A DNA stretch of 64,000 nucleotides from NCBI GenBank assembly GCA_000091205.1, contig AP006499.2; one strand, 5' to 3'. The position numbers and the translations under genes are program-made. Within the stretch, counting starts at the first letter, position 1; each line of letters starts with the position of its first letter. The notes beneath the pieces are model-generated. The model was not told the origin of the DNA and searched no databases. It saw only the letters and a list, made by a program, of their open reading frames with translations. Source of the DNA: Cyanidioschyzon merolae. Taxonomy: Eukaryota. This document shows positions 1 through 64,000 of this stretch, one piece after another.

Positions 1-1569
1 CTCGGCTGCAGTATTTTCCTTGGATTCGAGAGCCTGTTGAATCTCTTTCAGGGCTTGCTCCTTCAGACCAAGTTCTTTTTGGGAACGCTCGCACTGTTCA
101 TGTAATTCGCGCTCTCGCTTAGTGGCAGTCTCCCATGCAGATCGAACTTCGGCCAGCTCGTGCACCAGCTGAAGCTTGCTCTGCTCGAGCCGTCTCAGTT
201 CTCGTTCAAGTTGATTCGCACGTCGCTCATTCCGCTGAATTTCCTGTTTCATGGCTGCTTCGTGTCCCTCAAGCTCGTGAATGCGAGCATACAGCCGCTC
301 TGCTTGCGAATGCGCTCGCTTCTGACCGGTTGCTTGCGCCTGAGCGAAACGATGTGCGCATGCGGCAGCATGTAGAAGCGTCTGGGACAAACGTTGCTCA
401 AGTGAACGGCATTTCGCAGCGACGCCGCACTCCAGTTCAGCGCATTGTCGCTCCCATCCACACGTAAAAGAGAAGAGCGTTCGGGCAACGCCCTTGAGGC
501 CGCGTTGCCACTGCTTGGTCACGGCTTGTTCCGCACGCATCTGCTCTTCGTGCTGAATCTTCACAGTATTGAGCGTTTCGACATGGCGTTGTGCCTGTTG
601 CCGCCACTCCTGCTCTGATTGTTTGGCTTGGTCGAGCTTTTTCTGGACCTTCTCGGTGATCGATTCAAAGTGCTGGATTTGACCCTGCATGGCTTCGAAT
701 CGATGCCTGTTCTCGTCAGCTATTTTTCGCAGCTCTTCCTGGCGTTTTTCGAGGGCCTGCTCGCGGCTATTCGCGGCCTGGACGATCTCGAGAAGCTCTT
801 GCTGGAGTTTGCGCTCGGAATCCCTCGCAAGGGCCTCTTGTTCCTCAAGCTGATGACAGCGGTCCTCGAACTCACGAAGCTTTTGTCGTAGCGTCACGTT
901 TTCGCGATAGAGCGCATCCGCCTGGTGGGATTCCGCTTTTTGCGGCGGCGGCGTGCTTTCAATCGTCCTCTGGACGGTCTTGCGAAGAAGCTCGAACTCC
1001 GTCGAGAGTCGAGCACGGTCGCTCTCCCATCGCTGACGCTCCTTTTCTCGGAAACGCTCCAGCCGGACCACCACCTCAAGGAGACTTCTCGTGGGAAAGA
1101 GCGTCACACTCAGTCCGACGAACCTTGGGGGCTCGCAAAGGCGCCCACTGGTACAGCGCGCTTCAGTGGCACCTGAGACCAACCCGTGCAGCTCATTGCA
1201 GGGCTGAAAAGCGTTCATGACGGCCTCGACGTATTGCGCACAAACTAGGTCTGAGCAGCTGTTTCCCTCCTGTGTGAATAATACCCGGGAGAGAAGGCAA
1301 GCTTCGGCGACTCCAAGGTCTCGCAAACGAGCCTGCTGCGACATAGCTGAGGCTGAGCCTGGCAAGCGCCCGCCGATTCGAGGCCGGCACCCCAGCAGAT
1401 TGCAAGGAGCAAACTTGTTCCTTTGAACTTTTGGAACGTGCTTCAATACCCACCAGTTGCAAACGAAATGGAACAGTGGTATGATGACGTGCACACGCAG
1501 CAACAGGTACATCACCAGGAGGTGCCTCTGCTGCCTGAGCACGCTCGCTTTGGAGAGCGCGTAGGCCAT
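1..1569 (-). CDS. Partial gene (3' end runs off window start) encoding a coiled-coil protein with a hydrophobic N-terminal segment. Not in the supplied ORF track because no stop lies inside the window.
   Basis: Manual translation of the minus strand in one frame is open from about 1620 down to position 1 (more than 520 codons, no stops). Residues 1-1000 give heptad-like, charge-rich sequence (…LRQKLREFEDRCHQLEEQEALARDSERKLQQELLEIV…, …ELRRLEQSKLQLVHELAEVRSAWETATKRERELHEQ…). Candidate ATGs at 1569, 1513, 1359 and 1218; true start uncertain. Confidence 0.5.
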   Translation of the reverse strand, partial: MAYALSKASVLRQQRHLLVMYLLLRVHVIIPLFHFVCNWWVLKHVPKVQRNKFAPCNLLGCRPRIGGRLPGSASAMSQQARLRDLGVAEACLLSRVLFTQEGNSCSDLVCAQYVEAVMNAFQPCNELHGLVSGATEARCTSGRLCEPPRFVGLSVTLFPTRSLLEVVVRLERFREKERQRWESDRARLSTEFELLRKTVQRTIESTPPPQKAESHQADALYRENVTLRQKLREFEDRCHQLEEQEALARDSERKLQQELLEIVQAANSREQALEKRQEELRKIADENRHRFEAMQGQIQHFESITEKVQKKLDQAKQSEQEWRQQAQRHVETLNTVKIQHEEQMRAEQAVTKQWQRGLKGVARTLFSFTCGWERQCAELECGVAAKCRSLEQRLSQTLLHAAACAHRFAQAQATGQKRAHSQAERLYARIHELEGHEAAMKQEIQRNERRANQLERELRRLEQSKLQLVHELAEVRSAWETATKRERELHEQCERSQKELGLKEQALKEIQQALESKENTAAE

Positions 1570-3252
1570 GGCGATTTGAATCTGAGTGCCGATCCAGCGA
1601 TCGCGCCGTGCATCCAGTCCCAGTCGCTTGAGCTGGACATTTGAGGAGCGGGAACGATCCTACGCCCCGCGCGTGACGGAAGGTGTTTATGTCCGTAAAT
1701 ATTCCATATTGAACAGAAAGGTGCAAACATCACGCATCAGCGTCAGGGCCCTCGGAACAGGAATCAAGTCGCCAGGGCACGCCCAGCAGAAAGCGAGCCG
1801 TTCTCGAGCCGATGCCTCGAAGCTCTTGCGTCGAGCCTCGTGGGCGTATGTCGAAATCCGGGAGCTTTTGCGGATGCTAAGCGATGTTCGTGAGACGTCG
1901 GCGGTGCGCTCAGCACCCGCCGGAGCTTCGGATTCACGTAATATCTATTCTCGGCAAGAAGACTGGTCTGGGGTCCATAACGCGGGGAAGAAGCGGGGTA
2001 GCAACAATGATCTCTTCTCTGGTTGCCATATCCAAGCAGTCATGTGTTGGAGGTATCTGTTTAGGTTCGATGTTTCTGCACCGTGAAAAATTCGTTCTCA
2101 GTTATCGATTGCGCACGCAGGTCACTGGCAGGCGGGCAGGCGAGTTCATTATCACAATCGGTAGCTCCTGTGCCGCGCCGAGTTTGCCCGCGAAAAACAA
2201 ATATGGGGTCTTCAGTGCAACGCGGCCTTTTACAAGTCTATGCGTCCGCTTGCAAGGGTACTGCAGCTATTCGCTCCAGGCGAATGCGTGCACATCGATC
2301 CACCGGGCCGAGCGGTTATATCGCTCGCAGTCACGTACCTGCTGTCCGCGCTGCGGTTTCCCGGGCCTTCATGAACGGGTTCGCGTCTCGGGTGAATGAT
2401 TTGGCGGGATCGTGATTGCAATGCGACTTGGGTATGACGCAAATCGCTCACCAAAAGCTATCAGGAGAACGTGGACCCAAGGTCTCGCAGCCTTAGATCA
2501 GGTACATCGACAAGTCGGGCAAAGCGTGTTCAACGCTTCTGCTGCTCCTGGAACGCAGACAAACAGCTACAGCTACAGCGCAAAGATGCCCCGACGTGTG
2601 AATATTTCGGGCACTGCGCACAGTGCGGCGACTCCCGGCGTCCAAAACGCCTGCACGAACATGCTCATACTTCCACTCGACATGGGTAGCCAAAGCACCA
2701 GTTCCAATACTTCTCGGCCTTTGCGTGCAGCAACTCGATGAGACAAGTCCATTGCGAGCAGGTGCGATTCGACGCGATCCAGCGATAACCGTTCTGCCCA
2801 TCATAAAGCATCGTCCGGTAAAGCGCATCCATGCCGTTGTCCGAGGAGCGTGAGCAAGTTCCGCGCTCGCCTTGTTGCCTTTCGGCAGACCGCGTGCGGT
2901 GCTGACGTTTCAAGGCCAGCTCGTTTTGCGCCGCTACCTCCGTGCGACGTTGATCACATGGCGATCCTACTGACCCGCTTTCGCACTTTGTCAGTGCCGC
3001 ATGAAGGGACGCCCGTCATCAAGGATCGTCCTTATGCGCTTGAGTGCCTGTATCCGAGCATCTCACATGCCACTGGGTCGAGCGCGGGTCGTCGACGCAC
3101 CCGAACCTGGTCGCTTTCGCGTTACAGCCTCACGGATGCAGCGCTGGCAGCGCTTCATGTTCGCAAGAAGAGCGCATTAGCATATCTAGCAGAAAGCTGT
3201 CTACAACGCATGATGCTGTGGCTTCAAAAACATCATGCAACCCAGCAGGCAA

Positions 3253-4509
3253 CTAAAGAGAGCTGGATTCAAGTAGGCATTCTCCGCGATACACGAAGTT
3301 CGCTGGGCCAGTCATATACACGTGACGATTCTCTGGACTCCAGTATATTTCCAAATCACCACCGGGCAGATGGACAACGCAAGCATCCGCTGAGACTGGA
3401 TCACCGGATGCGCCCGCTCCTTGCGACGGAATACGACCAGATATCGTGGCAGCCACAACCGCTGCGCAAGCGCCAGTCCCGCAAGCCATCGTTCGCCCGG
3501 CGCCTCGTTCCCACACCGACATCCGTAGATCCCGCGGCCCGCAAACCTCAATAAACTCTGTATTCGTTCGGCGTGGGAAGCAGTGATGCGTCTCGAACAT
3601 TGGCCCAATTCTCTCCAGATTGGCATCGACCCACGCAAAGGTTTTCTGGTCGACAAAGATCACACAATGCGGATTCCCCATGGACACCGCCGTGCATCGC
3701 CAGACAAACTCGCTCGCACCGCAGCACTCTGGAGGTGGCAGCGGCAAGCGAGCAGCCGCAATGTCTTCCGCAGTGCTACCGTCCAGTGGGACCTCGACTG
3801 CAGCCTTGACGTCGGCGATGCGCCGCGACCCCGGCAGCGTGGTCGGAACGCACTGCGGGTCGAGGATCGGCGGCCCCATGTCAACACAGACTCGACCGTC
3901 GGAGAGCACCCGAGGCCGAATGTATCCTGCTCCGGTTTCGATGCTCAGGGCACCGTCACCAAAGGTGGAGGCCTCGTTCGGACCGGCGGCGGAGTCGTTG
4001 CACACATCAACCGCGTACTTGGCAACACAGCGGATACCGTTGCCACACATCTCCGGCTCGCTTCCGTCGGCGTTCACAATGCGCACCCTAAAGTCAGCAC
4101 CACTGCTTATTGCTGGGAGCAGAAGAATGACCCCATCCGCACCAATACCCCGGTGTCGGTCGCAGAGCCGCACGGCTTGCGCTGTATCCACCTCAGGCCA
4201 GGCGCACTTGCGTTGATCAACTAGGATGAAGTCGTTTCCTAGACCTTCATACTTCACGAACTGCAGCCAAGGGAAAGCCTTGGGGGATGTGGGCTTGCCA
4301 TCGCGCGCATCTCTCACCCCAGTGACCTGCATTGCAAAGCGTCGCGTTGTTGAGGAGACGGCGCACCGCGCAGCCCGGGTACCGGGCTGCTGCGACCCCA
4401 ACTCGACAGGTACTCGGATTTGGCGCCACCAAGTGGACCGCCCTGTGCAGGAGTGTCGCTCGCTCAACCTGTACTTCGAAGTGTTCGTGAGGCAACTGCT
4501 ACAAAACAT
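3253..4509 (-). CDS. dapF: Diaminopimelate epimerase (DapF) with an N-terminal presequence of about 65 aa.
   Basis: Conserved DapF blocks: KYEGLGNDFILVD, IGADGVILL, and the active-site motif EMCGNGIRC. The ORF-track start at 4602 is GTG. The first ATG (verified) is at 4509 and gives MFCSSCLTNTSKYR…, a Ser/Thr/Arg-rich presequence with Phe at position 2. Confidence 0.8.
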   Translation of the reverse strand: MFCSSCLTNTSKYRLSERHSCTGRSTWWRQIRVPVELGSQQPGTRAARCAVSSTTRRFAMQVTGVRDARDGKPTSPKAFPWLQFVKYEGLGNDFILVDQRKCAWPEVDTAQAVRLCDRHRGIGADGVILLLPAISSGADFRVRIVNADGSEPEMCGNGIRCVAKYAVDVCNDSAAGPNEASTFGDGALSIETGAGYIRPRVLSDGRVCVDMGPPILDPQCVPTTLPGSRRIADVKAAVEVPLDGSTAEDIAAARLPLPPPECCGASEFVWRCTAVSMGNPHCVIFVDQKTFAWVDANLERIGPMFETHHCFPRRTNTEFIEVCGPRDLRMSVWERGAGRTMACGTGACAAVVAATISGRIPSQGAGASGDPVSADACVVHLPGGDLEIYWSPENRHVYMTGPANFVYRGECLLESSSL

Positions 4510-7500
4510 TCGGGAGCTTGGCGTTGGGACGCTGCGTAGACGCGCTACTTCTACGAACGCGCTGCGGAATGTTTTTGTGCAACGGGCTGTGCTTGCGCAC
4601 ACGCCATAGTCCGCTATGTCTCATAATGACGCGACGTCGCGCACGACGTGCCCGCGCTGCGTCTGCGTTCGCTTCAAAAAAGGAGAAACTGACCTGCTCG
4701 CCATGTTCTCGCATTTGGATGTTTTTCCAAACAGTTTTAGATGTATATCCTTGACTTTTTTAGTGCATCGATGAGGGATGAAGCATTCATGTGTATTTTA
4801 AGGATTCTCCGATTTCTCGTTGGCGTGGCTCCTTCGATATGGTGCGACTGGAATTCTCTGCCTCAGCGGAATCCAGTCATGAGTACTCGCGGAGCCTTTG
4901 TACCAGAGTTCGTAAATGACTGATAACATTCTCCGATCGACATGTGCAAGCGACGCGTAGATCCTAACTTTCCACTGCGCATGAGATGCGTGAATAACTG
5001 CCGGAAGCGGCGCAATAGGGAGTTAATCGATGTCGTCAACATTTGTCGACTGCTGACAACGAAGCTGAAGAGTAAGGAGTGACCGGCGTGTTTAAAGTCG
5101 GCGATAAGGCGAAGAATATTGATGCATTTTGCAGAAAAACCTCCCAAAGGCAAGTCCTGATGATACTTGAAAATGACCTAAACTTTCGTGATGACGCTCG
5201 GGTTAGCAAAGAGGATTCGTTGCATTCTATTCTGACATGCGTGCAGTCGTGTGTATTCTCTAGAAGCGCTTGCAGTTTGAATTTTGTTTAGTGAGCAGTT
5301 TGTGCATGAGATTCACTCGGATACTTATCGATAACCATGGCCAGCGCTCTTCTCTGATCCGTACAATAGCGCAGATCGAAGGAAGAGAGCAAGTTGGAGC
5401 GCTTCCAGATACAACAAGCCCTGAATACTATTTTATGGAGTTCTCTTTACTGCTCGTATTTTGGCACGCTGGAAACCGCTCATGTGCATGAAATACAGTG
5501 CTCATGCCTCCATAGATGCTGGCTCGCGCGCCGCACTGATTACTCGTGTCCGTGTGGACATGCCCTGAAGCACGACATCGTGCAGCAGTGTTTCGTTCGA
5601 TCTCTGCTTTGCAGCGGAGGGAGAATACAGCTGCCGAAGAGCTTCCGCGGCGCTTGAGTGGTTTGCCCTCAGTTCGCGGGGGAACGGAAAGCACACGTTG
5701 CTTTCATGCGTCAGTGCTGTGCTTTGAACGTCTGCGACAGAGGCCTCTTTCGTACGCCATGTTCTGTCATATGCGAACGAGTTACGTCTCGCATCTGGAG
5801 AACGAGATTTTGCTCGGATGCCGAAAGGAGTTCACCTCAGTGGAATCGTCAGGCCAGATAGACTTCTTCCTCCGGGACGCCTACATAGACGGAAAACGCA
5901 CTGGGAAGCTACATGCATGCGATTGTGGAGCTTCGTATGTAGTGTGTACGCAACCGTCACAATGTTCGGGTTTTTCAAAAATGCTGCTTCCGGCCCAGGT
6001 CAGGGTCCCTCCAGTCCGGATACGTGGTACACTCAGTTTGCATTCGCGGCACGTAATCAAGAAGCGTTCGCTATGGTTCGGAAGCAGTCGAGCTTCACAG
6101 CAAAGAAATCTTGCTATTACTTGGTTTTATGGGCAACTTCGTGCCTATATAGTTCCTGAGGAGCAATAAGACAGGGCTTGAAACGAGCATCTCGGTCGGA
6201 GTTTAGCAGCAAGTTCGAGCTACTGGCACGCTCTGGTCTCGGCGCATGATCGCTAGCCCCCTACACAGCGCATTGCTGCATAAAAGCGCTAACTTGTGGA
6301 GCTCTCAATGCTCTCCTTCGGTCACGAGCCGATCTCAAGTCGAGTTTCCGACGACGTATGCCGCCTCGGCACATACCCTTGTATTCCAGATACAGACATG
6401 AGGACCATATCCAGCATGGATCGCCATAGCGCATCAGGCGAGTTGCCGGACCTGTAACATCCTACGAACAGGCATGCGATCCTGTCGGAAGCTTGCGTTG
6501 CTCTCATCGGCGAAAGTCACGTTTTCGGATCTCGGAACCGTTCGAATGATGACAGGTTTCGGCCCCGTGTTTCTAGGGATTCAGATGCCTCTGCCCAGGT
6601 CGTTTCGGCGAGCTTCACAGCTAAATACGTCCAAGCGGGTGCTCGCGAAATGTTCTTAACTGTTCACGATCGACAACCAAGTTAGAGAAAGCAGGAACGC
6701 AGCCCGTGCGTGCGTCGTCGAGTGGACTAGAGAAAGAACCTGACTTCCGTCCGTCTTTTCTGTATGGTGGGCATTCCGCCTCGATCTGAACCGCGGGAAT
6801 AACAGTGATGCGCGCTGACGGCTTGACGTTGGAAAGCGAGCCGGTGACATTGAAGTGCCCGACCAGTCAGCCAGAACCGGCGTCATTGTGATTCCATGAA
6901 GAGCTCCACGGCCGAGGGCAGCCTCAAGAGCTGCGGTCATCACACTGACACGCTACACTGCTAAGGAGCTGTTCGAAGGAAGTGATGACATGTTGGCGCT
7001 CCAACGAGACAACTGGACAGGGCTCGGGTGTATTGTCGATGATGGTGCACCGATCCGTTGGCCGCGACACACGACACGCGGCAAGGGAGTCTGTCGATAC
7101 GCCCTCACGGTTTGAGTTCACCATGTGTGCGCTTTTGTGTAGTCAGATGAGTATACGGCTTCATTCCTGTCGCAGACTAGAAGTATGAGCGAAACGAACC
7201 CGATCAGTTTCTTTCATAGAAGATCTGATCTCAGTGATTCTTTCACGCCTTCACTTTTTCCGCCCGCATACCATTTTCGCTCGCTAGAACTGCGTGCCGT
7301 GCAGGAGCCTACGCATCGCTCACGCACCGCGGCATTTTACCCGAGAACTTGTCCATCAGTGAAGAGAAAAACTTTCTGTTTTTCCTGTGGACCTCCCTTC
7401 CTCATATGAGCGTTGTCGCCAACGCGGAATCGGCACCAGTGCTTCCAAAGACGAACCGTGTCCTCTGCGCCGTGCTCTCCACAGTAGACACGCTCGCTCC

Positions 7501-7941
7501 AGTTCAAGTACTGATGGATCCGCGCATCCACGTGGCAGGCTCACACAATACGTGCACTGAGTACGTGTCTGCACGAGAGACGTGCCTGTCCAGCGCTCTC
7601 TTGATGCACCGGTGTTCCAGCAACCGCCAGAAGTAACCCCCTCTACGCGGAAAAAGTTGCTCGGTTGCGAGGCGTATAAAAATGCTTTTTGGCTTCTTCG
7701 TTATTGTGAGCCCCGTGTCATCGATCCCAAAGTATCAGTTTGCGACTTGCTGCGAAAAGAAAACGTCTGGTACGCAGTCGAAGTCCCACTGCAGAACGTC
7801 GTCGCAGTACTTGCTCCGGTGGCGGCGTCTCGCCGTCGATAACGTATCGTTGCGGCCGCATGTTGGCAAAGCGATGCTCTCGGCAGCCCAGCGAGGCAAA
7901 CTCACCTGCTTCTTGCTTCAACAACAGCAACCTCATGGATA

Positions 7942-9495
7942 ATGTTTTGCCAGTCTATGGGGATACGCTGTGGTTTTCTCCTATTGTCGTTGACCTCCCA
8001 GGTGGTCAAAGGGGCCCCTCGTTGGTTGTGTAGGAAGAAGCGAAGTCACGTAGCCGCCACTGGCGTTTGTGCAGCAGTATTCCAACGGTCGGGGGTCTGG
8101 CGCAGCCCCAGGATGCTACACTCCGAAACTTCTGGTGCTGCGTCTGATGATCGCAAATCAGCGCTGTTGCAAAAACCAGGCTCGGCAAGCAAGCTTCTGG
8201 AAGCTTGCCTCTCTGCGGACGGCTGTCTGGAAACTAGTCTTGGCCCGGAAACTTTCTCTGAGGTGCTGGAAACACTGTGCCGGCAGAACGCAACGAAGCA
8301 CGCACGCACCCTGATAAACGCACTTTGTAAGGGGCAGAGCCATTCGACGGTATTCGCAGCCGATGAACATATCATGCGGGTGCTGCCAACTTATGTAGAC
8401 CTAGTGCGACGCGAGCGTGATCTCGAGGCGCTGAACGTTATTCGAGAAGCCCTTGAACAAGGCAAGTTTGGTCACGCTCTGCAGAAAGTGACGCTGGTTG
8501 AGCAAGTGTATCTCTCGAGTGTTCAGCTCGCTATAGAACGTGAGCAGCTAGAGGAGGCTGTTGCGACGATGAAAGCGCTCCGTCGCTTTGCTCGACGGCC
8601 GTCGACGCCGTGTCCGCCACCCGGCGAATCCTCCGACGGAAGTGAATCACTGACATCAAACTTCGACGCAGTGGCTCAGCAGTTCGAGTCCGAACGAACC
8701 GAACGCTTTTGTAAGACGATGCGCATGTTTAGCAAGGCCCGAGACTTTCGCGGCCTCTTCCTCACCATGGATGCTGTACAGCTTTGCGGTTTGAGCTTGA
8801 GCGCCGCGGTTCTGGATTGCCTTGCCCAGTGTGCCGTCCGTGAAGTGAGTTTTGTTACCGGTGCTGTATCCATGGACACAATGCCGGATGGGCGCTTCCC
8901 CGAAGCAGCGTTTTTCGGACGCTCCAATGTGGGAAAGAGCTCCCTGGTGAACATGGTGATTGGTCGCAAAGCGCTTGCGAAAACGAGCAAGACTCCCGGT
9001 AAGACCAAGCAATACAACTTCTATCTTGTCAATGAGGGCGACCCAACGAACGCTTTTTACCTCGTAGACTTACCTGGTGCAGGCTATGCCAAAGTCTCAA
9101 AGGGACAACGGTTGGAGTGGGAGCGAATGTTTGGGAGTTATGTACGGGAGCGCAAGAAATTGCGAGTACTCTTTCATCTAATCGATAGTCAGACGGGTCC
9201 GCTAGAAGAAGATGCACGTCTGATGTCCTCGCTCGCGGGGACATTGCCTGTGAATGAGGGTCGCGGGAAAACTCAGGGGAATCGCGCGCTGCACTATGTT
9301 GTAGTTCTGACCAAGATCGACAAACAAGACGGTTCGGTACCGCCTTCTGTCTTCGATCGGTTGGAGCAGGTCTTAGAGAGCACCGGTCTGTTGAGTTCGC
9401 GCGAAATTCCGGTTTTGACTACTTCAGCACAAACAAAAGCCGGCCGCGAAGCTGTCTGGCAGTATCTACGTCTGCTCCATAAACACTGGCGCTAG
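7942..9495 (+). CDS. EngB/YihA/YsxC-type ribosome-biogenesis GTPase with a helical N-terminal extension of about 320 aa. Organellar type.
   Basis: C-terminal third matches the EngB G-domain: FFGRSNVGKSSLVN (G1), KTPGKTK, DLPGAGYAKVS (G3), VLTKIDK (G4). ATG at 7942 verified. N-terminus MFCQSMGIRCGFLLLSLTS… is presequence-like. Confidence 0.75.
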   Translation: MFCQSMGIRCGFLLLSLTSQVVKGAPRWLCRKKRSHVAATGVCAAVFQRSGVWRSPRMLHSETSGAASDDRKSALLQKPGSASKLLEACLSADGCLETSLGPETFSEVLETLCRQNATKHARTLINALCKGQSHSTVFAADEHIMRVLPTYVDLVRRERDLEALNVIREALEQGKFGHALQKVTLVEQVYLSSVQLAIEREQLEEAVATMKALRRFARRPSTPCPPPGESSDGSESLTSNFDAVAQQFESERTERFCKTMRMFSKARDFRGLFLTMDAVQLCGLSLSAAVLDCLAQCAVREVSFVTGAVSMDTMPDGRFPEAAFFGRSNVGKSSLVNMVIGRKALAKTSKTPGKTKQYNFYLVNEGDPTNAFYLVDLPGAGYAKVSKGQRLEWERMFGSYVRERKKLRVLFHLIDSQTGPLEEDARLMSSLAGTLPVNEGRGKTQGNRALHYVVVLTKIDKQDGSVPPSVFDRLEQVLESTGLLSSREIPVLTTSAQTKAGREAVWQYLRLLHKHWR

Positions 9496-9616
9496 GGCAC
9501 AGGCGATGCAGTCGAACTATGCCACGGACTCGTTCCGCCGGACGTGGCGCGAGGCGCTCAGTCGCCTTTCGCACGGCTGGATTCATTGACATTCGGGGAC
9601 GCACTGAACAACTAAA

Positions 9617-10200
9617 GACTAAATGGCCGTAGGATCGCTTTTTATTAGGACCCGTACAGAGCCCAAGGGACGCATTCGCCTGATCGCCGGTGGAAATACA
9701 GACTGAATGGTCGTAGGATCGCTTTTTATTAGGACCCGTACAGAGCCCAAGGGACGCATTCGCCTGATCGCCAGTGGAAATACAGACTGAATGGTCGTAG
9801 GATCGCTTTTTATTAGGACCCGTACAGAGCCCAAGGGACGCATTCGCCTGATCGCCAGTGGAAATGCAGACTGAATGGCCGTAGAATCGCTTTTTATTAG
9901 GACCCGTACAGAGCCCAAGGGACGCATTCGCCTGATCGCCAGTGGAAATACAGACTGAATGGCCGTAGAATCGCTTTTTATTAGGACCCGTACAGAGCCC
10001 AAGGGACGCATTCGCCTGATCGCCAGTGGAAATACAGACTGAATGGTCGTAGGATCGCTTTTTATTAGGACCCGTACAGAGCCCAAGGGACGCATTCGCC
10101 TGATCGCCAGTGGAAATACAGACTGAATGGTCGTAGGATCGCTTTTTATTAGGACCCGTACAGAGCCCAAGGGACGCATTCGCCTGATCGCCAGTGGAAA
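9617..10200. repeat. Tandem minisatellite, 84-bp unit, about 7 copies (about 95% identical).
   Basis: Unit GACTGAATGG(T/C)CGTAG(G/A)ATCGCTTTTTATTAGGACCCGTACAGAGCCCAAGGGACGCATTCGCCTGATCGCC(A/G)GTGGAAAT(A/G)CA repeats with period 84 (copies start about 9617, 9701, 9785, 9869, 9953, 10037, 10121). It keeps two minus-strand frames open, which produces artefactual ORFs 9419..10729 and 9619..10323. Confidence 0.95.
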
Positions 10201-10559
10201 GCAACTTGTATCGCCGCGTTGTTCGAGCCCCGAATGCAGGCTCGATACTCGTTTCCCTGACGACTGCAGAGGATTTGTGCGTGCAAGATGCGCACGTGCC
10301 GTGCATCCGAAACATGGACGCATCTGGTAAGCGTGCCTCTGTCAAAGCACATGAAAAGCTCGGCGATGACTGCGTGATCAGGTATGTATCAGATACGGGA
10401 TACGTCTGCGTTTCCTGCTGCTTCCACGACAAATGCTCGTATGTGCGACAGACGTACGGCCTACCGGATGGAGGGAAGCGCTTGTGCGAGCCTTTCCCCG
10501 TTGGTAAAGTTAGATACATCACGCTGGATCGCGGGTCATCGAAGAATACCATCCAATGC

Positions 10560-10760
10560 ATACGTATGCTTGTCGAGTTGCAACAGATCTGATTTGGAGA
10601 TCCATCCATGCACGCGATGATCCTCACACATGTGCGTGCGTCGATTCTTTGATCCATCCATGCACGCATCTCTCCATCGATCAAACCATGCGTGCACTCA
10701 TTGTCACAAGCATGCACGCATCGCTCCATCGATTTCTCTATTCACGAATGAACGCCTCAT
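10560..10760. repeat. Degenerate short repeats rich in CCATGCACGC / GCATGCACGCATC. A low-complexity block about 0.7-0.9 kb upstream of the BEM46-like gene.
   Basis: Recurring 'tccatccatgcacgc', 'ccatgcgtgcactc', 'gcatgcacgcatcgctccatcgat'. Translation shows reiterated IHPCTHLSIDQ / MHASLHRF. Confidence 0.7.
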
Positions 10761-11428
10761 CAAGAATTTCTTATAGTGCACGATCAGTGTAGAAATCCGA
10801 TTTACAGGGCGTGTAGTTGCTTCCACCACCCATTGAAAAGGCTTTCTTCTTCTACATCTGTATCTCCGTTTACCTAGCCAGAGACCAGTTTCCCAGTGGC
10901 GCGCTGTGAGGGCGCCATATGCGAGCGTCGTATAGCGCACGCCAGAATGCCAGCAGGCATACCGGCTGGTGCTCGGCGACGCCCCGCCGATGAATCCGCG
11001 GCTGCGTGCACGATCGCCATCCGATCCCCACATGACGTCGATCGACGCGATGGTTGCAAGAAGCGGCTTGTGAACGCGTACTCGTTTCGTATAAGAACGC
11101 TGCTTTGATGACACCAGCTCATAGTGACAGGCCCTGTGCAGCGTTTGCGTTTGGCTACGGTGTCTTTGTTCCTTTGAACTTCGCGAGTGTTCGGGGCAGC
11201 TGGCGCGGGCGGACTTGCACATCCGCCCGCCGATGGTTCCCTGGAACCGCAGGCTTTGTTCGCCGGACACCTCTGCGGCCGGAGCGTTCAGCACCGAGTC
11301 ACCTACGTACAGATTCGTACCAGCCTTGGCTCTGGGCATGCAATGCGAATGAAGATGCAGAAGCTCCTTCTTCGGGATCCGTGCGAGATGACGTGGCGGA
11401 AACGCAACTTCGGGAGCAGGTGTTGGTT

Positions 11429-12622
11429 ATGGCGGCGACGCCCGGCGTCGCTGATACGCGGAAACCTGCTCGAGGGCTGCGTTCGCGAAGAAGAAAGCGA
11501 CGCACGGAAGCGGGGTCTTTCAAAACGACTGACAGAGTCATCGTTGGCGGAGCACTGGCGCTTGGTTTCGCCTTCATCCTCTCGATGGGTGTTGCTGTCA
11601 GCCGACCGCGGTGGATGGCGACGCTTCCGCAGCCAGTCGTCCAGGAGGCTCAACTTGCGCGCCCGTCGCAGGGACCTGCACCCAGCAGTTGGGCGCGCAC
11701 TGCCAGCATCCTCGCGCTGAGTACACTTATTGGAATGATCGTGCCGCTTCTCTTTCTGTTATCGATCCAGAACCGGCTGATTTACAAACCAAGCCGCAGA
11801 ATTCGAGGCAAGCCCGATCAATACGGTATGGTGCATTACGAGGACGTGTATTTCTGTACAGCCGATGGCCACGAAATACATGGCTGGTTCATCAAATGCG
11901 CACCAGCCAAATACCGAGAGCGCCCGACGTTCATCTATTTCCATGGTACCGATCTAAATATGAGTTATCGGCTGCCGAAGGTGTTCCATATTCATAGCAA
12001 ACTGGACTGTAATGTGTTTCTGTGGTCTTATCGGGGATACGGAATGAGCGAGGGCTTTCCCAGTGAGCGCGGTTTGCAGCGAGACGCCGCGGCAATGATT
12101 CAGTACCTGAGTACTCGCAGCGACATTGATCAGTCGCAGTTGTGGGTATTTGGCGAATCCCTCGGCGGGGCGGTTGCCCTTGATTTCGTTTACCGACACT
12201 CGGACAAAATTCGAGCATTGATCTTGGAGAATACCTTCACTGCGCTGATCGATATGATCGATCTCGTGCATCCGTATTTGCGCCTATTCAAGTGGCTCGT
12301 GACGCAGAACAAATGGCTATCACGCGAGAAAATCAAGCACATTGAGGTGCCTGTGCTTCTACTTAGTGGTCTTCGCGATGGATTCATTCCCCCAAGAATG
12401 ATGCAGCAGCTCTACGACGCCGCGAGCAGATCGCGGCTTCGGCGCCTCGTTCGTTTCGAAGAGGGCACCCACAACAGGACCTGGATGATGCCAGGGTATA
12501 TTGACGCGATCCGACGATTCATCGCGGATGTCGATGCCATCGTTCCGGAAAGCGCTGCTACGGAGCGAGCGGGCTCTGTTCTAGTAGAGGGCGAGGCCGA
12601 CTGTCCCGCGGAGACGCCGTGA
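11429..12622 (+). CDS. ABHD13: BEM46 / ABHD13-family alpha/beta-hydrolase with an N-terminal membrane anchor.
   Basis: Matches ABHD13/Bem46 along its length: LIYKPSRR…YGMVHYEDVYFCTADGHEIHGWFIK; FIYFHGTD…RGYGMSEG; nucleophile elbow GESLGGAVAL; ENTFTAL; LLLSGLRDGFIPPRMMQQLY; GTHNRTW. ATGs verified at 11429 and 11615 (MATLPQP…, just before the predicted TM ILALSTLIGMIVPLLFLL). The 11054 start is upstream unsupported sequence. Confidence 0.8.
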   Translation: MAATPGVADTRKPARGLRSRRRKRRTEAGSFKTTDRVIVGGALALGFAFILSMGVAVSRPRWMATLPQPVVQEAQLARPSQGPAPSSWARTASILALSTLIGMIVPLLFLLSIQNRLIYKPSRRIRGKPDQYGMVHYEDVYFCTADGHEIHGWFIKCAPAKYRERPTFIYFHGTDLNMSYRLPKVFHIHSKLDCNVFLWSYRGYGMSEGFPSERGLQRDAAAMIQYLSTRSDIDQSQLWVFGESLGGAVALDFVYRHSDKIRALILENTFTALIDMIDLVHPYLRLFKWLVTQNKWLSREKIKHIEVPVLLLSGLRDGFIPPRMMQQLYDAASRSRLRRLVRFEEGTHNRTWMMPGYIDAIRRFIADVDAIVPESAATERAGSVLVEGEADCPAETP

Positions 12623-13288
12623 CCCGGAACACGTTTCTTCTTCGGTCTAAGGATCTGGGACTTTTTCAGACTCTGGGGCGTCTTTATGTATGCTGTTGCC
12701 TCGCACGCGTCCTGTGCTCTACAGACAAAATATGTCCCGCTTTCGGGTGCATGCCAAGGCGCAGTCTACTTGTGCAAGAGTGCGAACGAGGAGAGCCATT
12801 GTGCTTCGAGGCAGGCGAATGCTGTATGCTGCGGTTTCAGCATGGACTGGGTAATGCGGTGCATACTTCCATGCAGTGAGCAGACGTGCCCTCACTAGGT
12901 CCCGAAATGGATTGCAGTGAATCAACGGGGCGTCGAATATTTTTTCGGGGTACTAGGATGCTCGCCTGGTATAGAGTGTCCTGCACAAGCGCTGCGCATA
13001 CCGGTACATTCACGTAGCGCACATGTCGCTTCACGAGGCAAACTCTCTGGATCGCGGGGAAACGCACTGCAGCCAAGTATTTCGCCGGTCATTGGCGGCG
13101 TTCTCGAACTCGCATTCAGTCGCTGGTTGTCGATTGCGTAAAATGCATGCCAGGCAAAGGAAGAGTAATGCGTGGACGGGACATGCTCATCCCAAAAGTG
13201 ACCCTTTGCCGACACTGCTTCAACCCGTTAAAGCACAATTGCTGACCAGGAACGCTCGCTCCACCACAATCCCAGGCTCAGTGAAAGA

Positions 13289-14932
13289 CTAATGAGCAGC
13301 CATGCCGGCAGCAGCCTTGAACGCTTCGTCACAGATTTCCGACAAAGTCGGATGCGTGTGTACTGCGAATGCCAACTTGTGAACGGGAATGCCGGTCTGC
13401 ATAGCGTTTGCTGCTTCATGAATGAGATCTGCCGCATGCATGCCTATAATGTGCATGCCCAGGAGCTCTCCTGTATCCTTGCGAAATAGAACTTTGGCAA
13501 TCCCTTCGGCATGATTTTCCGCAAGCGCTTTGCTGTTCGCCCTAAAGTGACCGAGAGCCTTGCCTAACTCGAACCGCTCGCGCTCCGCAATCGCCCGAGC
13601 CTGTTCCTCGGTGAACCCTACCATACTGATTTCCGGATGTGTGAAACATGCAGCGGGGATGCATTCCATTCGCAAACGGTACGACGTATTTCCCGCGATG
13701 TGCTCCACGACACTGATGCCTTGGGCTGATGCCGCATGGGCGAGCATCAGCTTCCCATTTGCATCACCGATACAGTAGAGATGCTCGATGGGCGCACCGG
13801 TCTCGTCCAACACACGCATGTGATCATCGACGGGAACGAATCCCTTGTTCAGTCGAACACCAAGCTTCTCGAGACCGAGACCATCCGTGTACGGGCGTCT
13901 ACCTGTGGCCACTAAAGCGGCATCGACTTGGAGGACCTCGACAGGCGCCTTTGTCTCAGCGTTCACCAACTCAATATGGACCGGTTTCTGGCCCGGAATA
14001 CCTGGTACGACTTTGGTGGCGAGAACCCCTGTGTATGCGTCAACTGGTCGCGGAGATATCAGTAGCCGCTCTGCATACCGACTGATCTCGGCATCAAAGC
14101 TAGGCATGAGTTTCGGCGCTGCCTCTATAAATGTCACCTCTGATCCCAGCGCAGTATATACGTCGCTGAACTCTAGCCCAATGTAACCGCTACCGATGAT
14201 CGCGATCCATTCAGGTACCCATTCCAGCTTGAGGGCGTCGTCGGAGGTGAAGACGGTCTTCCCGTCGACTTGGATCCCAGGCGGCACCGCCGGTACACTT
14301 CCCGTCGCGATGACCACATCGCGAGCTGTAACGACGCGTTCCCCGGTACGCTCTCTTGGTTTGAGCAACTCTACTTTCTGGGGTGCTACAAGAGCGCCGC
14401 GAGCGTCAAGTACGTCGACACCGAGACCGCGCAGTGACTGTACCAGGTTCCCTCGAACGCGGGACGCAAGGCTATTCGCGTGGTTGCTTACAGCTTGGCG
14501 ATCGTAGTCGACCTGGCCGCGCACGGAAATGCCCATAGCCTGCAGACGCTCAACCGTTCGAAGCTCCCGGACTTTTCCCGCAGCAGCAAGTAGCGCTTTT
14601 GACGGAACGCAGCCACGGTTCACGCACGTTCCACCAGCATCGCCACCGGTTAAAACTGCCGTCTTCAAACCTCTGCTCCGCGCATGCAGCGCAGCTCCGT
14701 GCCCGCCAACACCAGCACCAATAATAACGAGGTCATAGTCGTAGGTGGCTTGCACCGCTCGAACGCGCGACCGCCGACTCGCCACACGGGGAAACAGACG
14801 GTGTCGAGCGGATCGCGCCACTGGCTCGCTACGGTTACCAGTGAAACTCGTGTTCAAATTATCTGAACGGACGCGTACATCGAACGAGGTACAAAACGTC
14901 AAACTGAGTACTGAGACTCGACAAGTAGCCAT
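13289..14932 (-). CDS. LPD: Plastid-type dihydrolipoamide dehydrogenase (LPD, E3 of pyruvate dehydrogenase) with an N-terminal presequence of about 65 aa.
   Basis: YDYDLVIIGAGVGGHGAALHA (FAD binding); redox-active GGTCVNRGCVPSK; GDANGKLMLAHAASAQG; C-terminal HTHPTLSEICDEAF. The block YDYDLVIIGAGVGGHGAALHA is as I recall typical of cyanobacterial/plastid LPD. ATG verified at 14932 (MATCRVSVLSLTFCTSFDVRVRS…); an alternative upstream ATG is at 15004. The ORF-track start at 15136 is GTG and its 'ACIRACIRAC' N-terminus is translation of a simple repeat. Confidence 0.85.
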   Translation of the reverse strand: MATCRVSVLSLTFCTSFDVRVRSDNLNTSFTGNRSEPVARSARHRLFPRVASRRSRVRAVQATYDYDLVIIGAGVGGHGAALHARSRGLKTAVLTGGDAGGTCVNRGCVPSKALLAAAGKVRELRTVERLQAMGISVRGQVDYDRQAVSNHANSLASRVRGNLVQSLRGLGVDVLDARGALVAPQKVELLKPRERTGERVVTARDVVIATGSVPAVPPGIQVDGKTVFTSDDALKLEWVPEWIAIIGSGYIGLEFSDVYTALGSEVTFIEAAPKLMPSFDAEISRYAERLLISPRPVDAYTGVLATKVVPGIPGQKPVHIELVNAETKAPVEVLQVDAALVATGRRPYTDGLGLEKLGVRLNKGFVPVDDHMRVLDETGAPIEHLYCIGDANGKLMLAHAASAQGISVVEHIAGNTSYRLRMECIPAACFTHPEISMVGFTEEQARAIAERERFELGKALGHFRANSKALAENHAEGIAKVLFRKDTGELLGMHIIGMHAADLIHEAANAMQTGIPVHKLAFAVHTHPTLSEICDEAFKAAAGMAAH

Positions 14933-14989
14933 ACTCCCCGGAATGCGTGCACAGCAGTCGAAGCGTTGAATGCGTCGAGCGCACGAACG

Positions 14990-15100
14990 TGCGCATGCAT
15001 GCATGCATGCATCATGCGCTGATGCAGGCACACAGGCACGGATGCAGGCACGGATGCAGGCAAGGATGCAGGCACGGATGCAGGCACACAGGCACGCAGG
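14990..15100. repeat. Simple-sequence tract (GCAT)5 followed by about 6 copies of a 12-mer GGATGCAGGCAC. Lies in the 5' flank of the LPD gene.
   Basis: gcgcatgcatgcatgcatgcatcatgcgc…ggatgcaggcacggatgcaggcaaggatgcaggcacggatgcaggcac, read directly from the sequence. Confidence 0.9.
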
Positions 15101-16989
15101 GAGGCGCTTTTGCCCTGCACGCGGCGTGCTCGGCACGCACTTGATCGCCGAGCTGATTCAAGCTCCATGCTCAACTGGAGCACATGTCCATGGTTGATGA
15201 AGCGTCCAAGCGTCTATATAGAGGCTCAAGTCGACCGACTGGTCACCGCTGGCAGCTGCATATTCTGAGGAATGCTGCTATGTTCAACTACTTTACGCTA
15301 TGCAATGCTGCAGATTCTCTTGATAAGTATAGCCCCTATTCTTTGAGTAAATTCTGGCTCGGCGTTGTTTTCCCATGAAGCGTTCTATCAAGGAATGGAG
15401 GCGCCCGCCTGACTAGCGTCGGTGCATATACATGCATGGTGTCTGGTTCACTTCATGCAACCTTTACGGGAGCTTTTGCGGAAGAGCAAGTGTGCGCGCC
15501 GAGCTCGCTGCGCGATGACTCTGGTGGAGAAATGATTTGTATGCGCTCACGGCAGGCTCGGCACACGAAGTATCACACGAACTGACGATTATCTCTAAAG
15601 CAAGCTCTGAATAGTCTTAGCTGACGGCATCTGTAGGTCTGGCGCGGACTGATGGCTGCGCCTCTTGACGCACATAACAATCGCGTCCTGAGGGATCCTT
15701 ATCCAGACTATATCCGTGTCAGATTAAAACGGAACACTAAATTGTGCGCTCTGCTCTTGCCTTTCATGCTTTCCGAACTTTTCTAGATCTACATCCTCGA
15801 CATTTCATGAGCAGCAATACGGGCATTCAGATTCACTGGTGATTGCGAGATTCTCAAGTGTCTCTTTGGAGAAGCTCCATGGACACGTTGCCGCTGGGTT
15901 TCTTTACCAAAACGGAATCAAGACTACACGCGACGAGCTCGAACAAAGCTTCGTAAAATAGGTGGTATCCATATCCAAGTCATGCGTGGAAGCCTCCACT
16001 CTTCCTGTTTACTCCCGTTTGGTACGCTTAAATAACGCGTTCTGCACGTTTTCCACCTCTGTGTCATGCCAAGTCGTTGGCGCAGCCAATGCGCGCCGCT
16101 GGATCGACGAAGAAGAAAACTCTAAGTTGGCCCATGACGAGTTGCGCTCAACGCCAAGCCCATATTTCACTAAACTTGTCTCACGAATTCGTCGATTCCT
16201 CTCCATAGACAAATCCTCCTCTCGTTGTTAACGACGAGAAGCCAGCATTCGACAGCAGCATGGTACCTCTGACCGTAAACGCTCTCAGATGTTTCCGTCC
16301 CTTCTGTTTGTATGGAAAACGGTAATGGGCTCGGACGTTGTTCATCGGAGCGGTCGTTTTCCGCGGAGAGTGCGTCACCGCTTCGCAGGGAAGGAACGTG
16401 GAACCATGGAAATTTCTCATCTTGTTCTCCAGTTTGGATTTTCTTTCTCGGACTTTTTTCATGATCGACAAGTTCACCGTCCATAGATCCACTGTCGAAT
16501 AGAACAGCATTCGCTTGTGCGTGCAGCGGACGAAGGACTCGCCGAGGGCATCGCCCAGAAGAGGCCTGTGAATATGAGGTACGGCACTTGGCATGGAACC
16601 AGAGGAAGGCAACGACACGAGCTTTCAGTACCCCTCAAGCGCATCTACCGCTTGATGAAAGAAGCATTCTCACGCGTCAGGACGGCCCTTAAAGAACAAA
16701 GTATGGTGGACGTATGAGAACGTCAGTAAACAGCCAAGTGCCGCCCTTTCCAGGGCACACCAGGATGTTTACAACGGAGATAAAAGTTGGCAAGCGAAAC
16801 GTTGATTACAACCACCGCCTGTGCATAAAGTGCAATGAAACCATCCGACAGTAGGGAAATCGGTACTTGAACACTGCCGTCAACTTCCTGCGACGACGAC
16901 TGACACCGGACCTTGAGGGAACGGAGAGATCGGCGGCTTCCAAGCCCTGGATACAACAGCGGAAAAGAGTGTATTCGAGTCAAAAGCTC

Positions 16990-17745
16990 CCAAAGGGTGA
17001 CAACGATGATCTTACACAGAGACTATAACTTAAGAGTATACAAATCCGAGATAGATACCCTGTTCCCTTTCTTTCGGACTCGTTGTCGAGAATCCGTCGA
17101 AGGGGTGACAACGGTGATCTTACACAGAGACCATAACTTAAGAGTATATAAATCCGAGATAGATACCCTGTTCCCTTTCTTTCGGACTCGTTGTCGAGGA
17201 TCCGTCGAAGGGGTGACAACGGTGATCTTACACAGAGACCATAACTTAAGAGTGTACAAATCCGAGATAGATACCCTGTTCCCTTTCTTTCGGACTCGTT
17301 GTCGAGAATCCGTCGAAGGGGTGACAACGGTGATCTTACACAGAGACCATAACTTAAGAGTATATAAATCCGAGATAGATGCCCTGTTCCCTTTCTTTCG
17401 GACTCGTTGTCGAGGATCCGTCGAAGGGGTGACAACGGTGATCTTACACAGAGACCATAACTTAAGAGTATATAAATCCGAGATAGATGCCCTGTTCCCT
17501 TTCTTTCGGACTCGTTGTCGAGGATCCGTCGAAGGGGTGACAACGGTGATCTTACACAGAGACCATAACTTAAGAGTATACAAATCCGAGATAGATACCC
17601 TGTTCCCTTTCTTTCGGACTCGTTATCGAGAATCCGTCGAAGGGGTGACAACGGTGATCTTACACAGAGACTATAACTTAAGAGTATATAAATCCGAGAT
17701 AGATACCCTGTTCCCTTTCTTTCGGACTCGTTGTCGAGAATCCGT
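16990..17745. repeat. Tandem minisatellite, 108-bp unit, 7 copies, about 200 bp upstream of the condensin CAP-D2 start codon.
   Basis: Unit GGGTGACAACG(G/A)TGATCTTACACAGAGAC(C/T)ATAACTTAAGAGTATA(T/C)AAATCCGAGATAGAT(A/G)CCCTGTTCCCTTTCTTTCGGACTCGTTGTCGAG(G/A)ATCCGTCGAAG with period 108 (starts about 16995, 17103, 17211, 17319, 17427, 17535, 17643). It keeps 3 frames open, which produces artefactual ORFs 16913..17860, 16980..17837 and 17023..17583. Confidence 0.95.
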
Positions 17746-17960
17746 CGCTCAAACAATCGTCCACGACGCATTTGAATTCCCGGGCCGCCCTGTCCAATCT
17801 GCCGCGTCAGGCACAGCGGAGGCGCTGGCGCGTTCACGGCGGCGCTCTACGAACCTCTAGCTCTACCAACAAGTCATTGGACGAGAGCGTCGTTACGAGA
17901 ATATCGGAGCACCGTCGCTCTTGGACGACAACCAGGAGGCAAGGGTGAGCAGAAGTGACA

Positions 17961-20900
17961 ATGCGAACCGAACGCGGCAATGCAGTTGCTTCCTCGGAAG
18001 CTGGGGCAATCTGGTTCCAACTTCTTCAAGCAATTGGAGTGCCATGCTCGAGTTCCGACGATTCAGACTGGCTCTCACCGTGGAGGCTGCTGCTTCAGAC
18101 GCAGTACGAACGGTTCATCGCTCACTGGTACAGACAAACAGAAGAACCAACACGTGCTGAGGTGGAGGAATCACTTGGTCGTCTTTGCGTAGGTGACTCG
18201 CTAGGCCTGGATATATCTGCGGAGAACGGCGACGCTGAGCGGATACCGTTGGAGTTTTTAGGCTCGGGGCACGATACGCTGTCGCTGCATCAGATCCCGG
18301 TGGCGCTTGTCCATATGGAAAAATTCTGTTTCGCTCTTGAATCGGCCCTGGAAGGTGTCAACAGAGAGCCGGCGCGCACCGACGTCCAGCCGGCGAGTCA
18401 GGGTGGCGACAGCGTTCATACGGGTGCTGAATCCGTGGTTACGGGGCTCTATGCTTCCTGTCCGGACGTTTCAAGTATCATTGGAGTGCTGTACGCATGG
18501 ATCAGGGTCGGTATGCAGCTGGAAGAGCAGTGTGGTGCTGCCTTAGTGCGTCGCAAGCGGGCCGTGCAATTCAGCCAAGAGGGCGCACCTGAGAAGCGAG
18601 CAGCATCGGAGCAAAACTTTCGCAATGGCGACAAACAAGAGAGAGACGAGCGCTTCCGAAACCAGACTACTTGCCGTGTAACAAGTGATAGAGCCTCCAG
18701 TTCCGACGATTCAGCCGAGGACTCACAGGGAAAAGACCATGAGCAAGCCAGTACCGGGCTTTCAGATGTTTTGTTCACGCAGACACGCCTCAGGGCTGCG
18801 GTGCTTAGCATGCTCGCTAGCCAGGCGTACTGGCGTGTACTTTCCGTCATGCCCGAAGCTTTCGTTCCCTTCGTCTTCAAGGCCGCTGTGCACGCCCTGA
18901 GGCAAATGACGCGCGCGCAAGGAATCGGAGCGCTCGTCGAGGAGGTCAGCACGAAAACGCTATCCGCGCTTGCCGCTCTCTTCGACTCCATACCATGGAT
19001 TCGCTATCTGCTGCGAATCGGTATCCAACAAGTGTCGGTCACAGGACCACTTCAGCCTCAAGGTCACCGCGGGTCGCCGCTCGCCGATGATGATTCTAAC
19101 TCAGCGGGCCTCGAAGAATCCCTGAGCGGTGCATCAGAACTCATCCTCCGCAGATTGGTTGCAGTCGGGCTGAACAAGCCACGTTCCACCAAGCTGCTAT
19201 GCTCGAAGGAACAGGTTTTTCGAAGTGCTTGGAAGAATATGATCATGGTGACTGCATTCTCATCCGAGCAGCTCGTTCGCGGAGCACTACGTCCTGTTCT
19301 GAATCTGTTCATAGAGGGTCTCTCTCTCAAAGGAGCGGCGCCGGTTATCGATCCCAGCCCAACCGCTACCCCGGCAGCGTCCAGTAATGCGCTCCACTCG
19401 CTTTCGACTGCGTTGTGTGAGCTTCTCCAGGCTGCCGGGAGAGAGGCCCCAGAAGAGGCGGGCACAAGCATTACGGAACGAATCTCAGCCGCGGTGCTTG
19501 TTCTGCTTCAGCATTTAAGCATCCGAGCGCCGGAGACGGCGGTTCGTCGCTCCACTCTAGCACAGTGCATTTTATCCTTTTTGATCACAATGGAATCGAC
19601 CGATATCTACCGCTTCTGCTCTTTCGTTCAGAAACTCACACAGCATCCACGTGCAGCGGTTCGATGTCTGGCTTTGGAGATCGCTGCGAACATCGAGGAG
19701 GAGCCGGATGATGACCCCGCTAAGTCTTCAGAGGACGCCGCGGTAGCCTGGGCGCTCTTCTATCGGTCAATTTGGGCTCGAATACGTGATCGTCATGCCC
19801 TGGTCCGAGCACGGGCGCTTACTGCCACAGCTGCAGCCTTGGATCACCTTGCCGGTGCGAATCAGTCCAAGGCGCGAGCGCTGCTGCTCCGTGAGCGCCA
19901 ACTACTCATCAGTCGATTGCGGGACGAAAAAGCACCCGTGCGAAAGAGTGCCCTCACGCTCGCGTTCATAACGCTGGAGATGCTGGCGCAGCGAAGCGAA
20001 TGGACAAGAGCTGCAGATCGCATCCTGGCTGCTGTGCAGGAGCGATGTGCAGATACACACCTCGCGGTACGACTCGCAGCTGCACAGCAGGTTACGAGAC
20101 TCGCCAGTTCGGCACCGAGTGCGTTTCGAGAGCGCTTCATCAACGCCTGGTGTGACAGCGTGTTGCAACTGGTCTACGATCCAGAGCCGGCTGTCGTTGA
20201 AGCGTGCCTTGAAGGCTTTCTGGAGCTCCTCTTCAGCGCTCAAAACAGCGTCGCGGATGCACCAGCGGAAACCCAGTCGCAGGTGTGCCCACTCGTTGGG
20301 AACACTGTGCTCACGATAGCGGCTGGGAAAGGAGACCCACGAAGACCGTTCCTGTTCCTGCTGTGGCATCGCTTAAGCCAGCGAGCGCCGCTACCAGACA
20401 CCCTCTATCAGTGGCTCTGTGAAAGTGCGCATCCACAGGGGCAACCGGGCGCCTGGCATCTGCTTGCTCAACTCACATCCTATGCGGAAACTGCGCGCCA
20501 GGCAGTGGTGCGGCATATTCTGGAGTCTAACCAGCGGATTCTGATTGATCTCGATCCTGACGATCCCGTAGCCAATGAAGTGACTCAGGTTGTGGCTCAG
20601 ACGGCGCCCGCTGCCGGCCGTCTGGTCCCGCTTATCCAGAGTGATGCGCGCACTCTACTGTTTCAGCTCCGAGGCAATCCTGGTCGGATACCAGCGCTCA
20701 TCCAGTGCCTTGCACGGGTTGCCACCAACCCGCATTGGTCCCAAGAGCTCATTCAGGCTTGTTCCGAGTTGCTCTCCCTTGAGCCGGCGGAATACGCCTG
20801 TTCCTCGCTGGAGGAGCGGGCGTGTGCGCTTACGGCGTGGAGTGAGGTCGTCTTGAGCGGCCTCGCTGCGCCCGACGACGAGCGCCTTCGAGTGCGCGCA

Positions 20901-22823
20901 GAGGCTATTCTCGCTGATTCCGAGCGAAGCTCTGAGAATTTGCGCGCCTATGCACTACTGGCCCTGGGGAAACTCTGCATTCGGGGCGATGACACCCTTG
21001 CCCGGCATGGGACCAGCGTGCTCCTTCGCGAACTGGAGACCAGTGCCTCCTCGGTGTTGCGGAATAACGCGGTGCTCATTCTCGCGGATATGTGTCGTGT
21101 ATTTTCATGGCTTGCTGATCAGTACGCTGTGCGTATTGCAGCTGCAATGCGAGATCCGTCTCCACTCGTTCGCCGTCAAACCACGATGGTGCTTACAGGT
21201 CTCCTCGAAGAAGAATTCGTCAAGCCGAAAAAGGACGGGCTCGTGTTCCTCTTCCTATCCGTAACGGAAGACGATGATCCGATCGTGAGCAAGCTCGCCC
21301 GCCAGTGCCTCGAGAGAGTCTTCTTTCCCCGGAATCCTGCCGAGCGGGTGCATCAGCTCCTCGAATCACTCTTCTACTTCAATGACTGTACCTGTCACCC
21401 TCGATATAACCAGCATGCTGGAATGCACCAATCTCGGGCGGAGAGAGCGCGCTTCACTTTTCCGCAACAGGAAGCGTCACGTCATCGAATATACCAGTAC
21501 TTGATAAGCAACTGCACGGATGAGCAAGTGCTTTTGATTGCGGATCGTCTCGCAGCGGAGCTCATTGGCGGTCTACTGGACGGCGAGATGGGGCCCTTTC
21601 CCGCTATCCTGGACGAGGATTCGAGCGTGTACAACGTTGTTTCGGATACGTTGAAGCTGCTCGCCAGCCGGAATCTCGCAGGCGAGCGTTGGCACCTCGG
21701 CACGCTAGGCTCCTCGATGCATTCCCTGGAATGGATCACAGAGGCAGAAACGGAAACGGAAACGACGGCCATGTGGCTGTTACCTGCGGCAACGAAGCAA
21801 ACTGTGAGAACAACGGGAGCACTCGCCACAGCGCCAGTCGCCATCCAAAGCACCACTGGGGCACAAGCCGGCCTGGAAGCGCCGAGAAGCGCCCAAGGGC
21901 TCGCATCCGCTCAAGCGCGGCCGACGACTCGAGACGCATTGCCACGTGCTGGGAACGCTTCCGAGGAAACAGCACTGCAAGTGTTCCGGGGGCATCTGCT
22001 GCCAGTGCTCGCGAGGCAGAGTCTCGAGCAGACCATCCTGCCGGCTCTGGTTGAACTGCGTCGACATTTCGAACAACTGAAACATCCCCTAGTAGGCGTC
22101 GTTATCGAAGCGATTCGTGAGCAATTGCGACCTCATCGTGCAGACTTGTGGGTGCTCCTAAGAGACGACCCCGTGTTTGCCCGCGAAATCGCGCATGATC
22201 TTCATCAAGAGACAGCGGCTTTGGAGCGACAACGTGCATCCAGCTCCGCTAGGGTAACCCTTTCGACGCAAGTCGCCAAAGCAGGGCATACACCGCGTGG
22301 AACACCTGGACTGCGGCCATATCCAGACTCCAACAGTGCCGCACGACCGCGTCGCAGAGGCAGTTTTGGACCGCCGCCGCTTCAGGAAACAAATCAGGAT
22401 CGTAGTCCACGCACGCCAGCTGCTCAGTTGATGACAGTCAAACTCGTTCACGAAGACATCTTGACGAGCCGCCTTCGACGACCACGGCAGTCCGGCTCGG
22501 GGACGAAGACACCGGCCACGCACTCCGTACGCAAGTGCGTATCATTCACGCCCAGTCTCGTAGAGTCTAGAACCGAAGCCGAGACCGAAGTATCGCCACC
22601 AAGAAACTCCAGAGGCACACCGTACCCGCTGCACCGCGTCACGCCGCGCAGTGCGGGAGACCCCGCTTCTGGAACTCCCCTGTCGACAACGCTTCTCGAC
22701 GCGGTGGACGGTCTCTCGATCTCGTTTGAGGTACCGAATCAGTCGTCGGTTCCATATGAGAGGCTCATTCGCCAACGTCGATGTCGACGACACCTGGACG
22801 GTCGCTACCCATCGCCTTTCTAA
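17961..22823 (+). CDS. CAP-D2: Condensin complex subunit 1 (CAP-D2 / Ycs4 / Cnd1 family), 1620 aa.
   Basis: C-terminal Cnd1 domain: LLALGKLCIRGDD…LLRELETSASSVLRNNAVLILADMCRVFSWLADQYAVRIAAAMRDPSPLVRRQTTMVLTGLL…DDDPIVSKLARQCL. Long HEAT-like body. ATG verified at 17961 (17955 in the track is GTG). Confidence 0.8.
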   Translation: MRTERGNAVASSEAGAIWFQLLQAIGVPCSSSDDSDWLSPWRLLLQTQYERFIAHWYRQTEEPTRAEVEESLGRLCVGDSLGLDISAENGDAERIPLEFLGSGHDTLSLHQIPVALVHMEKFCFALESALEGVNREPARTDVQPASQGGDSVHTGAESVVTGLYASCPDVSSIIGVLYAWIRVGMQLEEQCGAALVRRKRAVQFSQEGAPEKRAASEQNFRNGDKQERDERFRNQTTCRVTSDRASSSDDSAEDSQGKDHEQASTGLSDVLFTQTRLRAAVLSMLASQAYWRVLSVMPEAFVPFVFKAAVHALRQMTRAQGIGALVEEVSTKTLSALAALFDSIPWIRYLLRIGIQQVSVTGPLQPQGHRGSPLADDDSNSAGLEESLSGASELILRRLVAVGLNKPRSTKLLCSKEQVFRSAWKNMIMVTAFSSEQLVRGALRPVLNLFIEGLSLKGAAPVIDPSPTATPAASSNALHSLSTALCELLQAAGREAPEEAGTSITERISAAVLVLLQHLSIRAPETAVRRSTLAQCILSFLITMESTDIYRFCSFVQKLTQHPRAAVRCLALEIAANIEEEPDDDPAKSSEDAAVAWALFYRSIWARIRDRHALVRARALTATAAALDHLAGANQSKARALLLRERQLLISRLRDEKAPVRKSALTLAFITLEMLAQRSEWTRAADRILAAVQERCADTHLAVRLAAAQQVTRLASSAPSAFRERFINAWCDSVLQLVYDPEPAVVEACLEGFLELLFSAQNSVADAPAETQSQVCPLVGNTVLTIAAGKGDPRRPFLFLLWHRLSQRAPLPDTLYQWLCESAHPQGQPGAWHLLAQLTSYAETARQAVVRHILESNQRILIDLDPDDPVANEVTQVVAQTAPAAGRLVPLIQSDARTLLFQLRGNPGRIPALIQCLARVATNPHWSQELIQACSELLSLEPAEYACSSLEERACALTAWSEVVLSGLAAPDDERLRVRAEAILADSERSSENLRAYALLALGKLCIRGDDTLARHGTSVLLRELETSASSVLRNNAVLILADMCRVFSWLADQYAVRIAAAMRDPSPLVRRQTTMVLTGLLEEEFVKPKKDGLVFLFLSVTEDDDPIVSKLARQCLERVFFPRNPAERVHQLLESLFYFNDCTCHPRYNQHAGMHQSRAERARFTFPQQEASRHRIYQYLISNCTDEQVLLIADRLAAELIGGLLDGEMGPFPAILDEDSSVYNVVSDTLKLLASRNLAGERWHLGTLGSSMHSLEWITEAETETETTAMWLLPAATKQTVRTTGALATAPVAIQSTTGAQAGLEAPRSAQGLASAQARPTTRDALPRAGNASEETALQVFRGHLLPVLARQSLEQTILPALVELRRHFEQLKHPLVGVVIEAIREQLRPHRADLWVLLRDDPVFAREIAHDLHQETAALERQRASSSARVTLSTQVAKAGHTPRGTPGLRPYPDSNSAARPRRRGSFGPPPLQETNQDRSPRTPAAQLMTVKLVHEDILTSRLRRPRQSGSGTKTPATHSVRKCVSFTPSLVESRTEAETEVSPPRNSRGTPYPLHRVTPRSAGDPASGTPLSTTLLDAVDGLSISFEVPNQSSVPYERLIRQRRCRRHLDGRYPSPF

Positions 22824-23415
22824 AGCTGGGACGGCCTCTCGCACGAGACCTGCACCATTGTTCTTTCACGGAGGTTCGCTCCATCGCTCCCGCCTCTGAT
22901 CCTCCGAGGGAAACGGCTCTACGTCTAACGGAAAGCGGAGGCATCAGCTATGAAGATCAAGCAGGTGCGCTGGCGAGTGGCAGTATCCGCATATTCGAAA
23001 GCGTCCGGTTCGCGTTATCGACCCTGCGCACCCTAGAACAAAAAACAGCTTTCAAGAAACCATTACCGGACCGAGGCATGTTGGCATTGTCGGATCGCTC
23101 TCTGTGAGCGTGAAGCGAATGGTGCACTCGAATTTCGCTCGCTTGAAGATTACTCTTCAAAGCGGTTTCGTTGCGCTCTTCCGCCGGTCTACGATAGCAC
23201 CTTGTCGAGCAAGAGCGTACGCTTGACAAGGCGGTCGTTCGCTGCTGCGACACGCTCGTGTGAAAGCGTCGCACGAGGTGTCGCTCACGCAAACTCCAGC
23301 TTGGCGTCGCGATGCTATTCGTGAGTCTGTTACTTACGCCAAGCGGTCGTCGCTGAAAACATCACACACCAAATCGCTCACAACTTTTCGAGATGATTGT
23401 AAAACAGCTCTTCGC

Positions 23416-23802
23416 CTACCTGTCGCGAATACCCAGAAGACGTTGCACACGCTGCATAAGTGTGTCTTGCCTCGGATCATAGACTTGATCCTTGCTAGGT
23501 ATTTCGATGACCGCTGGGACACGCCCGGTGTAGCCTTCAATATTGCTCCGTATCCTATTCGCTATATTCTGCGTAATCAAAACCATCCCAACATCTTTGC
23601 GTTGGCGAGTGAAGTGCTCGAACGCCTCAGCGATGGTCGCGTCGGAGGTGTCGCGACGCACCACCAGGTACGTCGGGTCAGTCGGGCGTGTTCGGTCGCC
23701 TATTCCAGTCAAAAGGAAGCCAGTTACGGTATCTTCGTCCCCGATGATGGCAATAAGCCGGTCAGCGTCCTTGACGGAAGCCAAGTCGCCAGCATCAGTC
23801 AT
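23416..23802 (-). CDS. ATP6V1F: V-type H+-ATPase subunit F (14 kDa subunit).
   Basis: LIAIIGDEDTVTGFLLTGIGD…TYLVV…IAEAFEHFTRQRKDVGMVLITQNIANRIRSNIEGYTGRVPAVIEIPSKDQVYDPRQDTLMQRVQRL matches Vma7/subunit F end to end. ATG verified at 23802 (23817 is GTG). Confidence 0.85.
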   Translation of the reverse strand: MTDAGDLASVKDADRLIAIIGDEDTVTGFLLTGIGDRTRPTDPTYLVVRRDTSDATIAEAFEHFTRQRKDVGMVLITQNIANRIRSNIEGYTGRVPAVIEIPSKDQVYDPRQDTLMQRVQRLLGIRDR

Positions 23803-23988
23803 AGTTGGCGGCTGCACGGCACTGCAACGCGAGCGTCAGTGCTGCTGCAACTGCAGTCGGCGCGCCAGCGGACTTGCCGCGCCTAGTGGTGAGCGAGCGG
23901 TGTCCGTCTGCTCATAGGGTACTTCCCTGGGTGCGGGGAGGTGCTCTCATAGGACGTCCTTTTTGCTCGGACGCTGGCTTTAACCGAT

Positions 23989-26900
23989 ATGGATGTGAGG
24001 CGTTTGCGTCTTCGGCTGCCGCAGCAGGTCGAGGATGCGCTATCAGTCGAGCTGTTTGAAGACGACGTGCGGGATCGCCAGCAACGCTACGTCGCTCGCC
24101 TTGTGAAAAATGGTGCGTGGCAGGGCAACTGGATCATAGTCGCAGGGAGCTGGATCTTCCTTGTTCGACCACTGCTGGGAGAGGGGCTGATCAAAGCCGG
24201 AACCGGGTCCGTGCCGGCTGCTTGGGACAGCGCCACTGCGGACGCAAGCTGGAGTGCCAGTGGCTGTCGACTGCCGCGGCACGCATGGGTGCAGAGCTCG
24301 CGCCAAGTTGCGGCGAGCGCTCTAGCGAACGGCACTGAACTGCTTGTAGCACTTATCGCGCACTGTTCGGAAGCACCGTCGGACAGAGCGGGCCGTCTGC
24401 AGGCCTCAGCCGTGCTACGTATGTTGATCATAACGAAGCCGGTTTCCGATGGACGCCCCGCAGGTTCGCCCGAGGTTCAGCGCCCGTCGAACTCAACACG
24501 CAATGGGAGAACGTTGCTTGTTTCGAGTCGCGAGTTGCCGCTAGCTGAACTGCTGGCTGCAGATGAAACCCCCGAGCAAGTCATGGACATATTTTGCTTC
24601 GATCGAGGCAGACGGGTGGCACTAGTGCTCGGCTCGCAGCAACTTGTCACGATCAGACTGGATCCCACAGTGTCCGTTTTGCGCGGGCGTCAGACGGGGG
24701 GACGGGTGAAGGCGGCAACTGCACTGCGCCGATGGCTCCAGCAGTGGCGGACGTGGACACGTGTCCCGTCACGATGCATGCAGGACACGCATCGTGCAGA
24801 AGACTATGCGTGCATGTACGGCTACGGCGGTTACTTGTGTTCAAAGCGGGATGCCGCAACTTGGGATTGTTGGATTCTTCGCCAGAGCCAGATAGAGACA
24901 TGGCAGGTGACGGACACACAAGTGACGTTGCGTTCGGTTTCGTCCGCAGTGTTTGAGCGGCTATCCCAAGTGCTACAAGTTCATCGCTCGGACCTGATTC
25001 CGCTTTATTTGGGCACGGCGGATCATGGCACACATGCAGTACTCGGTGCCGCAACGTTTTCTGTCGCCGAATCGGAGGAAAGTAACCAAGAGGCTGCTAC
25101 CGCAGCCTCCGAGTCCGACCAGCTGCGACCCGATCACGGGGAATACCAACTGCAGCTATGGGTGACCCCGGTGAGTGTACGTCACCATCCCGAGTCCATT
25201 TGGGAGCTCGGTGGGCCGGTACCGTTGGCAAACGTTCGCGTCGCAGCTGTCGAAGAGGTCTTTTTGCATTTCTACTGGACTTGCGCGGACGGATTGGTAT
25301 TCGTATTTGACCAATGCTCGGGGATGCTGTTCTGGGCGAGTGCTGCCTGGGGGCTCGCTGCTGCGCAGCAAGTTCGCGGGCAAATTGCGCTGTCTTTGGA
25401 TGCAAGCTTTGGCGATTCGAGCTCGGTGATTTGCGGCTTCGGTGCCAGCAGCGAGACCGGTGTCCTCTGCATGCATGCCGACTGCCGGGTGGATCAGATT
25501 CTGCTCCCGTACCGTGCACCCACGGGAGTTGAATCCGCAGCCAGCGAAGCGGATGTTTTATCTGGTCGTGATGCATTCCCGCGACGCGCGATCTGGGAGC
25601 AGGTCCTGAATATTTTGGCGTTGGAAGCAGCTGGGGAGCGCTCCGCTGCACTGGCCAGTTTTCACAACGCTCGGTCTCGGTGGAACAGAGAACACGTATC
25701 CATCGCCGTTCGCCAAATTCACGAGCACATACTGAAGCGTAACCTGAATTGTATTGTGCAAGGCGCTCTCGAACAGCAAGTTCTGGAAATGCAACGCGAA
25801 TGGATGCGACGGCTCTGCAGTTTTCTCCTGGCGCACTCGGCACTCGGGTGTGCCGACGACGCAAAGGAAAAACTCTGGGATGATTTGCCTTTGAGCGAAC
25901 GTCTGAACATATCGCAATCGATCTATAGCATATATATTCTCTACGCCCTTCGATGCATGCTGAACGCGAAATCATCTAGTGCCTGGGACGTATTGGATCG
26001 CCAAATCCAGGCACTGAGCGCGGCGGAGCGCGCTCCAGGTGATAACGTTCAGGGTATCCTTTCGGTAATGAACGAATTTTACACGAGCGAGCGCGCACGA
26101 TTCCTCGCAAGTGAGGACGATGTCAGTGCTGACTATGTCCAAAGCTTGTTGCAGGTTGCGCGCTACGCGACCGGCCTTATCCTGGACGGCGTTTGTATCG
26201 TGCGCACAGCTTTACCCGAGTTGCAGGAGCTCGAACGGCGAGCATGTCCCTGGCTCCATTCGTCGAAATCACCGCTCAACCTGCTTTTGCGCGGCGTGAC
26301 GGAGGAACTACCTACATATCTGGCGCGCCAAAAACGCTTGCAGACCGCCTCAGCGCTCGCGACCCTCTACCATGTTGTTCAGGCTCGGATCGAACTCGAG
26401 CGAGCAGTCGATAGCGGCACCGTGGAATCGCGACCGGGCCCAGTGACGATGCTGGAACACCTTCGGTTAGCGGGCTTTGTGGACGAAGCGTCTCGCCTCG
26501 CTCGCCACTACGGCATCTATGAGATTCTGATGCGTATCGCACAGGACACTGAAGAAGTGCTCGAGGATCCGGATTCGGCCTCGGCCTTTTTAGAGACGTG
26601 CTTCGTGGAACTCGGTCGACCGTTTGCCTGGTACGCGTTCGACTGGTGGCACGAGCGCCACGAATTCGTGAAGCTTTTTGCTTACAAATCACCGCTCTTA
26701 CGTGAGTGGCTGCAGGAGCGCCAGCATCACGAATGGCTTTGGCTGCAGCTCCTGTTCGACGGTGACTATGCCAATGCTGCGCAAGATCTCCTTCGGATCG
26801 AGAAAGATTGCACCGATGATGTCGATGACGCGCTCTTCTACCTCAGCATAGCGGTGCTTTGTTGCCGCGCAGCGAATCCGGATGATCGCGCCTTGGAGAT

Positions 26901-27423
26901 GCAGGCACGGCTGCGTCTCCAGCGTGCCCGAGCGTACCAGCGCCTTGGATGCAGCAAATTCCAAGACTTTGATGAGCTCGTGAACTGGTTCAGAGAAACG
27001 GGAGCCCGCGCTCCTCTGACGGCGCTCAGTTCGAACGCGCTGCTACTTCTGCAGATCGCCGATGCCGAAGGGAAGAGCCTGGATGCCATCGGCCTCGTTC
27101 TTGATGCCGTTGTACAACGCGAACTGCACTTGTGGCAGCGCCTAACCGAACAGGGACATGAAATGAATGATGTCGAGAAAGAATTGCTGCTCAGCCAGAC
27201 TGCGTTTTACCAGGTGTTGCGCCAACGTCAAGAGCTCGCACACCACCCTGCTCTGCTGGATTACCTCACGGCTTGCCAGGAGCAGGCTGCTCCGTACATT
27301 GCGTTCTGCTTTGAACGTGCACGGCAAAGCAGCTCTCCGCCAAGGAACCTGGTTTCTGCAGAGGCATCAGCAAATGCGACGCACACTCTGGCTGCATCGA
27401 ACGCACATGCGCACTCAGCGTAG
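23989..27423 (+). CDS. Large conserved-looking protein of 1144 aa, function unassigned. The N-terminal region may be a beta-propeller and the C-terminal half is alpha-helical/solenoid-like; a Nup133/Nup107-like nucleoporin is one possibility.
   Basis: Long uninterrupted ORF with an ATG start (verified) and protein-like composition. The C-terminal part is rich in predicted helices (…FDWWHERHEFVKLFAYKSPLLREWLQ…LFYLSIAVLCCRAANPDDRALEMQARLRLQRARAY…). No motif I can assign with confidence. Confidence 0.55.
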   Translation: MDVRRLRLRLPQQVEDALSVELFEDDVRDRQQRYVARLVKNGAWQGNWIIVAGSWIFLVRPLLGEGLIKAGTGSVPAAWDSATADASWSASGCRLPRHAWVQSSRQVAASALANGTELLVALIAHCSEAPSDRAGRLQASAVLRMLIITKPVSDGRPAGSPEVQRPSNSTRNGRTLLVSSRELPLAELLAADETPEQVMDIFCFDRGRRVALVLGSQQLVTIRLDPTVSVLRGRQTGGRVKAATALRRWLQQWRTWTRVPSRCMQDTHRAEDYACMYGYGGYLCSKRDAATWDCWILRQSQIETWQVTDTQVTLRSVSSAVFERLSQVLQVHRSDLIPLYLGTADHGTHAVLGAATFSVAESEESNQEAATAASESDQLRPDHGEYQLQLWVTPVSVRHHPESIWELGGPVPLANVRVAAVEEVFLHFYWTCADGLVFVFDQCSGMLFWASAAWGLAAAQQVRGQIALSLDASFGDSSSVICGFGASSETGVLCMHADCRVDQILLPYRAPTGVESAASEADVLSGRDAFPRRAIWEQVLNILALEAAGERSAALASFHNARSRWNREHVSIAVRQIHEHILKRNLNCIVQGALEQQVLEMQREWMRRLCSFLLAHSALGCADDAKEKLWDDLPLSERLNISQSIYSIYILYALRCMLNAKSSSAWDVLDRQIQALSAAERAPGDNVQGILSVMNEFYTSERARFLASEDDVSADYVQSLLQVARYATGLILDGVCIVRTALPELQELERRACPWLHSSKSPLNLLLRGVTEELPTYLARQKRLQTASALATLYHVVQARIELERAVDSGTVESRPGPVTMLEHLRLAGFVDEASRLARHYGIYEILMRIAQDTEEVLEDPDSASAFLETCFVELGRPFAWYAFDWWHERHEFVKLFAYKSPLLREWLQERQHHEWLWLQLLFDGDYANAAQDLLRIEKDCTDDVDDALFYLSIAVLCCRAANPDDRALEMQARLRLQRARAYQRLGCSKFQDFDELVNWFRETGARAPLTALSSNALLLLQIADAEGKSLDAIGLVLDAVVQRELHLWQRLTEQGHEMNDVEKELLLSQTAFYQVLRQRQELAHHPALLDYLTACQEQAAPYIAFCFERARQSSSPPRNLVSAEASANATHTLAASNAHAHSA

Positions 27424-27740
27424 CGCTTGTCGGCGTTGATGAGGTATCAGTATCTCGCCGGAATTCCACATCACATATCGGAGCTGGTACGAGCTTCGCA
27501 TCTTCAGGTTCTCGTGGCGCGCGTGCGGATCCAGCGGTCATGCGCGGGTCAGCAGCTCGTCCATCATAGCGATACCGTCCACAGGATGGCCGCGGTCCTG
27601 CTCCGTTTCAGCCGCAGACAGTGCACAAATCGTCTGTAGCGTATCCCAAAATTATCAACGCCGCGATCGAGTCGGCATGACGGTGCCAGATGCTCCAGTC
27701 TGTGGCACCGCTCCCGTCTCTGCGGAGTCCAACGGAAGAA

Positions 27741-28277
27741 TCAGCCGTTCGTATTACCGAGCATGTCGTGAACGAACGTAGCGGATAGGTATAGAAATAG
27801 CGTCTCGACGGATGCGATGCGCTCAACGTCCCAGCTGCGAATACGCCGCACCAGGTGACTCGCCATGTTTGCGTAAGTGGAGCCGTCTACGGCGCGACGG
27901 TACATGAGCACCTCCAGGCGCTCGACGATACGCGCGAGTAAGGCGCGAGCGGCACGAAAAGTCGGCGATGCCTCCCGTGCCTTGGTCCAGAGGTGCTCCC
28001 AGATGCGATCCGCTACCCGCTGCCGCCGTTGCAGGGACACGGGGGGTTTCGGAGCAGCGTGCAACGGTCGTTCGACAACCGGCCTAGTTGGGTACGTTCC
28101 TTGAGCGTGCTCCTGGCTGTCCAACGAGGTCGGCACGCGACCCTCAGACGGACGCATGTTACTGGGAGCGCAGATAACGGACTCGTAAAACTCCCATAAC
28201 TCGGGCAGCGAGTGACTCAACTGCCGCAACAGGTCGTAGTTGACGGGAGCCTCGTTCGCCAGCGCGTCACTACTCAT
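27741..28277 (-). CDS. Hypothetical small protein; the C-terminal region loosely resembles a KIX-type three-helix domain.
   Basis: ATG verified at 28277. …RIWEHLWTKAREASPTFRAARALLARIVERLEVLMYRRAVDGSTYANMASHLVRRI… has the KIX-like pattern W…R…(L/I)…(L/I)E…MY..A.s…Y. Weak. Confidence 0.3.
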   Translation of the reverse strand: MSSDALANEAPVNYDLLRQLSHSLPELWEFYESVICAPSNMRPSEGRVPTSLDSQEHAQGTYPTRPVVERPLHAAPKPPVSLQRRQRVADRIWEHLWTKAREASPTFRAARALLARIVERLEVLMYRRAVDGSTYANMASHLVRRIRSWDVERIASVETLFLYLSATFVHDMLGNTNG

Positions 28278-28784
28278 TTGCCAGTGTCGCCTCTACGTAC
28301 GACGGCTGAACGTGCATTTCCAGTCAAGAACTCGGCCAAGGTACAGGTCGTCGTGAAGCCGCAGACCTCACCAGCGAAGCAAACGCCCTGAACTATCTGC
28401 GTACGCGTAGCAGCTGGGCAAATCGTACGATGTTTATCGGTGGTACGCTGCGACGCAGGGTATGTAGGATCGCTGAAACACGAACCTGGATATCCACGCA
28501 GATATGGCGCTGGTTATCGACACTCGAGAGCGCATCCCTGGCATCGTGTCATATGCGACAGGCGCTCCGTTTAAAGTCTCGCACCTCACTGGTGTTCCAG
28601 TCCCAGGTGTTTGTTATCAAATGCATTGCCGCGGTTTATGGCAGATGCGCTCGAAGTGCGTTCGTTTTGAAGACATAAAAAATCCAAGGGGACGCCATTG
28701 AAAACAAATTCAGGGATCCTGGAGGTCTAATGTCGCCTGGCTCAACAAGAAAAACGAAAGAAAGTATCGTTTCGTCGATGACTG

Positions 28785-29140
28785 AGCGAAGAGGAGCAAT
28801 TGACGATAAAGGAGAACGAGAAGCAGATGGGGTATAGACGAGATTAGATATTTGCCCGACGGGACGATAACGAGACTGTAGTGGTACAGAGGGCACGAGT
28901 TCTAGCAATCCTTCCAAAGGTGAGTTCTAGCAGAGGCAATAAACGCATGCTGTTCGTGAACCGATACTTTAACGCCGCTATCGGTATCAGGAGGTGTGCG
29001 GTGCTGAAGACGAGACCCCAGCAGCGGAGGAGGTTTACCTCTATGGGGCAGCCTCTAAAGCTCGAAGGGTGTAAAAGAACCAACTGCAGTCGATAGCAGG
29101 TGGCAGGTTGGAAAAGGCTGGGAAGCGTCTGCAGGTGGAT
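28785..29140 (+). pseudogene. Copy A of a dispersed repeat family encoding the C-terminal (RuvC-III) part of a TnpB/Fanzor-like nuclease.
   Basis: Frame reads …RDDNETVVVQRARVLAILPKVSSSRGNKRMLFVNRYFNAAIGIRRCAVLKTRPQQRRRFTSMGQPLKLEGCKR*. It aligns with copies B and C. B and C carry the TnpB/Fanzor RuvC-III hallmark RDxNAAxNI; in A it is degraded to RYFNAAIGI. The zinc-finger region appears deleted. No ATG start. Nucleotide similarity to copies B and C extends about 100 bp 5' and about 45 bp 3' of the ORF. Confidence 0.6.
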
Positions 29141-29293
29141 ATTCATGAACCCTATGGTCGCAGAACGTTTTCGTTCCGTGGAACAGCGACCGAAGCTGCG
29201 ACTACGGCGCGGGCACGCCCTCGCGCGGCGCGCTTTTCTTTGAACAGCTGTTGCACCAGGAGTGTGCGCACTGGGGGCCTTCGGATAAGACTG

Positions 29294-30082
29294 ATGAGTG
29301 AATCGCGGTCTTTTTACGATATTCTTGGTGTCGGCCGTACGGCGACACCGGATGAGATAAAGAAAGCTTACCGACGCTTGGTCTTGTCCGTGCACCCGGA
29401 CCGCGTTCATGCCGGGGGCAGGGCAGGCGACCCAGCCGCGCTTCGAGAGGCGCACGAGAATTTTCTCCAACTGCAGCGCGTTTACGAAACGTTGATCGAC
29501 GAGGAGAAGCGAGCATACTACGATGAAACTGGTAAGTGCTTGGACGAAGGACAACACCTGGTTGAAGAGAGCACGCTAGACGCGCTGCACCGTTTCTTTA
29601 GAACGTGCCAGCGTCGAATCACAGAGGAAGATATTGTCGCTTTTGAAGCAAAGTATCGGAACTCGGACATGGAACGCGAAGACGTCCTGAACCATTACCG
29701 AAATTTTTGTGGCAAAGTGGAGCATCTCATCGATCATATCCCGTACAGCGACGAAAGCGACATCTCGCGTTTTATCCAGATACTGGATGATGCGCTCAGC
29801 AAGGGCGAGCTTGAACGCACACCGGCTTATGCAGGTAGCCGCAAAACCCTACTTGGGCGCGCGAAGCGTAGCACACATCGTGCTCGGAAGCCGGGCAAGA
29901 GTGAGCGCAACAAGTTTGCTGCGTTGCAGGAAGCGATAATCTCTAAACGAGAAGATCGGGCCACGCAACTTGAAGCTCTATGTGACCGCATCGCCGCCAA
30001 ATACGCTGCCGTAACTGGCCCAAATTCGACTACCGCCAAACGCGGTAGGAAGGAGCGCAAACGATCCACAGCATCCAAGTGA
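29294..30082 (+). CDS. DNAJC9: DnaJ homolog subfamily C member 9 (DNAJC9)-like J-protein.
   Basis: N-terminal J-domain SFYDILGVGRTATPDEIKKAYRRLVLSVHPDR…LQRVYETLIDEEKRAYYD with HPD. Downstream DNAJC9-type helical region and a basic C-terminus. ATG verified at 29294; the ORF-track start 29108 adds unsupported residues. Confidence 0.7.
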   Translation: MSESRSFYDILGVGRTATPDEIKKAYRRLVLSVHPDRVHAGGRAGDPAALREAHENFLQLQRVYETLIDEEKRAYYDETGKCLDEGQHLVEESTLDALHRFFRTCQRRITEEDIVAFEAKYRNSDMEREDVLNHYRNFCGKVEHLIDHIPYSDESDISRFIQILDDALSKGELERTPAYAGSRKTLLGRAKRSTHRARKPGKSERNKFAALQEAIISKREDRATQLEALCDRIAAKYAAVTGPNSTTAKRGRKERKRSTASK

Positions 30083-33000
30083 AATGAGATGGCATTTTAT
30101 CAAGGTGCTCTGGGGTACAGCAGCACCGCTGCTCCGTTACCGCTGAGCGTGCCGGCGATGCGTCAACGCGTACCTGCACATTGTACGCTCGTTGCGATTC
30201 GGAAGGGTGTTGCAGTCGTTTCAGTGCCGCTTTGGGATACACTGCGGACGCCTAGGTCGTCCAATAGTCAACGAAGGCACCGTCATCGAACACGAAGACG
30301 AAGCGGGACGGTGGATCGATGCTCCCGGTACGATCAAGACTCGGGTCCATGGTTGTCGAACCTTGTTCTGATTTCTATGGATATGTCTGGGTCTATTTGC
30401 GTCGCATGGAAAGTTTCCTCGCCGGCAAGCAACGTCAGCACCAGTGCCGATGGTAGCGAAACTGCGTGCCTGGAGGCATGCTTCTCTTGGACTTGGGCAA
30501 CCTGCGTCTCGCGCGATGGATATATGCGCGGCCGTGGCGGCAGTTGCGTTGCTGTCCCCGGCACACGACTGCAATACATCAAGATGCGAGGGCAATGTCG
30601 CCCGGAGCGAGTCGAGAAACCTGACGTGGACAAGTGCACTGGTCCAAGCTGCTCGGCGACGCGCCGTCTGCATGCTTCAGGTAACGCGTTTGACACTGTT
30701 CGATGATCCAGGGACCACGCCAGGCGACATTATGGATCCCAGAGCCGTCCGGTGGGAGATCGGGGCGGGAGATGCAGTTTCTACGAGGATACGCATGCAG
30801 CTCTCACATCTTGAGAAATATGTCGGTACAACTTTCCACCATTTTACCCATCAACGGTTGCATCGTATTATCGAAGAGCCTTTGATGGAGGCTCACTCGT
30901 GAACTTGATCGGGCTCATCGGCAAAGTTGCATCGCTGTGAGATTCTTCGTGTGCAGAAAGCAGTGTCATCGATGTGATAGGTAGCGTTCGGGGACGTGCT
31001 TGCTCGAACGCCCGTGTCTGCCGGAGATACGCCAGGCGTCTGCGGATGCCGTCGACGCTCGTTTACGAGGCGGGTCATGCTGTTCCTCGCATGATTCCGT
31101 GAAGAGCGCATGAATTATATGGCTTTAACGATGCTTATTCGATTTGCTGCAAAACAGATAGATGCCACGTTCCCCGAAACACCATCCGTGAGCAGCGCAT
31201 GCTTACCCAGCGCGCGTAACCGGCGAGCCTACCAGCGCATCGTCTTGCAGCTATGCGAACGTTGCTGGGTGCTTGTCTCTAGACACTGTTCCATGTATAG
31301 AGCTAAACACAGCCCCTGCAAACAGAGCGCAGATCGTGGCTGTTCTGGGATCAGCATGCTGGCGAGAATCCAATCCCTCTCTCCTGGTCAATGATGATTT
31401 CATCTGATAGGTTTCAGTGTTTTAGCATAATGCCCATGCAGAATAATGGAGAGTTCCATGGAGAGCTCGTTCGCCACAAATCCGCTGGATGCTCCGGAAG
31501 CACGAGGCTGCTCCGATGTTGATCGACGCATTCACGTCTCAGTGCACAGCGTGCTTACGAGTACTGTCGCTGCTGGGCTTTTACCGAACCAAGCCTCCGA
31601 CCTTCGAACGCCTCAGCGTCTGACGCTCGGTTAGCTTATCGCATATAATGTTTTGCTTTCGGTATTGTTACAAGATCTTCAACGTTAGTCGCTGTACCGT
31701 GCACGCGTGCTCGTGATGCGTGCACGTCATCCGAAACGCTTTATTGGGAATTCTGCAGAATTCCTTCCTGCACTCTATTTTCACGCTCATTGAAGGAGCA
31801 GAGGTGAAGCATTCGCACGCTAGAGAAAGCCCAGCACTATAGACTGCCACTAGGGCATGCGATCCATCGGTCCTTTCCTTTACGAGTCGTCGGACAGCTT
31901 GGCGAATGCACACTCGATGCCGTTGATGGCACACGCACGGTCCCAAGTACGCATGGCACAGATCGTCAGCGAGCGCTATTTCGACGCTCAGGTACTCTCT
32001 AAAGCGTAGAGGCCCTTCAACTAGTCCGAAATGTTCTGAACCAGGAAGCGAAGGGTGGAACGGGAACAACGCCCCCAGAGTGCGCTTCATGAAGCCCTCG
32101 AGATTGTACGCGCATGTTGTTCGAACCTGGTTTGATGCTTTTCGGCACCCGACCTGTGTGTGTTTCGATCCCCGGGGTGGCACGGCTACTTATCAAGGTA
32201 TGCTAGGATGCGTGTGTGGAACTCCCTCTGATCTCAGGATCAGGTCGTATAGCATCCTCTGTCAAAAGCATGAGCTATGTTGCCGCACGTAGTTTTCATC
32301 GAAAACTTCTAGAGGAATACGGGCAATAGGCAGCCTTGTGTCCGCAAGTCTCTCGAGAAGTCGCCTGAGGATGTGCGTTGAGGCGAGACTTCCGTGAGCA
32401 AGAAGCTTCGCGACTCGAAATGGTGCCCTACATACCACGTTTACGACGATACCGGATGTTGATGTGTGTCAGGACGTGGCATCTTTACGATGGTTTCAGA
32501 CTAATCTTTTCGCTCCGACAGCTTTCGCTTCGGGTCACTCGTCGCCTAGTTTTGGAGGATCTTTTTCCTACTTGAACGGTTGTTTCTTCTCCTTCCACTT
32601 TACGTGGCAGGATGGGATCTACGTGTTCAGGATGATCAACATCCGTTTTTCCACTAGATTAGGATACCCTAGGCGGAAGTTTTGTTCGAAGCTCTCTTCT
32701 CTATGTACGCATCTTCTGCTCCTAAAATATCTTCTGGTCCGCTTCTCCGTCGCGAGCATACCCACAAAAGCGAATAGCGCGTTTCTGCTCGCTTCTGCGC
32801 ACGAGCAGAGGAGCAACCGAGCAGTTCACGACTGGTGGAGGTACCAGAGAATTACTTGCCGAAGAACTTCGGTGACACGGATGCGGACCACACGCCGATC
32901 GATCCGTGTGTGTAAAAATGCCGTTCGATAACAGAGGAAACGCCTGCCATATGGTTGAACCAGGGAGCATTCGCTAGCACGAGGATCCACTCAACCCGTC

Positions 33001-33856
33001 TCGGCTGCGTTCTACTTGACTATTTTCGTGCGATGCAAAGCGACGCCGTCTTCGGGCAAGACAAAAGAATGTGGGCAGAAGACGTCACGAACGGTGGTTT
33101 GACGGAGAACTCGTTTTTAAACAATCCGTTCCGTTTAACGGTTTGATGGCGAACATCCGAGTGAATCGCCACTGGTGCCCAGGTTTTCTTCCTGCTCGTT
33201 AGTCTCCTCATTACAAGCAGCGGCTTCCCCGTCTTTGGATACCTGTGCACAAATCTACCATTTCATCCGGATGGTGCCTCGTCGAGTGAGACGAACAGTC
33301 ATACCTCCTGTACAAGGCATTCGCATTCCAGTACCAAGTCGATCGTGTGCTTTTCGACGTGGAGCGATCTCCCATACGAGCATACCGACTGCTTTGTCCA
33401 TCCGTGTCTCTTCATCAGCGTGCGTATCAATCGCAAGTAGACTTTACGTCCAGTGGCTTCTTTCCTAGTGTTTCTCAGGGAACGCATGGCGCATTATGGA
33501 TTGACGAGGCGACAGTCGTGTCAACCGAGTTTGATAAGTTCCGTCTCGAATGCACGACGTTCAGGGTATCGGCTACGAGGCGAGTGATTCATCCACTTGC
33601 TGGCCGTAGAATCACTGACTTGTACAAGTAAAGACGTTTTCGGACGCTATCAGTGACAGCAACAGCTCTTTCCGCGACCCCTATTCCAATCTACAGCATA
33701 CATTCCTTTAAGTGAATACCTGCAGGAAACCAAACCGAAGCAAAAACGGAGCGCTTGTACAGGCGTCTCAGAATTCACTGGTCTGCCTACAACTCCATTC
33801 TCAACGAATACCAGAGAAACGTGGGATCCGCGCATGCATCCGCCCACTCGATCAAC

Positions 33857-34831
33857 TTAGGATTCGGGTTCGATGAGGCCCACGCCCCCATGCCTCCGGC
33901 GATAGACGACATTGACTTCGCCGGTGTCGGCATTGCGGAAAACGTAAAAATCATGATCGATGTAATCCAAGCAAAGTACCGCTTCCTCGACTGTCTGCAG
34001 CGGCATAGGGAAGCGCTTCTTCCGCACGACTTCGCGGCTCGGCTCGATACCCATCTCTTCCAGTTCAGACTCTACCTCTCGGCGATGCTTGCTACCTTCG
34101 TAGGGCGCTCCGTCATCCACCGGAACAGGGCTCGTTGCCGGCACGGAAGCCAACCCGTCCATGGACTCCACAGGTGCGCTCGGAGAGGATGCTCGGGTCC
34201 GTCGGTCTTCCAAAAGCGCAACTTCGACCAGATCTGCAGTGGGACTGTGCTCATGCAATCGCTCCTTGTATTTTCGGAGCGTGCGCTTCAGTTTATCTGC
34301 TGTCAGATCTATCGCAGCATACATATTCTCCATTTTTACAGACGCACGAAGCACTCGCCCACGCGCATACGCCGTCACTTCGCAGTCGTGCGCGTTCTTG
34401 ATGCGCGGGTTATGCGCCACAGACAGGTGCACTTCGACTCGGGTCACCAGTCCTGGAAACTTTTCCACTACGTGCCCGATTTTGTCCAGAACATGTTCAC
34501 GGAGCGCCGAAGTCAAGTCAATATTATCGCCGGTGACCGTGATGGGTGTGGTTGTTGGCGCACTCATGCGCAAACACCTCGGCGAGGCGACTCGGACGCG
34601 ACTGTTGCCGAGTCTGGTTACCGGGCTTAGCGCAGGTACCTGCTGCACGCTGCTACCGTGGCGGCCACCTGACACACCACAACTACGCGTACGCAGTTTC
34701 AAGAACCATTGCGTTCTGTTGGAGAAGAGCACGCTGCTGATGAAAACCATGCTGTTTGGCGCTCTTTGGACACAAGGCCGAGTATTCGCGCGGCGTCTAC
34801 CGCGAGAGATACTTTCGCGACGGCAGATCAT
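33857..34831 (-). CDS. PSRP1: Long ribosome hibernation-promoting factor (S30EA/HPF, PSRP1-like) with an N-terminal presequence.
   Basis: S30AE domain ITVTGDNIDLTSALREHVLDKIGHVVEKFPGLVTRVEVHLSV…CEVTAYARGRVLRASVKMENMYAAIDLTADKLKRTLRKYKERL plus the long-HPF C-terminal domain KKRFPMPLQTVEEAVLCLDYIDHDFYVFRNADTGEVNVVYRRRHGGVGLIEP. ATGs verified at 34831 and 34750 (MVFISSVLFSNRT…). The 34849 start is TTG. Confidence 0.8.
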   Translation of the reverse strand: MICRRESISRGRRRANTRPCVQRAPNSMVFISSVLFSNRTQWFLKLRTRSCGVSGGRHGSSVQQVPALSPVTRLGNSRVRVASPRCLRMSAPTTTPITVTGDNIDLTSALREHVLDKIGHVVEKFPGLVTRVEVHLSVAHNPRIKNAHDCEVTAYARGRVLRASVKMENMYAAIDLTADKLKRTLRKYKERLHEHSPTADLVEVALLEDRRTRASSPSAPVESMDGLASVPATSPVPVDDGAPYEGSKHRREVESELEEMGIEPSREVVRKKRFPMPLQTVEEAVLCLDYIDHDFYVFRNADTGEVNVVYRRRHGGVGLIEPES

Positions 34832-35736
34832 CGACGACGCCGGCCGCAACGTCGCAACGCACCTGGACTGGGTGCCGGCGCTCGCACCAGCACCGATTGC
34901 GCGCCATCCTACATGCGGATGTCGATATTGCTGGTACCGTATTGACCGGTGTGCTGGATCGACTGGGCGTTTCTATTGACCAGGAATCCCCGCAACTGCG
35001 CAATGCTTATCGAAATGCGGGAAAGCGTCCGTTATTCCAGGCCCTGGCCCTATGTTCGACGAGCGGCTAGCCATGCTTCCCTTCACAGTAGCTGCTCAAT
35101 GCATACGCTAGCATCGAGCGGAGGATCCTGATCGGACGTTCCCGGATTTGCAGACACAGTGAACGTTCAGCGTACAGAGTTTTGAATGTGCAGGGGAACG
35201 TTCACGTTGCATAGCATTCAGAGCAGTGCGTATGAATCCCCTTCTTTTTTGAGGTTCAAAAGCGGTGAATCTAGCCGGAGTACCTCGTACGCGCCGATGT
35301 ATCTAGACGCTCCCGGCAAAAAAGACGACCATATCCCTCCAGACGCTTTTGCATTCCACCGGCTCAAAAGCAGTCTTCCCTGTCGCGCGCCGTGGCACGA
35401 TCGAGTTGTCGACCCCGCAAGTACCAAGCTCTTTGCGGATGCTCCTCGGAGACTGGGGGCAACCCCTTTGGCCAGACCTAGCGGGATATCAGGCTCGGAG
35501 GTTGCCGCGTGCGACGTGCCAGCAAGCCGAGCTTTACCACAAGCGCAAAAGCATCCATAGGAATTTGCTTCGATGTATCGATGCCACATCGTACGCGTGA
35601 GGAGCTCGCGTCGGCCGTCGCCTCTGTATCGACCGTTTCGATCACGCGCGCACGCAGCGCGCGCCATATGGCCGTCTGCCGCTGCAGTGCACGCATCGGC
35701 CGTTCTGGGATGCGTGCTGTGTTGCGTGCACGCACT

Positions 35737-35748
35737 GCACGCATGCGC
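35737..35748. promoter_or_regulatory. GCACGCATGCGC 12-mer about 100 bp upstream of the Cdc20/Cdh1 ATG. Identical 12-mer upstream of the PMA gene.
   Basis: Exact string gcacgcatgcgc at 35737-35748, embedded in a GCGTGCACGCAC/GCATGC-rich tract (35640-35750). A TATA-like 'gcgctataaacagcg' lies about 25 bp further downstream. Confidence 0.4.
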
Positions 35749-35844
35749 TGAGATGCTGTCCAGTCGTACAGCGCTATAAACAGCGTTGATGTTGCTGCAA
35801 GTTGGTGCAATTTGGTCTATCGTGGAAGATAAGAGAGAGTTGTG

Positions 35845-38811
35845 ATGAGCACGGCTTGGACGCCACGAAGATCCCGTCGCTCAGGAGATCGTTTCATTCC
35901 CGTACGGGAACGTGACTCAGCGCTCGGACTTGACAGCACGCAACTGCGCTTTCAACTGCAGGTTGCAACAGAGCTTAGTTTTCAAGGTAGGAACACTCCA
36001 TCTCGAGACATTGCTGCTGAAAGTGAGAATAACGCCTCAGATGTGGGACAAGTGACCGAGTCCAGTCCGTCTCGGAGGCTACGAGACACGTCGCCGATGC
36101 ACCAGCGTCGGCTCTTGATGGCAGCTAGGGCACGCCACGTTGAGGGGAGCGAGGCGCTTGCGACTTTCGTTCCTGGCCACCAGATAGAGTCGGAACTAAG
36201 CCTGGCGCAGGCAGCCGAGCGGTATATTGAGAACGCACGGCGGGATTGGTCTGATATCTTCGGGGCTAGTCCAAGCGCTCCGGCACTACTGGTGTCAGGG
36301 TCAGAACGCGCTGGACAGCGCTCGCTGCAGTTAGAAACATCGCCTGATGCGGATGAGGGCACACTGACTTACCAAAGTCGCCTGGGTCGGAGCGTGAACG
36401 AGCCACCAGTGGAATCGTCTCGAGAGTCCGGCACGAGTCCGAATCGGGGTCTAGCGGCCGCAGAGCGCGCTGGAGTGCGAGCTGAGCTCGAGACCCTGCT
36501 TGCAACACTCTCTGTTGGCAGAGCGTCCGATGCACGTAATGGAGCATATGATGGGAGCGAGCGTCCAGCACGAACATCGCGGGCAGAGCAGCCCCCGGCA
36601 CGTCGTCAGAGCCGGCGTGAACGAGAGCTCGCGGATCTCCTGGAGCGCATGGACCGCGAGCAACGCGATGCAAACCACAGCGTCTCGTCGTCGTCCCGCA
36701 GTTCCACTGTAGAGCAAATCCGTGCTCTGCTACAGGCAGCAGCAGAGCTCGGTGATGCCGCTGATGACGTGGCGGTAGTTGATCTGGCAATGGAGCTTTT
36801 CGCGGACCCACGAGCGCTCTACTCAATGGAAACGCTTAGGGGAAGCGTTCAACACTTGGCAGGAACGCTCATGCGGGGTACATTGGCAAGCCCCGGAGGC
36901 ACCGGCATCTCGAGTCTCGCGCCTGGGATGCTTGCCACGGATGTGGGCAGCCGAGTCACAGAGCTTCAGGGCGTCATCACTTGGTCAGAGGGCGGTACCG
37001 TGACGCGTCCAGGCGCAGCAAACGCCAACGCGGTTCTGGCCCTGAGCGCTCATTTACCGCCGCATGCGCAACATGCTACGATCGAGTCAGCTACACGATC
37101 TGCGAACGAAGCTGCATACCTCACCCAGACCAGCGGAACCGGAGGTGCTGCACCGAATACTTCCACACCGGGGATTTCGCCGAGTACGACCGGGCGATTC
37201 GTTGTATCAGCGCCTGGTGGGCCATCCACGTACGCGATCATCCTGGAGAACGAATTGCTGCACGAGGTGAATACGACGCGCACTGAGCTCGCTACCGATA
37301 TGGATGCACTCGTTGCGGAGAATGAGAGTACATCGCCAACGGAACCACCACCGAGCGGCCGTCGTCCAGAACCCGGCTTTGGACTGGCCACGCCGCCCCG
37401 GCACTCGAATCCGACCCGAGCAACAAGAAACTCGCCAGTGGCCGCCTCGCCGGGAGCCAGCCACGTCTCGAGCTCGTCCGCGACACCAGTGGTCGCTCGT
37501 CGCAGCTTGCTGGAATTCTCTCGTCAGGATACCAGTGTGCATGAATCGAGCCCGTCGCCGCGTCATCGCCAGTACTCAGAGAATAACGGCTCACCGATTC
37601 GTCTCGATGCTTTGCGAACATCGCCTGTGCTTGCAGCGGATCCAACCATTGCTCGTCAACTTGGGCTTGGCCTGAGACGGAAACAGCGGAAAATAAGCAG
37701 AGTCCCCTTTAAGGTATTGGATGCTCCAAATCTCGCGGATGATTTCTACCTCAATCTGCTCGACTGGTCGGCCCGGAATATCCTCGCTGTTGGGTTGGGC
37801 AATTCCGTCTATCTATGGAACGCCTATAATTCCAAAGTATCCAAGCTGTGCGAGCTGGATACCCCGCCCCAAGGTGTCTGCTCCGTGTCGTGGGCACCGT
37901 CCGGTGACCTTATTGCTGTTGGGCTAGCCTCCGGGGTGGTCCATCTGTACGATCCGACACGCCAGGAGGCAGCCCAGATGCTAACCGGACACACGGCACG
38001 CGTCGGGTGTCTCGCCTGGAACGGGCCGCTGCTCGCAAGTGGCTCACGCGATCGCACGATCATGGAGCACGATGTTCGTGCGGGCAGAGAGCCAGTGCGA
38101 ACACTTGAAGCGCATCGCCAAGAAGTTTGCGGCCTGCGTTGGAGTTTCGACCAAACCCAACTCGCGAGCGGAGGCAACGATAACAAACTCTTCATCTGGA
38201 CACCGCAAGCGCGACGCCCGCTCTTTAGATTTGAAGAGCATGAAGCGGCAGTGAAGGCGGTGGCTTGGTCCCCGCACCAGCACTGTTTGTTGGCTAGCGG
38301 CGGCGGCACTGCGGATCGATGTATCCGTCTGTGGAACACAACCACCGGCTCCTTGCTCCAGTGCGTGGACACCGGATCCCAGGTTTGCAACCTGCTCTGG
38401 AGCCGCGCCGTCAACGAGCTCGTAAGTACCCATGGCTATTCCCAGAATCAGATTGTGCTTTGGCGATACCCGAGCATGCAAAAGGTGGTCACACTCACCG
38501 GACATTTGCTGCGTGTGCTGTACTTGGCTGCCAGCCCCGACGGTTCCGTTATAGTAACCGGTGCGGGCGATGAAACCTTGCGCTTTTGGAACGTTTTCCC
38601 GCCGCCACGAAGCGCTGCTCGCATGTCGCAACAACGAGCGGCCTCATCGTTGTCACCGTCGCGTCTGGGCGGGACGCGATCGCTGTACGCAGCGGCGTTG
38701 GCGGACCTCACGACGCTGCCGTCTGCGTACGCACCAACACCCAGTCAAGCGTCACCGATGCATGATCTCTGGAATACCAGCGCGATGATTCCGAGTTCAT
38801 TCATTCGTTGA
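35845..38811 (+). CDS. Cdc20/Cdh1(Fizzy)-family APC/C co-activator, 988 aa, with a low-complexity N-terminal extension of about 600 aa.
   Basis: N-terminal C-box DRFIPVR (residues 16-22). WD40 propeller FKVLDAPNLADDFYLNLLDWSARNILAVGLGNSVYLWNA…LASGGNDNKLFIWTP…LLASGGGTADRCIRLWN…. C-terminal IR tail (…SSFIR*). ATG verified at 35845. Confidence 0.85.
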   Translation: MSTAWTPRRSRRSGDRFIPVRERDSALGLDSTQLRFQLQVATELSFQGRNTPSRDIAAESENNASDVGQVTESSPSRRLRDTSPMHQRRLLMAARARHVEGSEALATFVPGHQIESELSLAQAAERYIENARRDWSDIFGASPSAPALLVSGSERAGQRSLQLETSPDADEGTLTYQSRLGRSVNEPPVESSRESGTSPNRGLAAAERAGVRAELETLLATLSVGRASDARNGAYDGSERPARTSRAEQPPARRQSRRERELADLLERMDREQRDANHSVSSSSRSSTVEQIRALLQAAAELGDAADDVAVVDLAMELFADPRALYSMETLRGSVQHLAGTLMRGTLASPGGTGISSLAPGMLATDVGSRVTELQGVITWSEGGTVTRPGAANANAVLALSAHLPPHAQHATIESATRSANEAAYLTQTSGTGGAAPNTSTPGISPSTTGRFVVSAPGGPSTYAIILENELLHEVNTTRTELATDMDALVAENESTSPTEPPPSGRRPEPGFGLATPPRHSNPTRATRNSPVAASPGASHVSSSSATPVVARRSLLEFSRQDTSVHESSPSPRHRQYSENNGSPIRLDALRTSPVLAADPTIARQLGLGLRRKQRKISRVPFKVLDAPNLADDFYLNLLDWSARNILAVGLGNSVYLWNAYNSKVSKLCELDTPPQGVCSVSWAPSGDLIAVGLASGVVHLYDPTRQEAAQMLTGHTARVGCLAWNGPLLASGSRDRTIMEHDVRAGREPVRTLEAHRQEVCGLRWSFDQTQLASGGNDNKLFIWTPQARRPLFRFEEHEAAVKAVAWSPHQHCLLASGGGTADRCIRLWNTTTGSLLQCVDTGSQVCNLLWSRAVNELVSTHGYSQNQIVLWRYPSMQKVVTLTGHLLRVLYLAASPDGSVIVTGAGDETLRFWNVFPPPRSAARMSQQRAASSLSPSRLGGTRSLYAAALADLTTLPSAYAPTPSQASPMHDLWNTSAMIPSSFIR

Positions 38812-39180
38812 CTTGTGGATGCACCAACATCCAATCACGCGTCACCGATGCATGATCTCTGGAATACCAGCGCGATGATTCCGAGTTCATTCATTCGTTG
38901 ACTTGTGGATGCACCAACATCCAATCACGCGTCATCGATGCATGATCTCTGGAATACCAGCGCGATGATTCCGAGTTCATTCATTCGTTGACTTGTGGAT
39001 GCACCAACATCCAATCAAGCGTCATCGATGCATGATCTCTGGAATACCAGCGCGATGATTCCGAGTTCATTCATTCGTTGACTTGTGGATGCACCAACAC
39101 CCAGTCAAGCGTCATCGATGCATGATCTCTGGAATACCAGTGCGATGATTCCGAGTTCATTCATTCGTTGACTTGCGCAA
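38731..39180. repeat. Tandem 90-bp repeat, 5 copies. The first copy is the last 26 codons plus stop codon of the Cdc20/Cdh1 gene; the remaining copies lie in the 3' flank.
   Basis: GCACCAACA(C/T)CCA(G/A)TCA(A/C)GCGTCA(C/T)CGATGCATGATCTCTGGAATACCAGCGCGATGATTCCGAGTTCATTCATTCGTTGACTTGTGGAT with period 90 (starts 38731, 38821, 38911, 39001, 39091). Each unit contains …FIR followed by TGA. Confidence 0.95.
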
Positions 39181-40150
39181 CACGTTCCGTGCATCGAGTC
39201 TGATGGCCTTGGTGAGCGATGCAAACGTTACAGGGCGCGGTTAGCATGCTTCTGAGCGTGCGTTCGTTCTGGACCGCAGTTCACTCCCTTGTGTTGGTCA
39301 AGGCCTTGCACGCTTTCCACTGCATCATAGCCCTGCTGCTATCAATATCGTTGCTTGGAACACACCCGTACTGATGTCCGTACTAATTCCCAGGCCGTAG
39401 GTAGCGCAGCGTCTGGAATGCTGGTTGGCAATGTGCATGCATTGTCGATGTTAGCGGGAACTCGTTTCGTTTCCAGTACACGATCAATAGATCAAACTGG
39501 AATTCCCGTGGAGCGTGATTGCATCGGGAACCAGGCTCCAGAGACTCGTGCTTTCTTCAATGATTGACGATCGAAGCGCCGAACCAGAATTCCTCGGTGC
39601 GCGATTGCGTCAGGAACATATAACCGATTTGCGCTAGCGTGGCGCCCTGCACGCAGCGCTCCACTAGGATCTGCAGCGCTCAGAGACTCGGTATCATGTG
39701 AGGAATGCATCCACGGCTGCTAGAACGCTCTGCGGTGCGAGCGGCGCTTGGCCGGCTGCGGCTACGACCTTTGGTGCCAACGCGCTGCCTCGTGTGTATG
39801 CCGGCGCTGCGCTTGAATTGCATCGATACTGTCGTTCTGGTTATGCGTCTTTGAGATGGATAAACCAGCGACCGTACGCTGTGTGACGCCTTGTGCATGA
39901 CCCTGGTGGAAGGATTTCGGATGCGCACCACGAAATAGTATGGAAAGTGTCATTCTGGCTATGCGCCCGTGATATATATGATCTAGCGCTCGTTTGCTGC
40001 ATCATACTCTTTACAAGACGTTGGTGGGCGGATTTTGACTGCACGCCGCTGCAGGGATTTTTCGCAGTCTTGGAGGCGCGCGAGCAGTCGCCTTGCCAGC
40101 AGTGCACACTGCCTGGTGCACATACGAGGGTTTTCTTGGGCGCCATGGGG

Positions 40151-42364
40151 TCACGTCACGTCCGCCAGAACCTGCAACAGTCGATCGAGGCGCACCAGGT
40201 TCTCCTCTGATTCGCCGGTATCTTTGCCCGTGAGGGTAGTCTCTCTGGCCATTTCCAACAACATGAGCGTCTTTTTCACTCCGAGGCGTTTTCCCGAGAG
40301 CGCTTCAATAGCCTTGTTGCGCTCTTTCTCGGAAGCGAATGCGAACCCAGAACCGCGCACCACACTTGCGACTTCCTCTGGTAACAGCCAGCTCGTCTGG
40401 AGACTAGCCTGAAAAGCCGACCGCAGCTCTAGCACATCAAGTACCTCGCTATTGCTCGTGGTGGCCACCACAAACAAACGTCGATTCGCAGGCGGGACTC
40501 GTTTCACCAGAACCAGCAACGACTGCACAACAAGGTTACTGAATCGCGGCCCGATGGGTGCATACTCCACGAGCCGCTCAATGTTATCGAGAACGATGAT
40601 GCTCAGCGACGAGCGATACGCATCCTCGAACGTTCTCGCAATCGCTGCAACCTTGGCCGGCTCACTGAACCCGACAAACTGTTCCGGCGCAATGAGGCGA
40701 ATAAAGGGAAAGTCGGATTCGATGGCTAGCTTGGCCGCCAAAGCGGTCTTGCCCGTGCCAGGTGCACCTTCAATGAGCAGCGTCATGAGAGGCGAGCGCT
40801 CCGCTTGTCGTACCTGATCACGAAAGAGGCGGCCGCTCTGCAAGAGGCGCTCCAATCGCGCCCCGTAATCAATAAAGCCTCCGACGAGACATCGTTGGAG
40901 CTCGTCCATGCTCACACCAAACGCAGGTCGTACTTCTTCCAGCGCTCGACGAAAGTCGTCCATACCGACGTAGACCGCATCGGGGTCTACGGGTTTCGTG
41001 ATCTGGTTCAGGTCAATGTGGCGATACAAAGCGTAGGCGGCTGCCGAGCGGCAGAGACCTTCGAGTTCTGCCCCGGAGTAGTTCCGGGTTTTCGCAGCGA
41101 GCTCCTCCAGTGATACGTCGTCGAGAAGCATTTTGTTTGCCCGCATTTTCGCAGTGTGAATTTGAAGGATCTGGAGGCGGCCCTGCTCGTCCGGTAAACC
41201 GATTTCGATATGTACTTCAAGTCGACCTGGGCGCAGTAACGCCTCATCAATCAGGTCTTTCCGATTCGTCATCCCTATGATCAAAATATTATTCAGTGCG
41301 TTCACACCATCGATCTTGCTCAAAAGCTGGTTCACGACGGTATCGTGGACGCCGGTCCCATCACGTTGGCTACCACGTTGTTTGCAGATTGCGTCAATCT
41401 CATCGAAGATGAGGATGTGCAGTTCGCTCTGATCACCATGGGCGAGGTAGTCGGCTTCGGCTTCTTTGAAGAGGTTGCGAATGTTCTCTTCGCTCTGTCC
41501 AACGTATTTATTGAGGATCTCGGGCCCGTTGACCACTTTGGGCTCCTTCCCGTTCAACATTTTGCCGATCTGTCGAGCGATCAGCGTTTTTCCGGTGCCT
41601 GGCGGACCGTGCAGCAGCATGCCACGCACGTGGCCAATACCGAGCTTCTGGATCACTGCTGGCGGGAAGACTCGGGACGCGAACGCCCGACGGAAGATGT
41701 CGGAAAACTCCTTGTCCAAACCGCCAATGCCCATGCGTTCAAAGTTAAAGTCTGCACGAAAGAGTTCGCGAGGCCGATTCTCGCTGCCACGAATACGTAC
41801 GTTCGCATCGCGAGCTCGCACGAAAAGGAAGCTGGTCTCTGCGCCGAGCATCGCCAACAGCGGCGAAACTGGCGTCGGTCGCCCGCCGTCTGGCGCGGCG
41901 GCCATCCCGTCCAGCCGGGCAGCAACTAGAAGCAACAGCGTGCCGTAGTAATCAAGCACCACTGACTGTCCTACGCTGATGACGAACGGCACCAGGCGTT
42001 TGCGTGCGAGTGCTTCGAGCTCGTCAGTGGACAACTCGGGAGCTGCCAGTGAACGTCGCTTCACCACAGTATCGATCTCAAAAGTCGCGGAAACGGCGTG
42101 ATGTGTGTCCTTGGTCAACGTGTAGGTGCGCACGGGCACCGCGTCGCCGAGGGCAAGCTGCAGCTCACGTCGCTGAACCGCGTTCAGACCAACGGTACCG
42201 CGCTCGACCGCAGCGTCCGCAGCGGTCGGGTACGCCCATTCCGTACCGAGAGTTACGAATGTAGCTTGCCTCAACTGTGCCAAGTCCTGGGGATGAAGGA
42301 AAACTCGGTTCGTTTTTGCCTGCTCTTGGCCGGGGCAGGCCGCGACGCGAAGCGTCAACGCCAT
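40151..42364 (-). CDS. NSF: N-ethylmaleimide-sensitive factor (NSF / Sec18), AAA+ vesicle-fusing ATPase, 737 aa.
   Basis: NSF-N domain, then D1 (GMLLHGPPGTGKTLIARQIGKMLN…ILIFDEIDAICKQRG…GMTNRKDLIDEALLRPGRLEVHIEI) and D2 (LIEGAPGTGKTALAAKLA…) AAA modules. ATG verified at 42364. Confidence 0.9.
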   Translation of the reverse strand: MALTLRVAACPGQEQAKTNRVFLHPQDLAQLRQATFVTLGTEWAYPTAADAAVERGTVGLNAVQRRELQLALGDAVPVRTYTLTKDTHHAVSATFEIDTVVKRRSLAAPELSTDELEALARKRLVPFVISVGQSVVLDYYGTLLLLVAARLDGMAAAPDGGRPTPVSPLLAMLGAETSFLFVRARDANVRIRGSENRPRELFRADFNFERMGIGGLDKEFSDIFRRAFASRVFPPAVIQKLGIGHVRGMLLHGPPGTGKTLIARQIGKMLNGKEPKVVNGPEILNKYVGQSEENIRNLFKEAEADYLAHGDQSELHILIFDEIDAICKQRGSQRDGTGVHDTVVNQLLSKIDGVNALNNILIIGMTNRKDLIDEALLRPGRLEVHIEIGLPDEQGRLQILQIHTAKMRANKMLLDDVSLEELAAKTRNYSGAELEGLCRSAAAYALYRHIDLNQITKPVDPDAVYVGMDDFRRALEEVRPAFGVSMDELQRCLVGGFIDYGARLERLLQSGRLFRDQVRQAERSPLMTLLIEGAPGTGKTALAAKLAIESDFPFIRLIAPEQFVGFSEPAKVAAIARTFEDAYRSSLSIIVLDNIERLVEYAPIGPRFSNLVVQSLLVLVKRVPPANRRLFVVATTSNSEVLDVLELRSAFQASLQTSWLLPEEVASVVRGSGFAFASEKERNKAIEALSGKRLGVKKTLMLLEMARETTLTGKDTGESEENLVRLDRLLQVLADVT

Positions 42365-42974
42365 AGCGCTACGTAGCGCTCAGTGGTGCGGTTGTTCCGC
42401 GTCCGTTTGCGAGTGCCGGTGGTTCCGACGCAACTGGTTAGTGAACGAACCTGCTCGAAAACTACCTCGATCAGTTAGCTTGATGAAGATGCGCACGACG
42501 GACGTCGCCCTCCACGAGTTGCGGTGCTGCTCGCGAGTGCGCAGAACGCGAAACGGTACGCGTAGCACGAAACGGCATGCGCGCTGTTGCTGCACTGCTT
42601 TTGTGAAAGACTGTACCATTAGGGTACAATAAGGAATATATTTGAATCAAGCGGACTCGATATTGGAATGACGCGTGTCCAGCGCTGGGATGACCATCGC
42701 CTGTTTTCCCTAACGCTACAATACTTTTGTGTGACAAAAACGTGTACATAGGCCCGCGTTTGCAGACAGCGCGGTTGATATCAGCTCGCTGTGAAGCATC
42801 AATGGTTCCACGCCCTACTTCCAAGTTCCATAACCCACTCTTTTCTCGGATACACTGGTGGTTTTGTACGTTCTATCGTGCATGTCGTGAGCACACGCAT
42901 TAGCGCTTGTAGCGCCGCTGCGGTCGGGGCATGGACATAGAACGGCTATGCCGTACCCCAGAGAGTGTCGGCTA

Positions 42975-43340
42975 AGGATGGTGGACGGAAACCCAGTAAC
43001 AGGTGCCTCCCAGCGTTTTTTGTTCGGTGGCTTTTTATTCGTTTCAGTTTCTCCGCGCGCGCGCGCACTTCGAGCCGGAGAGGCTGCCCCATGACGAAGG
43101 ATCCCGCCAGCTCCTCGGGCCGCGACTTGAGCACCGCACATTGTCTGATATTGACGGCAGCGTTGAGGTCTCGGGTCACGAGCTCCCTGCGTTTATTGCC
43201 TGTGGTGGAACCCATCAACGCAAGGATACATTGATCTCGGAAACTCAATGCGAATACAGCCTCATCATTGCCCCGTCTTGCGAGCAGATTTTCTGTCTCC
43301 ATCTAACCTCTTTTCCTTCGTCATTTGTTCTTCTTCGCTC
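42975..43340 (-). pseudogene. Copy B of the TnpB/Fanzor-like C-terminal fragment repeat. Lies 166 bp downstream (same strand) of the Tc1-like transposase remnant.
   Basis: Minus-strand frame: …FALSFRDQCILALMGSTTGNKRRELVTRDLNAAVNIRQCAVLKSRPEELAGSFVMGQPLRLEVRARAEKLKRIK… (RDLNAAVNI is the RuvC-III motif). An adjacent shifted frame reads …MYPCVDGFHH, a possible zinc-finger relic. Contains (CG)6. About 75% nucleotide identity to copies A and C. Confidence 0.6.
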
Positions 43341-43467
43341 TATGGTTAGCACGAAGAGGATTTTGGGGGTTTTGGCGAACTCGGTGACACCGAGCCTCCA
43401 GGAAGCACGAAATTCACATCCATACCTTTCCATTCGATTTTTTATTTCTTCAATTGAACGGAGCGCA

Positions 43468-44192
43468 TTATGCCCTTAGGTGAGTACTGTCCCGCAGGGA
43501 GAACAGATTGCTTAAGAGAGACGACATGTGCCTCGACCTGAACGTGCTGAGCGCTTCAGCGATTCGCCCAATGGAGGGATCATTGCGTTTCACACAAGAA
43601 AACCATTCTTCGATCGGTTGGAGCCACGGGGCATACAGAGGAATGAATAGCAGCTCGTTTCTCCGACAGATTCGGCAAAAGCTCAAACAAAAGGGGAATC
43701 TTGGAATACGGCGCTGTCCAATAGAAGGACGTCGCCATACGTGAGGGAAAAGTCTTCAATGATTCGGCAAAATAGGTGCTGTTGCATGAGCCTTCTCCAC
43801 GAGCGAAACTGAGGTCGCCAAATGAATCCACTGCAGTTAGAACGGACTGCGTCTTCGTTTTTTCCGCGTTTCGTCGTACGTACAAACGTTTCTTTGTACT
43901 CGGATACCCCATATCTGCTCTGACGGTTTCGAGGGTAGCAGGTCTCATGTAATGAAAAAACAATCCAACGTCGCCCTGCTTCGTACCGATCCCAACGTTC
44001 CAGGAACGCTGTTCTCGCGATATCTGTGCAAGATGGCCATGTGTCAACTACGACTTTTTTCCAACTGTAACCCAGTGTTTTCAGCACCACACGAACGAGC
44101 GGCTGAGAAAGAGAGACGCCCCTATTGGCCACAATCGTTGCTCTTGCTTCCAGGAACATTTTCAATGAGTCGTTTCCTACCATTGACTGCAA
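43468..44192 (-). mobile_element. Decayed Tc1/mariner-superfamily (IS630-like, DD34E-type) transposase remnant with a frameshift and premature stops.
   Basis: Frame 1 (44192→43683): HTH-like …SLSQPLVRVVLKTLGYSWKK…, D1 region RWIVFSLHETCY, …AVRSNCSGFIW…, D2 region …LLDSAVFQDSPFV*. Frame 2 (43686→43468): ELLFIPLYAPWLQPIEEWFSCVKR (cf. Tc1 consensus LHFLPPYSPDLNPIEHVWSKLKR). D2 to E spacing is about 33-34 residues. No intact ORF; TIRs not identified. Confidence 0.6.
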
Positions 44193-46155
44193 GCAGTCTG
44201 TGACCGTTTCGGTTTCGGCGCGGAGAACATGGAACGCTTTTTCTCAGCGTTCGTCAACGATCTGAGCACCGCCGAATGACCGACCCGAGTCAGGAATGCA
44301 GTCCTCCCTGTACTGATCAGTAAAGAATATACATCGTACACGCAAATCTTCTGCGATCTATACGGCACATTTCATGATCATTTCAATATCCTGCTGTACG
44401 TCGCAGGCGGCACGAAACAAAAATGAGTTGAAAGACTATAGGTCCAGTCCGCAAAACTCGGGCGTACGGATTATGGTTTCGATCGTTTCCCCGTGTCAGC
44501 AGCACTGATGCTTGATGGGCCTCTTCTGCGACTGCTTCCTTTCCCTCTCTCGTATCTCCTGGTTTAGGTTCGTCAATCTCTCCTTCCTATCAGGCAGTGT
44601 CGCACGCAGTCGACAAATGGTGGTGATAGCGTTCAAGTCGCGATTTCGCCGCTCCCAGCTGTTTTCGGTGTACCTCATGCATAGGCAAAAGGTGCGATCT
44701 TCTGGACGATTCACTCCACGAGTACGCGGTCTGGTGCACACGCAAGCGTGCACACTCCCATTCGATGAATCATTTGTGAAATGTCATTTTGTCGCTGATG
44801 AAGCAAGTATGGGAAGAAAAATCCAGATAGGTGAACAAGTCGAGAGATTTGGATCCGGCTCAGCTCCCTTTTTTGCAAAGCAGTGACGCACGCTCGACTC
44901 AAGGCGATCGCTGCCATGACCCAAGTGCGAGTCCAAGACCCGTTGGCATGCTAGCAGAAGAGAAAGGAGCCTCTACGAGCGTGTCTCGTGAGAGACATCA
45001 TGCAGCTGCTGTGGAATTACGTTTTGTCGATAGCCACAAAGTGAGGCGATACTATCTCTCGAATCGAACCGATTCTTCGACGTGGCTCATGGTGTGGAAT
45101 TTCCACATGAGCTTGTGCAGAAGTCGACCAGGGATGTCATCGAGTTTTTTTCTCCTCGTCAGTCAGGATGCACGAATTGCAGCGCCCACGAGTTGCCTCA
45201 AAGCAGATTGATCAAAAATTGAACAATGTGTGATTTGGGCACTGTTCACGTACGAAAAGGAGAAGCGCGGAGGCCTCTGCCAATGAATTGGATTCTGATA
45301 TCGGTTATTTTACGAAATGCTTGATGGAGGGCGTTGCGAATCATCTTGATTTCGATGACGTACTGCATTCCAGCAGCAGAAACCAGAAAAGAACTGCCCA
45401 AAAACACAACCGAAAATCTGAAGCCTATGTAGGAATCCGTAGGCCCCTGACCAATATACTTTGAATATCGGGGCTGTGCATCTAAAAAAACCAGAAAGAA
45501 ATGAAAAATCAGGAACAGAGCGCGCAGTTCAGTGCTCGATTTTCATCTGAAACGGATGTAGAGAGCAGGGTTGTCGACACACGAACCAGGAGACTTCCCC
45601 GGCGATTCCACGATGTTTTATCGACCTTCGGGAGAGTGTTCAGCACGCTGCTCCTGGCCTCCCAACTTCTATCGGTCATCACCATCCATACCACCCCACA
45701 GAGCGACCGCACGCCACCGCTCTCTTGTCTAGTGTCCTGGGCCTCGTGCACGCATCGCCTGCGAGCCTCTTGGTGACCAGCGCGCCGCGCAGGCGCTCCA
45801 AACACCCCGCACAGTGCGGAGCAGGGAGCCTGTGTCAGAGAGAGCGCTCTTTTTCCACATATTCAAGCTCCTGGGATCACGTGTAGCCTTTCGGGAAAAC
45901 CGTTTACGTCTGGAACCTGCCAAAGCGTTGAACTTGGAACAAGCGCTACTCGTGGCAAGTTTGCGGCGTGCTTATCACGTTTTCGGGGCCGATATCGCTG
46001 CGCGATAGTCGCGGAATATCCATAGCATCCGTACCGCCGAAATTGCATGCAAGTTTGCCGCAAGCTGCAGCCTCCATGGAACAAGTCGCGCATCGACGCA
46101 TCGCTGGAGTAAACGCGCTATGCATCAACCCCGACGAGCATCACCGGAGCGCGCA

Positions 46156-47679
46156 CTAGTCCCGTTGTATGTGATTGTCAAGCCAGGTGCGCAGCTGATC
46201 CATTTCGCTTTCATGAAGAACAAGGTTTGCCTGAAATAAGCACTCTGCGGACATCGGTCGATGACGTTCCATCATGCGAATGCAGGCCTCGTGCCCCGGA
46301 TACGCTGGATCGAATGAGGTCCCGTTCAGGTGCAGAACTTGGGCCATGGCATGGCGCGATACCCCGAGCATGATTGCCAAGGCAGCGTACATGTCAGGCT
46401 TTCGCGCCAAAGCTGGAAAAAGCTCGATGTTCACCACATGGCGTGGTTTCCCGAGCGAGAACAAATGCGACCACTCTGCGCCGTGCATCGCGATCAACGA
46501 GCGACGCTGGTGCACCGCGACGTACTGGTCGCACCACGAGAGTTCCCCAAAATCGGGAATGTAGTCTGCATCGAGTCGTTCTGCCAGCTGATCGCTGTTT
46601 AAAAGACGCCGCCGCTGCGAGCTGCGTCCCAGAACGACGGCTGGCCGCGCTGGACGCTGTTTTGCGCGCTCCACATGCTCCTTCGAACATTCCTTCTCGA
46701 AAAACTTGAATGTGGCGAGGCGAAAAGCCTCCAGTAACCATGGACGAAGCGCGTTCGCTGCAGCGCGTTCCGACGCACTTATTCCATTCAGGCCTTTCGA
46801 ATTCGGATTGTAGGTCCAGTCCCAGTTCCGTATGGGTTGCTCGCGCGCACCAACAGATAGGTCGCGAAAACACCAACCCTCCGCATCAGACACGGGATAG
46901 GGAAGTCCAACATCTCTTCCTATGAAATAAACATCTTCAACGAGGCTATGGATCATACGGATGACTCGAAGGAGTCGTTCGCGTCCGCCATTCGGTGGAA
47001 ACCCGCTCTGCCCGATGTCACGCAGATCGAAGACAACCACAAACGGCAGCGGATACAGCGTCGGGTCCTGTTCAATGTGACGCACAAGGTTCACTTTTTC
47101 GAGCATGAGTAACGTTGCAACCAGTGGATACAGGTAGTCCACAGTGGTATGGGCTAGGTTACGAAGCCCGAAGTGCGACGGTCGAGTGAGCACCGCCGTT
47201 CTCGCCTCGAAACGCCTGCACAGCCGCAGCGGTGATGTTCCGTCCGCGTGGGCGCCGTAGAACTGAGCTTCATCAAGCAACTTAACGTTTTGCGAGGCGC
47301 TATAGTAAGAGGACATCACGGTTAGGAAGTGGCTGGTAGCGGTGCTGTTTGGCGAGACCGACGCAGGAGCGAGGACTTGGTCTCCGGTAAGGACGGCTCG
47401 CGACAAACGTAAATAGGGCAACTTCGTAACGCCTTCAAAAGTGCTCAGGTTCGGAGGAGCCGCCCCGTCCGACATAAACGGTGGAAGCCCTGGCACGTCT
47501 GTGGCAACGCCACTAGAGGACGTCGGCCGGGAGCCAAAAGGAAAACCTTGGCGAGCGCCCAAGGCTCTCAACAGCAGAATCACCCACGCGGTGAGAACGA
47601 CTCCGCCTAGCAGTCGGATCCATAGAAACTCGCGAGACCGCTCTATCCGTCGCACTAAACCCCGTATGCCAGCAGCCAT
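46156..47679 (-). CDS. GT61 (DUF563)-like glycosyltransferase, type II membrane topology; tandem paralog 1.
   Basis: N-terminal signal-anchor WIRLLGGVVLTAWVILLL. H..D..YP block HTTVDYLYPLVATLL. C-terminal SLIAMHGAEWSHLFSLGKPRHVVNIELFP resembles the GT61 motif (MHGAGLTN..FLP…V.EL.P) with GAEWS in place of GAGLT. ATG verified at 47679 (and 47793). About 35-40% identical to its upstream neighbour. Confidence 0.6.
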   Translation of the reverse strand: MAAGIRGLVRRIERSREFLWIRLLGGVVLTAWVILLLRALGARQGFPFGSRPTSSSGVATDVPGLPPFMSDGAAPPNLSTFEGVTKLPYLRLSRAVLTGDQVLAPASVSPNSTATSHFLTVMSSYYSASQNVKLLDEAQFYGAHADGTSPLRLCRRFEARTAVLTRPSHFGLRNLAHTTVDYLYPLVATLLMLEKVNLVRHIEQDPTLYPLPFVVVFDLRDIGQSGFPPNGGRERLLRVIRMIHSLVEDVYFIGRDVGLPYPVSDAEGWCFRDLSVGAREQPIRNWDWTYNPNSKGLNGISASERAAANALRPWLLEAFRLATFKFFEKECSKEHVERAKQRPARPAVVLGRSSQRRRLLNSDQLAERLDADYIPDFGELSWCDQYVAVHQRRSLIAMHGAEWSHLFSLGKPRHVVNIELFPALARKPDMYAALAIMLGVSRHAMAQVLHLNGTSFDPAYPGHEACIRMMERHRPMSAECLFQANLVLHESEMDQLRTWLDNHIQRD

Positions 47680-48303
47680 GGAGCAGTGACGCACCTCGAG
47701 AGCTTCTGGGTGAAGCGCGTCGACATGAACAGGCCTCGAACGCCCGTATTTTTTGAAGGAGAAAGTCGGGTTTCGAATAGACACGTTTCTCATCGAGAGG
47801 CGTTGCGCACCGGCGGCGATGGTGCATACGTTCGCGCGTACCTGACACTCAACGCACCGGCATGCCGTTCAACCAACAAACCCTGCATAACCGGTATACA
47901 GTAGTGGCGAGAAACACGCTCTGGACAGAACGTCTCTCCGCAGGCGGCAACGATGGACTTTTGCATGGCATTCGTAGTTGAAAGCGGTGATTCCGTCCGC
48001 TGAATATGAGCGTAAACGTCGCAGGGGTCCTCGAGGTCACTCTGGTAGCTTTTGGAAGGCTTTACACGGACGACGCGGGGGAACTCGCGAAACCTGGTCG
48101 CCAGAGCCCGTCACAATGGCTGATGGAGTCAGTCTTTTCAGCGTTCCCACGAGAAGCGCCCTTCGGATATGCTCGGTCGCTGTCCTGCATGGAACTGGCA
48201 AAAAGGCAGAATTCTCAAGGCGCTTTTCGAAACGCTGGAACCCTAAACCTGAAAAGCGAGCTTAGCGCGTATCTCAAACCAGAAACACTGCGTGCCATGA
48301 TAT

Positions 48304-49863
48304 CTAATCTTCCGCAAGAAAGCGCACGATTCGTTCCTGGTCATACTCCGAAAGGACGATGTTCGCGTCGAGGCAACATCGCCCCGGTAGGGTGCCACGT
48401 ACACTTGTGTGATTGCGGTACGCGTCGAGGCAGGTGCGTTGCTGAGGGTAACGCACATCGAATTCCATGCTGGTTCGATTGCTCGTTTGCAGCTTCATAT
48501 GGTGCATGACGCCGAGATATCTAGCGATCGACGCATAGAAGGTCAGTGGCGCCGCGCATGGAGGGAAAAGCTCAACGCTGCGCAGACGGGATGGTTTTCG
48601 AACGAGTAACAAGTACGACCACTCAGCGCCGTGCATCGCGACAATGCCGCTCGCATCTCGAATAATGGTATATTGTAAACACCATGGCAGATTGCCAAAC
48701 GCCTCAACATACTGAGCGTGCGGTATGCGTCGGACCAGTGCTGTTCCATTGCGGAGTTGTCGTCGAACAGAGCCGCGCCCCAGAATCCATATAGTGTGTC
48801 GGTTTTGGTCGCGTTGCGGGCGCTCTCCGAATAAGTCGTGACTCGGGGTGATCACTCGTTTGCGATCGACTGACTTCGACGAACACTCGCGGTCTGCATC
48901 GTTCCGCATAAATGCGCTGAATGCCCGCAGCAGCTTTCCCCGCTGGGCATCCATGGATCGGGACAGTTCCAGGAGATTCCAGTTTGAGTGCCTGAGATTT
49001 TGCTCCCTCGCACCAAGTACTAGATCACGAAAACAAAAAGTCGATTCCAGAGCTCTGCCCATGGATCGGAACTCCAGATTCGGCGTCAAGCTGGTGCTGA
49101 TGCCGCCAAGGCGGTGCAGCAGGCGACGGCCATCTGGTGGAAGCCGAAGAGCGCTGCGGCCCGCTCGTCCCAAGCTCGTTGTATCGAAAATCAGACGCGG
49201 CGGGTAGACACGCTGACGGACCCAATCTAGCGGATTGCGACTGAGCAGCCGCATCGTGACGTAAAGAGGATAAACGAGATCGAAGGTCCAGTGAGCCAAA
49301 TTCTTCATCACGAAGGGAGTCAGCGGTTGATAGAGGGTTGTCCGGTGCTCCCAGCCACCGTCTGTTCGCTGGCATTCTGCTTCGAATGCCCGTTTTTCGG
49401 TTTCATTCACGACGAAATGTACTGATATGTACGCGGAGCGATATGCGGTGCGCACTCTCAAAAGCGTGCGTTCGTTCAGGAGAAGCGCGTCTTCGTCAGC
49501 TGTCGAGCTGCTACGGCAGGCGTCGAGTGAGCGGCACAGCACGAACACCCTTCGCTCCGTACCAGATACTCTCAGAACAGCGTCGCGCACTCGAGCGTAC
49601 GAGACACTCCAAGTACCGGTTCCGTTCACAAACAACGGCAATCGGCGAGAGAGCAGATCTTTCTCGAACTCGCGCAACGCATAACGGGCGCTTCGGACCC
49701 CTCCGCCGTAGAGTTTCCACTCATAGACGGCAATCTGAACCAACACCGCGACGCCGAGCACGCTCCAAACTACACGGGAAAGAAGCCGCAAACGGACACG
49801 TGCACAGAAACGTCTGCTCAAGTCTGAAACACGCTGCTTGTTTGGCGAGCACCGCCTATACAT
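48304..49863 (-). CDS. GT61 (DUF563)-like glycosyltransferase, type II membrane topology; tandem paralog 2.
   Basis: Signal-anchor VVWSVLGVAVLVQIAVY. HWTFDLVYPLYVTMRLL. FRDLVLGAREQNLRHSNWNLLE (cf. paralog 1 FRDLSVGAREQPIRNWDWTYNP). GIVAMHGAEWSYLLLVRKPSRLRSVELFP. ATG verified at 49863. Confidence 0.6.
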   Translation of the reverse strand: MYRRCSPNKQRVSDLSRRFCARVRLRLLSRVVWSVLGVAVLVQIAVYEWKLYGGGVRSARYALREFEKDLLSRRLPLFVNGTGTWSVSYARVRDAVLRVSGTERRVFVLCRSLDACRSSSTADEDALLLNERTLLRVRTAYRSAYISVHFVVNETEKRAFEAECQRTDGGWEHRTTLYQPLTPFVMKNLAHWTFDLVYPLYVTMRLLSRNPLDWVRQRVYPPRLIFDTTSLGRAGRSALRLPPDGRRLLHRLGGISTSLTPNLEFRSMGRALESTFCFRDLVLGAREQNLRHSNWNLLELSRSMDAQRGKLLRAFSAFMRNDADRECSSKSVDRKRVITPSHDLFGERPQRDQNRHTIWILGRGSVRRQLRNGTALVRRIPHAQYVEAFGNLPWCLQYTIIRDASGIVAMHGAEWSYLLLVRKPSRLRSVELFPPCAAPLTFYASIARYLGVMHHMKLQTSNRTSMEFDVRYPQQRTCLDAYRNHTSVRGTLPGRCCLDANIVLSEYDQERIVRFLAED

Positions 49864-52809
49864 GGCCGACTAACCTGCATACCTGGTACGAGCTGGAGAT
49901 ACGACGGGACACCCGCGAGACTCGTTCGCGCCAGATGCGTGATTCGTCCACGGCTGGACACGTGTCCACACAGGTCCAGCCGCCGCTGATTCACGCGCCT
50001 TGATTTAGCCGCTTGGGTGCAGCGCATCCGAGTTGCGGCAGAAACGAGAGGATGTTATGGCTATTTCTGTCCAGATTCTAAAGAGGACCTGCGCTTGCAA
50101 TCGACGCCGTCCCTTGTAGGAGCGCCGGATGGGCAGCATGTGCTGCACCAATGCTGGTAGTTGCATGATCCCCGGCTCGTATACGTTTACGCGATAATGC
50201 CGTCGGAGCGGGAAGCGGCTGCAGCGTCACCGGATACGTCAGAGACGACGCTGAGACGGGTGATTCGTCAGACGCGGCTCGTTTGTGGAGATCTAGCTGA
50301 GAAGCCACTGGTACAGGCCACAATAGTGCACCCAGAACGGACGCTGTACGCCGTGGACGCTGCCTTTTCGAGAGCGGTTTCCGTTGTAGTCCGTAGGACT
50401 CGCGAGACGTTGGCTGGAGCTAGTCCACTATTGCCCGTTGCAGCGCTTGGTCTTAGCTTCTGGGGAGGCGCTCGGGTATACCGTCGCCTTCGTGAGCTCG
50501 TGCTCCCAAGCACGCAGCAGAAACTGCCTACAACTGGTTTACATCAGGCGAAGCGCGGTCCGTAGACTTTCTCTCGCTGATCATCGTCGTATTATCTGTA
50601 GAGTGCAGTCGGACGGGAGACTTGTGGAGGGCCACGTAGAGCAATCTGTCAAAACGCTGGGGTGGAGGCTACGCGTTGTACTTGTTTTCGCGCTGTATCG
50701 CGGTTCAGAGAGGTTTTCGTCCCGGAGCGCGGAGTGCTCTTGTCGAACCAGAAAACTGACGTTGTTATACATGGGGTATGCGGCGGAACCGTTCACAATG
50801 TGTCGGCTAGCGTTTCTGTCTCGACAAAAAAGCCTTCATTGGTGAATCCATCGCTGTTAACGTTCTTGCAGTCCGAGTCCATAGCGGAGATATTCGACGC
50901 GGACGTTCACGTGAACGGGTTCATGAACCTAGTGCATGTGGTTGCAATAGGAAAGATTCTGCAGTAAAGTACGCACATCACGTCGAGCGTGCAACACTCG
51001 TATGATCAGTCCCGGGGCGCACGATGCCAGGTTTTGTTTGCCGGTGTCGCCTGCGCAAGCGCTGTGGCAATGGCAGGCGCCAGGATCGGTGCTGTTACCG
51101 AAAGAAACGCGGTCCGCTGTAGAGAGCGCGCTGAATATAACGACGCTTCGGTGGTGTTCCTTGGATCGTGTGGCGACATCCAGAACCGTTGCGACAGTAA
51201 CGACAAGTGGTTTCCATGAAATCTTTGATTAGAATAATCGTGCCGCTCACTGACGGATGCACGAGCGGACAAGGAAACATCGAGCGACTTGTTACAGAGA
51301 GCAGAGCATCGACTTTGCGCTGCAGGTGTGCAAAGTTCTTTTTACCGATACAGGATCCCATCTGGAGGAGTTGGCCCCTCTGGATCATTGCATCATGGTG
51401 ATGCGTTCTCGTTTACGCAAGTCATCGAAGCCCATTCCCAGCTTCAGCTGCGAATCCCACCTGTCGGGCTACGGCTTCTGTATGTGGATATAGTCGAATG
51501 CTTTTTCGTGAAAGGCACGGAACTTGGTCTCACGGAACCCACCACAAAAGGAAAAAGTCTCTACCTCTTCGCCATGCAACTAAAAGCGTGCAGGAAAAAC
51601 TGTCTGAATGGGTCTCATGGCATTCTTGCCAGCCGCGGTCGAAGCAGGGCCCAGGTGCAATACCGCGCCCGGAATCGTCTTCGGTTTCGTGTGCAACTGT
51701 TGTTCACTGCGACTGTGCGCTATTCGCAGCGGGTAGTTTCGGAGTATTCAAGCACGTCCCTTGGTATCCAGCTTCCTGGGAATCTCTTGCATTGGCTACA
51801 ACATCTAACCAAAATGCCAACCTGAGTGGGCCTGACTCGCCCACAGGGCGCTACATTCTGGACGGGAGGTCCCGCGGAACAGATGCGTCCGCGGAGTCAG
51901 TGCTCTGCGCGCAGCCCCGGTGGTGCATGTCGAGGAGAAACCCGCGCGGCCCGACCGCGACACAGCTCTTTTTGGACGACGGAGGGCGGCATTCCGCGCC
52001 CAGGCTCTGCTCTGGTCGCTGAGTCTCTTTAGCGTATCTTTCCACGCCGCTCCGACAGCAGACCTGCGTGCGTAGACTGTTGCCGCCCAGGCGAAAGATG
52101 AGTCCCGGTCCAGTGCCGCAAAACGTGCACATCGAACTGGCATCCGTCATGGCACCGCAACGCCGTTTCGTCCTTGAATGATGACTGGATCAGGCGCCGT
52201 ATCCATTGTCGCAGCAAGCGCCTAAGATATGCTCGGCTCCTGGAGGGTCTTTTCAGCGAGCCTCTCTAGTTTGGTGACACACTGGTCTGGGTTCGTTGGA
52301 GCGTGGAACCATCCCTGGAGAGGTACTGCAGTCTCCGCCCCGAGACCAAAAGCGTCCAAATTGCCCAGAGCATCTGTCTCTATGCAGACCTTTCCGCACC
52401 TAAACAGAAATGCTATGGCGAACTTCCGCGCCAGTCGGAGTTCTCCCAGGGTCCGATGCCTGATCAATCCTCTATTCTGTTGGGGAACACAGCTCAGATG
52501 TTGGCGCAATGATGGGCGACTTTTCTCAGATCGATGAAGCTCATCTCTTCAAATGATTGCTATCACGTACATGGACGAATGAAAAGTGTACCGTCGGCAC
52601 TTAGGTTCACCAGCCAGACTATCGCACAAACGAACCAGTTTGTCTAAACGGAAGCATCGATGCTGGTAACTGATGGAACTTTGAGGTCTTCTCCGGCGTC
52701 ATCGATACTCCCTTCGATACGTATATCCACCTAGCGATCGGGGATATACTTGGATTACGTTCACAATCGTAATCAGTGACACGAAAAATGTCCCACGATT
52801 ATCAAGTGG

Positions 52810-53240
52810 ACATACGTACACCCACGCGCAGATGCTTCCCAGCCTTTTTTGATCGGCCGCTTTTATCGGTCTCAGCTTCTCCCTGGAGGCCTCGAGCCTG
52901 AGAGATTCCTCGATAAAATTGGATCGCGTCAGCGCTTCGGGTCTCGTCTCGAACGCCATGAATCGTCTGATATTGATGGCGTGGTTGAAGTCTCGGTTCA
53001 TGAACTCGTTGCGTGCATTGACACTGCTTGGACACACCATTGCAAGAATTGGTAGAGCTCGCGCCCTCAGTGCCACTGCAGTCTCGTCATCGTCCCGTCG
53101 AACGAACATCTTTTCTCGCGTATCTGCAACCGTTTTCATCTCCGTCAGTTGCGCTTCATCGCTCGATGATCGGCGAGAAGAGTTTTTTCTTTTTCTCTTG
53201 AATCCGGCAGGGACGACCCTCCGGGATCCCCGAATCGCAC
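52810..53240 (-). pseudogene. Copy C of the TnpB/Fanzor-like C-terminal fragment repeat.
   Basis: Minus-strand frame: …MFVRRDDDETAVALRARALPILAMVCPSSVNARNEFMNRDFNHAINIRRFMAFETRPEALTRSNFIEESLRLEASREKLRPIK…. It is collinear with copy A at nucleotide level (…cgacgggacgatgacgagactgcagtggcactgagggcgcgag… versus A …cgacgggacgataacgagactgtagtggtacagagggcacgag…) and shares the 3' terminus aaaaggctgggaagc.tctgc..gtgg. Confidence 0.6.
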
Positions 53241-53646
53241 GCCCATGCTTTTCTCTCGCATTTTTATTTTCGAAAATGAACGCACTTGGCAAGCATCTGC
53301 TATACACCGCGAAAAGGCATCTGATGGCACCCGCCTGGAGCGTAGAACGCAATTGATATGAACGATTGCGACAATCCTATACATGCCCCCGCAAACAAGC
53401 GCCATCGCCGCTGCGCGATCGCGCGACCGCACTTGCGGCGACACGCGTACCGGTCAACGTGCGATCATGAAACGTGCGCGTTGAGCGATTGCGCAGCGTC
53501 GATGGCGCTCAACGGCGAATGCCAGCCGTTGGAGACGGCGACGCACGCACGCGAATGCGCCTCCATGCGTCCGTGACGGCGTCTCGACGAGCCGCGAGCG
53601 CGATTGCGTTACGCGCACTGAGCCACTCGTTGGCCGGATCGCGACG

Positions 53647-53658
53647 GCACGCATGCGC
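53647..53658. promoter_or_regulatory. GCACGCATGCGC 12-mer about 290 bp upstream of the PMA ATG, followed by an alternating Pu/Py tract GCGTGCGCGTGCGCATGCGTGCACACCTGCATGCGCACATG.
   Basis: Exact string at 53647-53658. Same 12-mer as at 35737. Downstream is an AT-rich segment (tttcttttttaaaaactgg, about 53795). Confidence 0.4.
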
Positions 53659-53950
53659 GTGCGCGTGCGCATGCGTGCACACCTGCATGCGCACATGTTT
53701 GCGGTATTCGTGCTAGGTTTTGTTTACGAACAAGACCTTCTTTCGTGGGTTTAGTTGAGCTGGATTGTACTTGCAAGTTGCTGCAATACAAACCAAACCT
53801 TTCTTTTTTAAAAACTGGTAACGATTTTGGTGCTTGGACTGGGTTTTTGGTGCACTGAGAGCAAGTGAGTCGTGTAACGTCCTCTAACACAGTGACGGTG
53901 CACGGCGCGTTGTGTTGCGAAGGAAAGCAAGTGTTTCTGTGAACACGAAA

Positions 53951-56815
53951 ATGGCCGACGTTGAGTCGGGTAGCTCCTCATCCCATGATGGGAAGGAAGT
54001 GACCAGCGCAAACGGCTCCGCTGGGCAAACTGGTGACGCTAAACCTCTTCCCGAGGGCTTGGACAAGCGCTCGCTGTCCATGAGCATGCTGGAAACCGTT
54101 GACCTCGAAAAGGACGATCTGGATTATGTGATGGCATGTCTGAAGACCTCTCGTGAGGGGTTGAAACCCGACGTCGCAGCTCGTCGGTTGGCCAAGTTCG
54201 GTCCGAATGCGTTGCCGGAGAAGAAAGTGAATCCCATTCTTGAGTTCTTGATGTTTATGTGGAACCCTCTGAGCTGGGTGATGGAGGCCGCAGCGTTAGT
54301 CGCTATTTTCCTGACGATTCCTGGAGGCAAAACGCCAGACTGGGAGGACTTTGTGGGCATCCTTTTGCTTCTGCTGATTAACGCGACGATCGGTTTCATC
54401 GAGGAACGGAATGCAGGCAACGCTGTGAAAGCGCTCATGGATGCGCTGGCGCCACGAGCGAAAGTGCTGCGAGGGGGTGAGTGGATCGAGATCGAAGCCA
54501 AAGAGCTGGTTATCGGCGACATTGTCTCCCTGAAGCTCGGCGATATCGTCCCAGCCGACGCGCGCATCATGAGCGGCAAGGATATTAAAATAGATCAGGC
54601 AGCCTTGACCGGTGAGTCCCTTCCGGTTGGCAAAGAGAAAGGAGACATGATCTACTCGGGCTCAGTGGTCAAACAAGGAGAGTTCTTGGCCGTTGTTGTT
54701 GCAACCGGTATGAACACGTTTTTCGGAAAAGCAGCTCACTTGGTGAATCAGACTGAGAGTGTCTCGCATTTGATGCAAATCGTGTCGGCCATTGGCTTGT
54801 ACTGCATGGCCTGGATCGGAACTTTTGTGCTCCTGCTCATTGTCACCCAATGGCCGATACATCTAGAGAATTACCGACACGGAATCAACAATATCCTGGT
54901 GCTGTTGATCGGTGGTGTACCCATCGCGATGCCAGTTGTTCTCTCTGTCACGTTGGCGATCGGTGCACACGAACTTGCACAACACAAAGCTATTGTTACG
55001 CGCATGACTGCCGTGGAGGAGCTCGCGGGAATGACAATTCTCTGCTCGGACAAAACTGGTACCCTGACCCTGAACAAGCTCACGATTGACCAGGAAAGTT
55101 TCTTCACTATGGATGGATACACCGTGGATCAGGCTATGATCCTCGCATCGCGTGCTTCCAGAACAGAAAATCAGGATGCGATTGACTTTGCGGTCGTGAA
55201 CTCTTTGCCGGACCCCAAGATGGCCCGCGAAGGTATCGAGGAGCTGGACTTCCATCCTTTCAATCCTGTGGACAAGCGCACGGAAATCACATATCGGGAT
55301 AACAGCGATGGAAAGATCTACAAAGCTACGAAGGGAGCTCCACAAATCATCCTTGGTCTTGCACACAACAAGAACGAAATCGAAAAGGATGTTCATTATC
55401 ACATCGAAGATTTTGCGAAACGTGGTTTCCGCGCACTTGGTATTGCAGTCGCAGAGGTGCCGTCTGGCGAGCCGCACGGTGACCCTGGTCCGTGGACAAT
55501 GGTCGGTCTCATGCCGATCTTTGACCCGCCCCGACATGACACCAAGGAGACCATTGCTGAAGCTATTCGAATGGGTGTGGAAGTCAAGATGATCACTGGT
55601 GACCAGCTCGCTATCGCGAAAGAGACCGCTCGTCGCTTGGGAATGGGCACAAACATCTTCAATTGCGACGTTCTGAACTTCAGCGATCAGCGCGCTTCAA
55701 CGGAGCTCGGCGCCAGTGTGGGCGAGCTTGTCGAAAGCGCGGATGGCTTTGCTGGTGTCTTCCCAGAGCACAAGTACCGGATTGTGGAAGTGCTGCAGAA
55801 GCGTGGCCACATGGTCGGCATGACAGGTGACGGTGTCAATGACGCTCCTGCTCTGAAAAGGGCCTCGGTGGGTATTGCAGTAGCGGGTGCCACAGACGCG
55901 GCCCGCGGTGCATCGGATATTGTGCTCACGGAACCTGGTTTGAGCGTCATCATACACGCGATGGTCATGAGCCGCCAAATCTTCCAGCGTATGAAGAACT
56001 ATTCCATGTACGCGTGCTCAGTGACGGTGCGTATTGTCGTGACATTTGCGGTTCTGGTCTGGGCGTTCCGATTCAATATGCCGCCATTCATGGTTCTTAT
56101 TCTTGCATATCTCAACGACGGTACAATTATGACGATCAGCAAAGACCGAGTCAAGCCAAGTCCGATCCCGCAACGATGGAATCTGCGAGAGGTGTTCATC
56201 GTGGCGTCGTCGCTGGGGCTCTACCTCACAGCAAGCACCGTCATATTCTACGTTACGCTTTTCAAGACGCAGTTCTGGCATGATACCTTCAAACTGGAGC
56301 TGCCATGGCTGAAAACACCAAAGCCTGATCCAAACTATTTCCAGCTGCACTCCATCATATACCTGCAATGCAGTATCATCGGACAGGCTCTCATCTTTGT
56401 TACTCGTGCACACTGGTTCTTTTTCATGGATCGCCCCGGTCTATTGCTGATGTGTGCGTTCGTGGTTGCCCAGCTGGTTGCGACGTTCATCTGCGTATAC
56501 GCGAACTGGGGATTCACCCAGATCGAGGGAACAGGTTGGGGCTGGGCCGGTGTCGTTTGGGTATGGAATGTAGTCTGGTACGCTCCTATGGATCTCGTCA
56601 AGATCGGCGTACGCTCGATCATCACCGGCGACAAGACGGTCATCCATAAGCTTTTTGCAGCCAGGCGCATGTTCAGCTTTGACGCTTCTAAGCACGGACG
56701 CGAGGATCGCATGCCCAAGAGCAGCATTGAGGCTGCACAGGCTCGCGCTTCTGTGCATCGCTCGATGGAGGCCTATCGAGCGTCCTTGCAGAGGAACGTG
56801 AACTCTCTGGACTGA
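53951..56815 (+). CDS. PMA: Plasma-membrane H+-ATPase (P3A-type P-type ATPase), 954 aa.
   Basis: TGES (ALTGESLPV), phosphorylation site CSDKTGTLTLNKL, KGAP, MITGDQLAIAKETARRLG, MTGDGVNDAPALKRASVGIAVAGATDAARGASDIVLTEPGLSVI, and 10 predicted TM helices. ATG verified at 53951 (MADVESG…). The track start 53912 is GTG. Confidence 0.9.
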   Translation: MADVESGSSSSHDGKEVTSANGSAGQTGDAKPLPEGLDKRSLSMSMLETVDLEKDDLDYVMACLKTSREGLKPDVAARRLAKFGPNALPEKKVNPILEFLMFMWNPLSWVMEAAALVAIFLTIPGGKTPDWEDFVGILLLLLINATIGFIEERNAGNAVKALMDALAPRAKVLRGGEWIEIEAKELVIGDIVSLKLGDIVPADARIMSGKDIKIDQAALTGESLPVGKEKGDMIYSGSVVKQGEFLAVVVATGMNTFFGKAAHLVNQTESVSHLMQIVSAIGLYCMAWIGTFVLLLIVTQWPIHLENYRHGINNILVLLIGGVPIAMPVVLSVTLAIGAHELAQHKAIVTRMTAVEELAGMTILCSDKTGTLTLNKLTIDQESFFTMDGYTVDQAMILASRASRTENQDAIDFAVVNSLPDPKMAREGIEELDFHPFNPVDKRTEITYRDNSDGKIYKATKGAPQIILGLAHNKNEIEKDVHYHIEDFAKRGFRALGIAVAEVPSGEPHGDPGPWTMVGLMPIFDPPRHDTKETIAEAIRMGVEVKMITGDQLAIAKETARRLGMGTNIFNCDVLNFSDQRASTELGASVGELVESADGFAGVFPEHKYRIVEVLQKRGHMVGMTGDGVNDAPALKRASVGIAVAGATDAARGASDIVLTEPGLSVIIHAMVMSRQIFQRMKNYSMYACSVTVRIVVTFAVLVWAFRFNMPPFMVLILAYLNDGTIMTISKDRVKPSPIPQRWNLREVFIVASSLGLYLTASTVIFYVTLFKTQFWHDTFKLELPWLKTPKPDPNYFQLHSIIYLQCSIIGQALIFVTRAHWFFFMDRPGLLLMCAFVVAQLVATFICVYANWGFTQIEGTGWGWAGVVWVWNVVWYAPMDLVKIGVRSIITGDKTVIHKLFAARRMFSFDASKHGREDRMPKSSIEAAQARASVHRSMEAYRASLQRNVNSLD

Positions 56816-59637
56816 GAGGTTTCACTGGCGCCTTGCGCTTGGATGAAACCAAGCGTCTGCGTCTCTTGTAATTCTCATGGTGATGGAAACTTGAATTTCG
56901 TGATTCCTCTGAAAATGCGGCGGATTTAATGGAAAGATCATCGCGATTATAAACCCGATCTGAACGCAATATGGTTTTCTCGTGCTTCGCAGTATCCAGG
57001 GCGTCTTGTTTTCCAGCGCGCGCAGCGAAAGCGTCGAGACCAGTTTGCGTCGTGCATGAAATCAATCGCAAATAGGGGCACAGCTGCAGCACTATGCCGG
57101 GTAAGCGATCCCGTGTGCGATAGAAGCGACCATTTCCGTATCTCGACGGCTCACGGGGATGCTGCTGATGCGGATTTCGGATCGATGGGGATTCGGCTGT
57201 CGCACCGCATACGGCAATGGCGTCAGGGCAGGTATCGCAGGGCTTGTTCCTCTCGGTATGCGGAATTTGCCAGGTCCGTCTTTGTATCGTCAGTGAATTC
57301 TGGTATACCTGAACCAGCAAACGGGTTTCGTTTTGATTGTCTTTTCACTGGAATTCAGGAAAAAGAATGTATTTTGTAGATTAGAGAAAAGTCGCGGAAA
57401 TACTTGATGACGTAACTGCCAGCGTGCGTGAAATACGACGTTGCCTGTACGGGTCAGTCATTCTGCGTTCAACAGGTGGATGTATCACGCTTCGCGTCGT
57501 GTTCTTCCTGAACGCCGTGCACCGAAAACAGAGCGTATGAAATGTTATATGCACAATTTTCTCTGTGTCAATCCATTTTATTTCATACGTTCTCTAAGAA
57601 CTAGTCTCAAAAAGCTGTTGAATGGAATTTTTATGGTCCGTCGATAAGAACGGCGGTGAAGCGACGCGAATCGACAACCTCTAAAGCACGCTTCTCTGAG
57701 GGAGCAACGCGCGGTGAACATTGCACTATCGATTTCGTTGTGAGAAGCGAATACCGGCAACGGTAGGGTCGGGTTTTCGTCTGACTCGAAGAGGCTTTAT
57801 GCTGAAGAAATCGGAGATTTGGATATGGGCACTTGTAGAACGGCAAACCGCTGCTCGTAAACAAGAGACGAGCGAGCATTCCGTAAACATCAGGCCAAGC
57901 GGCGAGTCCATGGTGTGTTCACCAACGAATCGCCAACTGGACAGGATCCTTCATTACATCATCCATCGTTGAAGCACTCTGAGAATTCTCCATCCCAGAT
58001 TCTTCCGTCTTGCTCGTAGACAACGTCGCTTTCCGTCGTTCGAAAGCGGTCAAGTAGAACGCGGCTGAGGTTCGTGTTGAGCGGTTTCCGTACCTGGATT
58101 CTCTGCGCGGCTCTATCGCGTCGAAGGCACCTCGCTGTTGTCAAACGCCTTGTCCACGTCTACGAGTCCATGGACAAGTCGTTTCGCATCCGGTACTCCG
58201 AAAGACTCAGGACGCCTCTAGGGTGCGCCTGGCTTCGAGCTCGATGAAGTCTCGTATAGCTTCTCTCGTGTTGACGCAAATCGTCAAGTAACAGCTCGTA
58301 CCAGTTCTGGACACCGGGCTACTAGCTGTCCATGCTCCTGTGGAATATTTCGGTCAAACTTTTTTCTGTGAAACAGCACGACCGACGCTCGCGACGGAGG
58401 ATGCAATACGGTCTGATAGCAGGATCAGGGATTGCCACACACGATTCCCAGGATATCCTGACGCGTCGCTGCGCTACGTCGACGATGGGAACGTCTATCA
58501 TGCCAATGACCGCAAGCATCGAAACGAACCTCCAGAACCAGATGCGGGTCAATCTCGAGCGCTTCATGAGGCGCATCCCGCTGGCGTTGCTCCCGTTATA
58601 CGCTCACTCTACTGGCCCGGAATATTCGGGGCCGATGGAGTGGATTCTTCGCTTCAGTGAGTACATGAGCGTCCATGTGACTTGAGCGGTCGATCTTTGG
58701 CAGAAGTACATGAGATCGTGCTAGTGCCATCGACGGTTTCGGGTGTACGGAGGCAAGATACATGCTTTCGCCAACTTGTTCAGTGAGTTGAAAACGTACA
58801 CAACAGACAACTCGTGTCGTTTGGTGAAGGTAGCTCGCGTTGCTGGGCATGCTTTAGCGGTGTAGGGATGCAATCCGGGTCCGTCGACGAAAACGTATTA
58901 CGAGTACTGGACTCGATGCTGCACGATTCCCATCAATACGATCACGACGACATACACGAATCACGAGCACGGTAGCACGGTAAAATACATGTGGAAGAAG
59001 AGAGGGAAACGGAGCTGGATGCCCTATATGATGTACGGTAAGGTGCCCGAAAGATAGATGACGAGGCAATCGCAGGCGGGAGGCTTGCGATGGTCTGACT
59101 CCACGAGCAGCGGTGCGCGCGACCACCTTCTGCACCAAGACTTGGGCGCCGCGTTCAACATCCGAAAATTTCTCGTGCTTCTGAACCGTCCAGCTGTTTT
59201 GCACGAAACGAATTGTCAAGAGAATTCTTTAGTACCCAGTGTGGGCATTGTGCTGAAACGCTGACGATTCTCTAAGAAAAAATCAGAGCGCAGGAAAGAG
59301 CGAATTGAAGTTTCCAGCTCATCAAGGCACTGATGTGGAACTTTACAGCAATCCAGGAATGCTGCAACACCGTATATCTACATCGACAACTCTATTCCTC
59401 TGTGAATGGGGATTTATGACGGTGTTCCATGAATCGGTACCATGGAGGATATTCATCGTGCCTGGCGATGACCACGGGACCCCGGTTCAGCGCACTACGC
59501 GTGTCGCGCGAGATGCGGACAGCGCACCCATGCCCTGGATCCGACCGATACCATAAAGGACAAAAAGGACACAACATCTCGAAGCACGCATGCCCATCGT
59601 CAGAGACGCGTGTCTAGTTCGAAACGTGCATCTACTT

Positions 59638-59692
59638 TGTATCTGTGTGTCTTCGTGTTTGTATTTGTGTCTGTGTCTGTGTCTGTGTGTGT
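59638..59692. repeat. Imperfect (TG)n/(TCTG)n microsatellite in the 3' flank of the DUF89 gene.
   Basis: gtgtgtcttcgtgtttgtatttgtgtctgtgtctgtgtctgtgtgtgtcg. Confidence 0.85.
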
Positions 59693-59753
59693 CGTTCGCT
59701 CGCTCGAGCGCTCACCGGCAGGACGTGCATGCTTGAGGTAGGCCCCAGTTCCA

Positions 59754-61073
59754 CTACAACGTATCGCGGGCGTCGGATTGGCGCTGAGCAAAGAACTGTA
59801 CCAACGCCCAACGTCCGTTAACCATCCATTTGGGATCCTCACATGCGGCACGCATTGCTGCCTCCGCAGGAATGCCGCAACCAAGCTCGGCTTTGAGCGC
59901 TCGGAGTGCGCAGATTGCGCTGGGCCAATACGATACTACATCTGAAAACGGAGTGCTCAGCGGCCAGGCGCGATCACCCAAAAGCCGTCTGTAATTTGCA
60001 TCGCCTTTGACGAAAACGAGCACTTCTTGCCTGATACAGTCCCAGAGTGGATCATCCATTTCCCAGAATGCTTGCGGCTGCGCCCAGAAGAGATCATCGC
60101 GACAGCGCCAGGATCCATCACCCAGATACCGGGCCCAGCGCGACGCCAAGCGCTGCAGAGGCATATCTCTGGGCATGTCACCGAGGACCTGCACCATCGT
60201 GTGCAAATCTGTGGCTGTTGCATCCGACACGAACGTCGGATGGCCTTTGGTGTGAAATACGACACGCTCAGCGATGCCGCTGTGCACGAGATAGTCCGCG
60301 AGTAGGAGATCGGAGAATAGTTCCATGCCGGCATTGTCCACGATAATTCCTATTTCGGCAATCGGCATACTCGCCGCGACATACTCCCAAAGCCGCTCAC
60401 CATCGTCGACGAGTAGACGGACACCGGTCTCGGTATCGACGGCAGGGGTTTCGCCGCCCACCGGCCACAGCGACAAATCCATCCGATTCCCGTTCAGAGC
60501 GATCTGAACAAAGTGAGTGAACCAGTGTTTTCGCTCCGTGCTTCTGCGCAGAGGCGTCTGTAGAAGCGGAAGCACCCGAGACGCCCATTCATCCATGGTC
60601 TTGGTATTGGCGCTCACCCCCAGCTCCTTCTGTTTTCGGAATGGGTCCAGTTTTGTTGAGAAGTACTCGACGGCTTCCATGACTCGACGATAAAAGTAAA
60701 ACTCTGCGATACACCAGGGGCTTGAAAGCCAGTTGCAGTCGTGAAACCGTTCCAGAATCCGACGGTTCCAAGTGAAGAGGTCCGGTGCTGGGCCGCCTCC
60801 TGGCGGCGGCTCTTCGAGAGGACGCAGCCGATGCGCTGTTGGCTCAGCGAGCTCGCGATCAAGTTGCTTGAGTCGGTCAAGAACAGCGCCAGAGAAAAAC
60901 GTGTTCTCGCGGAAAATCCGTGCGAGAATTTCCTCCCGAATCCGCCTCGACATGGTATCGTGAGCCCAGGTGCCCGGCTCGGTTGCAGTTAGCAACGGCG
61001 GCAGCGGACGGTGCCGAGGACCTCGCGGCGGGTCCTCCACAAATAACTCTGGTAAAGATTTTATGTTTGACAT
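59754..61073 (-). CDS. DUF89 / ARMT1 (damage-control phosphatase)-family protein.
   Basis: DUF89 family blocks: IVDNAGMELFSDLLLADYLVHSGIAERVVFHTKGHPTFVSDATATDLHTMV; …VFVKGDANYRRLLGDRAW…; …FALRALKAEL…. ATG verified at 61073 (MSNIKSLPELF…). The 61151 start is GTG. Confidence 0.65.
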   Translation of the reverse strand: MSNIKSLPELFVEDPPRGPRHRPLPPLLTATEPGTWAHDTMSRRIREEILARIFRENTFFSGAVLDRLKQLDRELAEPTAHRLRPLEEPPPGGGPAPDLFTWNRRILERFHDCNWLSSPWCIAEFYFYRRVMEAVEYFSTKLDPFRKQKELGVSANTKTMDEWASRVLPLLQTPLRRSTERKHWFTHFVQIALNGNRMDLSLWPVGGETPAVDTETGVRLLVDDGERLWEYVAASMPIAEIGIIVDNAGMELFSDLLLADYLVHSGIAERVVFHTKGHPTFVSDATATDLHTMVQVLGDMPRDMPLQRLASRWARYLGDGSWRCRDDLFWAQPQAFWEMDDPLWDCIRQEVLVFVKGDANYRRLLGDRAWPLSTPFSDVVSYWPSAICALRALKAELGCGIPAEAAMRAACEDPKWMVNGRWALVQFFAQRQSDARDTL

Positions 61074-61928
61074 ATGTTGGCGTGACGAGGCGCTTGCAAG
61101 CGCTAGCCCACGTCGTGCCTCTGTCCGATCGAGAGGCAGCGTATGCTTCACAATTCAAGTCCAGTCTTCCCGGTGACTGCGCCGCGCTCCCCAAGGTTTA
61201 CCCCTTTCAAGGGTTTAGGAACGATGAAACGAATCGAACACTACTGAAGGCGTGACTGCTGCAGCTACCCAGCGACGCGTCCGGCATTCCCGCTACCGCC
61301 AAGCGCAAGCATCTGGTTTCTACGAACTTTGGTATGAAAAGCGTCCGCAGCGCCGCGGCGCATCCTGTGCGCCGGTCGCGCTCGAAGCGCCTCTGAGGCG
61401 CAGCTCGTACGCGTGCCGATCAACTTTGTGCCATCGGGTATGCCTGCTTCGTGTTCACCATGGTATACGAGTCTTGCCATCTAGGCGGGCGGTCCCGCGA
61501 GCTGGACGAGTCGGCCGGGCTTGCGCCCCATGCGCCTCTCCAGTGCCGGGTACCGTGGTGAGATCTGAGCAGCTCGTCCGCTCCCCGTCCGTTCGGGACT
61601 ATGAATGGAAAGGCGGTGTCTTGGCGATGCTCTGGTCGCAGAAGCGTCCTAGCGTATCGCTTCGCGCCGCTGCAGGCAGTAGGTCTTTCTGCACAGACTG
61701 CAGGCTCCCAGAAATATGATGGATCCCGATACTGTGACTGGTTAACCGCACCTTGAGCCGACGCCCTCCGTGGTACAGCAAAGCTGTTCTGTCTCCGTGT
61801 TCCACATGCACACCAGCGATATAGGCGCTATGGCGGCGGGCTGAAAGCAGGCACTCGGTGCATGATGGAACGTACAAAACGACCAGTGCACCAGAGAGCA
61901 AGTATGGGTCACGGAAACTGGAGGTGGC

Positions 61929-63644
61929 ATGTATCATGATAGGAACTTTTCCGATTGCGGATATCCATCGCACAATCCGCGATCTATGGTCCATGTAAAC
62001 GTTCTGTCAAACCAGAAAAAATGGTATACGAGACGGGTGCAACCTCCGATCCCGCCCTGTCCCCTGGGAAAGTCGAGGCACTGCGTCCAAATCCCAAAGA
62101 GCGGATGCACGCGCGCATCCGCATCATCCAGGAAGCCAGCCTCGTTCAATATAGAGACCGTAGTCCATGGGAGAACTCGAGGCATTGCAACTTCCGCTAG
62201 AGGGCGCGTATCGACGCCTACGGCCTTGAAGCGAGCCGTTGATCGCAACATGTTTCTCAAACCGTTGCTTTTGGATCGCTTGCAAGTTCCTTGTTCACGA
62301 AGGCCGATTTCCACAACTGCACAGCGTGGCAGTGGCAAACGCTGCTCGGGCGTTGCAACAGGCTACGATTTCGCGCGACGCAAACGAACGTTTGCCTCGC
62401 GGCTATCTCATACCGTTTGTCTGCAGGCTCGCGCTGGTAACGTTTGGACTCGGCTCGTGCAGCTCGCAGATCTCGAGTCCGGGAGAGTCGCTCCTGGAAA
62501 AGCCCTGTTCTGGAAACAGCTATGTGACGTCGTCGAAAGCGAGTCGCGTGATCTCGACTTGCGATCGCTTTCGCGAGACCACGACGCTGAAGCACATCTC
62601 ACGGACGAATGGACTATCACAGTGCTTGGAAACTCGACTCAAGCACCAAGCAATAACGGAAAGGAAGCGGAGAGGCTTGACGGTACGGCGGCCGGATGGG
62701 CGCTTCACGCGCTCTTCCACCTGCTGAGCGCATCGTTCCACTGGGATGTCAGTCGCCTGCGGTTGCTCGCACCGTCAGCGCTCGAGATGAATGTGCTGCT
62801 GTGGCGTCGCGAAAGTAGCATGTCCTGGGACGATGCCCTGCAACAAATCCGCAACCAATGGCGGATCCAGAGATGTGCGCATCCGCAAATATCGATGGTC
62901 GTGCAACGAGAGGGACCGGATCGTCGCTACAAGCGACTTGCGATATTCGATCTCGACTCAACACTGATCCAGAATGAGTCTATTGACGAGCTCGCACGAA
63001 TCGCTGGCGTGGAGGACGCGGTTGCTCGCATCACCGAGCAGGCCATGCGAGGCGAGCTAGACTTTGCCGCTGCATTCCGCCAGCGTGTGGCGTTGTTGAC
63101 GGGTCTCGAGGCTGGTGCTGCGATGCGAGCGGTTCGTGCGCGCCTACAGCTGACACCTGGTGCGCTTCGTCTTGTTCGTGTGCTCCGCACGCTCGGTACC
63201 AGAGTGGTGATTGCTTCGGGAGGCTTTCAGCTTCTTGCCGAGTCCATTCGAGAGCAGCTCGCCGCGGATAAAGTGGTGGCAAATGAGTTGGAAATCGATC
63301 CGATCACCGGAGCTGTTACTGGTCGTGTAAACGGCCCTGTTGTCGATGGCGCTGTCAAGCTATCGACGTTGGAGGCGGAATGGCGACGGCTTCAAATCGG
63401 TTGCGCGTCTCCAACCGGGCGACTCGCACACACCATGGCAGTTGGAGACGGTGCCAACGACTTGCCGATGATTCGACGGGCCTCGCTGGGGATTGCTTTT
63501 CAGGCGAAGCCCCTGGTGCAAGATGCAGCTGATGCTTGTATCAACACTGCGCGCATCGATACGGTGCTGTACCTGTTAGGTTTATCGGAGCGCGAAATTT
63601 GTGAATTAGCAGGTGCGCAGGATACCCAGAGCGCTTGTTCCTAG
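61929..63644 (+). CDS. PSP: Phosphoserine phosphatase (SerB, HAD superfamily) with a long N-terminal extension of 230-340 aa.
   Basis: HAD motif I LAIFDLDSTLIQNESIDELA. …AMRGELDFAAAFRQRVALLTG…VVIASGGFQLL…. Motif IV AVGDGANDLPMIRRASLGIAF. ATGs verified at 61929 and at 62250 (MFLKPLLLDRLQVPCSRRPIS…, presequence-like). Confidence 0.75.
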   Translation: MYHDRNFSDCGYPSHNPRSMVHVNVLSNQKKWYTRRVQPPIPPCPLGKSRHCVQIPKSGCTRASASSRKPASFNIETVVHGRTRGIATSARGRVSTPTALKRAVDRNMFLKPLLLDRLQVPCSRRPISTTAQRGSGKRCSGVATGYDFARRKRTFASRLSHTVCLQARAGNVWTRLVQLADLESGRVAPGKALFWKQLCDVVESESRDLDLRSLSRDHDAEAHLTDEWTITVLGNSTQAPSNNGKEAERLDGTAAGWALHALFHLLSASFHWDVSRLRLLAPSALEMNVLLWRRESSMSWDDALQQIRNQWRIQRCAHPQISMVVQREGPDRRYKRLAIFDLDSTLIQNESIDELARIAGVEDAVARITEQAMRGELDFAAAFRQRVALLTGLEAGAAMRAVRARLQLTPGALRLVRVLRTLGTRVVIASGGFQLLAESIREQLAADKVVANELEIDPITGAVTGRVNGPVVDGAVKLSTLEAEWRRLQIGCASPTGRLAHTMAVGDGANDLPMIRRASLGIAFQAKPLVQDAADACINTARIDTVLYLLGLSEREICELAGAQDTQSACS

Positions 63645-64000
63645 CGGTCCGCTCGTGTCGGGCCCGCTGAGAAGCGACTCGATAGCAACTGCGCTATTCG
63701 TGGACCCTGAGTATGCAATCGTTCGAAATCCGATGCATGGCAGAGGACGCACAGCATGCATACGGAACGGCAGCAGCGATCGTTCTTCCATGAAGACGCT
63801 TGACCCGGAATCCTGGAGTGGCTAGGCGCTGGTCCTTGGTCCCTGATCTTGTAGCTTCTGCTGAGCCTGTGGGATATCCTCGATGCTCCGTGGAAAGCAA
63901 CATGCATTCGATACCTTGGCATTCGTCTCCGGGGCGTTGTTGCGCGTGCTCTGCAAGTGAGCGGTATGCTGTTATCCAAGCAGCGACGCTGCAATATACG

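What the first reader, a model, noticed from the sequence alone, without database searches (positions are those of the whole stretch)
38731..39180. 90-bp tandem array reiterates the IR-tail exon end and stop codon of the Cdc20/Cdh1 gene
The last 26 codons of the APC/C co-activator (…APTPSQASPMHDLWNTSAMIPSSFIR*), including the functionally critical C-terminal Ile-Arg dipeptide and the TGA, form copy 1 of a 5-copy 90-bp tandem repeat that continues into the 3' flank. Unit length is a multiple of 3 and every downstream unit again encodes …SSFIR-stop. Stop-codon readthrough or unequal crossing-over would therefore append or alter IR tails without frameshift. The array also shapes the 3'UTR, possibly with reiterated regulatory sites.
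Basis: seen in the sequence. Interest (0 to 1): 0.5.

Follow-up and report, generated by a model that had tools for sequence, protein, structure and literature searches.

The report
Variable tandem repeat at Cdh1 gene end

Summary
Window 38731-39175 holds 4.9 copies of a 90-bp unit at 97% identity. Copy 1 is codons 963-988 plus the TGA of a 988-codon, single-exon gene. Every later copy reads ...SSFIR-stop in frame. The window matches Cyanidioschyzon merolae strain 10D, chromosome 17, and the gene is Cdh1/Fizzy-related rather than Cdc20. The array is not an assembly artefact: all five copies differ, and an independent environmental contig carries a 2-copy allele with the same TGGAT junction. 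It varies in copy number: 21 other independent contigs have exactly one copy. Copy number does not follow flank haplotype. An Asn967 variant sits in untranslated copies in 10D but in the coding copy of other strains, which suggests exchange between copies. A neighbouring 84-bp array varies in the same way (7, 3, 2 or 1 copies). The best reading is a near-neutral minisatellite evolving by unequal exchange. Readthrough has no support: the sister genus uses TAA followed four codons later by TGA. One oddity remains: Cyanidiococcus carries a decayed copy of its own gene end exactly 90 bp downstream. Interest is modest.

The parts
35845..38811 (+). Cdh1/Fizzy-related APC/C co-activator gene: 988 codons plus TGA, single exon. 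It is identical to XP_005538164.1 of C. merolae 10D.
   Evidence: ORF. PF24807 CDC20/Fizzy WD40 domain, 422 bits against a cutoff of 200. Human FZR1 scores 456 bits against 337 for CDC20. Zero differences from P0041.
35887..35907 (+). C-box, DRFIPVR (residues 15-21).
   Evidence: Read from the translation. Conserved in the Cyanidiococcus ortholog.
38803..38808 (+). C-terminal Ile-Arg (IR tail), residues 987-988.
   Evidence: 113 of 120 top homologs end in IR.
38731..38820 (+). Repeat copy 1, the coding copy: codons 963-988, TGA at 38809-38811, then CTTG and the TGGAT junction. Variant states at unit positions 10/14/18/25/51 are C G A C C.
38821..38910 (+). Repeat copy 2, untranslated. States T A C C C. 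In frame it reads LVDAPTSNHASPMHDLWNTSAMIPSSFIR*.
38911..39000 (+). Repeat copy 3, untranslated. States T A C T C.
39001..39090 (+). Repeat copy 4, untranslated. States T A A T C.
39091..39175 (+). Repeat copy 5, 85 nt, untranslated. States C G A T T. It runs straight into the unique flank CGCAAC with no TGGAT.
39176..40150 (.). Unique spacer between the two convergent genes, present in all alleles. It is highly polymorphic: 25 variable sites in 975 nt. It holds no known RNA family or tRNA.
40151..42364 (-). Convergent neighbour: an NSF-like vesicle-fusing AAA ATPase, 737 aa.
   Evidence: The orthologous cluster is named vesicle-fusing ATPase.

Best explanation
This is a copy-number-variable minisatellite (VNTR) at the boundary between the coding sequence and the 3' flank of the C. 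merolae Cdh1/FZR gene. An 85-bp segment, made of the last 78 coding nt, the TGA and 4 nt of flank, was duplicated head to tail with a 5-nt junction (TGGAT). This gives a 90-bp unit. The first copy keeps the native stop, so the protein is unchanged. Copies 2-5 are untranslated DNA just past the stop and add 360 nt in strain 10D. Shown: the array is real, it varies between 1, 2 and 5 copies among strains, and copy number does not follow flank haplotype. Inferred: it expands and collapses by unequal crossing-over, replication slippage or gene conversion. Meiosis is documented in this genus. The same exchange can move variants such as Ser967Asn between untranslated copies and the coding copy. Also inferred: the array is selectively neutral or nearly so. 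It is one of several similar intergenic minisatellites in this genome.
For: Reality of the array. All five copies are distinguishable. An independent metagenome contig, L022, has 2 copies with the identical TGGAT junction. The strain 10D genome was finished telomere to telomere using BAC clones, PCR and cycle sequencing of subclones (PMC1955436).

Copy-number variation. Twenty-one independent contigs from many samples, covering at least 7 protein haplotypes, run GACTTG|CGCAAC with one copy. Their stop-to-NSF gap is about 980 bp, against 1340 bp in the window, a difference of 4 x 90.

Assembly control. The same contigs that show one copy at Cdh1 keep 3 and 2 copies of the neighbouring 84-bp array. 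Other contigs break at that array.

Haplotypes. L022 (2 copies) differs from 10D (5 copies) at 16 of 25 right-flank sites, but from single-copy L012 and L016 at only 3.

Exchange between copies. The A14 (Asn967) state is in untranslated copies 2-4 of 10D, in the coding copy of L022, and in single-copy L017/L018.

No sign of peptide-level constraint. Four of the five variable sites are nonsynonymous in frame.

No sign of a structured or known RNA.

Meiotic recombination is reported for Cyanidioschyzon (PMC13353863).
Against: The environmental contigs come from short-read assemblies of mixed populations, so some may be chimeric consensus sequences. L022's '2 copies' could be a collapsed larger array. 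Neutrality is inferred, not tested. All five variable sites lie in unit positions 10-51 and the 3' 39 nt are invariant; by chance this has probability (51/90)^5, about 0.06. Cyanidiococcus carries a decayed duplicate of its own gene end with the same 90-bp period, and its last 21 nt are 20/21 identical. That hints at either constraint or a site-specific mechanism. Transcription across the array is inferred only from contigs of other strains that look transcript-derived.
Confidence: 0.75

Rival explanations
1. The array is a functional element downstream of the stop. The repeated gene-end sequence would be a cis-regulatory site, for example for mRNA stability, 3'-end formation or convergent-transcription control, and its dosage would be tuned by copy number. 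That would explain why a copy of the gene end recurs at +90 bp in two genera.
For: Cyanidiococcus has a second copy of its own last 21 nt (20/21 identical) exactly 90 bp downstream, inside an otherwise decayed 90-bp duplicate. This is reproducible in three assemblies. In 10D the 3' 39 nt of the unit, including the junction, are invariant in all copies. Contigs that look transcript-derived span the whole convergent spacer in related strains.
Against: Twenty-one of 23 C. merolae alleles sampled have no extra copy and no decayed remnant, so extra copies are dispensable in nature. The unit's RNA folding is not significant (z -0.8 to -1.8) and there is no Rfam hit. The gene-end sequence differs at 5 of 21 positions between the genera, so no shared motif is evident. 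Short-tract gene conversion from the coding copy also explains the 20/21 identity.
Confidence: 0.12
2. Programmed stop-codon readthrough. Ribosomes would read through the first UGA and produce a Cdh1 isoform with a 30-residue extension (the residue decoded at UGA plus 29 more) that again ends in IR. The array would act as a 'backup IR tail' or generate isoforms.
For: All downstream units are in frame, and each ends ...SSFIR-TGA. The stop context is UGA-C, which from my own knowledge of the termination literature is the leakiest tetranucleotide in eukaryotes. In single-copy alleles a readthrough product would end ...RLACF and lose the IR terminus, whereas in 10D and L022 it would regain it.
Against: In-frame stops follow automatically from duplicating a unit that is a multiple of 3 and contains the stop. 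Downstream copies carry P>S, S>N, Q>H and P>S changes, so there is no sign of purifying selection. Most natural alleles lack the extension. In Cyanidiococcus the stop is UAA and a UGA follows 4 codons later, so its +90 copy is unreachable. No stimulatory RNA structure was detected.
Confidence: 0.04
3. Assembly artefact. The 10D reference would over-represent a single-copy sequence, and the true locus would have one copy, as in the other assemblies.
For: Twenty-one independent contigs show one copy. The 2007 finishing paper says the 2004 version of the 10D sequence contained more than 20 kb of misassembled or incorrect sequence, which that paper corrected (PMC1955436).
Against: Every copy has a unique combination of variants, with a stepwise gradient, which is not what duplicated reads produce. 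The 445-bp array should be short enough for single capillary reads to span (my own knowledge of that chemistry's read length). The TGGAT junction, which cannot exist in a single-copy locus, was assembled independently from an environmental sample. The one-copy contigs come from different strains that are 99.2-99.7% identical to the window.
Confidence: 0.03

Closest known systems
Minisatellites / VNTRs in or next to genes, for example 3'-UTR VNTRs such as the human SLC6A3 40-bp repeat (from my own knowledge)
   Same: Head-to-tail repeats with a unit of tens of bp. Variant repeats inside the array. Copy-number polymorphism among individuals. Location just past a stop codon. Turnover by unequal exchange or slippage.
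   Different: Here the unit begins inside the coding sequence and contains the stop codon. Copy 1 is therefore the functional C-terminus, and the remaining copies are untranslated pseudo-C-termini that appear to trade variants with it.
Cdh1/Fizzy-related (FZR1, CCS52) APC/C co-activators
   Same: CDC20/Fizzy-type WD40 propeller, N-terminal C-box (DRFIPVR) and C-terminal IR dipeptide. Best matches are human FZR1 and plant FIZZY-RELATED/CCS52 proteins.
   Different: The protein is about twice as long as typical orthologs (988 aa against 450-550). It has a long low-complexity N-terminal half and a roughly 60-residue linker between the propeller and the IR tail. The gene end is embedded in a minisatellite.
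Concerted evolution of tandem duplicates (the general phenomenon)
   Same: The Cyanidiococcus downstream copy resembles its own species' coding tail and not the C. merolae tail. In C. merolae a variant is shared between coding and untranslated copies.
   Different: One member of the array is under protein-coding constraint and the others are not. Independent duplication in the two genera cannot be excluded.

Membership tests
Minisatellite / VNTR | Tandem head-to-tail array with a unit of roughly 10-100 bp | tested here: met
   90-bp unit, 4.9 copies, 97% identity, no indels.
Minisatellite / VNTR | Copy number varies among individuals or strains | tested here: met
   5 copies in the window, 2 in L022, and 1 in 21 contigs. 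Control: the same contigs keep 2-3 copies of the 84-bp array.
Minisatellite / VNTR | Interspersed variant repeats within the array | tested here: met
   Five variable positions (10, 14, 18, 25, 51), and each copy is unique.
Minisatellite / VNTR | Germline or meiotic instability measured directly | not testable with these tools
   Needs tetrad or progeny typing. Meiotic recombination in the genus is reported in PMC13353863.
Cdh1/Fizzy-related APC/C co-activator | CDC20/Fizzy-type seven-blade WD40 domain | tested here: met
   PF24807, E 1.6e-126, 422 bits against a cutoff of 200, covering profile positions 1-292 of 292.
Cdh1/Fizzy-related APC/C co-activator | C-box (DR[FY]IPxR) near the N-terminus and an IR dipeptide at the C-terminus | tested here: met
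   DRFIPVR at residues 15-21 and ...SSFIR at the end. 113 of 120 homologs end in IR.
Cdh1/Fizzy-related APC/C co-activator | Closer to Cdh1/FZR than to Cdc20 | tested here: met
   Human FZR1 456 bits and yeast Cdh1 355 bits, against human CDC20 337 bits and Slp1 316 bits. Top database hits are named FIZZY-RELATED or CCS52.
Cdh1/Fizzy-related APC/C co-activator | Binds and activates APC/C | not testable with these tools
   Biochemical property.
Programmed stop-codon readthrough gene | The readthrough extension is conserved as coding sequence in relatives | tested here: not met
   Single-copy alleles give an unrelated 27-aa extension. The Cyanidiococcus extension is 4 codons (LRSG) before a TGA. 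Downstream copies carry mostly nonsynonymous changes.
Programmed stop-codon readthrough gene | Leaky stop context and/or a stimulatory downstream RNA structure | tested here: inconclusive
   UGA-C context in C. merolae but UAA-U in the sister genus. No significant structure: z -1.8 for the stop-spanning 90 nt.
Programmed stop-codon readthrough gene | Extended protein detected | not testable with these tools
   Needs ribosome profiling or proteomics.

The most novel reading that the evidence does not exclude
The tail repeat is not a transient accident but a long-lived or recurrently generated feature of the Cdh1 locus in Cyanidioschyzonaceae. Two genera whose Cdh1 proteins are only 58% identical each carry a duplicate of their own gene end, stop codon included, with exactly the same 90-bp period. 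In C. merolae the untranslated copies exchange variants with the coding tail. Under this reading the array would be kept either because the repeated gene-end sequence acts as a cis-element downstream of the stop, or because it serves as a reservoir that diversifies the linker just upstream of the IR tail of an essential cell-cycle regulator.
Probability: 0.1. Interest if true: 0.6.

Novelty: new member of a known kind. Interest (0 to 1): 0.3.

Why it matters
In practice, the array is a ready-made, highly informative strain marker for C. merolae. It is also a caution for annotation and short-read assembly at this locus. In concept, it is a clean natural example of a minisatellite that spans a stop codon. 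It shows how a tandem duplication can leave a protein untouched while adding untranslated sequence beyond the stop. It also shows how later exchange among copies can bring amino-acid changes (Ser967Asn) into the tail of an essential APC/C co-activator. The shared 90-bp period in Cyanidiococcus, if not coincidence, would point to a site-specific duplication mechanism or to long-term concerted evolution between coding and non-coding copies. None of this changes current understanding of APC/C regulation.

Tried and rejected
1. Kinetoplastid or stramenopile origin was considered from the intronless ORFs and a Thalassiosira hit. It was rejected once the protein cluster named C. merolae 10D.

2. Looking up the 10D reference protein P0041 returned no contig, so the reference chromosome itself could not be re-read.

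3. Contigs L017 and L018 end 243 bp and 6 bp after the stop. I suspected they broke at a hidden array, but both show the single-copy junction GACTTGCG.

4. I looked for a decayed second copy in the flank of C. merolae single-copy alleles and found none (score -9 against a null of -12.7 +/- 4.6; 1214 of 5000 shuffles reach it).

5. I tested for orthology between the Cyanidiococcus +90 copy and the C. merolae flank. There is no similarity, and the intergenic DNA is saturated between the genera.

6. Known RNA families and tRNAs in 38500-40300 and 35000-43000: none.

7. RNA structure of the unit, of the stop-spanning register and of the Cyanidiococcus region: z -0.8 to -1.8, not significant.

8. 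An external donor for the T-A-C variant cluster of copies 2-4: none elsewhere in the window.

9. A microhomology or slippage origin via GCACCAACAC and GCGCAACAC would predict an 83-bp period with no filler. The observed unit is 90 bp with a TGGAT junction, so I rejected this by inspection.

10. Literature searches found no description of this array or of C. merolae minisatellites.
Full report
**1. The observation**

Tandem Repeats Finder reports a 90-bp unit at 38731-39175, with 4.9 copies, 97% matches and no indels. A 59-nt core of the unit occurs five times at exact 90-bp spacing, and none is expected by chance. The gene is one uninterrupted ORF, from the ATG at 35845 to the TGA at 38809-38811, 988 codons long.

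Copy 1 (38731-38820) consists of codons 963-988 (APTPSQASPMHDLWNTSAMIPSSFIR), the TGA, then CTTG and a 5-nt junction, TGGAT. Translating onward in the gene's frame gives four more units that each end ...SSFIR*. Copy 5 is 85 nt long and runs into unique flank (CGCAAC...).

**2. Organism and gene**

The protein is identical over all 988 residues to XP_005538164.1 of Cyanidioschyzon merolae 10D.

The protein has the following features:
- A complete CDC20/Fizzy WD40 domain (PF24807, 422 bits).
- A C-box, DRFIPVR, at residues 15-21.
- A terminal IR dipeptide.

It scores higher against human FZR1 (456 bits) and yeast Cdh1 (355 bits) than against CDC20 (337 bits). Its best database matches are named FIZZY-RELATED or CCS52, and 113 of the 120 listed end in IR. 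It is the Cdh1/FZR ortholog. The downstream neighbour, on the opposite strand, is an NSF-like AAA ATPase at 40151-42364.

**3. The array is real and it is polymorphic**

I recovered 21 independent JGI and ENA contigs of close relatives. They are 99.2-99.7% identical in DNA and represent at least seven protein haplotypes. Every one reads ...GACTTG|CGCAAC... with a single copy. The gap from the stop codon to the NSF gene is about 980 bp, against 1340 bp in the window, a difference of exactly 4 x 90.

A scan of the metagenome collection for the unit-to-unit junction, which can exist only where there are at least two copies, found one contig, L022. It carries two copies joined by the same TGGAT. 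Together with the fact that all five 10D copies are distinguishable, this argues strongly against an assembly artefact in 10D.

There is also an assembly control. The neighbouring 84-bp array has 7 copies in the window (9616-10200). It is present at 3, 2 and 1 copies on the very contigs that carry one copy at Cdh1, and other contigs break at it. These assemblers therefore do not simply collapse such arrays, and minisatellite copy-number variation is a general feature of this genome.

**4. Internal structure and history**

The variable unit positions are 10, 14, 18, 25 and 51. The states in each copy are:

| Copy | Pos 10 | Pos 14 | Pos 18 | Pos 25 | Pos 51 |
|---|---|---|---|---|---|
| c1 (coding) | C | G | A | C | C |
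| c2 | T | A | C | C | C |
| c3 | T | A | C | T | C |
| c4 | T | A | A | T | C |
| c5 | C | G | A | T | T |

This is a stepwise gradient. In frame, four of the five changes are nonsynonymous (P966S, S967N, Q968H, P971S), so nothing suggests constraint on the downstream copies as peptides.

The A14 state (Asn967) occurs only in untranslated copies in 10D. In L022 it is in the coding copy, and L022's second copy has G14. In L017 and L018 it is in the single copy, and it also appears in proteins P0040 and P0042. The simplest reading is exchange between copies by unequal crossing-over or gene conversion. Recurrent mutation cannot be excluded.

Copy number is not tied to flank haplotype. L022 differs from 10D at 16 of 25 variable right-flank sites, but from single-copy L012 and L016 at only 3. 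This points to an old polymorphism in a recombining population, to repeated collapse to one copy, or to both. The caveat is that metagenome contigs can be chimeric consensus sequences. Meiotic recombination has been shown for Cyanidioschyzon (PMC13353863).

The TGGAT junction matches neither the upstream context (CGTAC) nor the downstream context (CGCAA). It is either filler from the founding duplication or a diverged old junction.

**5. Outgroup**

The ortholog in Cyanidiococcus yangmingshanensis, or a very close relative, shares the synteny. The lineage was named through the NSF protein cluster. Its Cdh1 protein is also 988 aa, is 57.7% identical overall, and ends ...PWNTSSVIPSSFIR. Its stop is TAA, and Tandem Repeats Finder finds no array.

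However, its last 21 nt, CCGAGTTCTTTTATCCGATAA, recur 20/21 identical exactly 90 bp downstream. No shuffle out of 2000 reaches that score, and the repeat finder detects it independently. The intervening 69 nt also keep weak but significant similarity to the coding tail: 3 of 5000 shuffles and 0 of 73 control windows reach the observed score. Three assemblies from different samples are identical across this region.

This downstream copy resembles the Cyanidiococcus tail and not the C. merolae tail. Over the first 69 nt the scores are 1 against -10. At the five positions in the last 21 nt where the two species differ, it matches Cyanidiococcus 5 to 0. So there are two possibilities: the duplication arose independently in both genera with the same period, or an ancestral 90-bp array has evolved in concert with the coding copy in each lineage. 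I could not tell these apart. C. merolae single-copy alleles show no decayed copy, and intergenic DNA is saturated between the genera.

**6. Function**

The spacer contains no Rfam family and no tRNA. The unit has no significant RNA structure. Eight contigs of about 6.5 kb from related strains run through both convergent genes; six of them start at 35725-35742, which is 103-120 nt before the ATG, and the other two (L001, L010) begin with 52-115 nt that do not match the window. These are probably transcript assemblies, which would mean the spacer is transcribed and the 10D array lies in a 3'UTR. This is an inference.

Readthrough of the first UGA would add a 30-residue extension (the residue decoded at UGA plus LVDAPTSNHASPMHDLWNTSAMIPSSFIR) that again ends in IR. 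In single-copy alleles it would instead end ...RLACF. Nothing supports this as a programmed event:
- The in-frame stops follow automatically from duplicating the unit.
- Most alleles have no extra copies.
- The downstream copies change mostly at the amino-acid level.
- The sister genus has UAA followed four codons later by UGA.

**7. Verdict**

This is a real, copy-number-variable minisatellite that happens to begin inside the Cdh1 coding sequence and to include its stop codon. It most likely evolves by unequal exchange, leaves the protein unchanged, lengthens the sequence just past the stop, and occasionally passes variants into the coding tail.

It is a new member of a known kind, and I found no published description. 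The one unexplained point is the identical 90-bp period of a decayed copy in Cyanidiococcus. Interest is modest, at 0.3.

Noticed in passing
window 9616-10200: An 84-bp x 7.0 minisatellite (98% identity) begins 121 bp after the stop of a 517-aa MMR_HSR1-type GTPase gene (7942-9495, + strand). Related assemblies carry 3, 2 or 1 copies, and several contigs end at or inside it.
   Followed up: yes
window 16995-17747: A 108-bp x 7.0 minisatellite (97% identity) lies about 200 bp upstream of the 1622-aa ORF at 17955-22823. It creates spurious repeat-filled ORFs on both strands (16913-17860 on + and 16980-17837 on -).
   Followed up: no
window 15033-15087: A 12-bp x 4.6 microrepeat (CAGGCACGGATG) lies at the 5' end of the long minus-strand ORF 13289-15136. 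It encodes a reiterated ACIR motif that probably lies upstream of, or in the leader of, a flavoprotein disulfide-reductase-like gene. The motif was read by eye and not tested.
   Followed up: no
window 9616-10200, 15033-15087, 16995-17747, 38731-39175: All four tandem arrays in the window have unit lengths divisible by 3 (84, 12, 108, 90), although at least three are intergenic. For the three long arrays the chance of this is about 1/27. It is unexplained and the sample is too small to interpret.
   Followed up: no
L023 6195-6215 and 6285-6305 (identical in L032 and L033): Cyanidiococcus carries a 20/21-nt copy of its own Cdh1 gene end, including the TAA, exactly 90 bp downstream. It sits inside a decayed full-length 90-bp duplicate, the same period as the C. 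merolae array.
   Followed up: partly
window 35725-35742, and about 42486-42848 (ends of contigs L006-L011, L015): Eight independent contigs of about 6.5 kb span both convergent genes. Six of them start within 18 bp of each other, 103-120 nt before the Cdh1 ATG; L001 and L010 begin with 52-115 nt that do not match the window. They look like metatranscriptome assemblies. If so, they mark a transcription start and show overlapping or abutting convergent transcripts across the roughly 1-kb spacer.
   Followed up: partly
window 39176-40150 versus 37231-38730: The convergent spacer is far more polymorphic among strains (25 variable sites in 975 nt) than the adjacent 1500 nt of coding sequence (5 sites). 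Its mosaic haplotypes are consistent with recombination or with chimeric metagenome consensus sequences.
   Followed up: partly
window 35845-37640: The N-terminal 600 or so residues of this Cdh1 ortholog are a long, low-complexity extension rich in Ser, Ala, Pro and Arg. Typical FZR proteins lack it (988 aa against 450-550). The Cyanidiococcus ortholog has the same 988-aa length despite only 57.7% overall identity.
   Followed up: no
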